From positions 28,272,001 to 28,336,000 of the forward strand of contig JANJGN010000026.1 of assembly GCA_026770705.1 (NCBI GenBank): a DNA stretch of 64,000 bases. The letters run 5' to 3'. Under the pieces are notes generated by a model, which saw only the letters and a program-made list of their open reading frames with translations, was not told where the DNA came from and searched no databases. Shown in pieces: positions 1 through 64,000 of the stretch (within the stretch, counting starts at the first letter, position 1; each line of letters opens with the position of its first letter). The stretch is from Isurus oxyrinchus (lineage: Eukaryota). Made by a program: the position numbers and the translations under genes.

Positions 1-186
1 TTGTTAGCCTGCGGAACACGAGACTGAGTTGAAAAATTTCCGATCCGAAACTATACTGCATTTTTTGTTTATTTATTTATCTTAAAATTTTAGGCTGCAC
101 CAGGCGGTGATTAATATGATTTTTAAAAACACACATCTTCCAGACAAAGGCTGTTTTATCTTTCCCTAATGTAGCGTCTTTATCAG

Positions 187-489
187 ACCTGAGTCACGGA
201 GGTTATGTCACGCAGCCGCTTTCCCCATGAGTTAAGACATAAGGAGAATTGGTGACTTTAAAATGTCACTTTAAAATAACACTACATGGAGCAGCAACTG
301 ATATCAACAACAAGCTGCAAAACAGCCAGTGCTTAATCTGATAAAATATCTAAACGATTCTGAAGATAAAACGGACTTCAGAAAAATCTGTTTATTTCTG
401 CACACTTGACAACTTGACAAAATTCAGCATTTCACCATCTCCGGGCTTCAAATGAACAAAGCTGCAGTTTATTATTGCGCCCTGAGACT
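187..489 (+). pseudogene. TCR alpha/delta-type V segment pseudogene (V exon)
   Basis: Acceptor tatcag at 181-186, then LSHGGYVTQPLSP*VKT*GELVTLKC...(W->TGA)YQQ...FTISGLQMNKAAVYYCALR; several stops and frameshifts; not in the ORF track. Confidence 0.85.
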
Positions 490-528
490 CACAATGTTGG
501 GATCCAGTTAAACCCTCGAACAGCTACT
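490..528 (+). promoter_or_regulatory. 23-bp-spacer RSS (degenerate nonamer)
   Basis: CACAATG (490-496) + 23 nt + ACAGCTACT (520-528), directly after YYCALR. Confidence 0.75.
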
Positions 529-738
529 CCCGCCCAGTTGTAACTCAGAAACTTTCCCTGCTGATGTCACTTATAACGGAGACTAGATGCGAAGGCCATC
601 ACAAAACAATTATGTAGAAAATCTGTCAGGTTCCTATGCTTAATCATAATATAAGCTTTGTGTGTATTTAAGGAGAGCACATTACTCTGAGCTACACACT
701 TTCTCTGAACTGCATTTGAAAATGTTTTCAAGTGAGAG

Positions 739-754
739 CCACCAGAGGGCAGCA
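739..754 (+). promoter_or_regulatory. CTCF-binding motif
   Basis: CCACCAGAGGGCAGCA matches the CTCF core consensus; about 210 bp 3' of an RSS. Confidence 0.65.
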
Positions 755-959
755 ATAGCATGGATTATGAAAGAAAGCCAGGCAGCGTGTGTGGGGATAT
801 TAACAGATTTAACTTTGCAGACAGATGACCCTCCAGCATAAACTTATCACTAATCATACTGAGATAATCGACACGGACCAACCGACAGAGTCCCGAATGC
901 AGTAGGTGATGGGTTGCCTGTTGGTTTGGTTGTCGGAATGTGTTATAGATTGAAAACTC

Positions 960-1270
960 TTTTTTATTATTTCACGCGTGTGACCGTCGCTGGCAAGGAC
1001 AGCATTTCTTGCTCATCAAATAAATTCCCTTGAGTAAATTGAGATGGTGAGCCGCCTTCTTGAACAGCTATAGTTCACCTGTTCTTGTGATGAGATGTTT
1101 TGTTAGTGATTATAGGGAGGGAATTCCGGAATGTTGACAGTGAAAGAACGCATGTCAGGATGATATGTGGCTGGGAGGGGAAATTGTAGGTGCTGGTGTT
1201 CTTTTTGTTTAGGTGTAAGAGATTGAGGATTTGGGAAATACCGTCGAAGTTGTCCTGACGCGTTCATAAA
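960..1270 (-). mobile_element. Shark HER1/HE1-type LINE 3' end, degraded
   Basis: Same tail (gtcgctggc..cagcattt..cccttgag..ggtgagccgccttcttgaac) recurs at 18478-18700 (-) and 35812-35935 (+). Confidence 0.6.
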
Positions 1271-1779
1271 GCAATCAATTTTAAATGCAGGCAATAATTT
1301 CCAGTGGAAGCCATGGTTGCCGTGGTTAACTAATGAATTTCTGCAAACATGGTGATTGCTGAAATTTGTATGCTGTAAATATTTATAATGTTCAATTCAG
1401 ACATGATTGCTGAGCGCATGAGGTGTCCGTACACCCTGAATCCGTCAAAAAGCCAATCACCTCTCCTCCATCATTGAATTCATTTCAGATGTGGTATTTG
1501 TCTATTTACCACTTTGTTGTATTCAAATTCCACAGGAGCTAGTGGCCGCGTGTATCGTCTGCGGGGAGTCTTCATAGTCAGACAGCATCTCTTTCAACTG
1601 GGTGCTCCGGTTCTGAAACTGGAATGGCATTCACTGTTTTCCCTCTTTTTCTCCGCCTGACTGATTGAATCGTTAAAGGGCCAACATTGGGTATAAACCC
1701 TGCCCCATTCCCTATTGTATGAATCGGGGGTCAAAGGAGCTGTGAGCTAATTGGCTTAATTGAAAACAAAGGAGTTTTA

Positions 1780-1863
1780 AGCTGATTGGATGTCACCTGA
1801 TGACGCTGTCAGCAATGATCCAATCAGCAGCGATGCGGATGTCACTCAATCTCTAACCAATTC
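1780..1863 (+). promoter_or_regulatory. TCR V promoter region
   Basis: CCAAT boxes, TGACG half-CRE and GGATGTCACT (reverse 9/10 match to the TCR V decamer AGTGACATCA), 65-145 bp upstream of the leader ATG. Confidence 0.5.
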
Positions 1864-1926
1864 TTGGTGAAAAGAATTTCAGCTTCAGTCCGTTCTCGTC
1901 ATATCCACCGCGAGCTCTCTACAAAC

Positions 1927-2813
1927 ATGTCGCCCGTTACTTTGAACTTATTCCTCACAGCGGCAGCTCTTTTAATTGGTAGGTTCACAAATTGCGAAAC
2001 TTTGTGTTTTACATCTTGTCCAGGCATTAAATTTAATCGGGTAGTTCGGTCAACACAAGGGGGGAATAGTTTGATCCAAAATGTGAAAAATCGTCCCGAT
2101 CCACCTTGTATCAACACGAAACACTGCTTGGGAGAAATAGACGAAATTCCCGGAGTGATTGAGAACAGAGAAGTTGGGCTGGGATCCTAGACTCCATTTG
2201 TACGCTTGAGACTTTGACAGATACAAGAGTTCGAACGAAACCCTCCGGCTGTTTCCAGTTTTCCCTTCAAATCATCGGAGATGAAGGTGAGGAACTGATC
2301 TCGATAGAAGGTGCTGAATGTTTATTCGGGGAAGTTTTATTGAATCGATCGAAGCACCTTCCCGTTACAGCACCTGAGCTACTGGAAATATATTTCTATT
2401 TAGCTGCCATGATTTATTTCTTAGGTTCCGGGTGACAGGCCGATTATAGGAGTTAGACATAGTGAAGTGACATCGTTTAATTGAATATCGCTCTTGGGTC
2501 TTACAGGGCATTGTGGAGGAGATTCTGTTTCACAGACACCGGCTGCAGTCACAGTCAATGAAGGAGATGATGTTCAGCTGCTCTGTAGTTACACAGCTAC
2601 AAGCAGCAGCAATCCTTATCTGTTCTGGTATCGTCAGTATCCCAGCGGATCCATAAAGTATCTGCTGAAGAGAAACAGATACATCGATAACACAGAGAGA
2701 TTCCCAGGAGACCGTTTTTCAGCGGAGCTCAATGATTCGAATCGCACCGTCCCGCTGAAAGTGCCTAAAACAGAATTGTCAGACTCTGCGGTGTATTACT
2801 GCGCGCTGAGCCC
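1927..2813 (+). CDS. Intact TCR alpha/delta V gene segment (leader exon 1927-1978, V exon 2507-2813)
   Basis: Leader MSPVTLNLFLTAAALLI with phase-1 gtagg donor; acceptor ttacag; GHCGGDSVSQTP...LLCSY...WYRQ...RFSAEL...DSAVYYCALS with canonical Cys, Trp, Cys. Confidence 0.95.
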
Positions 2814-2852
2814 CACAGAGACACAGAGCAGGGCTGAACCTGTACAAAAACT
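2814..2852 (+). promoter_or_regulatory. 23-bp-spacer RSS
   Basis: CACAGAG + 23 nt + ACAAAAACT. Confidence 0.93.
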
Positions 2853-3032
2853 GTCAGAGCGACACTCAACATTACAGAGCAAGACGCAAATATTGCGATC
2901 GAGCTGAGTCTGAACTACTTTCTTAAATCGTAGTGACATCTATAAATTTATTTCTAATTTATAATTTTATTCTTAATAATTCTATCATGAGAAAATCTTA
3001 ATGCGGGCATATTAGCAGAAGATAATACATTA

Positions 3033-3352
3033 TTTATATCGAGCCTTTCTTCATGTCCCAAAATGTTTCACCGCCACTGTTATAATGCAATTTAGAGAAA
3101 GCAGCAGCCAAATTTTGCCTAGCAGAAGACTTCAAACAGTGATGATTCAATGGCCGCCCTGTTTCAGTGATGATGATTGACCAGGGCAATTCCCCTCCTG
3201 TCTCCGAGAAAGTGGCTGTTTGATCTATCACGTCCGCCTGAGAGGGCAAACAGTGCCATCGATTTAACATCTCATCTGAAAGCCGGTACTTCTGACTGTG
3301 CACCATTCCCTGAGGATAGCACCGGGGTATCACTATTAATCCTGGGGCTCAA
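3033..3352 (-). mobile_element. Deu-domain SINE (SacSINE1/AmnSINE1-like)
   Basis: Minus strand reads ctttcagatgagatgttaaatcga...ccctctcaggcggacgt...aaatttggctgctgc...gaaaggctcgatataaat, resembling the Deu domain and tail as remembered. Confidence 0.75.
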
Positions 3353-4252
3353 GACCTTGGGGGGTGGGGGGTGGATGGGAATGGAAGCATGAAACTTCTG
3401 TTTCAGGGGCAATGATGATTAGAACAGAGTTCGTCTGACAACTAGAGCTTTCAGATTAGCCCTTGTTCTGTTAATTCCCAGGCATCTGTATCTTTTTAAT
3501 AATACATAGAAAATGGAGAAGTAGATGAGTGCAAAGCTTTTTATAGACGTGATCGGAGTGATTAAAGGCAGATGGGCAGCCGCCAATCGGCCCCTCGGTC
3601 ATCTATTCCTCCAGAACAGGAGACCTGTTTCCACGAGGGTCTCCTCGGTAAATTCCCGGATTGTCCTTACTGACAGCCTGCCGGTGTCCTGTTGAGCGGA
3701 AAGAATCTCTGAACAGACTGGCCTCAGAATCCGGGAAAACTCAGGAGGTGGTGACCGTTCATCAACCCAATCCTGGGAAAACGGATTGAAATAAAGAAAA
3801 GAAAATTGAAAAATAAACTTTACTGGTCCCCTGGAACCAAATGTCACTCCAGAAGAGAAAGACTTTTCCTGATGTCGCGTTTTCCTGACTCAGAATGTCC
3901 GGAAGCCTTTCCAACCTCAGGAAGTACGTTTCCAGTGCAGCCATTGTTTTGATATCAGAAACATTATTTCCACAGAGAACAGCGGGAATATTTAATTCCC
4001 TGCCAGGATGGGTTGTCACTCTCACCCTGGAATAAAGGAATTTGTGAGGCCAGGTGTTTTCCGGATACTTTCAACTTGCAGCAAATAGTAACCAGAACAT
4101 TCGGTAACGGAATGATGGACAGCGCTTTCCCTAAGACACATTGAGGAACTGTATGATTAGAAACATTGTGCTAACCTTCTTATTCAGACAACTCAGTGAC
4201 ATTGGAATACAATGATTTATAGTGTTCATCCTCTAAGTCCCCTATACCATTC

Positions 4253-4545
4253 TCCTCCTCCTTCAGGCACCATACCCTAAAAAGCCATTGGTGACCGTGG
4301 ACTTGCATTGTACTTGCCTATGATTATGTTTGGCAAAGTATTGCAGCTGTTTGCTGTTGCCTTCTACAGGAATTTCTCCTGCTCTTGTCACCTGCCATCA
4401 GGCATATTGGAAGGATTTATAGGCTGATAATCAAACTTATTGACCAAGTTAGGAACTGATTTTCCTGTGGCCATCAAGTCCTGAAGTAGGATTTGAACCT
4501 GAAGCTTCTGGTCTAAAAGTATGGACGCTACCAGTGCTAGGGTAG
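4253..4545 (-). mobile_element. tRNA-derived SINE with RTE-like tail
   Basis: A-box-like tagcactgg, B box ggttcaaatcc, tail gcaaacagctgcaatactttgccaa...gtccacggtc. Confidence 0.55.
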
Positions 4546-4711
4546 ACCTTCTTCTCTGCCATAGCATGCGTAATTCATATATAGGCCCTTGCCCTAAATA
4601 CAATATCGGTTATGATGAAGTGTCAACAAGATATTTCCTGTAATTCCCAGCTGTCACCTGTGACAGCGGTGAACTGACGACTGTCAGTTTTCGACATAGA
4701 AAAGGACCTGA

Positions 4712-4727
4712 AGCGCCATCTAGTGGA
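4712..4727 (-). promoter_or_regulatory. CTCF-binding motif
   Basis: Minus strand TCCACTAGATGGCGCT, near-perfect core; about 540 bp 3' of the minus-strand RSS. Confidence 0.7.
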
Positions 4728-5266
4728 ATATTATCTGTGAAACAGCGATTCTCAATTTATTCTTGAATATTGCTGCATGATATTGCTGGATAATTATTAT
4801 GGATTATCATCATGGGGTTTTTTGATCAGATTTTATTATTACTGCACCTGATGCCTTTTTTCATTGTTTGTTTTTGCTACATTTGCTATTTCATATTAGT
4901 TGCAAGATTATTTGTCTCAGTTTGCCGACATGTCTACGTCGTTAGTACAGTAAATGTCATTTGCACACATAGATGATCTTCTAATTAATAAATTCATAAA
5001 TCCATAGCTGATGAGATTGGATTGTAAGTTTCTAAAGAATAGAATGCTTCAGAGCTCCACAATCATAAAACAAGAATGTCAACCAAATTTCAATAAGCTA
5101 ATGTATCAGTGCATTTTTCTACGAGTAGGAATAAAAATAAAATGTATTTTTATGGCAGTAATTTATTCGTATGATGAACTTAGCATTTTTTTGATCGATT
5201 TTCCTTCCGTCACACTCACTTCTAAAGCGCATGGGCTTGTTATCTCCTCAGTCCCCGTGTCGAGCG

Positions 5267-5305
5267 AGTTATTGTACAGGCCCCTCGTCTCTTTCTTTCA
5301 CCGTG
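5267..5305 (-). promoter_or_regulatory. 23-bp-spacer RSS
   Basis: CACGGTG + 23 nt + ACAATAACT. Confidence 0.9.
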
Positions 5306-5586
5306 CCTCATTGCACTGCAATACACCGCAGCGTCTGACAGCTGAACCGTGTTAACAGTGAGAGTGGTGGAGCTTTTCTCACGGTCCGCAGATATTTTAA
5401 ACCTTCCCTCAACCCTTTCATCTCCGTATGTGGACACGAGATACTCGGGAGCTTGATTGGAGAATTTCCGGTACCAGCATACAATGTCATTTGTCCTGAA
5501 TGTAGCATTGTGATGAAGCGACATGGTTTGTCCGACAGTTCCCCGATACATCGATATCTGAAATGCCTCCGAATGACAAGGAACAA
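5306..5586 (-). pseudogene. TCR alpha/delta-type V segment, open frame but both canonical cysteines altered and no intact leader
   Basis: Acceptor ttttcgcag; VPCHSEAFQ...TMSLHH(C23->H)...VCWYRK...GRFKISAD...DAAVYCS(YYC->YCS)AMR; only a leader-like remnant near 5840-5883. Confidence 0.8.
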
Positions 5587-5994
5587 CTGCGAAAACATTA
5601 ATAACATTCGCTTAATGATACATACAAGGATAAAGCGCTTGCCGATAATGGAAGAATATACTAATCTATCTATCTATCTACATTCCTCTCTATCTACTTG
5701 TTTATCTATGTATCTCATCGTTTGTCAATCTTTCTCTCGCATATGTACTATCTAGGTATTTGAGAGGCAGAGTTATTTTTCTGTCTATCTCTTTATCTTG
5801 AGCAAGAAAAGATCGGAAATCTTATTTAATATTTTTCGATGCTCTGTATGTGTACTAACAGCGGTAGAATGTTGTAACTTCATCCAGATGACAGTTAAAA
5901 TATGGGAAAGTAACGTTTCTGAATATCGCCGACATTTCTAAAGGTTCTTGTTTGGAGAAAGGTTAAAGGTGCAGCGGAGACACGGCAGTGAACA

Positions 5995-6033
5995 TGATAT
6001 TGCAGAGCCGGATGCGCTCTTTGTCTCAATGTG
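5995..6033 (-). promoter_or_regulatory. 23-bp-spacer RSS (weak)
   Basis: CACATTG + 23 nt + GCAATATCA. Confidence 0.7.
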
Positions 6034-6437
6034 TCTGCTTCCGGCAGTGATACATTCCGGCGTCCTGGACCGCGGTGTCATCTACAGAGATGGTATTGGC
6101 CTTCTTTGCTTGGTCAAAGGACAGTGTGTAGCGTCCTTTAGTCACATGCCCCTGGAAAATGGAGGCGATAAATGTTGGAGCCCCTCTCAGTGTTTGTCTG
6201 TGCCAGGTTACGGTATAACCAGAGCCAACGGAGAGCCGACAGTCCAGTTCAAAGCATTCCCCTTCCCGAGACACCACCTGTTCAGGGTAGGAGTTTTGAT
6301 CCTCACACTGAACGGCTATGAACAAAAGAAAAAACACTGAACCACCACGGCGTAGAGAGGTTGGTAAAAACAATGCATCTGATGAGATAAATAAACTCAC
6401 ACAATATCAACAGCAACAGGGCTCCAACTGGAATCAT
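6034..6437 (-). CDS. Divergent TCR alpha/delta-type V gene segment (leader 6437-6401, V exon 6315-6034)
   Basis: Leader MIPVGALLLLIL with gtgagt donor; acceptor gttcatag; SVQCED...EGECFELDC...WHRQ...GRYTLSFD...DAGMYHC; frame open; extra FR1 Cys. Confidence 0.85.
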
Positions 6438-6976
6438 GTCTTTGCCGGAGTTTCTGTTCATGACGACGAAGATGGAAAAAAGGCGGATCAGTCAGGGTCT
6501 GATTTCCAGACTGGGACTTGCTGCCGGGTGCAGGACTCTCAATGGTGGGGAGGTGACGAGGAGAGTGGAGGGTTTTACATTCTCCTCTTGAATGTGAGAC
6601 TGATGGGCCACATTCTCACCGATTGGTCAATTATAGGATGTCCCAAATGACGTTATTCATGGTGCTACCCAGCGATTGGCAGTTTCTCAAAACTTATACC
6701 ACTTGAACTGTCACTGCTTCCGAACCTCTCTGCTTCCTGTATGTAGCACGAGGTTATATTGTTTCATAATGCCTGTGCTCTGTTGTCTTTATAACTGAGT
6801 CGAGTCATTAGTCATTTGACAATACACAGAGAGGAAGTTCGACCCACAACCCATAAGTGCTGGCTGTAATGTAGCGTTATACACTTATTGTGAATCATCT
6901 GTCCGCTGCCCGTATATTGTGAATTAGGAATGTATCATGTTATATTTTTAAATGAATCTTGTTGCCTTAAGCACAC

Positions 6977-7095
6977 CAATCACTTTCAATCACTAATTTT
7001 ATTTGGATTTTATATAACTCACTTTCAAAGACTGATTTTATATATATTTGATATAGATCACTTTCAAGCACTGATCTTATTGGTATTTTACATAA
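6977..7095. repeat. Three ~38-bp degenerate tandem repeats
   Basis: tcactttcaa..actga/aattttat unit repeated three times. Confidence 0.6.
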
Positions 7096-7466
7096 ACTGT
7101 GTAATTTCTGTAACTTTGTAATTTTTGTAAGTCTATGAACGATTCTACATTTTTAATTAATTTATACCAAGGGCTTTCAGATACAACAAAACATATGATG
7201 GCAAAGCAGTTCTTTCAACCAATAACATACTGATAAGCGTCTATCCTAATGAGACTTCTACAGTACATATGATATTAATACCTATAGATTAATTACACAT
7301 CTGAACTGATGAGTCCAGTGTTACTAGACATCGCATGCTCTATCTCAAATAAGCAGACATCAAAACCATCTTAAGTCCCCCGTCATTTTAGAAGAAAGTC
7401 ATAAAATTTAATGAAATGACAGAAACTTTATAATGAGAGTGATGGTCCCACAAGTAATTGACACCT

Positions 7467-7980
7467 AGAACCATAGAAAAGTTACGGTGCAGAAGGGGGC
7501 ATTCAGCCCATCATGTCTGCCAAAAAGAGAGAGAAAAAACTAGCCGCTCATTTTAATTTCATTTTCCAGTACCCGGTCTGTCGCTTGCAGGTTACAGCAC
7601 TTCAGATGCAGATCCAGGTACCTTTTAAATGAGTTGAGCATTTCAGCCTTAACCACCAACTTAGGCAGTGAAGTCCAGACACCCACCACCCTCTGAGTAA
7701 AAAGGTTTTCCTCATGTCCCCTCTGATCCTTCTACCAATTACCTTAAATCTAAGTCCCCTGGTAATTGACCTGCTAGGGGAAACAAGTATTTCCTGTCTA
7801 CCCTAACTAGGCCCCTTATAATTTTGTACACCTCAAATAGGTCACCCCTTAGCCTCCTCTGTTCTAAGGAAAACAACCCTAGCCTATCGAAGCTCTTCCC
7901 ATAGCTGCAATCTTCAAGCCATGGCAACATTCTTGTAAATCTCCTCTGAGCTCTCTCCCGAGCAATTATGTCCTCCCTGT
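7467..7980 (-). mobile_element. CR1 LINE 3' fragment
   Basis: ERAQRRFTRMLP...LGLFSLEQRRLRGDL CR1 C-terminal motif. Confidence 0.85.
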
Positions 7981-8462
7981 AATAAAATCCCTCAGAGGGC
8001 CGGTCAAGGCACAACGGGAAATGACATCAATAGATGACCATCACCCTCGAGAAACCAATCAGAATCTGATCATGCACCAGCTAAACCAATCAGGGCCCGA
8101 TCACACACTGCCCTATTCAGTCAGGAATCAGTAACATCACTGATCATGTGCATGGTTTGTGGTTTGAAAGTAGTTAAAAATCACCAGCTTTGAGCTGCCA
8201 GATGCGTTGAATTTGAAAGTGAAAACTGCTTGTCAGCTGTAAGCAGAAGACCACAGGGCTCGAGCAAGAGAGAGAGAGAGAGAGTGAAGACCCCGTGTCA
8301 GCTCACACCCTAGGCTGAATCGGGAAGCAAGTATCACATTGAGCCAGTAAAGTCACTGCCTAGCTTTGTTAAGTATGACTTTTGTTGCTTAATAAATGTT
8401 CCCTGAGTTACATCACTAAATTGTTCCCTATTACTTGAATGGTTAAGTCTGGATGGTTAACA
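7978..8462 (+). mobile_element. Probable solo LTR
   Basis: TG...CA ends (tgtaata...gttaaca), two CCAATCA boxes, AATAAA at 8391; truncates the CR1. Confidence 0.45.
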
Positions 8463-9534
8463 AAAAAATAATATTGAGCGAGGAGATTTGGAGGTTAAAT
8501 GACACCCCCCCCCCCCCCAAAAAAAAAGATAATGTCAAGAAGATGGTGGAAGCAGAGGAGATGAACAATTTCATAAGGAAATTAGATGGGCACTTGAGGG
8601 AAATAAACGTGCAAGGATACGGGAATAGAACGGGGCAATGGTCTGCTGGGAACTGGCATTGACTCGACGGGGTGAGTGGCCTCTTTCATTGCCTAATGAC
8701 TCTGTAAGCTAAAGAGGGAAATTTCAACTGCTCCACTCCAACCAGCTGAAGTCCCTCATCCCTGGTGCCATTCTCATAAATCTCCTCTGCACCCTCTGTA
8801 ACAGCTTCATATCTTTTCTAAATCATGGAATCCATTTATATGTGGGACCTCTGTTTAGAACCATGTTCGAACTAGATGGCCAGCACGGTTAACATTTCTG
8901 ATTTCCATTTAGAAAAGGGACGTAGAGGCACTGGAGAAAGTGCAACCAAGATTCACAAGAACAATACCAAAAATGACAGCATTTAATCTTCAGGAAAATT
9001 TGAACAAACTGCGGCTCTACTGAAGAGAGACCTGATGGAAGTCTTAAGATTATGAACAGGTTCAATAATCCAGTAGGGATTTCTTGAGAAACATATTTGC
9101 CCAGTGAGGGATGAGAATGTGGAACTCACTACCATAGTGAGTGGCTGAGGTGGATAGCATGAATATATTTAAGGGAGCTCGATATATACAAGAGGGAGAA
9201 AGGAATAGAAGGATATGCTGATGGGCTGAGAGGAAGAGGCGTGGGTGGAGGCTCATGTGGAGCATTAATACTGACATAGACCTATTGAGCCAACTGTCCT
9301 GGCCCTGTGCTGTAGACTTAATGGAACAGAGACAAATGCATTTAATTGAGATCTACCTGCAGTGGTAGGGAAAATACTATTTACTATCCAGGATGAAATA
9401 AATGTCCTTCATCAGCCATTGTGGATCATTTTTGTGGGAATGCACATTCCCAGGCTCAAAGATCATTAGCCCACTGGAAGCAAAGTCATGAAATTGGCCA
9501 GTCTATCAGAAAGAAACCCTCCCACCCTCCCACT

Positions 9535-10529
<995 letters not shown>

Positions 10530-11323
10530 CTGTGAAAGGAGTTAACACAAGTCATCATTGTCAGTACAGGATAGAAATTCAGAACAGATGGTTCTAGTTT
10601 CAATGGAAAATTCTTTCTTCTCTCATTCCCCCAAAGTTGTAAATCTGTTTCCCCCCTCCCCACTCCCTCCATTTCCATTCTGCTGTACCTAATATACACC
10701 CTCCAAATTCTCCTAAAGGTGCCAATTCATGATGATCAACAGATCCATGCCTATCACTCCCTGTCCAAGACCAAAGGACCTGAAAAACTTCATGCAGGCT
10801 GCTAGCCTCTATATATATTTATTGGACTAAATATGCGTGTAATACTGTACAGTTACTGTATTACTGAATTAGAAGTACAAGTGGGTTGTGAAGAAGAGCT
10901 TTTCTTAGTCAGTGAGTAGCCATGACCTGAAACTCGCTGCCTTTGAAGCTGGTGGAAGTGGAGATGATCAATGATTTCAAAATAAAATTGTATGGACACT
11001 TGAAGGAAATAAACGTGCAGCAGAATGGAGATATGGAAGGAAATGGGACTGACTGTGTTGCTCTACAGTGAGTCAGCATGGGCTTGAGTTTCCAATTGGA
11101 TTCCTTCTGCACCATAATAGTCTATGACTGGAAATACATAACATAGCCACAGCACTATATTACAAAAAATAGTGCTAGAAGTACTACAAGTACTAGCAAT
11201 CATAAGAAATTTATTACAGAACCAACAAAACATCTAATATCTACCATATAACAACACTAGACATATCTCTGTTGCTATGATCCCCATGGAGACAGATAAC
11301 CTTAAAATAAACAAATTCCCAGA

Positions 11324-11540
11324 CAAAAGTAAAATACTGCGGATGCTGAAAATCTGATACAAAAACAAAAAATGCTGGAAAAACTCAGCAGGTCTAACAA
11401 CATCTGTGGAGAAAGAAACAGAGTTAATATTTCGAGTCCGTATGACTCTTCTTCAGTTTTCTTCCGAATCATATGGACTTGAAACATTAACTCTTTCTCT
11501 CCACAGATGCTGAGTTTTCCAAAATTTTCTGTTTTTGTTT
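11324..11540. mobile_element. Palindromic Penelope-like terminal-repeat remnant with hammerhead motif
   Basis: Two inverted copies of the PLE terminus; minus strand CTGAAGA-AGAGTC-ATAC-GGACTC-GAAA at 11422-11460; 12-bp TSD caaattc(c/t)caga at 11312 and 11541. Confidence 0.75.
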
Positions 11541-11939
11541 CAAATTCTCAGATAACTGCAACAGAATAAACCAAAGGACAAAGATTCAAACTTCTACTGT
11601 AACAATCAAACTAAAATTAACATAAGTGAAGCATGCATTAACAGACAAACAGTATTTGAATAGACAGGACAAAATTGACTTGAACCAGCTCATTCGATAA
11701 AAAATAGGTTCCACAAAATCAGTAGCATTTCCCCCCTCAGCATATTTGGCACTAATTCCAGTTACAGTGCCCCACAACTCTGTATTTCCCAGGGGAAGGG
11801 GGAAAGAAAGTGTTTTACTCACAGATGTTGAACAGAGGAGGAAGTTTTAGTGTGTTTGTCAAGGTAAAAACAAATGCTGTGCTGTTTAAAATCAAACTAC
11901 ATGACTTGGAACAAAATAAGGGGAAAAGACATTTTGCAA

Positions 11940-12570
11940 AGTACCCTGTCCGACTCCCTCAGCCGGCAGCCCAGCGCGCAGGCGCAGAAAGCACTGCTGA
12001 CAGAGCTGTTGGGAGCAGACGCAATGCAGCTGCCGCCAGCGGTCGCTCTCGAGCTCTTTTTGGACCAGCCAGCCGCCGTTGGGGGTGGGAGGAGGAGGCG
12101 GGGGAAGGGGGAGTTCGCCGAGTCGGTTGCCTAGAAACGTTGGCTCGAGGAGGTGTAGGGAGAGGAAAAACAATGGGTGGGGGTGGGGCTCCCGTGTCTG
12201 CGCGCCTGGCCTGCAGACTAAACCCGAACACGTCACCGTGGAGCAGAGTGAGTCCTATTGTTTAATTCAGACAGTGTTCCATTATGGACGTCATAATAAC
12301 TCAAAGGGACGTTCCCAACACAATGTCTCATTGGGATCAATAGCCCTGGTTGCAGGAGCAAACTACTGCGGATTGGACAACAGCTCAGCGCGTCTGGAGG
12401 TCAAAGTCCCCTTGTGCACTCCGGTTACGCTCCCTCATTGTGATCTGACCGGGGTTGACCAATGGAAAGAGCTGGAGGACTGGTAGTGGACTCCTCCAGG
12501 CAATCAAGAGTGTGGCCTTTGTGCCTTTCGCTGCACGGATTTTCCCCGTTGTTTGAACGCGGAAGTTGGA
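11940..12570. promoter_or_regulatory. CpG-island bidirectional promoter between head-to-head ZNF-A and ZNF-B
   Basis: GC/CpG-rich; Ets CGGAAGT at 12560; CCAAT; paralogous gtgagt donors pointing outward at ~11822 (-) and 12881 (+). Confidence 0.65.
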
Positions 12571-12585
12571 CAATGAGTTTGCTGA

Positions 12586-12775
12586 ACAAAAACAGAAATA
12601 CCTGGAAAAATTCAGCAGGTCTGGCAAGCATCGGCGGAGAAGAGCAAAGTTGAGGACTCGAAACGTCAATTTTGCTCTTCTCCGCCGATGCTGCCAGACC
12701 TGCTGAGTTTTTCCAAGTATTTCTGTTTTTGTTTTGGATTTCCAGCATCCGCAGTTTTTTGTTTTTATATATATT
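12586..12775. mobile_element. Palindromic Penelope-like terminal-repeat insertion
   Basis: ~68-bp inverted arms (12585-12653 / 12666-12733), 12-nt loop, exact 14-bp TSD aatgagtttgctga at 12572 and 12776. Confidence 0.85.
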
Positions 12776-13823
12776 AATGAGTTTGCTGACCTGCTCATTA
12801 CTGTCCAGCAGAGCTGCTACTCTCTCTGAATGAAAGTTCAGCTTCGCAGACGTTAAAACACCCTCCTCTGTGCAACATTTGTGAGTAAAACACTTTCTTT
12901 TCTCCCCATTTCCATTTGTTTTCTAATTCGGGAAATTATTTTCTAATTGTTGACTTACAGGAGCTGAAGGGAAAGGAAGTGAATCCAGGAAGGGCGCAGA
13001 ATCTGGAAAGGTTGGCTCAGGTCTCCCTCTCTCTTAAAGACATTGATATCCTTTGCTCCCTCAGCTTGACACATTTATTTGTCTGACTAAAAGGATGGTC
13101 TCTTTTCTAATGTTTCTAATTAGAGGGGTAGTTTCCCCCAGGAGATTGCTGGCATTTAAGGGGACATTTAATTAATATAAGACAGAGATATGACTAATGT
13201 TATATGATACATATTAGATTATATTTATGGTTCTGTAATAAAGTACATTTATCATTATTTCCAGTCTTGTAATATTGAACTGTAGCTATGTTATATATTT
13301 TCAGTCATAGAGTCACGATGGCACAGGAGTCCATTCAAATCCATGCTGACTCTTTGTAGAGGAATCCACTCAGACCCATTCCTTCTCTATGACCCTGCAG
13401 CCCTGCAAGTTTATTTCCTTCAAGTGCCCACCCAATTTCATTTTGAAATCATTGATCAACTCTGCTTCCACCACGCTCGTAGGCAGAAAGTCCCAGGTCA
13501 TGACCGCTCACTGCCTAAATAAAGTTCGTCCTCACATGCCCCATGTGTCATGCATACTTTATACTACATTAATTTTTGTCCAATAAATATATAGAATTTG
13601 TAAGCATGGATCTGTCAATCAGCATGAATTAGCATCTTCAGGAGAATTGGGAGGGTGTATATTAGTAGCAGCAAAGTGAGAACGGAGGGAGAGTTTGTGG
13701 GATCAAGATTTACAGCATTTTGGGGAATGAGAGAAGAAGGAATGATCCATAGAAACTAGAATTGTGTGTTCTGAATTTCTATCCTGTACTGACAGTTATG
13801 ACTTTTGTAAACTCCTTTTAAAG

Positions 13824-14002
13824 GATATTAGAAGGGGAGGATTTGCAGACAGATTATCAAACCAAGCATCACATCAGAATCTGACAGTCACCTGATTCAT
13901 CGGGAGCTGAATGTCTTCAGCTTTTGATACAAGAAGCAGAAATGTTTGTCTGCTCTGTGTGCTTCAGAAGATTTTAAACTTAAGTGTGACCGGAAAAGCA
14001 CC

Positions 14003-14041
<39 letters not shown>

Positions 14042-15060
14042 CTGAGAGTGTTCCAGTGCACTAACTGTGTAAAGAGCTTTAACTAGTCACACAGCCTGAA
14101 AAAACACACCATTCACAGTGGAGAGGGACCATACTCATGTTGTGTGTGTGGACAAGTTTTCAACTGAGTGTCAAATCTGGGGAGATACAAGGACACCCTC
14201 ACCATGGAGAAACCATGGATATGTTGGGAGTGTGCGAAGGGATTCCGTACTCCGTCTGCACTGGAAATTCATCAACGGATTCACACTGGGGAGAGGGCGT
14301 TCACCTGCACTGAGTGTGGGAAGGGATTCAGTAAATCATCCACCCTGCAGAATCACCATATAGTTCACACTGGGGAGAGGCCATTCATCTGCTCTGTGGC
14401 TTGCTCATCCCACCTGCAGACACACTAGCAAGTTCACACTGGGGAGAGGCCATTCACCTGCTCTGTGTGTGGGAAAGGATTCAGTGAATCATCCACCCTG
14501 CAGAATCACCGTGTAGTTCACACTGGGGAGAGGCCATTCATCTGCTCTGTGTGCAAGAAGGTATTCACTTGGTTAACCAACATGCTGCAACACCAGATGG
14601 CTCACACTGAAAAGAGGCCATTTACCTGCTCCGTGTGTGGGAAGGGATTCACTTGGTCGACCAGTCTACGGACACACCGACACGTTCACACTGGAGAGAG
14701 GCCATTCAGCTGCAAGGAGTGTGGGAAGGGATTCACACACTCATCCAGCCTATGGAAGCACCAGCGATTTCACACCGGGGAGAGGCCATTCACCTGCCAT
14801 CTGTGTGGGAAAGGATTCAGTGAGTAATCCCACCTGCTGAGACATCAGCGAGTTTACACCATGGAGAGGCCATTCACCTGCTCTGAATGTAGGAAGGTAT
14901 TTGCTGATTCATCCAGCCTGCGAAGGCACCAGTGAGCTCACACAGAGGAGAGAGACTGTTCACCTGTTCTGAGTGTGGGAAAGGATTCACTGAGTCAGCC
15001 AACTGGCTGAGATCCCATGGCAGTCACACTGATTAGAGACATTTTAGATACTCTGACTGC
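13824..15060 (+). pseudogene. Tandem C2H2 zinc-finger pseudogene (ZNF-B)
   Basis: ILEGEDLQT lead-in, about 10 finger units, in-frame stops at 14426, 14825, 14933, (CA)n expansion 14005-14040. Confidence 0.85.
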
Positions 15061-15063
15061 AGT

Positions 15064-16680
15064 TGTTAATTGTATCAATGGAGGTTAAGTATATTCAGAT
15101 AGAGGGCCTGTTTGGATGGTTACATAAGTGCAAATAGAGAGACATTTACTGACAGAGTGTGGAGTGGAGTTGGGAGGTTAATGTTTCATTCTGTGAATAA
15201 ATCTATACCAAGTAAGGATTGGTTCCAGTTTCTTCCTTCACCATAAGGCTCTCAGGATTATAACATGATAACTGAGAATGATTATCTAATGGTAAAGTTT
15301 GGCAACTCAAAGAAAATAAGATTTCAGATAGAGGCTTACAATCCTAGCAGTTTTATTGAGGAATGGCTGAAAGCAAGTTGAGATTCTCAGGGCCTGATTA
15401 GCCACTGATGTTCTCAGAGTCTGAGCCATACGACCAGTGGAAGAATGAAGTGGATATGTGGACACAGGTTACGTCCCTACCAAGGAGGAAACAAAGTCTG
15501 GCCTTGGCATTGTCACTTCATAACTAAAGTAAAATCAGAAGCAGAAGTATTTTGTGAGCTAGATACCTGTCAGTTGGATACTAATGAAGGTTTGGTTCTT
15601 CTATTAGGGTTCATTGAAGAAATTTACAAGAAAGATGATCAAATTGGATGCCAATGAAGCATAGTCAGACTTGGACAGATTTTGAATGAGGTTGAAAGCA
15701 TCTTTAGCAGATCTGGATTGGAACAGCGCTAATAGGTGAAAAAACCCCAGGAATGACACTGGGAACAATTAACAGGTGTTACAGGTCTGACTCAAGATAT
15801 GATGATCATTATGCCACTGGACACAGAGCGAGATAAGGCAACTAACTTTTTGGAAAGTCAGTGGATCTGCAGCCTACTCAGTCAGGACATTATCGTATCC
15901 CCTTAACAATACCTGATGTTTCTAATCAGAGTATTTGAGAAGGATTAATGGAATCAGGTGATAAGAATCAGGGAAATAGAAAAAACAAATTGTTTTTAAG
16001 CTGCATGGACAATTTGCTCACCCTTCTGTCAAAGATTAAAAACCTTCGTAAAGGATGCAAGGGTGGCAGATGAAGAGTATACGAGGCTCAGAAAAGAGAT
16101 TAGTGCAAAGTGTGAAATGTGTAAAAAGTATCGGAGAACGCCGTCACATTCTATTGGCATGTGACTTTAACAAGGTAGTTGCCATAGATCTAAAAGTGTG
16201 GGATAAAGACAAGAATGTTTTCATTCTACACTTTATAGACATGGTAACCCAATTAAGTCTTATTGCAATAATACAAGGCAAGATCAAAGGGGTGATTATA
16301 GACCAAACCATGGGAAATGGATAAGTATTGGACCTGGGCACCAGCTAAGTTTCTGACTGATAATGGAGGGGAATTTGCTAATGACAAATTTAGATGTGAA
16401 CATTATGGTCGTGAACACCACAGTTGAAAGTCCTTTCAGCAATGGGCTCTGTGGATGGAATCAGGCAGTGATCCATGAAATATTGCATAAAATCTTAGCT
16501 GATCATCCAAACTGCAAGTTGACAACTGCACTGACATGGACAATTCATGTAAAGAATTCACTTCAGATCATTGAAGGGTATTGTCCCTATCAATTGGTCT
16601 ATGGGAGAAATCCCAAATTACCCTCTGTGATGGGCAACAGCCCTCCTGCTTTACAAGGGAATACAAATAGTTCCAATTTT
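15064..16680 (+). mobile_element. Internally deleted Ty1/copia LTR retrotransposon, GalEa-like
   Basis: LTR tgtt...taaca 15064-15265, degenerate Met-tRNA PBS tgataactgag, gag PLMFSESEPYDQWKNEVDMWTQVTSLP, integrase LHGQFAH...CEMC, VAIDL, FLTDNGGEF, ESPFSNGLC, PYQLVYGRNP; disrupted. Confidence 0.75.
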
Positions 16681-16831
16681 AATCATCAATTTTCGGATTG
16701 TTTCATGAAAGGACGTCCTCAAACGAGGAAATTATTGGGGATCCTGGAAGAGAGATGTCTTATAATGTAATGCTTTGTACAAAATAAGGAAAATTTTCTT
16801 TTTCAATTTTTGAAACATTGTTTGTGCATAC

Positions 16832-17922
16832 TGTTATGATCCCAGTCAAAACCGTTAACATTTAAAGAGAAATTCGAACACCCAGTGATTAACTGAAAGA
16901 GTTATGCCACAAGATTCCATGTTTTTAAATAAAACTAAACTTTACTGTACATAGAAAAGAAAAGAATATTAAACACCAGCACCATGAACTTAACACTATA
17001 ATTTATAAAGACTTATGCTGTAAACCCAGTTCTACTTTTTAATTTGCCCCCAAGAGTTCCCTTATACTTAATGATATCTTGAAGGTTCATTCAATTCTGT
17101 TCCTGGGACTATCCCAAAGGTATGCCAAAGCTCTCCAGAATTCACTTTAATTCTCCTCAGTATTCCAGCTATTCTCCAAGCTCCAAGATTTTATGGTGGC
17201 CCTTCCATTTGCTTTTGACTAAACAACCCTCCAACTTTCCTTTAAGACCTCAAAACTCTGGATTTCTCAGTCTAAGCATGGGCTTCACTTCCTTCTTGTT
17301 GAGGGATTTAAGCATTAGGAACACCCATAGTTCCTAATGGCCCTCTAGGCTGCCAGACCCACAGCTGGTTCACAACTCCTGGGCCCACAGCTGACTGCTT
17401 CCAAGCAAACTGCAGACTGCCTGTTTTCTGTGAGAAACACCCAGAATTCTAACCAAGGCTCCACCCTGAATCACTTATCCCCATGGTAACAGAGGCAAGT
17501 TGGGATGTCCAATTGATATTTAAATTTATTAACTTTTAGCTTCAAAACTAAACCTTTTTTCCCTGAGGTCTGCATGAAGAATTCACCTCTCTAACAAAGA
17601 CTGGACAATAATTGTCAGACCCAATTTCTCCCGGTCTCCAGTTAAAAGAGCCCACCTGCCATTTTACAGTTCTTACCCTTCGAGCTTTGACTTCTTAAAT
17701 CAACATGGGCCACACCTTGTGATTGTGAATTCCCTGAGGGTGTTTCTGTCAGATTCTCAATCCAGATTTTCCATTGATCTTACAATAAAAAAAATTCCCA
17801 AACTAATTTGTATTACGGAAACATTAAAATTATTGAAGCTAGATCTTCACAACATCTTCCCCAGGAAGAAATGAAAATGTCTCGTCCTTGTAATACCCCA
17901 TTTAGAATATCACAACTTACAA
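16832..17922. mobile_element. Probable solo LTR (ERV/Gypsy-like)
   Basis: Starts tgttatgatcc and shares cacaagattccatg..tttt with a similar element at 40081-41095; ends approximate. Confidence 0.4.
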
Positions 17923-18886
17923 CCTGCCATGATCTTACCGAATGGCGGAGCAGGCTCGAGGGGCCAAGTGGCCATCTACTGTTCCTGAGTCGTATGTTTC
18001 CCTATGTTCAACTATCTTATAACCTGCAATACACATAATAATCCTTGAAGGATACCTGATGGAAATATGAAAGATTCTGAAGTGCTTCAATAATCCAACA
18101 GGGATTTCATGAGAAAAACCTCTTTACCCAGTGAGTGGGAGAATGTGGAACTCGCTACCACAGGGAGTGGTTGAGGTAAATAGCATAGATACATTTAAGG
18201 GGAAGCTAGATACATACATGAGGGAGAAGATATAGAAAGATATGCTGATGGGTGAGGTGGGGGTGGGGGGGGGGGGTGCTGCTGGGGGGTTGGAGGCTTA
18301 TGTGGAGCATAAATACTGACATAGACTAATCGAGCTGACTGGCCTGGCCCTGTGCTGTAGACTAAATGGAATAGAGACAAATGTATTTATTTGACATCTA
18401 CCTGTAGTGGTAGGAAAAACATTATTTACTATCAGGATAAAATAAATATATTTCATCAGCTTTTGCGAGTCCTTTTTAAAAATTCATTCACGGCATGTGG
18501 GCTTCGCTGGCTGAGCCAGCATTTACTACCCATCCCTAGTTGCCCTTGAGAAGGCGGTGGTGAGCTGCCTTCTTGAACCGTTGCAGTCCATGTGATGCAG
18601 GTACATCCACATTGCTGTTAGGAAGGGAGTTCCAGGATTTTGACCCAGTGAAAGTGAAGGAATGGCGATATATAATTCCAAGTCAGGATGGCGAGTGAAA
18701 TTTCAGTAGTAAAGTGCACTCCCACATTCAAAGAGCATCAGCTCACTGGAAGCAAAGTCATGAGACCGTCCAGTCCAGCAGAAAGAGACCCTCCAACCCT
18801 CCCACTTTACCAACTGTCAGAATGAACACGGTTCAGTCCTGGGTGTGATTAACAGCAGCAATAACAGCAGAATCTAACCCCTGTAT

Positions 18887-19986
18887 CTACTTGTGACATT
18901 GCTGGTGTCCCAGCAAGCTGGATGACTGAGTGAATCCCTTCCCACATTCAAAGCAGGTGAACAGCCTTTCCCCGGTGTGAACTCGCTGGTGTCTCAGCAG
19001 TGTGGATGAAGCACTGAATCCCTTCCCACATTTAGAGCAGCTGAATGGCCTCTCCTTGGTGTTGCAGCAGATTGGACAACTGAGTGAATCCCTTCTCAGA
19101 GACAGGGCAGGTGTAGGGTTTCTCGCCTGTGTGAATTCACTGGTGTGTCAGCAGATGGGAGGATTGAATGAATCCTTTCCCGCAGTCAGAGCAGATGAAT
19201 GGCCTCTCCCCAGTGTGGAGACGTTGATGTGTCTGCAGGGTGGATGAAGCATTGAATCCTTGCCCACACTCAGAGCAAGTGATCAGTCTCTCTGCAATGT
19301 GAACTCGCTGGTGTCTCAGGAGGGTGAATCCTTTCTCACACTTAGAGCAGGTGAATGGCCTCTCCCCAGTGTGAACTCTCTGGTGTCGCAGGAGGTTGCA
19401 TAACTGAGTGAATTAAACCCCACACTTAGAGCAGGTGAACGGCCTCTCTCCTGCGTGAACTCGCTGGTGTTGCAGCAGTTTGGATGACTGAGTAAATCCC
19501 TTCCCACACTCAGAGAAGTTGAAAGGCCTCTCCACAGTGTGAATACGATGATGAGTTTCTAGCGCAGATCGGGAAGGGAATCCCTTCCCACAGTCCCCAC
19601 ATTTCCTTGGTTTCTTCAATGGTGTGGGTGTCATTTTGTCTTTACAGGTTTGAGGATCAGTTGGAGCCTCGTCCATACACAGAACATTTGTACTGTCTCT
19701 CCTCGCTGTGAATGGTGCCCTGTTTTTTTCAGGCTGTGTACCTGGTTAAAGCTCTTTCCACAGTCAGTCCATTGGAGCACTGTAACCAGGGTGAGTGCGT
19801 GTGTGTGTGCTTTTCCAGTTACAATGACATTCAAAACGTTTAGAAGCTGATAGAACAGTCAAACATTTCTCCTTCTAGATTCAAATTTCCAATAATATTC
19901 AGGTCCTGATGAATCAAGTGACTGTCAGACGTTGACATGTTCTTCGGTTTGAGATTTCTGACTGCAAGTCCTCCGCTTCTAATATC
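18887..19986 (-). pseudogene. Tandem C2H2 zinc-finger pseudogene (ZNF-C)
   Basis: Same lead-in exon, fingers with deletions and stops; 3' flank 18060-18850 paralogous to ZNF-A flank 9040-9545. Confidence 0.85.
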
Positions 19987-20805
19987 CTGCGTAAAAGGAG
20001 TTCACAAAAGCCATCACTGTCAGTCCAGGATCCTAGTTCCCAAGAAATAAACATTTATCTTGGCTTGACTTGCCCATAGCCAAGCTGTTCCAGTACAGCT
20101 ACAGCACTGGTATCTACCCCACAATGTGGAAAATTGCCCTGGAATGTCCTGTTCACAAAACATACGACAAATCCAATCTTGCCAATTACCATCCATTCAC
20201 TGGATAATCAGCAAAGTAATCAAAAGTGTCATCGAAAGTGCTATCAAATGGCACGTACCCAGCAATAACTTCTGAAAAGAATGAGAATGATAAGGCACAG
20301 AGTTAAAGTAATTGCTAAAAGAAGCAAAGGTGACGAGGATTTTTTTTCACGGAGTGTGGTTAAGGTCTGGAATGAGCTACCTGAGAGTTTGGAGGAGTGT
20401 TTGAGTCATTCAAAAGGGAATTAAACTGTTATCTGAAAAGAAATATTGTGCAGGGTTACGGGGAAGAGGCTGGAGAATGTTACTAAGTGATTTGTTCATT
20501 TGGAGAGCCGGTACAGACATGATGGGCCCAATGGCCTCCTGCACGGTACCAATTCTGTGATCCGTGAATCCTGGGCACTTCAGAAACTGCTCTATCGACT
20601 GCGGGTTGGCCAGGTGGATCGTGAATGCTCGGAGGGGCCTTGGGCCCTTGGTTTATTATAGAGCCAGAGAGACCTGCTGAGCTTTTCCAGTTTTTCCTTT
20701 CAGATTTCCATGGTTTTTCAGGACAATAGATTTCCTCAGTGAATTAATCAATCATCAAACCAGCTTTAAAATTCCACATTTGAACCCATGTTCACAGAAC
20801 ATGAT

Positions 20806-21442
20806 AAAAGCAAAAAACTGCAGATGCTGGAAATCCAAAACAAAAACAAAAATAAAAATACCTGGAAAAACTCAGCAGGTCTGACAGCATCTGCAGAGAG
20901 AAATACAGTTAATGTTTCGAGTTGGAATGACTCTTCAACAAAACTAAGGAAAAATAGAAGAGAGGTTAAATATAAGCTGGTTTAAAGGGATAAGTAGAGC
21001 TGAATAGAGGGCCAGTGATAGGTGGAGATTTCCAAAAGATGTCATAGACAAAAGGACAAAGAGGTGTTGACGGTGGTGATATTAGCTAAGAAATGTGCTA
21101 ATAGGTGACATTAAGGGGAGAAAGCAGATGAGCAAGGTACATATAGCCCAGGTGGGGTGGGGGGAAGGGATCAAAATAGGCTAAAAGATAGAGATAAAAC
21201 AATGCATGGAAATACATTTAAAAATAATGGAAATAGGTAGGAAAAGAAAAATATATATAAATTATTAGAAAAATGGGGAATCAGAAAGGGGGTGGGGATG
21301 GAGGGGAGAGTTCATGATCTAAAATTGTTGAACTCAATATTCAGTCTGGAAGGCTGTAAAGTGCCTAGTCGGAAGATGAGATGCTGTTCCTCCAGTTTGC
21401 ATTGAGCTTCACTGGAATATCGCAGCAGCCCAAGGATGGACA
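20806..21442 (-). mobile_element. Penelope-like element 3' fragment (GIY-YIG C-terminus plus terminal repeat)
   Basis: SEAQCKLEEQHLIFRLGTLQPSRLNIEFNNFRS on the minus strand; degenerate hammerhead near 20907-20945. Confidence 0.8.
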
Positions 21443-21669
21443 TACATTTAAAGTATATATTCATATACTTTTAATCTGCATGCTGTTTAAAGTATAGTGG
21501 GAAGGGTCACTTTTTTAAAGGCTTACTTCCAGTAATGTAAACTACCATGAATGTGGTGAATCACTGTAAAACAATTAGAAAATGAAAGTAATGTTTGTAG
21601 CTGGACTTTGTGTTTGGATTACTGTAGGAAATAAGGGACAGAGACATGATGGGTCTGAGCAGGATGTGT

Positions 21670-21870
21670 GAGGGCAGTTTAGGGTTAGACGCTGATCATA
21701 CTGCACTCCGCAGGAACATCACAAACTTCCCTTCCTGGTGCATCTCAAGGACAGACACTGAAGTTACTGCACCCCAAGGGGACATCACAAACTGCCCCTT
21801 TCTGGGACAGCTCAGGGTTGGATGCTGAACAAAACTGCCCCTCAGGGATATCCCAAACTGGCCCTGCTCT
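21670..21870. repeat. Degenerate ~65-bp tandem repeat (about 3 units)
   Basis: acatcacaaact / acatcacaaactg / atatcccaaactg recur at about 21716, 21782, 21847. Confidence 0.5.
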
Positions 21871-22866
21871 GAGATAATCATTGCTGGAGGGACAGCAGGC
21901 AGGACAAAGGAACAAGATGAGGCCATTCAGTCCCAAAGATCTGCTCCCCCATTCAATTAGATCATAGTTGATCTGCACCTCAACTCCATTTTCCCATCTT
22001 TGATCCATTTTCTTTGAGATCTTTATTTGACAAGAATCTATCGATTTCCATCTTGAAAATTTCAATTGATCCCCAGCCTTTTGTGGAGATTGGTCCAGAT
22101 TTGCATCACCTTTTATGTGAACAAGTTGTTTCTGATTTCACTGCATTGGTTGGGTATCAAACAATGACTCAATGTCTAACACAGGCACCATGGACACAAA
22201 TCCAATTACCCTGTGAGAATACATGCAGCTGGACAGGGGTCACTGAAATGAATTCTGACCACAAGCAAAGCCAGGCTGAACATGAAGATAAGGCAGAAAC
22301 ACAAACAGATATGATCGTTCATAATTAACCATAAATCAAACTTAATTAGAATGAACATTGGAGGAGCTTGATTAAATTCATAATGCAGAATCAGTCATTA
22401 AACTGAGACAATTCATTTAAGGATAATGGAAAATACTGGATAAAGATAGGAATGATTTCATTCTGAGAGGATGAGGAGAGGCTTGGTAGAGGATAGATGA
22501 GGATGTGGTTTCTGCAGCTACTGTAGTTAAGCACTTTCACAAGGAAGGAGGTGGTTAGATGATGTAAGTGCCACTATTAAGCTGCAAAAGTAAAACAAAA
22601 CTTTATTTGGACAATGAAGTGGACAGAAAGGAGAAGATCTGTTAGTTCGGTGGCAGTTGTAACTTTTAGGGTTATTAATAAAAAGTAACTTGGCATTCCC
22701 ACCTCTGAGTCAGAAACCCCACTGCAGACTGTCTGTCGAATGGAGACGGCTCTCCAGCTCATTCTGTGTTGATATCAGACAGGATAGGTGTGTCCTGCTG
22801 GTCTTGCTGTCCACTCGCATTGTTTAAGTTGTGGGACATTATCAAACTCTCCCGGTTGAAGGGACC

Positions 22867-23100
22867 ATCATCCTGTAACTCTTTCAAGTTACAAACTCAT
22901 TTCCATCTGTTTCAGATGAAGTTACATTGTTTCATAGTTTGCCATTGTGAGATTTGAACTCTTGATACTCTTTCGAGTACAAACCCGTTTCCATCTGTTT
23001 TCAGATGAAGTTACATTGTTTCATAGTTTGCCATTGTGAGATTTGAACTCTGGATCTTGGGGTTACAAACCCAGTACCATAACCACTTGGCTATTTAGCC
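22867..23100 (-). mobile_element. tRNA-derived SINE with internal tandem duplication
   Basis: Head GGCTAAATAGCCAAGTGG (A box), TTTGTAA loop (Thr-UGU-like), GAGTTCAAATC (B box); ~90-bp body duplicated; flanked by ggacca. Confidence 0.7.
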
Positions 23101-23394
23101 GGACCAACAGATCGGCTGGAATTAACTGGTCCCAGACATAGAAGAAGCGTTAAACAGCCTATGAATTCTTCCATTAATTCAGACTATTCTCCAAGGGATG
23201 AGTTCAAAGAGAAACAATCACTACACTGTGTGACTTCCTGAAATAATGCCTGCTGTCTGTCCTGAATGAATCCATTTCAGTAACGAAAGTTAAATGTTTG
23301 CTCCACACCCACAGGGTTTCATCTGTTTAAAGCCACAAACAGAAAGGTCCAGTTTTCTCCTGGAGTTTGAGACAAATCAGCTTCCAAAATCACG

Positions 23395-23800
23395 CAGAGT
23401 TTCAGCCAATGAGAGAGATCCGGGCTTAGCCCCGCTCATCGTTCACTCCAATTGGTTGGAGGACCAGCAGCTCCCGCTCCAGCCTATTGGTCCGAAGCCT
23501 CCGTCAATCACTCGCCGGGCATCGTGACCTGGAACATGCGTAGTGCGGCTGATGTCCACGGACGGACGATTGTTTGTCTCATCTTCAGGTGGGAAGGAGG
23601 CCGATAAGCGGAGGCAGCGTTAGGGGCAGTGGGTGGGAGGGGAGGCTTCATAAGCACCCGGTGGAGGCCTCAACGCCATAAACAAGAAGCTGTAGGTACT
23701 TTGGTTGCACCAACGGAGCGGTATCTTTCTTGATAAAAGGCCCGGGTTCACGGCCGCCAGCGTCATGGGGGGTGCGCATGCGCGGTCACCAATCTCCCTG
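23395..23800. promoter_or_regulatory. CpG-rich promoter of ZNF-D
   Basis: Three CCAAT boxes (23406-23490), NRF1 palindrome TGCGCATGCGC near 23773; paralog at 48262-48640. Confidence 0.65.
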
Positions 23801-23840
23801 TCTGCAGGAATGAGAGACAAAGAGTGAAACAGGCACAGAA

Positions 23841-24157
23841 CTTTAACACCTATGTGTTCTATTGTACCATTGTCGTTGACATCTTTTGATGATCTGCTTC
23901 TATCACTGCTTGTTTGTCCATACAACCACACCCCCAACCCCCCACCCCCCAATCCCCCACAACCCCCCCCCCCAACCTCTCTCTCTCTCTCTCTCCGCCC
24001 ACCACACACACACCTTAAACCAGCTTATATTTCAACTTTTTCTTGGACTCGAACTCATTTCTGTCGAAGGGTCATGAGGACTCGAAACGTCAACTCTTTT
24101 CTTCTCCGCCGATGCTGCCAGACCTGCTGAGTTTTTCCAGGTAATTCTGTTTTTGTT
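23841..24157 (+). mobile_element. Penelope-like terminal fragment with hammerhead motif (24057-24095)
   Basis: CTGTCGA-A-GGGTC-ATGAG-GACTC-GAAACGTC-AACT; 6-bp TSD acagaa; absent from paralogous site ~48672. Confidence 0.85.
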
Positions 24158-26454
24158 ACAGAAATAGCCCCTTCGGCCCATCGTGTCCATGCCAGCCATC
24201 AAGCAGCCTGGTCCAGATTCCAACCATCCTCCGGGTGAAATTTTTTTTTCTCAAATCCCCTCTAAACTTCCTGCCCCTCACCTTAAATCTATGCCCCCTG
24301 GTTATTGACACCTCCGCTAAAGGGAAAAGTTTCTTCCTATCTACCCTCTCGATGCCCCTTATTATTTTGAATACTAATGTTGTCAGATTCTATCTCAGAC
24401 TGACAGGGATGGATTTTGGAAACTCCTTTTACAGTTGGTAAGAAGAGGGTTTTGAGACAAAAATCTCAAACCAAACATAACATTAAGTCTTGATTAATCG
24501 GAACCTGAATATCATCGGCCTTTGAGTTTAAGCAACAAGTTCCAGGTCATTACCATTCACTCTGTAGAAGAAGTTCTTACTCTTATTCCCCCTGTATGTC
24601 TTGCTTAAAATCTTCAATTTATGTTCATAATCCTTTTACAATCAGATAATGGGAAGTTTTTATTTACCTACCTTATCTAAACCTCTTATAAGGTGCATAT
24701 CTTATACACCTCTATCAACTCTCTCCTCAACCTCCTTTGCGCCAAGGAGAACAACCCCAGTTTCTCCAAACTAACATCGCAACTGAAGCCCCTCATCCCT
24801 GGAACCATTCTGGTAAATCTCCTCTGCACCCTCTCAAGGACACTCACATCCTTCATAATGTGTGGTGTTCACTGGTTTGCACAGATCCAGATGTTCTGTG
24901 TTCATCTCTGTGGTGTCATCACACACCGACAATTGCTCGGTGACATCACCCTGCTCCCCGGGTATTACCTCAACTGGGAGATTTTTCTCTGACTCCAGTG
25001 CTACAGATATATTTCCAGCTGCAGTCCCCAACAGGAGATTTTAAAATAGAAAACAGTGGAATTGTTACAGAGGGAAGTATTATTGAGCATCCATCTACAA
25101 TTTAGAGCTTTTAGTGCTATGCTCTGTTATCTGTGAGAGATTCCATGGCTTAGGGCTGGTGTGACACCATCATTGTGGATCTGAATCCATGTCCATCCAT
25201 TGCTCTTTTTCACCTCTGCCCTCATTAATCACCTCTCTGCTATTGTCTAACTAATGGGTGCATTTTAGTTATGTTTAGTATTTTACTGTTACTTTTACTG
25301 CTCATGTAAAAATGCATTTTCCACGGCCACCCATCCCTTGACCATGTGCTGCTGGCTTATCAGTTTTATTTTTCAGACAAGAATTTTTATCCCGATGCTA
25401 TAGTCAATTTCTCTTTCATTTCTGAGCTTATATTGACCATCAAATCCTGCACCATTTTTATTCATTAACATACTGAAATGTTAACTCTGTTTCTCTCTCC
25501 ACAGATATTGCCTGAGCTGCCGAGTGTGCGTTGGCACATGGACAGCAGCATTTTGGATGTCATCAAGATTACAAGAAGATTGAATGTAGGAAGCCGGCTG
25601 GGAGTGTGTTAGGGGAGTTTAGTCTACAGGTAACAAAGGAATGGATGAGAATTTCAGCAGCAGATGAGTTGAGACTAGGGTGGAGTCAGGCAATGTTACT
25701 GAGTTGGAAATAGGTAGTCTTGGTGATAACACTGATATGTGATTAAAGCTCATCTTGGGGTCAAATATTACAACAAAGTCGTGAACAGTCTGGTTCAGCC
25801 TCGGACAGTTTTCAGGGAGAGGGATGGAGTCTGTGACTAGGGATTGGAGTTTACCACAGGGACTGAAGACAATGTCTTCAGTTTGCCAATATCTAAATGG
25901 AGAAAATTTCTGCTCATCCAGGACTGGATATCAGGCAAGTCAGGATGGTGTGTGACTTGGAGGGGCACTTGGAAGTGATGGTGTTCACATGCACCTGCTA
26001 CCCTGGTCCTTCCAAATGGAGGTGGTGGTTGAGGGTTTGGGAGTTTCTGTCAAAGTTATGGTTGCGTTGGTCTCTCGTTTGCTACCTACCTCTCCCACTT
26101 CTCTCTCTCTCCTCCCATAGTGTCCAGAGTCTTGTGTAGGCCATGACCGGGTGGCAGGTTCCCTTCCCTGCAGGACATTAGTGAACCAGTTGGGTTTTTA
26201 TGACAATCGAGCAGCTTTCATGGTCACTTGTTCCTAGTTCTGGCCCACAAATTACCAAATTCATTCAGCTTAGTTTCACAACCTGCCTTTGGTACGTGTG
26301 GGTTCTCTCTCACTTCCTTTTTTCTGTTTTAAATCAATTGCACAGGAGATTAGAAGGGGAGGATTTGCAGTTCAGAAACTCAAACTAAACATCACATCAG
26401 GATCTGAATGAGTCGCCCAATTCATCAGGACCTGAATATCATCAGCCTTTGAAT

Positions 26455-27243
26455 ATGGAACCAAAAAGCACCATTCACCCTGGGGAAAAACCATGGAAAT
26501 GTGGGGACTATGAGAATGGATTCAATTACCCATCGGAGCTGGAAATTCACCAGCAAATTCACACTGAGGAGAGGCCATTCACCTGCTCTGAGTGTGGGAA
26601 GGGATTCACAAAGTCAAACTACCTGCTAAAACACCAGCGAGTTCATACTGGGAAGAGGCCGTTCACCTGCTCCGAGTGTGGAAAGGGGTTCATTAATTCA
26701 TCTGACCTGCTGACACACCGAAGAGTTCACACTGGGGAGAGGCCATTCATCTGCCCCAAGTGTGGGAAGGGATTCGCTCAGTCATCCACTCTGCTTATAC
26801 ACCAGCGAGGTCACACTGGGGAGAGACCGTTCACCTGCTCTGTGTGTGGGAAGGGATTTACTTGTTCATCAAACCTGATGAGACACCAGCAAATTCACAC
26901 CGACAAGAAACCTTTTAAATGCACAGACTGTCAGAAGTGCTATAAAAGTATTGAGGAACTGATGTCCCATCAACGTTTTCACACTGACGAGAGACCATTC
27001 AGGTGCTCTCACTGTGGGGCTGGGTTCAGGCGATCATGTGAACTCACTGTACACCAGCGAATTCACACTGGGGAGAGACCGTTCCTGTGCTCCGAGTGTG
27101 GGAAGGGATTCACTCAGTCGTCCAACCTGCTGAGGCACCAGCGAGTTCACACTGATGAGAGACCTTTTAAATGCCCAGACTGCAGAAAGTGCTATAAAAG
27201 TTCTGGGGAACTGATGCGCCATCAACGTAGTCACACTGTGTGA
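26455..27243 (+). CDS. Tandem C2H2 zinc-finger protein (ZNF-D), 8 intact plus 1 degenerate finger; truncated by a 1-bp deletion
   Basis: ATG at 26455 in ORF 26449-27243; paralog at 49111 has cacactgatgtgaga where this has cacactgtgtgaga; two more finger units follow out of frame to ~27414. Confidence 0.75.
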
Positions 27244-28659
27244 GACCATTCAGATTTCTCAATGTGGCACTGGGTTCAGGCAATCATCTCAGCACGCCAT
27301 ACACCAGCAAGCTCACACTGGAGAGACCCCATTTACCTGCTTCGTGTGTGGGAAGGGATTCCCTCGGTCATCCATCCTGATGAGTCACCAGCGAGTTCAC
27401 AAACAATTACAGTGACTGGAGTTTGCTGTTAATCACATCCAGGACTGAACCATGTTCATTGTTGTCTATTTTTACTGATGTTAATAAACTCCAGCCCAAT
27501 TATTGTAGTTAATATTCTGGATAAAAGTCAAATAAAATCAGCTTTGTATTAAACACAGTGTCTTGAATCTTTTTAATATCTCTAACATTAATTCCTTTTG
27601 AATTTCTCTCCCCTGTCTCCTCCATCCTCACCTCCCTACAACAAGCGCGAGGAGCTCATGGAGCTATTCTGTCACTAAGATTGGGACAATCTGTTCAGCT
27701 GCCTCTGTTGCTTCCCTCCCTTCCACTAGCCCACTGGGACAACTCCCTCTGAAGTTTTCTCTTCTTCGAGCCCTGAACTCGCATCTTTCTCCAGTTTCTC
27801 TCCTATCTTCTAACTTCCTCAAAGTTCATCTTGTCCATGAGACCTGCCTTCTGCTCTCTTGACCCTATTCTCACAAAACTGCTGACCATCCAACATTCCC
27901 CCCAACAATGGGGTCCTCCATTTATTAATGGAGACATGAAGTACAAAAGCAAGGAAGTCACACTGAATCTTTATAAATTACTTTTTAATCCTCAGCTCAA
28001 ATATTGTGTTCAGTTCTGAGCAGCACACTTCAGGAAAGATGTCAAGGCCTTGGAGCGAGACAATTGACCAGAATAGTACCAGGGATGAGAGGTTTCCATT
28101 ATGTGGAGAGACTGGAGAAGCTGGGATTGTCTATTTAGAGCAGAGAAGAGTGATTTAATAGAGGTGTGGACATTTTTGAAGAATTTTCATTTACATAGGG
28201 GGATTTTGGTTCCATTGACAGGATGGTTGGTAACCACATTTAAAATAATTGGCAAAAAAATCCAGGGTTAAGATGAGAGAATACTTTACTCAGTGAGTTC
28301 TGATGATTGGAACGCATTGTCTGAATTTGGTGGAAGGAGATCCAATAGTAACTTTCAAAAGTCATCTGGACTTTCACTTAATCAGGAAATATTTTCAGGG
28401 ATCAGGAGAAAGATCAGGGGAATGGGTCAGAATGGTAATGTTTTCAGAGAGACAAAACAGACACAGTGGGCTGAATGGCCGCCTTCTGAACTCTTATGAT
28501 TCAATCCTGTGGTGTTTATTATGAATCATTATCCTGTTATAGAATCATAGAATCTCATCATAGTACAGCAAAGAAGGAGGCCACTCAGCTCATCAAATCT
28601 GCACTAGCTCTTTCCCATTCCCCCATTCTTTCCCCATATCTCTGGATGAGGTTTCAGCC

Positions 28660-28900
28660 AATCATCTGTCAAGGCACAAGCACAGTCACTGTGTAAATAT
28701 AGGGACAGTGACAAGGGATTCAATTACTCATTTGAGTTGGAAAGTCATCAGTGCATGCACACTGGGGAGAGTCTGTTCACCTACTCCATGTGTGGAATGG
28801 GATTCACTCGGTCATCCAGCCCTCCCAAACGCACCAGCGAGTTAATACTGGAGAGAGAGAGTTTAAACACTTAGACTGTGACAAGAGCTTTAAAAGCCTG
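28660..28900 (+). pseudogene. Degraded C2H2 zinc-finger remnant (duplicate at ~50670-50905)
   Basis: [20 protein letters not shown] remnants. Confidence 0.6.
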
Positions 28901-29179
28901 TTCGGATTTTATAGTCTCAGTGTAAGTCAGGGCTTCCCAAACTGAGGGTCGTGACCCTCCAGTGGAGTCTCAAGATGAGATTTTGGGCTTACGAGTTCTG
29001 TGGCAGCAATGGCTGCTGTGGAACTCCAACTACTTCCTGACAGCCGCAAGGCCCCTTTAAATCCTCGCATTTTGTTTTGTTAGTGGGCGTAGCATAATGG
29101 ACTACTCTCTCAGGCCCAATTACTGCTGCAAATGAAGTTTGTGAAAAGGTTAGTTGTTTCTGGAAAACAGATTTCTTCA

Positions 29180-30495
29180 ATAATCTGGATCATAATGTAT
29201 CAATGATCAGGATACAGATACATTAATAATCAGAATCCTATTGCATCAATAATGAGGACCCTATTACATCAATGCTCAGGTTCCTATTACATTAATGATC
29301 AGAGTTCAATTACTTTAAGATTCAGGATTCCAACACATTAATAATCAGGATATTATTACATTAATAGTCTGGTGCCTATTGCATCAACAATCAGGATCTT
29401 ATTGTATAAATAATCAGTGTCCTATTACATTAATAATCAGGATCTATTACATTACTTACACAATTCCTATTGCATTAATGTAGCAGATGAAGTTCAATGC
29501 AAAGGAGTGTGAGATGATTCGTTTTGGCAGGAAAGATATGGAGAGACAGTATAAAATAAAGGGACAGCCTCGAAAGAAGATGCAGGACCTCAGTGTATAT
29601 GTACATAGGTCATTGAAGATGGCAGGGCATGTTGAGACAGCAGTTAATAAAGAATATAGTATCTTAGGCTTTATTAATAGAGTACAAGAGTAAGGAGGTC
29701 ATGTTGAACTTGTATAAGACACTAGTTAAGTCTCATCTGGAGTCTGCGTCCAGTTCTGGGCGCCATACTTGAGGACGGATGTGAAAGCATTAAGGAGAGT
29801 ACAGAGGGGATTCACAAGGATGATTCCCACGATGAAGAACTGTAGCTATGAGGATAGATTGGAGAGGTTGGGACTGTTTTCCTTGGAGAAACAGAAGGCT
29901 GAGAAGAGACTTGATAGAGGTATTCAAGAACCTAAGGAGTATGGACAGGGTAAATAGTGAGAAACTGTTCCCACTCGAGAGAACATCAAGAACTAGAGGG
30001 CACAGATACAAAATAATTGGCAAAAGCAGTAAATGTAACGTGAGGAAATTTTTTTTCACCCAGAGGGTGGTTGGAGTCTGGAACAAACTTCCTGAAAGGG
30101 TGGTGGATGCAGGTTTGATCAAGGTATTCAAAAGGGAATTGGATTGCTGCCTGAAAAGACAGAATGTGCAAGATTACGGGGTTAAGGCAGAGGAGTGGGA
30201 CTAGGTGGAATTCTCTTTCAGAGAGCCAGTGCAGACTCAATGGGCTGAACGTCCTCCTTCTGCACTGTAAAGATACTGTGATTAAGTTGTCGATTCAGTA
30301 ATCAGGAAGTTATTGCGATTATAATGATGTGAGTACATTAATCAGAATTATTTCAATTAATAATCAGAGTCCAATGGCATCAGCACTCAGAATCCAGTCA
30401 CATTATTTGTCAATTGTGTCAATAATCAGGATCCTATAAATGAATAATCAGGATGGTATTACATTAATAATCAGAGATCAAATACATTAATAATC
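29180..30495. repeat. Degenerate ~22-bp minisatellite (attacattaataatcaggatcct) split by a CR1 at ~29480-30280; reverse-oriented units at 51310-51480
   Basis: Unit visible repeatedly; CR1 motifs MKFNAKEC...FFTQRVVGVWNKLP. Confidence 0.75.
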
Positions 30496-30659
30496 CCCCC
30501 AACCCCGCTCAACAGCTGAAGCCCCCCACAACACCACCCCATCCCCGGCATGACAATTTCCCTCAAATGTTCACTCTGGGGTCACATGGAGTCTGAGGCA
30601 TTAAAATTGGGTCACACTGGGAAAAAGTTTGGGAAGCACTGATTTAAACAACCCCTTTC

Positions 30660-31200
30660 TGGACTTTAGATGCGCTTATCTCATGACGCATCTCACCATT
30701 CAACGTCACATCTCCCTGATAGAAGTTATTATTATTCGTGGTGATCAGATGTCGTTGTGGGCTGTTGTTTTCAGTGTTGGCATCTGTTTCACTCCATTCT
30801 GCACCCTGAAACTGTCGGAAGTGGTACCGTCAAACTGCAGTCACTGCATGTTGTCATGAAAGGTGGGGATGAGACTGAGCAGCTTTGGGGGAATAGTCAA
30901 TTTTCTCCAAAATCTTGTAGAGTCCTGCCCTGTTGACGGTGTTGAATGCTTTACTGAGATCTACAACAGTAAGGTAAAGAGGTATATCCTGTTCCCTACA
31001 CTTCTCTTGTCACTGGTGTGTGGAGAAAATAATGTTCACTGTAGATCTGCCAGCACAGAAACCTCACTGTACTTCTGGATACACTCAGTCTGCAAGTAGA
31101 TGAAGTCTTTAAGCATGCTCCCAGCGAAGGCCTTCCCAGTGATGCTCAGGAGTGAGATGTCCCTGTAGTTTGTTGCAATCTCCCCTGTCACCTTTGTTTT
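30660..31200 (-). mobile_element. RTE-clade LINE RT fragment (a second at ~41220-41870)
   Basis: Minus strand remnants NYRDISLLS...PEVQ*GFCAGRST, resembling the RTE RT start. Confidence 0.65.
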
Positions 31201-31557
31201 TCTATGGTGTGATGGTCCTGATTAATCCTTGCTGACAATCAGCACTTTCTAATTGGAGGTGCTAATCAGTGGAACCTGTCAAACACTGAATTTTAGATTT
31301 TGCAAAGGCCAATTTAGGATTGCAGTAAAAGTTCATAATTTTATTGTAAATGAGTTCCTGTTGAGAGTTCTTGAATTAAGGGGAAAGATCACAGATGGTG
31401 TTTTTAAAAAGGGATACTGCAGTCCCAAAGATCAGTGACATCTCCAGAATATTAAACTCCAGCCAGTAATAGGAGTTGTTACTAACAGCAGAAACAAACC
31501 TCATATTGTCAGACTATCAATTCTAGGTGTGATTAACAGCAGAATCCAACCCCAAGA

Positions 31558-33774
31558 ATTACTCATAAACTCGCTGATGTGTTAGCAGGTACCGTGACTG
31601 AATGAATCCCTTCCCACACGCGGAGCATGTGAATGACTTCTCCCCAGTGTGAGTGAGTTCATGTAAATGCAGGCTGCCAGACTGAGTGAATCCCTTCCCT
31701 CACACAGAGCAGGTGAATGGCTTCTAATGACTGTGAGTGCGCTCATTTAACAGAAGGCTGCTGGACAGTAAGATAAGAGCCCATGGTGTTAGAGGCAAGG
31801 TACTAGCATAGATAGAAGATTGGCTGTCTGGCAGGAGGCAGAGAGTGGGGGTTAGGGCGTCCTTCTCAGGATGGCAGCCGGTGACTAGTGGAGTTCCGCA
31901 AGGGTCAGTGTTGGGACCACAACTTTTCACTTTATACATTAATGATCTAGATGAAGGAACTGAGGGCATTCTGGCTAAGTTTGCAGATGATACAAATATA
32001 GGTGGAGGGACAGGTAGTATTGAGGAGATGGGGACACTGCAGAAGAATCTAGACAGGTTAGGAGAATGGGCAAAGAAGTGGCAGATAGAATACAACATGG
32101 GGAAGTGTGAGGTCATGCACTTTAGCAGGAAGAATAGAGGCATAGACTATTTTCTAAATGGGGAAAGAATTCAGAAGTCTGGAGTGCAAAGGGACTTGGA
32201 AGTCCTAGTCCAGGATTCTCTTAACTTGCAGATTGAGTCGGTAGTCAGGAAAGCAAATGCAATGTTGGCATTTATTTCAAGAGGAATAGAATATAAAAGC
32301 AGGGATGTGCTGCTGAGGCTTTATAAGGCTGGAAAACCATTGGCACAGACACACTGGGGGGAAGCCGTTCATCTGTTCCATGTGTGGGAAGGGATTAATG
32401 AAGTCATCCTGCCTCATATTACATCAGCCAATTCATACTGATGAGATGCTGTTCAGCTACACATACTGTGGAAAGATGTTCAGGCAGTCATCCATCTTGC
32501 TGACACACCAGCGAATTTACACTGGGGAGAGGCCATTCACCTGCTCCAAGTGTGAGAAGGGATTCAATCAGTTATCTACCCGGCTGTCACACCAGCGACT
32601 TCACACTGGGGAGAGGCCGTTCAGCTGGTCAGACCACATTTAGAATATTGTGAGCAATTTTGGGCCCCGTATCTCAGGATGTTCTGGCCCTGGAGAGAGT
32701 CCAGAGGAGGTTCACGAGAATGATCCCAGGAATGAAAGGCTTAACATATGAGGAACGTTTGAGGACTCTGGGTCTATACTCGATGGAGTTTAGAAGGATG
32801 AGGGGGGATCTGATTGAAACTTACAGAATACTGAAAGGCCTGGATAGAGTGGATGTGGGGAAGATCTTTCCATTAGTAGGAGAGACTAGGACCCGAGGGC
32901 ACAGCCTCAGAGTAAAGGGAAGACCTTTTAGAACAGAGATGAGGAGAAACTTCTTTAGCCAGAGAGTGGTGAATCTGTAGAATTAATTGCCACAGAAGGA
33001 TGTGGAGGCCAGGTCATTGAGTGTAATTAAGGCCGAGATAGATAGGTTCTTGATTGGTAAGGGGATCAAAGGTTACGGCGAGAAGGCAGGAGAATGGGGT
33101 TGAGAAACTTAACAGCCATGATTGAATGGCAGAGCAGACTTGATGGGCTGAATGGCCTAATTTCTGCTCCTCAATCTTATGGTCTTATGGACTGAGTGAA
33201 TCCCTTCCCATACACAGAGCAGATAAGTGGTCTCTCCCCAGTGTGTGTGCGTTGGTGAGCAGTGAGGGCAGATGACAGCCTGAAATTCTTCCCACATGAA
33301 ATGCAGCTGAATGGCTTCTCCTCAGTATGAATTCGCTGGTGTTTTAGAAGGTTGGATGAATTAGAGAATTCCTTCCCACACACAGAACAAGTGAACGGCC
33401 TCTCCCCAATGTGACTGTGCCAATGGTTTTCCAGCAGGGATGGATAACTAAATCCTTTACCACAGTCCCCACATTTCCACAGTTCTCTCCATGGTGTGAT
33501 GCTTTTTCAGGCTGTGTAACTGGTCTTTCCACAGTCAGTTCACTGGAACACTCTGGGTGTGATTAACAGCAGAATCCAACCCCAAGAACGTGGGTGTGTC
33601 TCGGTGCTTTTCCTGTCACACTGATGTTTGAAATCTTTTCCCAGAGGCAGAACAGCAAACATTTCTCCTTCCATATTCAAAGGCCGATGGTATTCAGGTC
33701 CTGATGAATCGAGTGAGTCAGCCATATGACATTTGGTTTGAATTTCACATCTGCAAATCCTTCCTTCAAACATT
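31558..33774 (-). pseudogene. Tandem C2H2 zinc-finger pseudogene (ZNF-F) interrupted by CR1
   Basis: Fingers at 33190-33480 resume at 31570-31760 after the CR1. Confidence 0.85.
31757..33189 (+). mobile_element. CR1 LINE, 5'-truncated, with internal ZNF fragment at 32328-32628
   Basis: SGVPQGSVLGP, KFADD, ERVQRRFTRMIP, FFSQRVVNL and tcttatggtcttatgg tail. Confidence 0.92.
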
Positions 33775-33866
33775 CTGTAAAAGCAGTTTACAAAAGTCAT
33801 CTCTGTCCCTCCAGGATAGAAATTCAGAACAAAAAATTCTAGTTTCCAAGGAACATTTTCCAGAAC

Positions 33867-34820
33867 TCACATGTGAACTCGCTGGTGTTTCAGTAGGGTG
33901 GACGACACAGTGAATCCCTTCCCACAAACAGAACAGGTGAACGGCCTCTTCCCAGTGTGAACTCGCTGGTGTGTCAGCAGGTGGGATGTACGAGTGAATT
34001 TCTTCCCACACTCAGTGCAGGTGAACGGCCTCTCCCCGGTGTGAACTCGTTGGTGGGTCAGCAGGTGGGATGACCGAGTGAATCCCTTCCCACACTCAGA
34101 ACAGGTGAACGGCCTCTCCCCAGTGTGAATTCGCTGGTGGACAATGAGTTGAGACGATTGCCTGAACCCAGTTCCACAGTGAGAGCACCTGAATGGTCTC
34201 TCCTCAGTATGAACACGTTGATGTCGCATCAGTTCCCCAGAACTTTTATAGCACTTTCCACAGTCTGGACATTGAAAAGGTCTCTCGTCAGTGTGAACAC
34301 GTTGGTGAGGTATAAGTTCCCTGGAACTTTTAAAGCACTTCCCACAGTCTGGACATTTAAAAGGTCTCTCCTCAGTGTGAACACGTTGATGGGACATCAG
34401 TTCCCTGGAACTTTTATAGCACTTTCCACAGTGCAGACATTTAAAAGGTCTCTCGTCAGTGTGAACTCGCTGGTGTGTCACCAGAATGGATAACTGAGTG
34501 AATCCCTTTCCACACTCAGAGCAGGCGAATGGCCTCTCCCCAGTGTGAGCTCGATGGTGTCTCAGCAGAATTGATGACTGAGTGAATCCCTTCCCGCACA
34601 GCGAGCAGTTGAACGGTCTCTCCCCGGTGTGACTGTGTCGATGAATTTTCAGCTTTGACAGATTATTGAATTCCTTCCCACAGTCCCCACATTTCCAAAT
34701 TGTCTGTCCGGTGTGATTGCATTTATGGTTTGTGAGCCCAGATGATTGGCTGAAGGCTAGTCCACACACAGAACATGTGTACGGTTTGTCCCCACTGTGA
34801 ACGGTGCTTTTTCCTTCCAT
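33867..34820 (-). CDS. Intact 11-finger C2H2 zinc-finger protein (ZNF-G), no KRAB/SCAN/BTB domain
   Basis: ATG at 34820; 11 complete CxxC-HxxxH fingers; acceptor at ~34931; CpG promoter at 37140-37560. Confidence 0.85.
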
Positions 34821-35289
34821 GTTCAAAATCTGATGATATTCAGGTTACAATAAATTAGGTGGCTCTGTCAGATCCTGATGTGATGTTTGATGTGAGTTTC
34901 CCAAATTCAGATCCTCCACTTCTAAAACCCTGTGAAATTGATTTAAAATAGAAAAAAAGGATTGTGAAATTAAGTGAAACTACACTGAATTAATCTGATA
35001 ATTCGTGGTCTGAGACTAGGAAAAAGTGAAAGCTGCCAAATGGTCACTGATGTCCTTCATTGAAGGGAACCTGCTACCCAGCCTGGACCTACACGAGACA
35101 CTGCCCTCAATGGGAGGAGAGAGATACATGGAAGAGGCAGGAGCGAAGGAGGGGAATGTTATTTATCTACAACTCGGCCAGAACTTTGGCAGAATTTCCC
35201 AAATTCTGAACCTCCATCAGCTAAAGGACCAGGGTAGCAGGTGTAAACAAACACCATTGCCTCCAAGTTCCTCTCCAAGTCACACACCA

Positions 35290-35810
35290 TCCTGACTTGT
35301 CTGACATCCAGTTCTGGGTGAACAGAAATTTCCTCCAATTAAATACTGGGAAGATGAAAACCATTGTCTTCATTCACTGCTACAAACTCCACTCTCTAGC
35401 CACCAACTCCATCCCTCTCCTCGGCAACTATCTGAGGCTGAACCATGCTGTTTACAATCTCAGTGTCATGTTTCACTCCAAACAGAGTTCTGACCACATA
35501 TCTGTGTAAACACCAAGACCATCCACTTTCATCTCAGTAACATCACCTGACTCTGTCCTTGTCTCTGCTCATCTGCTTCTGAAACACTCATCTATTCCTT
35601 TATTACTTCTAGACTTAACTATTCTAAGGCACTCTTGACCAGCCTCCCACATTTTGCTTCCTTGTAACCTTGAGGTCATGTAAATCATTGCTGCCCGTCT
35701 CCTTACTCACACCAAGTATTGTTCACTCATCATGCCAGGGTTCACTGACCTACAAAGGTTCTGGTTTAAGCACCAAAATTTGAAAATTCACTTCCCTGTT
35801 TTCAAATCCC
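35290..35810 (+). mobile_element. L2 LINE fragment (others ~25525-25940, 27680-27895, 49700-49860)
   Basis: LSDIQFWVNRNFLQLNTGKMKTIVF...SRLNYS L2 motif. Confidence 0.75.
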
Positions 35811-37139
35811 TACACCAGATGGACTGCAGTGGTTCAAGGAGGAAGCTCACCCCCAACTTCAAAAGGCAAGTAGGGATGGGAAATAAATGCTAGCCTAGCC
35901 AGCGATGTCCACATCCCATGAATGAATTAAACAAAACTTGGGGATGGGCACCAGTGGAAACCTGACTTGGTAGAAATAACAGTAAATTAACAATGGTTAA
36001 AATAAGTCCACTATTGGAGACAGAGAAAGTTAGACAATGACAGAGAGGTGATCAGGGAGGGTAGAGGTGAAGCAGAGCAATGGATGGACATGGATTCAGA
36101 TCTACAATAAAGGACCCACACCAGTACCAGAGCCATGGAACCACAGCACAGCACTAAAAGCTCTAAAAGTACATGGATGTTCAATAATAGTCACTTCTGA
36201 ACCTGTTGGAGCCTGCAGCTGAAAATATATCAGAAGCACTGAAGTCAGAGAAAAATCTCACAATCTTCACATCTTCTAACTCCCTGTAAAAGGAGATTAC
36301 AAAAGTCATAAGTCTCAGTTGAGGTTAGAAATTCAGAAAGACAAACATTTCACTTGATTTGAGTTTGCTGTGTGTAAAACCTCCCCTTCTAACCCCCTGT
36401 AAAAGGAGTTTCCAAAATCCATCCCTATCAGTCCAGGATAGAAATTCACAATGTCTCTCTTCCTGCTCCTGGCCCAGGATGACTTAAGCAGGGACAAATT
36501 TGCAATGAAAGCAGTTCAGAGAAGATTCATTTGGCTGATTCCTGGGGAAAGGTTGAGCAAGTTGGGTCTATACTTATAGGAGTTTAAAAGAAGGAGGGGT
36601 GATCTCATTGAATCATGTAAGATTATAAGGGTGCTTGACATGGTAGATGCTGAGAGGATGTTTTCCCTCAAGGAGGAATCTGGAACTAGAGAACATGGTT
36701 TAAAAACAAGGCATCTCCCATGTAAAAGTGAGATGAAGAGAAATTTATTCTCTCAGAGGGTTGTATGTCTTTGGGATTCTCTTCCCCAGTGAGAAGTGGA
36801 GACTGGGTCATTGGATATATTCAAGGTTGTGTTAAAGAAAGTTTAGATCCACAAGGGGATCAAATGTTATGGGAGGAGGGGGGTTGGTGGCAGGAATGTG
36901 GAGTTGAGGTCACAATCAGATCAGCCATGATCTTATTGAATGGAGAAGGCTTGATGGGCCAAATGCTTACTGCTTATTCGGCTGCTCTTGTTGTCATGTT
37001 CTTCAGGCGATCGTGCAGGCTCCCTGCAACATCTTGCCCCTAAAGTTGACGGCCATTAACCCAAGCCTGTCACCAGCTCCTCTGTGCAGAATGAGAATGA
37101 AATCAATGAGTCAATGATTTTCTGTCTTGACCACCGGGA

Positions 37140-37560
37140 CCTTGAAGACGACTCTGTTGAGGCACTAAAATTTTCGCGCATGCGCACTCCTACCCGCAGA
37201 GCCAACATGGCGACGGTTAACCTGGGCCTGTTCCCGGTAATAAGCCTCGGTGCTGCATACGCGAGACTTGCAAGGTCTTATTCAGGATTTGGGGCCGACA
37301 TCAGCTATTTATGAAGTCTCCTCTCCCTCCCCATTCCTCCATCCAATTCCCAGCTCCCTTCCTCCCTCCTGACTCTCACCCGTGGCAAAAAGCGTCTCCA
37401 GCACTGACAGAGTTCTCATCAAACTGATACTGCGCATGTCCAGATACTGTCCCAGGACTGCGGCTGCGCAATGGGCCCCTATAGAGGGACTAGGGCACGT
37501 TCGCGTCCGCAGGGAATGTTGGGTAAGGGCAGCGCCATTGCTGGTCCAAGTCGGAACTAG
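37140..37560 (-). promoter_or_regulatory. CpG-island promoter, probably of ZNF-G
   Basis: NRF1 CGCGCATGCGCA at 37175, YY1-like CAACATGGCG at 37203, ZNF143-like TACCCAACATTCCCTGCG (-) near 37508-37525, minus-strand gtgaga donor near 37379. Confidence 0.6.
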
Positions 37561-37827
37561 AAAAAATTGCTATCAAATAGAGATAGTTTAAAAGAAAGTA
37601 CCCACAAATCTTAGTGAATTGATGTTCTGCCATGCTCCATTTTTCGAATTGATTTAAACTGCTGCTCTCCTCTGGAAATACACAGAAATGTTAAAGATTT
37701 TCCCACTGTTTCACCTCTCCCCTTTCCTGAAGGTGCTGCTGATTCTGGCTGAGTTCAATCCCACAGTCACTGGTTCCTCGCTCTCTCTCTATATCCCCAA
37801 TGCTGAATATTCATAATCATTGGCACC

Positions 37828-39480
37828 TGTACGACAGACTCCAGTTAAAACTAATTTTAAAAGTTTTCAGGACCCTGATGTGACTCAAGTCAAAGAGGTC
37901 GTACAATGCAGGGAAGAATTCCCCTCATCCCTCACAGCAAGAAGGATTGACTTGTCCTACATGATGAGGTTTTCTATCACAAGGATAGCTTTAATTTGAC
38001 TTGGGTCACACCTCGATGCCTGCAAAAATAATTATTTTTGTTTGGGGATCAAATTGGGTTAGTGTTTCTCGTTCCAGCCCTTCACATGTTCATAATTGCT
38101 ATTGAAGGCTGAGAATGCACCAGGATGTTCGTCACTAGCCCTGTGAAATGAAAGGTTCTAATGGATATGTCCCATCTAAATGATGTCCCTGTGAAATATT
38201 GAAGATTGATTCTGTACTTTCCTGACTTTCACTAGATGGATACTGGAAAGAATATATCTTTTTATTTTCTGTTGGACTGTTGTAAATAACATATCATTTA
38301 TTTTGAAAAAACTCAGCAGATCTGGCAGCATCGGTGGAGAAGAAAAGAGTTGACGTTTCGAGTCCTCATGACCCTTCGACAGAACTAAGTAGAAATAGGA
38401 AAGGGGAGAAATATAAGCTGGTTTAAGGTGTGTGTGTGGGTTGGGGGGGGTAGTGGGTTGGGTTGGGTTGGGGGAGAGAAGTGGAGGGGGGTGTGGTTGT
38501 AGGGACAAGCAAGCAGTGATAGAAGCAGATCATCAAAAGATGTCACAGATAACAGAACAAAAGAACACATAGTTGTTGAAGTTGGTGATATATTTCCAGC
38601 ATCCGCAGTTTTTTGTTTTTATATCATTTATTTTCTTGGATTGTGGCTTTAAAACTACCAGGGCTGCAGGATGTAAAATATACAATGTTGCGATTCCCAG
38701 GAACAGAGTGCCAGGCTGGACAGCATGTGGTTGGAAAGGGGAACTGCCGAGCAACAATGTTTTAATTGGCACCTGATCAGGTGATCAAGGTTTTGTGTGA
38801 AAGCACAGTGAGCAGACAGAACAGCTCCTATCCTGCAAAGATGACATGCCTGAAACCTCTCTCTCTCCTGTATTTGAAAGATTTCAGTAATTCTGCCATA
38901 ACAGATAGCTGGCTTTTCTTCATGTCTCTTTGACCTGATTTCTTTGAAAACACCGAGCCAAAGGGAAAGGAAGAAAATCACCAGTAGAGACACCAAAAAG
39001 CAAGTTTGCAACCAGTGAACGACAGACAGAAAGTGATGGAAGACCATCTCGTGTCATTAACAATGAACTGCAAGGAATTTTGGAAGACATCAATCAAAAT
39101 CAATCCATCTAATCCCATACTCCAGATTGGTGCCATTGAACTGTTTTTACTTCACCCTTAAAGCCCATGTTTTGTATGTCTTGTATGTATATGTGTGTGT
39201 GTGTGTGTGTATAGGGATTAAGAAGGGATCGAGTTTAAGTTATAGAGTTAAAAGTTAGCAGTTCATTTTTCTTCCTATTGCCACTGGTTACAGATAATTT
39301 GTTTAATAAACACTTGTTAATTTTACAAACTTGCTGCTCGTATTCTGTTAATCTAAATTAAATTACAGTTAGGTAAAATTGGGGCAATTTGGTGGTCTAA
39401 TCAAACTTCTCACATTTGTCTCAGCTCAGGGACCAGTGGGGCTTGCTATTACATTGAGCTATCCCCAGTGAGTCGTAACA
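37828..39480 (+). mobile_element. Probable solo LTR containing a nested PLE fragment
   Basis: Ends ccccagtgagtcgtaaca, AATAAA at 39305; 5' boundary uncertain. Confidence 0.4.
38305..38620 (-). mobile_element. Penelope-like terminal fragment with hammerhead (38348-38386) and short inverted end
   Basis: Exact 14-bp TSD atatcatttatttt at 38291 and 38621. Confidence 0.85.
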
Positions 39481-42013
39481 ATACCAGGTTGATCTTTTCT
39501 ATTGAACTGTACTCAGAGTGAGTCATTCCAATTCCCATTTGGTGTTGTGATTTTTCTCTTTTATTCTAAGTGCAGCATCCCATTAATTACCATTCTATCT
39601 CATTCAGGAGTAGTGAAGGAATGTTACCGTCCAATTTGACATTCACATAATATGATGTTTTTCCATCAGACACAGAAGCATTTGCAAAACTCTCATATCT
39701 CCCGTTCTCAAACATTTTGTCTTGAGAGATACAAATGGGAATAAGCCAAACCTTTAAAAGGCAAAGTCTTTAGTTCAAATTGTCACAATGCTGTCAGTGG
39801 AAAGGGGTAACTTCTCTGATTGTTTGCAAATGGTGGAGAAAACAGTCATAAATGCACGCAATTGTGTCAACTTTATGTAACTTCATTTTCAGATCAAAGA
39901 TGAATCAAACACATTTTGAACTTTGCTTTTCCAACTCATTTGCTTTTCTATTCAACTTTGTTTTTGTTTTTATTTTGCTCTTTCTTCAGGCACCTTTTCA
40001 AATGGTAATAAAACTAAAGAAAAATAAAACTAAAAAAGTTAGCTTTCACAGAAAAGGAGAAGCTGCAACCTTCTTAGATCTGTTATGATCCTATACAGCA
40101 GATCCCCAAGTTGTTGGCAAGATCCAGTTAGGGGAAAATAATGTTTTGTCTAAAGTGGACAAGGTTTGAGATTCAAGACAGTTGTCAGAGAATAAATCCA
40201 TAAGATTCCATGGGTTTTGAACACAAAAATACATTTTCAGAACAACCTATTTTGTACTTTAACAGTCAGAGTTAATATGAGGTACATGTGAATTAACAGG
40301 CAAATGGTGGTCGAATACACCACCCTACATAACAAATGGAAAATGTGACCAAAACAGAGTCCACCAATTTCTCAATATGCATCCAGAAGTCAGTAAACAC
40401 TCTAAGTCAATCAATCTCATTGAAATTCTGTCTCTCTCACTGCTGTCTTTGTCTTCAAAGATCTCATCATGGAATCCTCTCCACAAGTCACTCCAACTCG
40501 GTAAGCATCAATGGCAACCTCTCATGGTTTCAATCTCATCTCCCAAGATTCTGTTCCCTTGGATTCCAGAGTCCTCACTCAAGCACCAACACACAAGCAC
40601 TTTAGCTCTTTGGCTGCGATGAGAGAACACTACTGCTCCAAGGCCAGCAGCAAAGAGTCACCAACCTTCTACTGTCTTCTTGAATATACAGGGCTTCTCC
40701 TGAGCACTCTTCATTAATGTCTCCTAACTTCAGCCCTTTTCCTACTTGGGGCCTCTTTCTCTGCTCTTCTCTTTTTATCTTAATTGCCAGGGACACTTGT
40801 CATCAATGGTCTCCACTCCCATTCACATGACATGGGTTTTCGCACCTTTTTCCTTTATGCACAGGTGCACTGGGCTGGTCCTCGGCCCAAAGAACTCAAA
40901 ATGCCAAACTGCACATGAGGCCTGTTGGGACTTGGAGTTCCTGGTCCCAGCTCCCAACTCCAAGGTAAGTCTGACTTTCATAACAGACCCAAAAGAGATA
41001 AAGAGGGTGGAGCTTCCCACAGCTTCTGAGAGAGCATCATAAGCTCAAGACTGAAGCTTCTCTTCAGGGAATCAAACCTTCCAGTACCGTTTACAATTGT
41101 ACAAATACATTGTAATTCATCATTAAAAGATTTATTTTCACTCAGTAGTTAAAATGTTTCACTTTTCACAGCACAGAAGCTGGCAGCATGTTAGATTAAA
41201 TACCAATCATACACTTCTCTTGTAGCTGACATATGGAAAAGATCATGTCCACTGTAGATCTGCCAGCACAGAAACCACACTGTGCTTCTGGACACACTCA
41301 GTCTGCGAGTATGTGAAGTCTTTTCAGCATGATCGCAGCAAAAGCCTTCACAGTGACACTGGGAAGTGAGATGTCCCTGTAGTTGTTTCAATCTCCTCTG
41401 TCACCTTTGTTTTTGTTTATTGTGATGATTGTTGTGTCACGCATCTCCTGTGGAACAGATCCCACCTCCTAACAGAGAAGGGCATGAGGTTGTGGCAGTA
41501 GATGGGACTTTCCATGTTTGAGCAGCACAGCTGGAAATCCATCCTTGCCGGGTGCCTTTCTGCTTGCTAAGCAATCAATGGACTTTGAGCTGAAGTGATG
41601 AGGGTTCCTCATCAAACTCAGCCATGGCAGAAAGCTGCAGGAGAGCATGAAACAAGACTGGGAGATGTCTGTCCCATGGGAGTACAGCAGTGCGACATCT
41701 GTTTACTTCTGTTGGAGAGTACTTCACCATCTGCAAACTTCAGGGGGGCAACATTGGTGATGGTCGGACCAAGCGCCTTCTTAATCCCATCATACATAGC
41801 ATGGAGACTTCTGTTATCATCGACAGTTTAGATTGCCTGAAGTTGGCTGATCTAGTATTTATTTGCTCACCATCTTCCTGTCTTCGTCAGAATATTAAAC
41901 TCCAGCCAGTTATAGGGATCGTTAACAATAGCAGAAATAAATCAAATATTGTCAGACTATCAATCCTGGATGTGATTAACAGCAGCAATAACATCAGAAT
42001 CCAACCCCTGCAG

Positions 42014-43447
42014 TCACTTATAAATTTCCTGTTGTCTCAGCAGATATCATTACTGAGGGAATCCCTTCCCACACACTGAGTAGGTGATTGGTCTCTTCCA
42101 GTGTGAACTTGTTGGCGTGCACTGAACATGGATAACTTCCTGCACCTCTTTCTACTGGAAATGCAGCTGAATGACTTCTCCTCAGTGTGACCTCGCTGGT
42201 GTCTCAGCAGGTTGGATGACTGGTTGAATCCCTTCCCACAGTCAGAGCAGGTGAATAGTCTCTCCTCAGTGTGAACTCGCTGGTGTGCCCTGAGATTAGA
42301 TGGAGACTTGAGCCTCTTTCCACAGGAATTGCAACTAAATAGTCTCTGCTCAGAGTGGATTCTCTGGTGCAACTTGAGGCTGGCTGACTGAGTGAATCCC
42401 TTCCCACACACAGAGCAGGTGAATGGCCTCTCACCAGTGTGAACTCACTGCTGTGCAATGAGGGTGGAAGAATGCCTGAAATTATTTCCACAGGAAGTGC
42501 AGCTGAATGGCCTCTCCTTGGTGTGAATTCACTGGTGTGACATGAGGCAGGTTGTCTGAGTGAATCCCTTCCCACATACAGGGCAGATGAATGGTCTCTC
42601 CTCAGTGTGAATTTGCTGGTGTGTCAGCAGGTGGGACAAGCGAGTGAATCTCTTCCCGCACTTGGAGCACGTGAACGGCCTCTGCTCAGTGTGAATTTGC
42701 TGATGTGTCAGCAGGTTGAATGACTGAGTAAATCCCTTCCCACAAACGGAGCAGGCAAATGGTCGCTCCTCAGTGTGAATTCACTGGTGGATCAGCAGGT
42801 TGAATGACTGAGTAAATCCCTTCCCACAAACGGAGCAGGTGAATGGTCTCTCCTCAGTGTGAATTCACTGGTGAGTCAGCAGGTTGAATGACTGAGTGAA
42901 TCCCTTCCCGCACATGGAACAGGTGAAGGGTCTCTCTTCATTGTGAACTCGCTGGTGTCTCAGCAGATTAGATGATTGGTTGAATCCCTTCCTACACACA
43001 GGGCAGTTGAATGGCTTCTCCCCAGTGTGAATGCGTTGATGAGTTTCCAGCTGGGGTGGCGATCTGAATCCCTTCCCACAGCCCCCGTATTTCCAAGGTT
43101 TCTCCATAGGTCTGGTGTTCTTGTGTCCCTCCAGTTTGAATGAACAGTTGAAACCTCATCCACAGACAGAACATGTGTACAGTTTCTCCCAGCTGTTTCT
43201 TCAGGCTGTTAAAGTTATTTCCACAGTCAGTGCACTGGAACAATCTCACTCCAATATGTGTCTTGGTGCTTTTCCAGTCACACTGAAGTTTGAAGTGTTC
43301 TCCCGCAGACAGAACAAACAAACATTTCTCCTTCCACATTCAAAGGATGATGATTTTTACATCCTGATGAATTGAGTGACTCTGACAGATGTCGATGTGA
43401 TGTTTGGTTCAGTTTTCTCATCTGTAAGTCGTCCCCTTCTGATTACC
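42014..43447 (-). pseudogene. Tandem C2H2 zinc-finger pseudogene (ZNF-H)
   Basis: About 13 finger units with CGA->TGA-type stops; three near-identical FTQSFNLL fingers at 42690-42930; CpG/NRF1 region at 43770-43940. Confidence 0.85.
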
Positions 43448-44619
43448 CTGTAAAATGTATTTACAGAAGTTATCATTGTTGGTACAGCATAGAAATTCAG
43501 AACAGACTATTTTAATTTCTATGGAACATTTCTTCCTTTCCATTTGTCCCAAAGCTGTCAATCCCCGTCCCACAAATGTTCCCCTCCAACGTGCCGAGAT
43601 CCAAACCCATCACACCACTTCCACCCTCCACTCCCAGTTTTCACTCTCTTTCTACTCCTGCCCGAGTTTAGTTCCTCAACCCGGTGTGCAGAGTGAGACT
43701 AAAATTAATGAATCTCTCCTGATCACTGGGACCCTGAAGTCCCACCCACTCCGTTCCGTCACCAACATGACCACGCATGCGCTCTGCAACCCGCTGAAAA
43801 TCCCTGAGGCTGCAAACGCGGGACCTGCAAGTTCTAATTCAGGGCTTGCGGCCTTCACCGGGTGTTAATGAACCCTTTCTGCCCTCCCGCCAGTTCCCCG
43901 CCGCTGCCTCTGCCCGGCTGCCGAGTGACAATCCCCTGCGTTCGCTGCAATAAATGAAGAAATTGTTGGAAATACCCAGCCGTTCCAGCAGCATCTATGC
44001 AGAGAGAAAGAGTTAATGCTTCAGGTTTAAAAATGACTGTGGTGATTATTCTGTGAAGTTTTTAAGGTGCTATCCTGAGTCCACTACTTTAAGCCAATAT
44101 TACCAACAGCTTGGATTGCCATAGCAACCTTAAGTTAAATGTAGTTAAAAATAAATAGTTTAAAGTCTGTTTCAAAGTAACACATGGAGGACTTCACAGG
44201 TTCTGTTTAGCTGTTGGGACAATTACAAAATAGTCATTTACCTCTAAATAGAGAGGGACTTGCAACAGTTTCGAGAAATGTCTTATTTTAATTATGTTTA
44301 CATGTTAGATATAAGGATTTTGTTGCAATTTTCTTCAGCTGAATTTGATAGTCAATTAACTAATAAATATATCACTTCCTCGTGTCATTGTTCAGTCTAC
44401 TCCTGAATTCAAGATTTAATGAACTGTGCTACAAAGTTTTGTTTCTTGGGAATTCTTATCTGCGATTTACTGTAATTCAGCTCCCAAATTTTTAAATTGG
44501 AGTTCCAACCAGGTCCATCCTTTTATCAGTCTGAGTAGCTACTCTTGACATCTTCTGTCTGTTTTCTGTTTTGTAACCAACTTGCGATTCACAACATTAA
44601 ATACAATATATTTTTCCTT

Positions 44620-44755
44620 AGTTCTGATGAAGAGTCATTCGGACTTGAAACATTAACTGTATTCCTCCCGCAGATGCTGTCAGACCTGCTAAGATTTTCC
44701 AGGCATTTTTGTTTTTGTTTTGGATTTCCAGCATCCACAGTTCTTTGCTTTTATT
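44620..44755 (+). mobile_element. Penelope-like terminal repeat with canonical-core hammerhead motif
   Basis: AGTT-CTGATGA-A-GAGTC-ATTCG-GACTT-GAAAC-ATT-AACT at 44620-44658. Confidence 0.8.
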
Positions 44756-46115
44756 AAGTACAATCTACAAGGTGACCAAAATCAGGCCGTGTGGAGTGAA
44801 GGGCCAAGAAGCAGAATGGATGGAAAGATGGCAACAAAACCGAAATCAGAGGGCTAGATTTACAGGGGTTTGTAGTCATCTTTCCATCCATTCTGCTCTG
44901 TGGCCTGACCTTCAACCAGACCATCAATATAAGGGGAATTAGCATCATCTCTAATACCAGGAGGAAAGCAGAATCTGTAATTATCCCGGAATGTTAACTA
45001 TATTTTTCACTATGTCCCGGGGGAGGGAGGGGGGTGGTTTGGAGGGGGGTGGTTTGGAGGGGGTGGGGAGGGTGGTGCTGATCACCCAGGGTGACAGCTC
45101 ATTGTTAACGCTTTGTTACTGATTCTGTCCCAAATGTTGTTCACTAGATTTAAAGTTCAGAGAATGTGGTGGAACTGGATGGCCAAAACTTCTTCCAGTA
45201 CCTGCAGGGTAATGCTTAGTTGAATTTCTAGAACATTGTGGCCCATACCCCAATATCTGTCAGACTGGTTGGTGTCAGACAAAATGTTGTCCACCTGATC
45301 AGATAGGTAGTGTCCCACTGTACGTCTGTGAATGTGTGCATGTGAGTGCTGTGTAAAACCTGATATCGATACAACCAGTCCCCATTTATCTTATAATAAC
45401 ATGAAGTGTCTGCTACTTTCCAGACCCCTTCCTTTCTCCTCAATATTATCCTCAGATAGTTCACAAATTCTTGTGCATATCATCCTCCAACATGTCTATG
45501 GTCTCCATCAAGAGTTCCATCTGTCTTATCAACAGATAACAATGGGATCGCTGTTATCACAGGATTAGTTCTGACATACTGTCAGTCTGATTTTAAGGCT
45601 TTCTGGATTAATACATTGATCCAGATCTTCCCATTTAACACTAAAGTAACTTCACATTCCCACCTCTGAGTCAGAAACCCCACTGCAGTCTATCCTGTTG
45701 AATGGAGATGGCTCTCCAGCTCATTTTGGGTTGATATCAGGCAGGATAGGTGTGTCCTGCTGGTCTGGCTGTCCACTCATATTGTGAGTTGTGGGAACTC
45801 ATCAAACTATCCCAGTTGAAGCCGGACCAACAGATCGGCTGGAATTAAATGGTTCCAGTCATGAAAGGAGCGTTAAACAGCCTGTGAATTCTTCCACTAA
45901 TTCACACTGTTCTCCAAGGGGTGAATTCAAAGAGAATCACACTGCACTGTGTGATTTCCTGAAATAATCCCTGCTGTCTGTCCTGAATGAATCCATTTCA
46001 GTAACAAATGTTGAAATGTTTGCTCCACACCCACAGGGTTTCATCTGTTTAAAGCCACAAATGGAAAGGTCCAGTTTTCTCCTGGAGTTTGAGACAAATC
46101 AGCTTCCAAAATGAT

Positions 46116-48248
46116 AAAAAAAAAACAAAAAAAAACAAAAAAAAACAAAAAAACAAAAAAAAAACAAAAAAAAACAAAAAAAAAACTGCGGATGCTGGAA
46201 ATCCAAAACAAAAACAGAATTACCTGGAAAAACTCAGCAGGTCTGGCAGCATCGGCGGAGAAGAAAAGAGTTGACGTTTCGAGTCCTCATGACCCTTCGA
46301 CAGAACTTGATTTCGAGTCCAAGAAAGAGTTGAAATATAAGCTGGTTTAAGGTGTGTGTGTGGGGGGCAGAGAGATAGAGAGAGAGAGAGGTGGTTGTGT
46401 AGACAAACAAGCAATGATAGAAGCAGATCATCAAAAGATGTCAGCGACAATGGTACAAAAGAACACATGGGTGTTAAAGTTAAAGTTGGTGATATTATCT
46501 AAACGAATGTGCTAATTAAGAATGGATGGTAGGGCACTCAAGGTACAGCTCTAGTGGGGGTGGGGGGAGCATAAAAGATTTTAAAATATTTAAAAATAAT
46601 GGAAATAGGTGGGAAAAGAAAAATCTATATAATTTATAGGGGAAAAAAAAGGAAAAAGGGGGAAACAGAAAGGGGGTGGGGATGGGGGAGGGAGCTCACG
46701 ACCTAAAGTTGTTGAATTCAGTATTCAGACCGGAAGGCTGTAAGGTGCCTAGTCGGAAGGTGAGGTGTTGTTCCTCCAGTTTGCGTTGGGCTTCACTGGA
46801 ACAATGCAGCAAGCCAAGGACAGACATGTGGGCAAGAGAGCAGGGTGGAGTGTTAAAATGGCAAGCGACAGGGAGGTTTGGGTCATTCTTGCGGACAGAC
46901 CGCAGGTGTCCTGTTTACGTTTGGTCTCTCCAATGTAGAGAAGACCACATTGGGAGCAACGAATGCAGTAGACTAAGTTGGGGGAAATGCAAGTGAAATG
47001 CTGCTTCACTTGAAAGGAATGTTTGGGCCCTTGGACGGTGAGGAGAGAGGAAGTGAAGGGGCAGGTGTTACATCTTTTGCGTGGGCATGGGGTGGTGCTA
47101 TAGGAGGGGGTTGAGGAGTAGGGGGTGATGGAGGAGTGGACCAGGGTGTCCCGGAGGGAGCAATCCCTACGGAATGCCGATAAGGGGGGTGAAGGGAAGA
47201 TGTGTTTGGTGGTGGCATCATGCTGGAGTTGGCGGAAATGGCGGAGGATGATCCTTTGAATGCGGAGGCTGGTGGGGTGATAAGTGAGGACAAGGGGGAC
47301 CCTATCATGTTTCTGGGAGGGAGGAGAAGGCATGAGGGCGGATGCGCGGGAGATGGGCTGGACACGGTTGAGGGCCCTGTCAACGACCGTGGGTGGAAAA
47401 CCTCGGTTAAGGAAGAAGGAGGACATGTCAGAGGAACCGTTTTTGAAGGTAGCATCATCGGAACAGATGCGACGAAGGCGAAGGAACTGGGAGAATGGGA
47501 TGGAGTCCTTACAGGAAGCGGGGTGTGAGGAGATGTAGTCGAGGTAGCTGTGGGAGTCGGTGGGTTTGTAATGGATATTGGTGGACAGTCTATCACCAGA
47601 GATTGAGACAGAGAGGTCAAGGAAGGGAAGGGAAGTGTCAGAGATGGACCACGTGAAAATGATGGAAGGGTGGAGATTGGAAGCAAAATTAATAAATTTT
47701 TCCAAGTCCCAACGAGAGCATGAAGCGGCACCGAAGTAATCATCGATGTACCGGAGAAAAAGTTGTGGAAGGGGGCCGGGGTAGGACTGCAACAAGGAAT
47801 GTTCCACATACCCCATAAAGAGACCGGCATAGCTGGGGCCCATGCGGGTACCCATAGCTATACCTTTTATTTGGAGGAAGTGAGAGGATTTTAAGAAAAA
47901 ATTGTACAGTGAGAGAACAAGTTCAGCCAGATGGCAGAGAGTAGTGGTGAATGGGGATTGTTCAGGCCTCTGTTCGAGGAAGAAGCTAAGGGCCCTCAGA
48001 CCATCCTGGTGGGGGATGGAGGTGTAGAGGGATTGGACGTCCATGGTGAAGAGGAAGCGGTTGGGGCCAGGGAACTGGAAATTGTTGATGTGACGTAAGG
48101 TGTCAGAGGAATCACGGATGTAGGTGGGAAGGGACTGGACAAGGGGAGAGAGAAGGGAGTCAGGATAATGAGAAATGAGTTCTGTGGGGCAGGAGCAAAC
48201 TGAGACGATCGGTCTACCGGGGCAGTTCTGTTTGTGTTCTGTTTCTGT
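46116..48248 (-). mobile_element. Penelope-like element (Neptune type), 5'-truncated: RT, GIY-YIG, terminal hammerhead (46269-46307)
   Basis: MDVQSLYT, GIAMGTRMG, YIDD; CPRKRCNTC linker; NLVYCIRCSQCGLLYIGET; frameshifting deletion near 46910; exact 12-bp TSD ttccaaaatgat at 46104 and 48249. Confidence 0.93.
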
Positions 48249-48522
48249 TTCCAAAATGATGCAGAGTTTCAGCCAATGAGAGAGATCCGGGCTCAGCTCC
48301 GCCCCTCATTCACCCCAATTGGTTGGAGGACCAGCAGCTCCCGCTCCAATTGGCCCGAAGCCTCCGTCAATCACTCGCCGGGCATTGTGATCTGGAGCAT
48401 GCGCAGTGCGGGCGATGTCCATGGATAGACGTTTGTTTGTCTCATCTTCAGGCGGGAAGGAGGCGAATAAGCGGAGGCAGCGTTAGGGGCAGTGGGTGGG
48501 AGGGGAGGCCTCAACGCCATAA

Positions 48523-49381
<859 letters not shown>

Positions 49382-52089
49382 TGGATTTTGCTGTTAATCA
49401 CATCCAGGACTGAACCATGTTCATTGTTGTCTGTTTTTACTGATGTTAATAAACTCCAACCCAGTTATCATAGTTAATATTCTGGATAAAATTCAAATAA
49501 AATCAGCTTTGTATTAAACACAGTGTGTTGAATCTTTTTAATATCTCTAACACATTAATTCCTTTTGAATTTCTCTCCCCCATCTCCTTCATCCTCACTT
49601 CCCAACAACAAGCGCAAGGAGTTCAAGGAGCTTTTCTGTCACTAAGATTGGGACAATCTGATCAGCTGCCTCTGCTGCTTCCCTCTCTTCCACTAGCCCA
49701 CCGGGACAAACTCCCTCTGAAGTTTTCTCTTCTCTGAGCCCTGAACTCGCATCTTTCTCCAGTTTCTCTCCTTTCTTCTAACTTCCTCAAAGTTCATCTT
49801 GTTCATGAGACCTGCCTTCTGCTCCCTTGACCCTATTCTCACTAAACTGCTGACCACCCAACATCCCCCCAACAATAGGGCCCTCCATTGGCCCTTCATG
49901 GAGACATGAAGTACAAAAGCAAGGAAGTCACACTGAAACTTTATAAATTACTTTTTAATCCTCAGCTCAAATATTGTGTTCAGTTCTGAGCACCACACTT
50001 CAGGATATATGTCAAGGCCTTGGAGCGAGTACACGGAAAATTGACCAGAATAGTACCAGGGATGAGGGGTTTCCGTTATGTGGAGAGACTGTAGAAGCTG
50101 GGATTGTCTATTTAGAGCAAAGAAGAGTGATTCAATAGAGGTGTGGACATTTTTGTATAATTTTTATCAAATCAAGAGAAATTGTTTTCATTGGCAGGAC
50201 GGATGGTAAACACAGAACACAGATTTAAAATAATTACCAAAGTCCAGGATGGAGATGAGGAGAGATTATTTTACACAGTGAGTTCTGATGATCTGGAACA
50301 CATTGTCTGAATGACTGGTGGAAGCAGATCCAATGGTAACTCCCAGAAGGGATTTGGACTTTTACTGAAAAAGGAAAGATTTTCAGGGCTCAGGAGAAAG
50401 GTCAGGGGAATTGGACAGAATGGGAACATTTTCAGAGAGACAGTACAGACACAATGGGCTGAATGGCCACCTTCTGAGCTCGATGAATCGATCGTATGGT
50501 GTTTATTATGAATCATTATCCCATTATAGAATCACATGATCTCATCACGGTGCAGCATAGAAGGAGGCCACTCAGCTCATCGAATCTGCACTGGCTCTTT
50601 CTAAGAACAATCCAGTTAATCCCACTACCCCATTCTTTCCCCATATCCCTGGGTGAGGTTTCAGCCGATCATTTGGCCCGTCAAGGCACAAGCCCAGTCA
50701 CATTGGAGAGAAACTGTGTTAATGTGGGGACAGTGGGAAGGGATTCATTTGAGTTAGGAAGTCATCAGCACATGCACACCGGGGAGAGGCTGTTCACCTC
50801 CTCCATGTGTGGGAAGGGTTTCACTCGGTTAACCAGCCTCTGAACACACCAGTGAGTTCATACTGGAGAGAGAGAGGGTTTAAACGCTTAGATTGTGACA
50901 AGAGTACCTGGATGAGCACTTGGCACGTCATAACATTCAAGGCTAGGTCAGGTGTTTCTTACGTGTCGGTGCAGACTCGATGGGCCAAAGGACCTCCTTT
51001 GCACTGTGATTCTGTGAAAAGCATTGTTCCTATTTTATAGTCTCAGTGTAATTCAGGACTTCCCAAACTGAGGTTCTGTGACCCCCGGTGGGATCAGAAA
51101 TGAGATTTCACGCTTGCAAGCTCTGTGGCAGCAATGGCTGCCGCGTAGCTCCAACTGCTTCCTGACAGCTGTGAGGCCCCTTTAAATCCAACAAGTTTTT
51201 TTTGTTGTTGGGCACAGCCCAATGGACCCAGTTGAGGCACAGTTGCTGCTGCAAAAAAAGCTTATGAAAAGGTCAGTGTTCATTTTTTTTCTGGAAAGCT
51301 GATTTTTTCAATAAACAGGATTACAATGTATTAACAATCAGGATAATAATATTTTAATATTCAGGATTGTAATATATTAATACTCAGGATTGTAATATAT
51401 TAATAATCAGGATCATAATGTACTCATAATCAGGATCACAATGTATTAATAAGCTGGATCATAATGTATCAGTAATCAGGATACTGTTAGAGATTAATAA
51501 TCAGAATCCCACTGCATCAACAATGAAATCCTATTATATTAATAATCAGAGTCCAATTTAAGATTCAGGGCAATGTGTGACATTACCAAATCGAAACAAG
51601 GATAACTTTCATTCTCCTTAACTTTGTGTCTATCTTCACCATGAGTGAGTCTGGATAACATTTTCACCAATCTGATCCACATACTGTCGAGGTGCAGTCA
51701 CTATCTAACACGGCACAGTTGAATTTGTCTGTGACTAAGGAATTCATCATTGGACTAGACCAAAGCTCTTTGTGACTCGTACAATTCCTTCAGAGTGATC
51801 ATTCTAATTATCTTCAGCCTCAGAATTCTCTGTGTCACACATCACTTCTGTTAAGCTCCAATAGTTGTTTAGAAATGAAGACAAAAACCAAGACAGACTC
51901 CTTCAGACCGAGTTTTATTTTTTGTCAAAACTCTCCACAGCCCCCACTAGTCTCAGCTGTTAACACTTTTGTACAACTAAACGGGTACTTAGCTAAACAA
52001 ATAATAATTATCAATTGAACTTCTTTAACTGTTTACTTCCCTAACAGATTCCCCTCTTATAAAGAAAGTAACTCTTAAGTTTATATAAT

Positions 52090-52980
52090 AACATATGTAA
52101 AAAGCAAGAGGGTAGCCAGGGAAAGGCTAGGCCCAATCAGGGACACAGGTGGGAATCTGTGTGTGGAGCCAGAAGAAATGGGAGAGTTATTCAATGAGTA
52201 CTTCTCATCAGTATTCACCAAAGAGAAGGACTTAGTGGTCGATTTGTCTGGGGAAGAGTGTGTAGATAGCCTGGATCATGTTGAGATCAAAAAAGAGGTG
52301 TCTGCGTCTTGAAGAATATTGAGGTGGATAAGTCCCCAGGGCCAGATGGGATCGACCCCAGGCTACTGAGGGAGGCAAGGGAGGAGATTGCTGGGGCCTT
52401 GACAGAAATCTTTGCATCCTCACTGGCTACAGGTGAGGTCCCAGAGGATTGGAGAATGGCTAATGTTGTTCCATTGTTTAAGAAAGCAGGGATAATCCAG
52501 TATATTACAGGTCGGTGAGCCTTACATCAGTGGTAGGGAAATTATTGGAGAAGATTCTCCGTGACAGGATTTACTACCATTTGGAAGCAAATGGGCATTA
52601 TTAGTGAGAGGCAGCATGTGAAGGGGAGGTTGTGTCTCACTATGTTGATCGAATTCTTCAAGGAAGTGACAAAGATGATCGACGATGGAAGGGCTGTGGA
52701 TGTTATATACATGGATTTCAGTCAGGCCTTTGACAAGTCCCTCATGGCAGACTGGTACAGAAGGTAAAGTTGCACGGGATCAGAGGTGAGCTGGCAAGAT
52801 GGATACAGAATTGGCTTGGTCATAGAAGACAGAGGGTAGCAGTGGAAGGGTGCTTTTCTGATGGACAGCTGTGACTAGTGGTATTCTGCAGGGATCAGTG
52901 CTGCGACCTTTGCTGTTTGTAGTATATATAAATGATTTGGAGGAAAATGTAACTGGGCTAATTAGTAAGTTTGGTGATTG
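52090..52980 (+). mobile_element. CR1 LINE internal fragment
   Basis: KSPGPDGIDPRLL...VPEDWRMANVVPLFKK...DFSQAFDK. Confidence 0.85.
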
Positions 52981-53850
52981 AGGTGAACACCATTTGGACA
53001 GGTTTAGATCAAACAGACAAGAAAATTGGTTAGGATCGTTAGAGACTGCTGGGGGCAAGGCTGTTGATAAACTTAACCTTTCATTGCACATTCTTCTATG
53101 TACAGTACAAGGCTGAGCAGGAGGCTTCACATAGAACCATTTCTCAGCACACTTTGTCACATGATCTTACATCACTGATGAGGTAGAAAATTTACATATT
53201 TAATATTAACCCTTTACACTACACTAAGCCTTTAGTCAGCCCTCCTAACATCTCCTTCTTTGACTCCGTGTCAATTTTCTTTTTGGATGTCAGTTTATGG
53301 TTCACCTTGGGATATTCTCCGAAAGGTGAGATGTAAATGAAAGTTATTTTTCAATCAAACTGTGACAGACTGGGGAAACCAGGATTAAAATATTATCTGG
53401 GTAAATGCAGTTAGATCAAAGATCAGCCATGACCACAATGAGTGATAGAAAAGGCTCGAGTGGATAAATGGCCTTCTCCTGCTCCTAATAAACTTGGACT
53501 CAAACACCAGCTGATGAATGGAAAGTCTTGGGAGAACTGGGAAGAACAGAGTTCACCAGAAACCAGCACTGGAGCAGAGTTAGAGAATGAGCAAAGTCTT
53601 GGCAGAAACTACACAGGAACTAGAGCAGGTCATTCAGCCCTTCGAGCCTGCTCCGCCATTCAGATAGACTCTGGCTGATCAATTAGCTTGTCATCAAGAT
53701 TTATTTGATCTCTGTCCAGAATATTAAGCTCCAGCCCAGTTATCAGGGAAGTTAACATCAGCAGAAACCAACCCTAACTGTTAGAATGAACATTGTTCAG
53801 TCCTGGATGTGATTAACAGCAGCAACAACAGCAGAACCCAACCTGTGGAG

Positions 53851-55358
53851 TCACGTGTGAATTCTCTGGTGTCTCAGCAAGTTGGATAAATGAGCAAATC
53901 TCTTCCCACACACAGAGCAAGTGAATGGCATCTCCCCAGTGTGAACCTGCTGGTGCCTCAGAAGGTGGGATGACTGAGTGAATTCCTTCCCACACTCAGA
54001 GCAGGTGAAGTGTTTCTCCCCAGTGTGAATTTGCTGGTGTGTTCGCAGATACTTCTTGCTTTTAAAGCTCTTCTCACAATCAGAACATGTGAAAGGTCTC
54101 TGATCAGTGTGAACAAGTTGATGTTCAGTGAGCTGGGATGGCTGAGTGAATCTCTTGCCACATGTAGAGCAAGTGATCGGTCTCTCCCCAGTGTGAATTC
54201 GCTGGTGTATCAGAAGGTGAGGTGGATCAGTGAATCCCTTCCCACATAGAAAGCAAATAAATGGCCTCTGCCCAGTGTGAACGCGCTGGTGTCTAGACGG
54301 TGGGATGAACGGGTGAATCCCAATCCACACACAAAGCAGGTGAACGGCTTCTCACCCGTGTGAACTCGCTGGTGTGTCACTAGATCCTGTTTGCTTTTAA
54401 AGCTCTTCTTACAGTCAGAACATTGGAATGGTCTCTTATCAGAGTAAACTCGCTGGTGTGTCAGCAGTTGGGATAAAAGTCTGAATTGTCTCTCACACAG
54501 GGAGCAGGTGAACTACCTCTCCCCAGTGTGAGTGCGTTGATGGGCTTGTAAATCATTTTTACTTTTAAAACTCTTCTCACAGTGAGAACACTGAAAAGGT
54601 CTCTGATCAGAGTGAACAAGTTGGTGTGTCAGAAGGTGAGATGACTGAGTGAATCCCTTTCCACACACTGAGCAGGTGAAAGGCCTCACATCCATTTGAA
54701 CGCGATGGTGTCTCTGCAGGTTCTGCTTTTAAAGCTCTTCTCACAGTCAGAACATTGAAAACGTCTCTGCTCTGAATGAACCTGCTGGTGAATCAGGAGG
54801 TTTGATAAAGCATTACACCCCTTCCCACATTTGGGACAGGTGAATGGCCTCTCACCAGTATGAACACGCTGGTGTGTCTAGAGACTGGATGAGTAAGCAA
54901 ATCCCTTCCCGCACTCAGAGCAGATGAATGGCCTCTCTCCAGTGTGACTGCGTCGATGAATATCCAATTCAGATGAGTAATTGAATCCTTTCCCACAATC
55001 TCCACATTTCCACAGTTTCCCCATGGTCTGGGTATCCTCATGTCTCTCCAGGTTGAATGACAAGTTGAAGCCTTATTTACGCAGGAGACATGCTGTAAAT
55101 GGTGTGTTTTTTTCATGTTGTGTATCTGGTTAAAGCTCTTTCCACAGTCAGTGCACTGGAACATTCTCACTCAGGTATGTGTGTGTCTCAGTGCTTTTCC
55201 GGTTACACTGATGTTCGCAATCTTTTCCTGCAGACAGAACAAACAAATATTTCTCCTTCCACATTCAACGGCCGATGATATTCAGGCCCTGATTAATCGA
55301 GTGACTCAACCAGATCTCGATGTGATGTTTGGTTTGAGTTTTGCATTCTTCCAATACC
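53851..55358 (-). pseudogene. Tandem C2H2 zinc-finger pseudogene (ZNF-J)
   Basis: About 14 finger units spread over several frames (ORFs 53851-54330, 54513-54695, 54878-55063). Confidence 0.85.
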
Positions 55359-55620
55359 CTGTAAAATGTGATCACTAAAGTCAATTAAGTTGAAGATTGA
55401 AATTCAGAACAGACAATTCTATGGAACATTTCTTCCTATCTTGTCACCCCAAAGCTGTAAATTCCCGTCCCACACACTCTCCCTCCTCCCTGGGCTGAAA
55501 TCCAAACCCATCTCACCATCTGCAACATTTCTTTCCTCCACTCCCAGTTTTCTCCCTCCCTCTCCTCTGCCTGGGTTCAGTTCTTCAGCTCCTGTCTGCA
55601 GACTGACAATAAAATCAATG

Positions 55621-56918
55621 ACAAAAACAGAATTACCTGGAAAAACTCAGCAGGTCTGGCAGCATCGGCGGAGAAGAAAAGAGTTGACGTTTCGAGTCCT
55701 CATGACCCTTCGACAGAACTTGAGTTCGAGTCCAAGAAAGAGTTGAAATATAAGAGAGAGAGAGAGAAGTGGAGGGGGTTGGTGTGGTTGTAGGGACAAA
55801 CAAGCAGTGATAGAAGCAGATCATCAATAGATGTCAAAAACAACAGAACAAAAGAACACGTAGGTGTTAAATTGGTGATATTATCTAAACGAAAGTGCTA
55901 ATTAAGAATGGATGGTAGGGCACTCAAGGTATCGCTCTAGTGGGGGTGGGGAGAGCATAAAAGATTTAAAAATATTTAAAAATAATGGAAATAGGTGGGA
56001 AAAGAAAAATCTATATAATTTATTGGAAAAAAACAAAAGGAAGGGGGAAACAGAAAGGGGTGGGGATGGAAGAGGGAGCTCAAGACCTAAAGTTGTTGAA
56101 TTCAATATTCAGACCGGAAGGCAGTAAAGTGCCTAGTCGGAAGATGAGGTGTTGTTCTTCCAGTTTGTGTTGGGCTTCACTGGAACAATGCAGCAAGCCA
56201 AGGACAGACATTTGGGCAAGAGAGCAGGGTGGAGTGTTAAAATGGCAAGCAACAGGGAGGTTTGGGTCATTCTTGCAGACAGACCGCAGGTGTTCTGCAA
56301 AGCGGTCGCCCAGTTTACGTTTGGTCTCTCCAATGTAGAGGAGACCACATTGGGAGCAGCGAATGCAGTAGACTAAGTTGGGGGAAATGCAAGTGAAATG
56401 CTGCTTCACTTGAAAGGAGTGTTTGGGCCCTTGGACGGTGAGGAGAGAGGAAGTGAAGGGGCAGGTGTTGCATCTTTTGCGTGGGCATGGGGTGGCACTA
56501 TAGGAGGGGGTTGAGGAGTAGGGGGTGATGGAGGAGTGGACCAGGGTGTCCCAGAGGGAGCGATCCCTACAGAATGCCGATAGGCGGGGTGAAGGGAAGA
56601 TGTGTTTGGTGGTGGCGTCATGCTGGAGTTGGCGGAAATGGCGGAGGATGATCCTTTGAATGCGGAGGCTGGTGGGGTGATAAGTGAGGACAAGGGGGAC
56701 CCTATCATGTTTCTGGGAGGGAGGAGAAGGCGTGAGGGCGGATGCACTGGAGATGGGCCGGACACGGTTGAGGGGCCTGTCAACGACCGTGGGTGGAAAA
56801 CCTCGGTTAAGGAAGAAGGAGGACATGTCAGAGGAACTGTTTTTAAAGGTAGCATCATCGGAACAGATGCGACAGAGGTGAAGGAACTGAGAGAATGGGA
56901 TGGAGTCCTTACAGGAAG
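55621..56918 (-). mobile_element. Penelope-like element (Neptune type) 3' part with GIY-YIG and hammerhead (55682-55720)
   Basis: ORF 56080-56826 YIGETKRKLGDRFAEH...GLN; close to the 46-48 kb copy; no TSD seen. Confidence 0.92.
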
Positions 56919-57063
56919 CAACAATTCAAGGTCTGACTTAAGGAAATAACTAGGCAGACTACAAATGTCACTATTAGAATAATGAGAGTCCCTGGATTCA
57001 AGCCAAAACTTTCCAACAAGCACCAAGACATACCTCCCTGTCAGATCCTTCCTACACGCCAGG

Positions 57064-57095
57064 ACTTACCTGGCAGGGGAGAGACCTTGATCACG
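57064..57095 (+). ncRNA. RNU1: U1 snRNA 5' fragment (nt 3-34)
   Basis: ACTTACCTGGCAGGGGAGAGACCTTGATCACG; 30/32 match to vertebrate U1 as remembered, including the 5'-splice-site-pairing ACUUACCUG. Confidence 0.9.
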
Positions 57096-57122
57096 TTTCA
57101 GCCAGGGAAAGGTCATCAAGCA

Positions 57123-58660
57123 ATGGCTGTAACCAGTCGAACTCCTTACAATGGGGTACCTAACAACATCTGAGTCATGGTGAAGGGCAGCGAGGAAGGA
57201 ACAGTTATGGATGGGACTTTCTTGACCAAGAGGATCCTATTCAAGCTGTGTGGTTTTGAGGCTGTGGAGATCTACTGCCTACAGGACTTCCCCAGTGCTG
57301 GATTTTTTGATGTGACGTTCAAGCAAGTGGCAGCTTGCATCAAACTCCCGAAGGTGTTTGAGGAGACAAAGACCTGCCAGAAATGAAGATCCTGACGGCG
57401 GAGCCGGTCTTTGCTCTGCTATTGCAACGAGACCGGGTTGCAATGGTGCATCTGTACAACCCCTACATCCCTGTCGCTGACGTGCTCACCTTCCTTACCA
57501 GGTACTTTGATAAGGTTGGGAGCTGCACCGCGGTTAGAGATGATTTGGAGATCTGGACATGTAAACGCCAGGTTAAGGTCATGCTCAAGACCGACGATAA
57601 GGGAGCCATCTTCCACCCCCCTTCCAGATTCGCTACTGGGGGAAGTCGTGGCTACCTTGTCTATGCTGGGCAACCCAAATTTTGTCGCTCATGCGGCAAG
57701 TCTGGTCATGTGGCGGCCAACTGCAGTGCTGTCCTCTGCAAGAACTGCAAACAGGAAGGGCACCAGACAAAAGACTGTAAACAGGCTAAGTGCTGCAATC
57801 TGTGTGGCGAGGCAAGTCACCTCTACAAGACCTGCCCCAAATGTTGCCGTACTTATGCACAGGCAGCTAAAGGCAACGAGGGGGAAGCAGAAGAAATGCC
57901 TCATGTCACTCCAACCACCAAGGCCCCCAGGGAGAACAACGGGACAAAGGAGGACACAGAGAGAGATAAAGTGGAGGAAAAGATTGGCGCAACACACAGC
58001 CAATCAACAGCACTGCCCCCTGAACCTCCCACTCCTCAGGAGAGCGAATCTACGGAGGAGGAGGAGGCAGCAGTGGGAAAACAGCAGGGGGAATGGCAGC
58101 TGGTGAAGAGAGCCAAAAGGAAAAAGGGGCTAAGAAGAAACCAAGCCACTTCCCAGACAAGAGGCAAGAGGCGTCTCCTATCCGACACGGATAACAAGTG
58201 CAACAGCTCTTCAGACGAAGAAGGGCCAGGGCGGCGCCGACAGAAGAAGCGGCAAAATTCTAGGGAGTTGAAGGACGAGACACCCAAGCTCCAGAACATT
58301 GGAGACAATGAGGAGACCAGCGCACCCCAACTGTGCCCACAACCCGAAGAGGCCAGTGCACCACAGCCCCAGGAATCTGGGAGCAGTGAGGCGCTCAGCG
58401 CACCCCAGCTCCGGGAAGCCGGGAGCAGCAACGCCCCAGAGGGGGAGAGGATTGGAGAAGCTTCTCCAACAGAGGACATTTCAAACCCCACTCTCTGCAC
58501 GGACCCCCAGATGCCACCCGAGCAGAATATCGCCAATGGGGAGGTTCAGGACGGTTTCCTCAGCCCATCCAAAGTGAAGCAATTTGAGCACACTACGGGC
58601 ATGAAGGAGCAGACCAAAGGTCTGGAACTCTCAGAGACAACAGGTTTGGTAAGAGACTAA
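57123..58660 (+). pseudogene. Tx1 ORF1, ZCCHC3-like RRM-type region plus three CCHC knuckles and an acidic/basic tail
   Basis: FFDVTF, EIWT, RGYLVYAGQPKFCRSCGKSGHVAANC-CKNCKQEGHQTKDC-CNLCGEASHLYKTC; stop at 57171, frameshift near 57383. Confidence 0.88.
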
Positions 58661-58670
58661 ATGCTTTAAA

Positions 58671-61600
58671 ATGGCTTTAAAGATTGTATCCATAAATAAG
58701 CGTAGCATTAAATCTACTACGCGATGTGTTGCGACCTTGGACTACCTTGCCAAGGTCAAAGTTGACCTGTTGTTTCTGCAGGAGTGTGCGATACCACACC
58801 TCAGCTCCTACAGGCAATGGTCACGATGGTGGTCCCATGGGCCATCGATCTGGTCGGGAGGAAACGACTCTCGTTCCTCCGGCCTGGGGATTCTGCTGCG
58901 GGGAGGCAGCTTCACTGTCTCCCAGGTTAAGGAGGTGGTGGGCGGGTGCCTCCTCGTAGCAGACGTAATGTAAAAGAATGTTCTACTCGGTTAATTAATG
59001 TGTACGCCCCGTCACAAGGGGCTGAGCGGCTGGAGGTTTTTCAGCAGCTCCCACTGCTGCTGGCAACCTCCAGGCTGGTCATTCTGGGCAGTGACTTCAA
59101 CTGCATCATCGATGCAGCTGGACGATCAGGCAGGGCCGAAAGCAGATTGGACGCTACGTCCAGATCCCTGATGGAAACAGTAAAGGATGCCAAGCTGCAC
59201 GACGTCTTCAGCAACTCTGCAGACAGTGCGCAGCATAGATACGCCTGGTCGTGGCCTGACGGGTCCGTCTGTTCCAGGATAGATTTCCTGTTTGTGTCCC
59301 GTACATTATCAGTCAGATCCACCGACATCAAGCCGGTGTTCTTCTCTGACCACTGCCTCCTACTGGCTGACTGTCACTTAGAGGAAGACCAGAGGGTGGG
59401 TAGGGAGGCATGGAAGCTAAACGTGCAACTGCTGACCCCAGAGAACATTGAGGAGCTCAAGAGGGATTTCAAAGGTGGGAGAACCATGAAACCCGACTTT
59501 GAGTCACTGACACACTGGTGGGAAGTGATCAAGGGAAACATCAAGAGGTTTTTCATCCTCAAAGGCGCCCAGAAAGCTAGAAAGGAACAGAGGGAAATGT
59601 CCCGACTCCAGAAAAACATGCAGAATCTGCACCGGCTGCAGTCGATGGGGGTCGATGTCAAGGAGGAACTCCAAGAGGCGAAGAGCCAGCAAGCCTCGCT
59701 CTTTGCCTCAGAGGCCTCCAAGATCATCCTCCTTTCCAGAGTCTGCTCCGTGGAGCAGGATGAGACGTGCTCACGTTTCTTCTTCCAAAAGGTACACAGA
59801 GAGAGCTCTGTGATCAGCAGCCTGAAGGAAGAAGACGGCTCAGTAAAGTCATCACAGTCCGACATTTTGAGGATCAGCAAATCCTTTTATGCCGGATTGT
59901 ATGACATGAAGCCCACAGACATCCCCCAAGTCCTTCCTGTCCTCTATCACGGAGGTCTTAGACGACAGTACACGGGAGAGCCTGGACAAACCGCTAACTC
60001 CTGACGAACTGACTGAGGCCCTTGAGTCCTTTGAGAAGAGTAAAACTCCCGGAAGCGACAGCTTGCCGGCGGAGTTGTATTCGGCTCTGTGGGACAGGAT
60101 CGGCCCAGACCTGCTAGAAGTGTACAAGAGTATGCTCCTGGCTGGCAGTATGTCAGAATCCATGAGGAAAGGCATTATCACCCTCATCTACAAGCACAAG
60201 GGGGAAAGGGAGGAAATTAGAAATTGGCAACCCATTTCACTGTTGAATGTGGACTATAAGATTCTGTCCAAGGTCATCGCCAATCGGGTCAAATCCGCTC
60301 TGGAATTGGTGATCCACCCTGACCAGACCTGCACTGTGCCAGGCAGGAAGATCTCTGACAACCTCGCACTGCTCAGGGATACGATTGCCTATGTACAGGA
60401 CAGGGGGGTGGACACCTGCCTCATCAGCCTGGATCAGGAGAAGGCCTTTGACAGAATATCGCACACCTACATGGTGGATGTGCTCTCCAAAATGGGGTTT
60501 GGGGAGGGAATTCGCAATTGGATCCAACTGGTCTACACTAACATCAGTAGTGCAGTCTCAATCAATGGGTGGGAATCAGATAGCTTTCCGATTAAATCTG
60601 GAGTCAGGCAGGGCTGCCCTCTCTCACCTGTTCTTTTTGTGTGTTGCATAGAACACTTTGCTGAGTCCATCAGGAAGGATCCGGGCATAAGACGAGTGAT
60701 GATCCCAGGCAGTGGAGGCACTCAGATCAAAGTCTCCCTGTACATGGACGATGTCGCTGTCTTCTGCTCGGATCCCCTGTCGGTGCACAGACTGATCCAC
60801 ATCTGTGACCAGTTTGAACTGGCCTCAGGAGCCAAGGTAAATCGTGGGAAGAGTGAGGCTATGTTCTTTGGGAACTGGGCTGACCGATCCTTTGTCCCCT
60901 TCACTGTCAGGGCTGACGGGTGAACGTGCTGGGGATATGGTTCGGAGGGACCAGGGCACACGTTAGAAACTGGAAGGAGCGAGTGTCTATGGTGAAAAGG
61001 AAACTGGGCATGTGGGAGCGACGCTCCCTCTCCATTGCGGGTAAGAACCTGGTCATCAGGTGTGAGGTACTCTCGCTGTTGCTGTATGTGGCGCAGGTCT
61101 GGCCCATTCCACACTCCTGTGTGGTGGCGATCACCCGAGCCATCTTCCACTTTATCTGGAGGTCGAAAATGGATCGCGTCCACAGGGACATGATGTACAA
61201 GCCTCTAGATAAAAGGGGAGAAAACGTGCCCAACATCACCCTCATACTGATGGCCACATTTGTGTGTGGCTGCATCAAGCGGTGCTTAGACCCTCAGTAT
61301 GCAAACACCAAGTGTCACTACATGCTGAGGTTCTACCTGTCCCCAGTGTTGCGAAGGATGGGTCTGGCCACACTGCCGCGGAACGCTCCAAGTAGTTGGA
61401 CCGTGCCGTACCACCTGACCCTCATGGGAAAATTTATGCAGAGAAACACCTTTGACCACAAGTCCATCAGGCAGTGGTCAGCACGTAACGTCTGAAAGGC
61501 CCTGAGGGAAAAGGAGAGGGTGGACCCGGTGGGATGGTTCCCCAAGCAGACTGACAAAGTCATTTGGCAGAATGCCTCATCGCCAGAACTTTCCAACAAG

Positions 61601-62069
61601 CACCAAGACGTAGCTTGGCTGGTGGTGAGAAAGGCCCTCCCCGTCAGATCCTTCCTACATGCCAGGAGTCTCACCCCCGCGGCACGTTGCCCTCGAGGTG
61701 GCTGTGGTGGAGATGAGACCGTTGTTCACCTCCTTGTAGATTGTGCCTTTGCAAAGAAGGTCTGGAGAGAGATGCAGTGGTTTCTGTCAAGGTTCGTCCC
61801 GAGCAGTTCTGTGACACAGGACTCTGATCTACGGGCTGTTCCTAGGGACACACACCGAGACAAACATCAACTGCAGCTGGAAGATCATCAACTCGGTAAA
61901 AGACACTCTTTGGTCTGCCCGTAACTTGTTGGTCTTCCAGCGCAAAGAGTTGTCCCCGACCGAGTGTTGCAGACTGGCACACTCCAAGGTCCAGGACTAC
62001 GTGCTGAGGGCCACACTAAAGCTTGGGGCAGCCGCCGCAAAGGCGCAGTGGGGAAGGGTTCCTGCCTAA
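58671..62069 (+). pseudogene. Tx1 ORF2: APE endonuclease, reverse transcriptase, C-terminal zinc finger
   Basis: FLQE, NVYAP, SDFN, SRID, SDH; NWQPISLLNVDYKI, DQEKAFD, GVRQGCPLSP, YMDD; CPRGGCGGDETVVHLLVDC; several frameshifts. Confidence 0.92.
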
Positions 62070-62302
62070 GACCTTTCTGCCATAGTGCACCGAGGGGCTG
62101 GGAACTGTGAAGAACCCCTCAGGATGTACAGCTCAAAATGAATGTCTGCCAATGATTGTAATATTCATTGTTCGTACTGATACACCTTGTGATTCATGTT
62201 GTAAAAGTTGAACCTGATTGTATTTTTGTGATGGTGAATTTGAAATGGTTTGAAATGTTGTTGAAGATTTATGAATAAAGTATATTTTTACAAAAAAAAA
62301 AC

Positions 62303-62425
62303 TTCTCCCAGGACGAGGCTGTCTCATTGCACTTCGGGTCTGCTGATGCCTACGATGTCACCAAATGTGGGATACTCAACTGCAAAATTTGTGGTAGTGA
62401 TGGACTGCAATCGCACTCTCCCCTG
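62303..62425 (+). ncRNA. RNU1: U1 snRNA 3' part (nt 42-164), disrupted gene copy
   Basis: 123 nt ungapped against vertebrate U1 as remembered (about 80% by eye); U1A loop ATTGCAC 62326-62332; Sm site AATTTGTGG 62386-62394; ends CCCCTG. Confidence 0.92.
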
Positions 62426-62431
62426 ATTTAC

Positions 62432-62446
62432 AATTCAAAAAATAAA
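62432..62446 (+). terminator. Degenerate snRNA 3' box
   Basis: AATTCAAAAATAAAC resembles GTTTCAAAAGTAGAC and lies just downstream of the U1 end. Confidence 0.4.
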
Positions 62447-63699
62447 CTTTAACTTCTATTTTCAACAAGTTTCTTCATTATACCTTATCTAATACAAGCA
62501 ATATCGGCTATAAAATGCTATTTCCAAACCTAGACTCTTTGTTTTCCCTGCCGCAACTATCCAGCCCCCATTCTTTTTCTCCCTGCGATTGTCAACAGGC
62601 GATTATTCCATCTCTGCATCATTTTATCGCTGCCATTTCTTTTGTGGCCGCCAAATTCCACGCGTCATTTTTAACCCCGCATTTGCCCACTCCAATATTC
62701 TCTCTCAAATCCTCATATAATACCCAACCCATCATCAAAACAGTCCCTGCACTCCTTCCAGCACCACCCTCCACCTCTCAACCCACCCTGTATCTCTCTG
62801 GATTATGGTATAATATCAACAGTCAGCTATTCATTCATTTGCATTCACCATTTGAAACATGCAGCTGCGAACCTCACTATTTCAAACATGTACAAGCAAC
62901 CTGTCCCCATGTTCATTCTAATTACCCCCCTCCGAAATCAACAGCAGCCTCCCACCGCCCCTCCCCCCGTATAATCTCCCCCTTCAACAGCCCCGTCTGT
63001 GATTCCTACCTTCTCAAACTCCTGCCAGCCCTCTCCCCATGTGTAAAGTCTTTCCCTGCACCTTCTGCAGCTCACTTCCCCTGCTGTGGGTTTATCTCAT
63101 AAACAGGCTTTCCATTCACTTGCCATTATTTCTTCAAGACTTCAATAGCGCAAAGTGAAGAAATAAAGTGAGAAAGAAAGTTGGAGAGAGACAGAAAGAA
63201 ATCCAAACCCAGAACCTCCATAAAATGAATAGAAAATGACCTACGGGAATCCCGTTTCATGCTCAGGATGATCGCATAGCCTAAAACACACGCATTATCC
63301 CTGAATTATAACAAGACTTTAGACAGCTTCACATTAGGACTTTTCACTTTCTCTTGTGGGACTCCCATTCCTCACACACCGGAGGCTAACATGTATGTTT
63401 TAGATTGCAAGGCCGGGCTACTTTAACCCCAGGATTATCTTTTTGAAACTCCAGGACTGCAGCCCAACAGGAACTGATTAACCGGAGCCACTAAAAACCA
63501 GGGTCCCGGATAGGCAATTAAATCTCGGGGTAAGAAACAGACACAAACTCACGTGGGCCCGTGGGGCGCGGCCTTGGAGAAGGTCTCAGTCCGTCCCCTC
63601 TGGAGGAAGTTCTGGAAGAGGAAGAGTCCTTGTCCCAGTCTGGATCTTCACATTGCAGGTTTCAAAATAAAAATTCATTGAGAGTCATACAGTTACAGG

Positions 63700-64000
63700 G
63701 CACTAGGCCCTGTCTCAGTTATTACTGTATTAGATCCTGTTTTTGTTTATATTACATTAGATCTTGTCTCAATTATTACTGTAATAGATCATGTGTCTAA
63801 TGATATCTACCTATATCACACTAGGCCCTGTTCTAGATCAGCATCAAAAACTGGCCTTGTAAGTACATTTATAATACATGATACTCAGTCTACTGATTAT
63901 TGCACGGGACCTTACCCCTGTTTATAATACATTAGACCCGGTTTACTGATTACGGCACTGAACCCTGTCCTTGTTTATAATACATTAGACCTGGTTTACT
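63700..64000. repeat. Degenerate AT-rich minisatellite
   Basis: Recurrent tacattagac/atc..tgt..actgattac units; runs off the window end. Confidence 0.55.

Follow-up and report, generated by a model that had tools for sequence, protein, structure and literature searches.

The 64,000-nucleotide stretch of Isurus oxyrinchus DNA analyzed here (the window, on contig JANJGN010000026.1) contains a full-length but decayed member of a Tx1-type LINE family whose 5′ end consists of nucleotides (nt) 1-31 of U1 snRNA. Insertions of the family recur in U1 genes at nt 37-42, and indirect genomic signs indicate that the donors probably used the promoter of the host U1 gene. An extra 63 bases in front of the U1-derived head of the window copy are a one-off junction scar, an ordinary kind of accident, and are incidental.

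A decayed U1-headed LINE in a U1 gene unit

The element measures 5.2 kb with ORF1 and ORF2. Its parts and immediate surroundings are arranged in the window as follows:

56080..56919, minus strand: Penelope-like retroelement fragment, a neighbor outside the finding, which interrupts the 56920-57001 paralogue
56920..57001, plus strand: genomic 5′ flank, a member of a low-copy paralogue family and not U1 upstream DNA
57002..57064, plus strand: 63-nt 5′ extension, an ORF2 piece of the same subfamily that lacks 23 internal nt
57064..57093, plus strand: U1-derived head, U1 nt 3-32 (the family head is U1 nt 1-31), identical at 30/30 positions to host gene L063
57094..57122, plus strand: remainder of the leader
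57123..58660, plus strand: ORF1, broken, with a ZCCHC3-type RNA-binding domain and zinc knuckles
58671..62069, plus strand: ORF2 in pieces, with AP-type endonuclease and reverse transcriptase (RT); ends approximate, from sequence
61582..61667, plus strand: ORF2 segment homologous to the 63-nt extension
62274..62301, plus strand: poly(A) signal and A tail (tail at 62292-62301)
62303..62425, plus strand: remains of the target, a U1 snRNA gene (nt 42-164; Rfam U1, E 5e-10)
62426..64000, plus strand: downstream flank of a genuine U1 gene unit, with a 3′-box-like start

The features of a Tx1-type LINE are present: an AP endonuclease together with RT, a zinc-knuckle ORF1, a poly(A) tail and target-site duplications. 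The ORF2 pieces of the window copy match RVT_1 (E 4e-37), and the AP-endonuclease call joins a window fragment that falls below the cut-off (Exo_endo_phos, E 0.008) to full homologues that bear PF03372, along with PF00078 and PF13966. Homologues named ‘Transposon TX1 149 kDa protein’ stand at 42% and 49% (P0055 and P0086). ORF1 is damaged by a stop at codon 17 and one frameshift, and the copy has diverged by 3.5% from the majority of its subfamily. The poly(A) signal and A tail are common to all 30 family 3′ ends compared.

Behind the tail, the U1 remnant is 83-90% identical to 30 host U1 loci, and 62426-64000 is 92-93% identical to the flanks of the promoter-bearing U1 genes L074 and L085. 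The 3′ flank remains collinear with genuine U1 gene units for more than 11 kb beyond U1 (86-94%). A long 3′ transduction was rejected for the window copy given this collinearity and the failure to find a closing duplication, and a subfamily mosaic was unsupported, both ends belonging to the same subfamily.

The window sits in a zinc-finger gene cluster with interleaved U1 gene units, and C2H2 zinc-finger array ORFs occupy 26455-27243 and 33867-34820. It also holds two minus-strand Penelope-like fragments (RT, GIY-YIG), at 46749-48044 and 56080-56919, which are 95% alike over the 120 nt compared (copy at 47400-47519). The latter includes an ORF at 56080-56826 with a weak GIY-YIG match (E 3.8e-4, under the Pfam cut-off).

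The 5′ junction of the window copy

An earlier note on this DNA had traced the 63 nt in front of the head to the element’s own ORF2, and the alignment holds: 57002-57064 corresponds to 61582-61612 plus 61636-61667, with 59/63 positions identical, 4 mismatches and one 23-nt gap (E 2e-8 within the window). The U1 match was likewise correctly placed as starting at nt 3, in agreement with the promoter-bearing gene L063; base 57064 has a double role, being the last base of the 63-nt piece and also U1 nt 3 (a 1-nt overlap). The spacer between the head and the ORF1 ATG at 57123 is short, as had been noted, but measures 29 nt rather than 27, since the match to host U1 runs to 57093.

The piece is not an assembly artefact, a possibility the note had raised, as its junction with the head recurs in independent sequencing data. 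Contig record 20 of run X4 (organism B) aligns without gaps to 57007-57141, differing at 9 positions; it extends 58 and 77 letters to the two sides of this junction, but only 26 letters to the left of where the 23-nt gap falls. In runs X1 and X8, the contig ends ahead of 57064 are loose and dissimilar.

No U1 promoter lies directly upstream of the head, in line with what had been claimed: among 30 U1 loci, 56920-57001 gives a sole weak match (15/17, E 0.78), to a promoterless U1 copy. The segment is one of a few paralogues on this contig, and U1 sequence was found within 1.5 kb in 0/6 of those examined. The PSE-like motif near 56968, which had been offered as a relic of a target deletion, is therefore not a U1 PSE, and the segment around it is unrelated to U1 upstream DNA. 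The proposed loss of the 5′ part of the target is right in that the promoter side is gone, but a small target deletion does not describe it: the 10 kb upstream of the copy contain no match of at least 300 nt to the upstream DNA of U1-gene units. The promoter side would have been lost either in a large deletion when the copy inserted or through a subsequent recombination event with another copy of that subfamily. A similar site was entered at the corresponding position by an independent insertion, L303, which has a target-site duplication; this match of 5′ junctions, judged by eye, favors a real insertion junction in the window copy. The idea that L303 and the window copy are the same insertion was rejected, as their subfamilies differ.

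We lean towards a template jump as the source of the 63-nt piece: in the window copy, RT would have moved on to ORF2 RNA of its own subfamily in additional jumps, leaving the piece behind. The jump that the note had suggested is thus plausible, though unproven, and its “second RNA” is indistinguishable from the same RNA, because the piece comes from the element’s own subfamily. At the position of 61645 the piece agrees with its subfamily, and it departs from its likely ancestor at 3/63 sites. The sole similar case, L307, has 112 nt of ORF1 before the head, and two short head duplications were seen, one in L222 and one in L299.

A scar formed at the DNA level, whether as a repair patch, a second tiny insertion or a recombination remnant, is a real possibility, if on balance a somewhat doubtful one. 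It would accommodate the lack of a target-site duplication in both the window copy and L307, the origin of the two flanks of the window copy in different genomic units, and a 5′ junction at the site used by L303, which fits two insertions joined later. The piece nevertheless has the orientation as well as the subfamily state of the element, is joined at U1 nt 3 through the 1-nt overlap, and is about as diverged as the element itself (3/63 versus 3.5%); moreover, the RT of R2 is described as jumping between RNA templates (PMC2912911). Two further candidates at the gap were rejected: a deletion hotspot, for which a gap-selected search showed five other deletion types and an unselected sample gave 1/105, and an RNA hairpin behind the jumps (z −0.3).

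An inherited head and recurrent insertion into U1 genes

A family search with the first 336 nt returned 1060 candidates, of which 40 were scored and 30 junctions shown; in most of these 30, the copy begins at or near U1 +1 behind unrelated DNA. The U1 match is contiguous back to nt 1 in 22/43 heads found by BLAST. An exact pattern recovered 133 dispersed intact heads genome-wide (reversed-pattern control, 0), and the joint between U1 and element falls at the same base in all 133 listed heads. Most of them carry a base change at nt 28 that occurs in 0/30 host U1 loci examined. The head of L227 is identical to host U1 L063 at 31/31 positions and to the other 19 promoter-bearing U1 loci at 29-30/31. 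The leader occurs in three variants; between the two that were compared, 35 diagnostic positions of the element go with the leader. This fixed joint, together with the leader-linked sites, indicates that the head is inherited and not added at each insertion.

The earlier note had derived the head from a chimeric U1-Tx1 RNA. Its U1 origin is borne out, but not as an event specific to this locus, the head being family-wide with subfamily variants. A longer non-U1 5′ UTR, which the note had also considered, is present in none of the other full-length copies. Target-site duplications are clear in 40/80 loci fetched at length, and measure 9-20 nt in 31 with an intact start. A stop-free frame longer than 945 aa, as an intact ORF2 would give, was absent in 89 copies; from this and from the 3.5% divergence of the window copy, the donors may be long lost.

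The family inserts repeatedly into U1 genes at nt 37-42. A pattern joining the element end to U1 found 25 family 3′ ends that abut these nucleotides (control, 0): 18 run through U1 53-164, 2 do so partly, and 5 keep only U1 40-52/56. Each of these 5 short remnants is followed by a further piece, the pattern expected of a duplication between stacked insertions. The 25 junctions reduce to at most ~18 events, owing to a four-unit array, three near-identical loci and three copies of one donor. Specificity is weak, as the sampled 3′ ends that lie in U1 number 1/30, 1/40 and 0/40. Among 84 distinct 3′ flanks, one U2 match was seen, which starts at U2 nt 6 and is not Keno’s insertion 37 nt into U2; a search of the same flanks with short motifs, whose pattern missed the inner end of L220, found no histone-like motif.

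Other arrangements were observed around snRNA sequences. At L222, a U1-headed copy has entered a U2 copy right at its beginning and is preceded by a short duplicated head. Large segmental repeats at G000:C21:86.9-87.9 Mb (L143, L149, L152-L157) each contain an older (84-87%) Tx1 copy in U1. L215 (G000:C7:54.71-54.72 Mb) is a stack of no fewer than three element copies plus an orphan U1-flank piece, with the same short repeat between them. L077, L081 and L087 are U1 retrocopies that include the 3′-box region and have duplications around them and no A tail; they look like retroposed 3′-extended U1 precursors.

Evidence on the donor promoter

The proposal of the earlier note that the donor was transcribed from the host U1 promoter finds indirect genomic support, namely donors in U1 genes and copies that start at +1. 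Four signs bear on it: copies that took U1-gene flank along, the G before the head, the divergence behind intact U1 promoters and a sister family that starts at U2 +1. In the cycle that we envisage, an element would land in a U1 gene so that its head ends up behind the U1 promoter. Pol II would start a capped RNA at +1 and transcribe both ORFs as far as the element’s poly(A) signal, sometimes continuing through the U1 3′ half, and RT would copy this RNA back to the cap. Most new copies would fall elsewhere and, being promoterless, be dead ends, and the few in U1 genes would be new donors.

Four copies on four contigs (L122, L119, L121 and L220) consist of the element, an A tail, the U1 3′ half and U1-gene flank, which places their donors in U1 genes. 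Duplications, clear in three of the four, lie outside the U1-gene flank, with 21 nt in L122, 13 nt in L119 (by eye), a weak one in L121 and 14 nt in L220. L122 comprises the head, the element, an A tail, U1 39-164, ~260 nt of U1-gene flank and a second A tail, within its 21-nt duplication. L119 and L121 share one flank, which is 93% identical to that of L122 and 86-89% to host gene L063, and L220 carries a different type of U1-gene flank within its 14-nt duplication. This read-through reports the location of the donor only, not which promoter drove it.

The base before the head is G in 78/133 cases, against a background of 0.22 in the flanks (p 1e-19); in host U1 genes it is C. The target-site duplication ends exactly on this −1 base in 6/15 G cases versus 1/16 others (p 0.037). 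G at full-length 5′ ends has been ascribed to copying of the cap (PMC3287187), and the −1 G fits a cap-templated C pairing with a G of the target. It lies inside the duplication in 14/15 cases and is untemplated in 1/15 only, so it is shown as a microhomology and not as an untemplated base. A G at −1 owned by the element would look identical.

Copies behind an intact U1 promoter are also unusually divergent. In the first 150 nt, non-CpG divergence is 21/131 (16%) at L123, 8/32 (25%) at L120 and 13/74 (18%) at L216, compared with 1-2.4% from the family in the same 150 nt of other copies. Promoter-damaged loci gave 1/132 (0.8%) at L134, which has a 29-nt deletion, and 5/126 (4%) at L131, which has lost the proximal promoter; the contrast is one of 3 versus 2 loci. 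The excess persists when the U2-headed sister family described below is allowed as reference, although part of L120 is sister-like. The hyper-divergent region of L120, L123 and L216 spans the first 150-300 nt after the U1 promoter. Active human snRNA genes mutate ~35-50x faster than pseudogenes and intergenic DNA (PMC13484765).

Several results weigh against promoter borrowing. Most copies lie outside U1, and no intact junction between promoter and head was found, in 0/70 pattern-found heads (a check that covered 50/55 heads without a preceding G and 20/78 with one) and 0/43 BLAST-found heads. A promoter-head search found only L123 among 40 scored of 669 candidates; this locus has a promoter, a decayed head, a full element and U1 39-164, and its head is ~8 nt nearer the promoter than U1 +1 is. 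Furthermore, snRNA promoters favor Integrator-type 3′ ends over long polyadenylated RNA, which also counts against borrowing.

A sister family begins with U2 nt 1-37, followed by 9 nt and the ORF1 ATG (70 matches, dispersed). Its copies include L339-L368, L129, L130, L136 and L138, several of them among the U1/U2 genes of contig C29. The sister ORF1 is 80-84% identical to that of the U1-headed family (5 copies tested), and G precedes +1 in 6/8 intact starts (30 viewed). A U2 promoter was found before 0/33 U2-headed copies, which speaks against borrowing; it was rejected for L129 and L130 in particular, with no match to 20 U2 loci. L128-L130 (G000:C21:76.77-76.80 Mb) are tandem units of ~7.3 kb in which a U2-headed 5′ part is joined to a U1-family 3′ part, and these units end in U1 sequence.

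Alternatively, the head could be a relic of a single ancient U1 insertion that now acts, together with the ORF1 start, as a Pol II promoter; dispersed copies would then be their own donors, and U1 targeting a leftover preference of the endonuclease. The assembly search without an intact promoter-head donor, the inheritance of head variants with subfamilies and the dispersal of most copies all agree with this, and transcription of L1 is initiated by an internal element close to the 5′ end (PMC2912911). We nonetheless consider it unlikely. The leaders measure ~61, 54 and 46 nt to the ATG (U1 subfamilies and U2 sister), yet each starts at snRNA +1, so the start tracks snRNA +1 across the U1- and U2-headed families and not a fixed distance from ORF1. 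In addition, the copies with U1-gene flank derive from at least two donor flank types, and PMC4494074 states that snRNA genes have no reported internal promoter. A second alternative, in which RT switches from element RNA to the plentiful U1 snRNA at each insertion and so gives every copy a new head, is largely refuted and very improbable. Such switching is known from snRNA/L1 chimeras and the extensions of SINEU-2 (PMC4494074), short head duplications exist (L222, L299), and one run X4 contig has U1 to ~nt 54 and then the head, although a duplication within a U1 gene would account for this just as well. Yet the joint falls at one base in the 133 listed heads, with inherited variants, unlike the variable joints of chimeras, and the change at nt 28 that most of them carry is absent from the 30 host U1 loci examined.

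A faint likeness of the leader to U1 nt 42-62 had been remarked upon, but it does not rise above chance in an unconstrained search: shuffles scored as well against U1 nt 40-62 in 515/2000 trials for the window and 186/2000 for L228. The leader at 57094-57122 may comprise a degraded U1 nt 40-57 and the element’s own last bases, a U1 origin that is not significant. In less decayed copies, the leader is predicted to pair with the head: in L122 and L227, nt 8-18 form an 11-bp stem with nt 35-45 (z −2.6 and −2.9 versus dinucleotide shuffles), and the same fold is absent from the decayed window head (z −0.4). The predicted stem would cover part of the splice-site-pairing arm, which we put forward as a hypothesis because it relies largely on one change from U1, with no covariation support.

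Taken at its widest, the LINE lineage might be an obligate promoter parasite of spliceosomal RNA genes, with sisters launched from U1 and U2, a head refolded over the splice-site arm, donor 5′ ends that mutate fast, and survival by re-entry into fresh U1 genes. We offer this reading tentatively and hold it to be rather doubtful.

Comparison with known systems

The closest known system is Keno (Kojima and Fujiwara 2004), described in PMC4494074, PMC4640811 and PMC6136364 as a Tx1-clade AP-endonuclease LINE specific for U2 snRNA genes. A U1-targeting LINE was not found in the literature consulted, although Repbase, Kojima and Fujiwara 2004 and the supplements of PMC4494074 might contain one; the LINE list in PMC4640811 has none for U1, and the legend of figure 3 in PMC4494074 gives U2, U5, 5S and satellite targets, with U1 absent. 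The family is a U1-targeting, U1-headed relative of Keno-type elements. It adds U1 to the known LINE targets and provides a close U1/U2 pair for mapping the change of target of an AP endonuclease.

Like Keno, taken by its description, the family is a two-ORF AP-endonuclease LINE that enters a Pol II snRNA gene ~37-40 nt from its start, and a Keno-like sister headed by U2 nt 1-37 resides in the Isurus genome. It differs from Keno in targeting U1, in its weak specificity and in the snRNA 5′ piece that travels with dispersed copies as a head. Utopia (PMC4640811) also targets snRNA genes and has weak specificity in reptile families, whereas its target is U2 and its endonuclease is of the RLE type. 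The crocodilian SINEU-1/2/3 likewise have a U1/U2-derived head from the snRNA 5′ end, Tx1 machinery and recurrent 5′ extensions (PMC4494074); they are, however, short and non-coding and prefer a Mariner transposon, in contrast to a coding LINE that targets U1 genes.

The transcription of SINEU is called an open question in PMC4494074, as snRNA promoters lie outside the gene, and the same holds for U1/U2-headed retroposons at large. The present family offers genomic evidence for an answer, which is to insert behind the promoter and carry the snRNA start. The excess of mutations behind intact U1 promoters may additionally report hypermutability of snRNA genes outside mammals. Dependence on co-transcription with the target gene, as proposed here for the U1-headed donors, is described for R2, the 28S rRNA-specific LINE (PMC4494074, PMC3774820). 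R2 differs in having an RLE endonuclease and a Pol I transcript that is cut by an HDV-like ribozyme, whereas the U1-headed 5′ end looks like a capped start; no Rfam ribozyme matched at 56500-63000, and the heads fold as a simple hairpin. Lastly, SVA_F1/MAST2 is a case of a retroelement subfamily that runs on a captured host promoter and carries host 5′ sequence (PMC3287187, PMC4494074), but it arose from a single capture by splicing, with no targeting back to the donor gene.

What the first reader, a model, noticed from the sequence alone, without database searches (positions are those of the whole stretch)
57064..62446. Full-length Tx1 LINE inserted in stem-loop I of a U1 snRNA gene: candidate U1-specific retrotransposon
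Seen: U1 nt 3-34 directly precede the element; U1 nt 42-164 (ungapped, with U1A loop, Sm site and a 3'-box-like motif) follow its A10 tail after one base; nt 35-41 are missing and there is no TSD. Known: Tx1-clade APE LINEs include sequence-specific families that target multicopy RNA genes (Keno in U2, Mutsu in 5S, Dewa in tRNA spacers). Inference: this is a shark family whose endonuclease cuts U1 near nt 35-42, at the U1-70K-binding stem-loop, using U1 arrays as a safe harbour. I cannot tell whether it is already catalogued. Intact siblings could be a new site-specific integration tool.
Basis: partly seen in the sequence, partly recalled or inferred. Interest (0 to 1): 0.9.

Follow-up and report, generated by a model that had tools for sequence, protein, structure and literature searches.

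The report
Dead Tx1 LINE splitting a U1
A decayed shark jumping gene (a Tx1-type LINE) sits between the two halves of a U1 spliceosomal RNA sequence, and its RNA began at the U1 start site, which makes it a plausible but still unproven first vertebrate LINE family that homes to U1 genes.

Summary
U1 nt 3-34 (57064-57095) directly precede a 5.2-kb Tx1-type LINE. After its A10 tail and one C comes U1 nt 42-164 (62303-62425). U1 nt 35-41 are missing.

The element is full-length but dead. ORF1 has a stop and a frameshift; ORF2 has three frameshifts and at least one stop.

The U1 head is not part of a U1 gene. About 110 nt copied from the family's own ORF2 lie just upstream of it, not a U1 promoter. 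The head therefore came in on a chimeric U1-Tx1 RNA that began at the U1 start site, followed by a reverse-transcriptase template jump.

A 9-nt direct repeat flanks the whole composite. This copy may therefore be a retrocopy of a transcript from a Tx1-disrupted U1 gene.

A basking-shark relative also carries a U1 head. U1-headed Tx1 families that do not target U1 are already known in crocodilians.

Separately, metagenome contigs hold at least 7 intact Tx1-like families, all inserted at U1 nt 3/4. I found no paper reporting a U1-targeting LINE.

The scan has no checked finding of this on other DNA; one unchecked note reports a second U1-headed Tx1 in this genome.

Odds that the shark family targets U1: about 0.55.

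The parts
56921..56929 (+). ACAATTCAA, left copy of a candidate 9-nt target-site duplication flanking the whole composite. It starts 2 nt after the end of an unrelated upstream repeat (55622-56919).
   Evidence: 11 of 2000 shuffles reach a 9-mer in 40-nt windows at the two boundaries; for the repeat boundary
56930..56953 (+). 24-nt filler of unknown origin between the candidate duplication and the ORF2-derived fragment
   Evidence: no significant similarity to the element on either strand
56954..57063 (+). Fragment copied from the family's own ORF2 (zf-RVT region, equivalent to 61546-61667). It has a 23-nt gap and other indels. Homology ends at GCCAGG(A), where U1 nt 3 begins. I read it as the product of a reverse-transcriptase template jump.
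57064..57095 (+). U1 snRNA nt 3-34 ('head'): the 5' splice-site recognition sequence through the stem-loop I loop. It begins at about the U1 transcription start.
57096..57122 (+). 27-nt 5' UTR of the LINE
   Evidence: the ATG at 57123 aligns with Met1 of the Heterodontus ORF1 homologue P0003
57123..58660 (+). ORF1 (RBD_ZCCHC3_2nd plus a zf-CCHC knuckle). It is broken by TGA at 57171-57173 and a frameshift near 57366-57371.
   Evidence: 74-76% identical to Cetorhinus maximus proteins
58653..62107 (+). ORF2 remains: APE endonuclease (about 58671-59430), RT (about 59900-60920) and zf-RVT (61553-61765). There are frameshifts near 58970-58988, 59900-59950 and 60910-60920, and in-frame stops at 61493-61495 and 61922-61924 (the second may be the natural stop).
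62108..62301 (+). 3' UTR with AATAAA (62274-62279) and the A10 tail (62292-62301)
62302..62302 (+). Single C between the tail and U1 (an untemplated base, or a mutated U1 nt 41)
62303..62425 (+). U1 snRNA nt 42-164 ('tail'). It is degenerate, with many helix-breaking changes.
   Evidence: RF00003, 48.2 bits, E 3e-11, below gathering 69.5
62426..62438 (+). ATTT followed by ACAATTCAA, the right copy of the candidate 9-nt target-site duplication. It overlaps the A-rich '3'-box-like' stretch.

Best explanation
This is a dead, full-length copy of an elasmobranch Tx1-type LINE whose life cycle is tied to U1 snRNA genes. Shown: the element lies between U1 nt 3-34 and U1 nt 42-164. The head is joined upstream to a piece of the family's own ORF2, so it travelled on the RNA. 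Inferred: the progenitor sat in a U1 gene at the stem-loop I loop and 3' stem (after nt 34, before nt 42). It was transcribed from the U1 promoter, starting at U1 nt 1, which is promoter piracy. When the reverse transcriptase reached the capped 5' end of the RNA it jumped onto a second Tx1 RNA. Most likely the family's endonuclease nicks the bottom strand of U1 DNA between nt 41 and 42 and primes on the poly(A) tail. Integration removes about 7 nt, and new copies regain a U1 head when they are next transcribed. This would be a U1-targeting counterpart of Keno, which targets U2. How this particular copy arrived is open. One route is direct insertion into a degenerate U1 copy with loss of that copy's 5' half. 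The other, slightly favoured because of the 9-nt flanking repeat, is retrotransposition of a read-through transcript (U1 start to U1 3' end) from a Tx1-disrupted U1 gene.
For: Complementary U1 halves around a complete element with a poly(A) tail. ORF2-derived fragment directly upstream of U1 nt 3. Very short 5' UTR of 27 nt. A Cetorhinus maximus relative, XP_078387188.1, reads RGDTM in frame upstream of ORF1; this is the translation of canonical U1 nt 14-28, where the window copy reads RGETL. An unchecked scan note reports a second U1-headed Tx1 7.4 Mb away. Many Tx1-clade families are target-specific for small RNA genes (PMC4494074). U1-specific Tx1-like LINEs demonstrably exist: at least 7 families in metagenome contigs, all at one U1 site. 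Loss of the upstream snRNA fragment on integration is documented for Utopia in U2 (PMC4640811). The stretch is held by runs of two organisms and nine studies, so it is not an assembly artefact.
Against: Only one copy with a U1 3' flank was seen, and no census was possible. The head is not target DNA here. U1-headed Tx1 families that target a Mariner transposon are known. The 9-nt repeat suggests this copy landed at a non-U1, AT-rich site. The Cetorhinus copy lacks U1 nt 1-11 upstream of its head. The U1 tail is much more decayed than the element. The RT tree does not link the shark element to the U1-specific clade found in the metagenomes.
Confidence: 0.55

Rival explanations
1. One-off accident plus retrocopy. 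A Tx1 element with no preference for U1 once landed by chance in an active U1 gene. The U1 promoter then drove a transcript running from U1 nt 1, through the element, to the U1 3' end. That RNA was reverse-transcribed into an AT-rich site, giving this locus with a 9-nt target-site duplication. The family is not U1-specific.
For: The 9-nt direct repeat lies exactly outside the composite: 2 nt after the upstream repeat ends and 5 nt after U1 nt 164. There is no U1 promoter or nt 1-2 upstream. U1 homology ends at the natural RNA 3' end plus 4 nt. Tailless snRNA retrocopies with duplications are known (PMC4494074).
Against: It needs a sense-oriented, full-length chance hit in an active U1 gene. 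Only tens to hundreds of U1 genes exist per genome (16 in human, 297 in zebrafish; PMC3706591). There is no A-tail at the 3' end of the composite. A U1 head is also present in a diverged basking-shark copy (74-76% ORF1 identity) and reportedly in another copy of this genome. That implies long-term, repeated residence in U1 or a heritable head, not a single accident.
Confidence: 0.2
2. Template-switch chimera of the SINEU kind. Tx1 reverse transcriptases often add pieces of U1 or U2 snRNA while copying. Here both the head and the tail would come from jumps onto U1 snRNA: initiation on U1 RNA, a jump at nt 42 to the Tx1 poly(A), then from the Tx1 5' end to U1 nt 34, then to ORF2 RNA. No U1 gene was ever a target.
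For: Crocodilian Tx1-2_Crp, Tx1-2B_Crp and Tx1-4_AMi carry U1-originated heads while targeting Mariner-N4_AMi, and U1/U2 5' additions recur there (PMC4494074). One template jump is directly visible in this locus. Unchecked scan notes report U1- and U2-headed Tx1 elements in this genome.
Against: It needs at least three jumps. It does not explain why the head ends at nt 34 and the tail starts at nt 42 of the same RNA, which a single split U1 explains at once. snRNA pieces in known chimeras lie 5' of the LINE, not 3' of its poly(A) tail.
Confidence: 0.15
3. Coincidence or artefact: an unrelated LINE next to U1-like debris, or a mis-assembly.
For: The U1 tail scores below Rfam's gathering threshold.
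Against: The 19-nt exact U1 5' end has 0.01 expected by chance and the tail has E 3e-11. Both lie in the right order, orientation and register around a complete element. Contigs from runs of two organisms hold about half of the stretch's sampled words.
Confidence: 0.03

Closest known systems
Keno (Tx1 clade, U2 snRNA-specific; Kojima & Fujiwara 2004, cited in PMC4494074 and PMC4640811)
   Same: An APE-type Tx1-clade LINE with two ORFs and a poly(A) tail, sitting inside a Pol II snRNA gene in sense orientation. The target is a multicopy small RNA gene.
   Different: The target is U1 (stem-loop I, nt 34/42), not U2 nt 38/39. Specificity is unproven here because only one copy was seen. The shark RT is only 41-45% identical to elements I found at the Keno site.
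U1-headed Tx1-Mar families (Tx1-2_Crp, Tx1-2B_Crp, Tx1-4_AMi) and SINEU of crocodilians (PMC4494074)
   Same: Tx1 elements whose 5' end is a U1-derived sequence, with 5' additions by template jump or 5' transduction.
   Different: Those families insert into Mariner-N4_AMi or LTR elements and have no U1 at the 3' flank. The SINEU-2 U1 head is about 52-58 nt long, not 32 nt. Here the head and the 3' flank together rebuild one U1 minus 7 nt.
U1-inserted Tx1-like LINEs in metagenome contigs
   Same: Same ORF2 architecture, APE-RT-zf-RVT. Poly(A) tail abutting U1, and the U1 5' part upstream of the element. The U1 5' part upstream of the element abuts the native U1 start and 5' flank.
   Different: A different host (an unidentified eukaryote) and a different site: the 3' junction is at U1 nt 3/4 and the 5' junction at about nt 19-21, giving a 16-17-nt duplication instead of a 7-nt deletion. 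ORFs are intact. There are at least 7 families of 65-76% nucleotide identity, all at the same site. RT identity to the shark element is 41-45%, and no resolved sister relation was found.
Dada-U1A/B (DNA transposons specific for U1 genes, zebrafish; PMC3706591)
   Same: They use U1 snRNA genes as a safe harbour.
   Different: They are DDE transposons with a 6-bp duplication, inserting at CCCCTGCGAAT far downstream in U1. The mechanism is unrelated.
R2, and Utopia in Phytophthora (site-specific LINEs co-transcribed with the target; loss of the upstream target fragment)
   Same: Reliance on the target gene's promoter, a precise 3' junction, and a variable or deleted 5' side (PMC4494074; PMC4640811).
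   Different: Those use a restriction-like endonuclease and target rDNA or U2.

Membership tests
Tx1 clade of APE-type non-LTR retrotransposons | ORF2 with an N-terminal apurinic-like endonuclease, a reverse transcriptase and a C-terminal zinc-binding domain | tested here: met
   Pfam Exo_endo_phos (E 1e-7), RVT_1 (E 5.6e-37) and zf-RVT (E 3.9e-11) on successive ORF2 pieces
Tx1 clade of APE-type non-LTR retrotransposons | ORF1 with an RNA-binding domain and CCHC zinc knuckle(s); a poly(A) 3' end | tested here: met
   RBD_ZCCHC3_2nd (E 1.3e-21) and zf-CCHC; AATAAA plus A10
Tx1 clade of APE-type non-LTR retrotransposons | The RT groups with reference Tx1 families (Tx1L, Keno and others) rather than L1 in a phylogeny | tested here: inconclusive
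   No Repbase references were available. The nearest non-vertebrate relatives (41-45% identity) are elements at the Keno site of U2 and at U1. The shark row is a long, unresolved branch.
No other copy lies in the 64-kb window.
   In this copy the head starts at nt 3 and is preceded by an ORF2-derived fragment. In the Cetorhinus protein model U1 nt 1-11 are not recognisable.
   One basking-shark relative reads RGDTM, the translation of canonical U1 nt 14-28, upstream of ORF1. One unchecked scan note reports another U1-headed copy.
U1 spliceosomal RNA gene (Rfam RF00003) | Reaches the family gathering score as one unit; has an upstream snRNA promoter and a 3' box | tested here: not met
   No hit at gathering threshold in the window. 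The tail alone scores 48.2 bits against 69.5. There is no promoter, because an ORF2 fragment lies upstream. The 3'-box match is weak and A-rich.
snRNA-headed Tx1 / SINEU-type retroposons (Kojima 2015) | A U1- or U2-derived sequence at the 5' end of a Tx1-mobilised element | tested here: met
   U1 nt 3-34 directly abut the element's 5' UTR. The precedent is in PMC4494074.
Keno | Insertion in U2 snRNA genes with the 3' flank starting at U2 nt 39 | tested here: not met
   Rfam found no U2 at gathering score in the window and none near either junction at E up to 10; the flanks are U1

The most novel reading that the evidence does not exclude
Elasmobranchs carry a Tx1 lineage that homes to stem-loop I of U1 snRNA genes and lives off the U1 promoter. 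An unrelated set of intact Tx1-like families in another eukaryote homes to the first nucleotides of U1. Together these would be the first U1-targeting non-LTR retrotransposons, evolved at least twice at different U1 sites. Naturally intact members would be available for study of sequence-specific integration.
Probability: 0.45. Interest if true: 0.65.

Novelty: new variant of a known kind. Interest (0 to 1): 0.5.

Why it matters
Site-specific LINEs are natural machines for placing DNA at one address, and they reveal which genomic niches tolerate parasites. U2, U5, 5S, tRNA and rDNA are known LINE targets. [quoted passage not shown] If confirmed, the shark family would add U1 to the list. It would also give a plausible origin for the puzzling U1 heads of Tx1 elements and SINEU: relics of co-transcription from a U1 target. 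The window copy itself is dead and gives no tool. The intact U1-specific elements in the metagenome contigs are the better experimental entry point.

Tried and rejected
From then on I sent nothing from 62358-62446 to any search tool.

(3) The search of earlier findings by sequence with the 3' UTR and with the head plus 5' UTR gave blanks, which mean nothing.

(4) The representative search with the basking-shark protein found no other protein with a translated U1 head.

(5) I tested whether the flanks of the composite are contiguous in a paralogous 'empty site' inside the window. The one paralogue (43089-43696) stops at the boundary, so the test is uninformative.

(6) A 5-nt 'ACAAT' duplication for the upstream repeat, and a 12-mer shared with ORF2 at 55598-55609, were both rejected as chance or as part of the neighbouring repeat.

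(7) The RT tree leaves the shark element as a long, unresolved branch, so no link to the U1- or U2-specific clades can be claimed.

(8) The host of the metagenome contigs could not be named, because the clusters carry no names.

(9) Scoring the head joined to the tail as one U1 was left out.

(10) No U1-level target-site duplication exists, and no other U1 or Tx1 copy lies in the window.


Full report
**What is in the window**

- 57064-57095 is ACTTACCTGGCAGGGGAGAGACCTTGATCACG. This is U1 snRNA nt 3-34, with two differences from the canonical vertebrate sequence (my knowledge of U1).
- Its first 19 bases occur once in the window, against 0.01 expected by chance.
- The element runs 57096-62291 and has an AATAAA signal at 62274-62279.
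- An A10 tail follows at 62292-62301, then one C at 62302.
- 62303-62425 matches Rfam U1 over the part of the model that corresponds to U1 nt 42-164 (48.2 bits, E 3e-11). That is below the gathering score of 69.5, and many base pairs are broken.
- At gathering threshold the window holds no RNA family at all.
- U1 nt 35-41 are missing and no U1 sequence is duplicated.

**The element**

ORF1 has a ZCCHC3-type RNA-binding domain and a CCHC knuckle. ORF2 has an apurinic-type endonuclease, a reverse transcriptase and a zf-RVT domain. That is the Tx1/L1-type layout.

The copy is full-length but dead.
- The ORF1 start is the ATG at 57123, which aligns with Met1 of a Heterodontus homologue. A TGA follows at 57171 and a frameshift near 57366-57371.
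- ORF2 is in six open pieces, with frameshifts near 58970-58988, 59900-59950 and 60910-60920.
- ORF2 also has stops at 61493 and 61922; the second may be the natural stop.

Relatives are spread across elasmobranchs:
- ORF1 is 74-76% identical to Cetorhinus maximus proteins and 50% to Heterodontus francisci.
- The RT piece is 81% identical to a Mobula hypostoma protein.

**The 5' side is not a U1 gene**

A self-comparison showed that the sequence just upstream of the U1 head is homologous to the element's own ORF2. Positions 56954-57063 correspond to 61546-61667 in the zf-RVT region. Two blocks are about 94% identical, separated by a 23-nt gap. The homology ends at GCCAGG(A), exactly where U1 nt 3 begins.

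So no U1 promoter and no U1 nt 1-2 precede the head. The head arrived as part of the RNA. The template was a chimeric U1-Tx1 transcript whose 5' end lay at the U1 transcription start. When the reverse transcriptase reached that end it jumped onto another RNA of the same family.

This is the reading of the scan's own note s1-863591. I tested it and it holds.

It follows that the progenitor copy sat in a U1 gene, with its 5' junction after nt 34, and used the U1 promoter.

**How this copy got here**

Upstream, an unrelated repeat in minus orientation (55622-56919) ends at 56919. It is 90.5% identical to 46199-47519.

Two nucleotides after that repeat ends lies ACAATTCAA (56921-56929). The same 9-mer recurs at 62430-62438, starting five nucleotides after U1 nt 164. 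Only 11 of 2000 shuffles of 40-nt windows at the two boundaries give a 9-mer.

If this is a target-site duplication, the whole composite is one retrocopy: filler, ORF2 piece, U1 3-34, LINE, A10, C, U1 42-164, ATTT. Its template would be a transcript that began at the U1 start and ended at the U1 3' end of a Tx1-disrupted U1 gene.

The alternative is ordinary target-primed insertion into a degenerate U1 copy, with loss of that copy's 5' half. Such loss is documented for Utopia in Phytophthora U2 genes (PMC4640811). In that case the 9-mer is chance.

I lean slightly to the retrocopy route (about 55:35). Against it stand the missing A-tail at the composite's 3' end and a weak, A-rich 3'-box resemblance downstream.

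Both routes require a Tx1 element inserted in U1 at nt 34/42. Only the second route gives two independent U1 events.

**Is the family U1-specific?**

The decisive test is a census of other copies' flanks, and it could not be run.
- The window holds no second copy.

Indirect evidence follows.

(a) The basking-shark protein XP_078387188.1 is read through its 5' UTR. In frame with ORF1 it contains RGDTM, the translation of canonical U1 nt 14-28. The window copy reads RGETL at the same place. A diverged relative in another species therefore also has a U1 head. The aligned stretch from the head into the start of ORF1 is only 48% identical, and over the 5' UTR part I count about one residue in three. 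With five residues this is only suggestive.

(b) An unchecked scan note reports another U1-headed Tx1 7.4 Mb away, and a U2-headed one elsewhere.

[quoted passage not shown] Tx1 machinery repeatedly adds U1/U2 5' pieces there (PMC4494074). A head alone therefore proves nothing.

The argument for U1 targeting rests on the 3' U1 flank and on the head and flank being complementary halves of one U1 (34|42). A multi-jump chimera does not explain that complementarity.

Chance insertion into U1 is unlikely, because there are only tens to hundreds of U1 genes per genome (16 in human, 297 in zebrafish; PMC3706591). It cannot be excluded for a single event.

I put the U1-targeting reading at about 0.55.

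**Relatives from elsewhere**

A protein-guided scan of metagenome contigs with the RT piece returned 80 loci of 41-45% identity.

Nine loci end in poly(A) followed by TCTGTTCTTATCAG. This is U2 from nt 39, the known Keno/Utopia site. Rfam confirmed U2 on the seven of them I scanned.

Ten other loci are tied to U1.
- The 3' junction is A5-7 followed by CTTACCTGACGCGGGAGG, which is U1 from nt 4. It is seen in L040, L042, L053, L056, L061 (twice), L062, L064 and L067.
- Full U1 genes score 153.9 bits in L053 and L056.
- The 5' junction is the native U1 upstream sequence, ATA, and U1 to about nt 19-21, then the element. It is seen in L040, L042, L054, L056 and L058.
- This gives a 16-17-nt duplication of U1. 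Tandem stacks are separated by U1 nt 4-20 (L061, L064, L067).
- These elements have intact ORF1 and ORF2 (1184-1205 aa; APE, RT, zf-RVT).
- They fall into at least seven families of 65-76% nucleotide identity.
- In the RT tree all U1-flanked rows lie in one clade (SH-aLRT 97), apart from the U2-flanked ones.

U1-specific Tx1-like LINEs therefore exist, in an unidentified eukaryote, at a different U1 site from the shark case. The shark RT is a long, unresolved branch in that tree, so no descent relation can be claimed.

**What is known**

Published Tx1-clade targets include U2 (Keno), U5, 5S, satellites, microsatellites and DNA transposons (PMC4494074).

Six full-text searches found no paper describing a LINE that targets U1. 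Repbase and Dfam could not be consulted, so the family may already be catalogued there.

Dada-U1 inserts at CCCCTGCGAAT, a different part of U1, by a DNA mechanism.

**Verdict**

The locus is a dead Tx1-type LINE between the two halves of a degenerate U1, with a U1 head carried on the RNA and a visible template jump.

It is best read as a relic of a U1-resident, probably U1-targeting, Tx1 lineage. That would be a new variant of a known kind. The specificity claim still lacks the copy census.

The interest is moderate. The idea is plausible and testable in minutes on public shark assemblies. The intact U1-specific families found in passing strengthen the theme more than this copy does.

**Constraints observed**

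- After no letters from 62358-62446 were sent to any search tool.
- The joined head-plus-tail U1 was not scored, because it has no reference.
- No repaired or consensus element was built.

Noticed in passing
L040:490-6146, L042:43-5843, L053:4815-4982, L054:714-6232, L056:134-5996, L058:40-4317, L061:4819-6598, L062:5960-6016, L064:3336-3360, L067:3422-3450: At least seven families of intact Tx1-like LINEs (65-76% nucleotide identity to each other) in metagenome contigs of an unidentified eukaryote. All are inserted at the same place in U1 snRNA genes: poly(A) abuts U1 nt 4, the 5' junction is at about nt 19-21, and there is a 16-17-nt duplication. Some are stacked in tandem. I found no paper reporting U1-targeting LINEs.
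   Followed up: yes
L006, L008, L020, L021, L036, L037, L041, L048, L070 (3' ends): Keno-like elements in the same metagenomes: poly(A) followed by U2 snRNA from nt 39 (TCTGTTCTTATCAG...), the published Keno/Utopia site. Rfam confirmed U2 on the seven I scanned.
   Followed up: partly
L040:72-263 and L054:296-487 (U2); L056:6939-7057 (5S, minus strand); L016:3666-3804 and 5048-5186 (U4, minus strand): The unidentified host has clustered small-RNA genes. An intact U2 lies about 230 nt upstream of the U1 start, a 5S gene about 1 kb downstream of a U1, and two U4 genes lie near a related LINE.
   Followed up: no
L013, L016, L069 and L004, L009, L066 (3' ends): The sister group of the U1-specific clade ends in ...CCGCCTTAAACAC-A8, and the flanks are not shared. 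Another group (...TTGATTGC-A12-14) is always followed by GTAT. These may be other target preferences; I did not analyse them.
   Followed up: no
window 55622-56919 and 46199-47519: Two copies (90.5% identical) of a repeat in minus orientation. The copy next to the finding is 5'-truncated exactly at 56919, 1 nt before the composite's candidate target-site duplication. Its family was not identified.
   Followed up: partly
window 54000-55620 (also 42180-43710, 33870-34700, 18900-19960, 9550-10650, 13680-15060, 26480-27400): A C/T-rich repeat with internal periodicity is present many times in the window at 65-75% identity. It appears satellite-like and makes up a sizeable share of the 64 kb.
   Followed up: no
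window 46120-46190: A long (A)nC microsatellite sits directly upstream of the second copy of the minus-strand repeat.
   Followed up: no
run X20: A 'coral metagenome' metatranscriptome run holds 14% of the sampled 31-mers of this shark stretch. This suggests contamination or a mislabelled sample.
   Followed up: no
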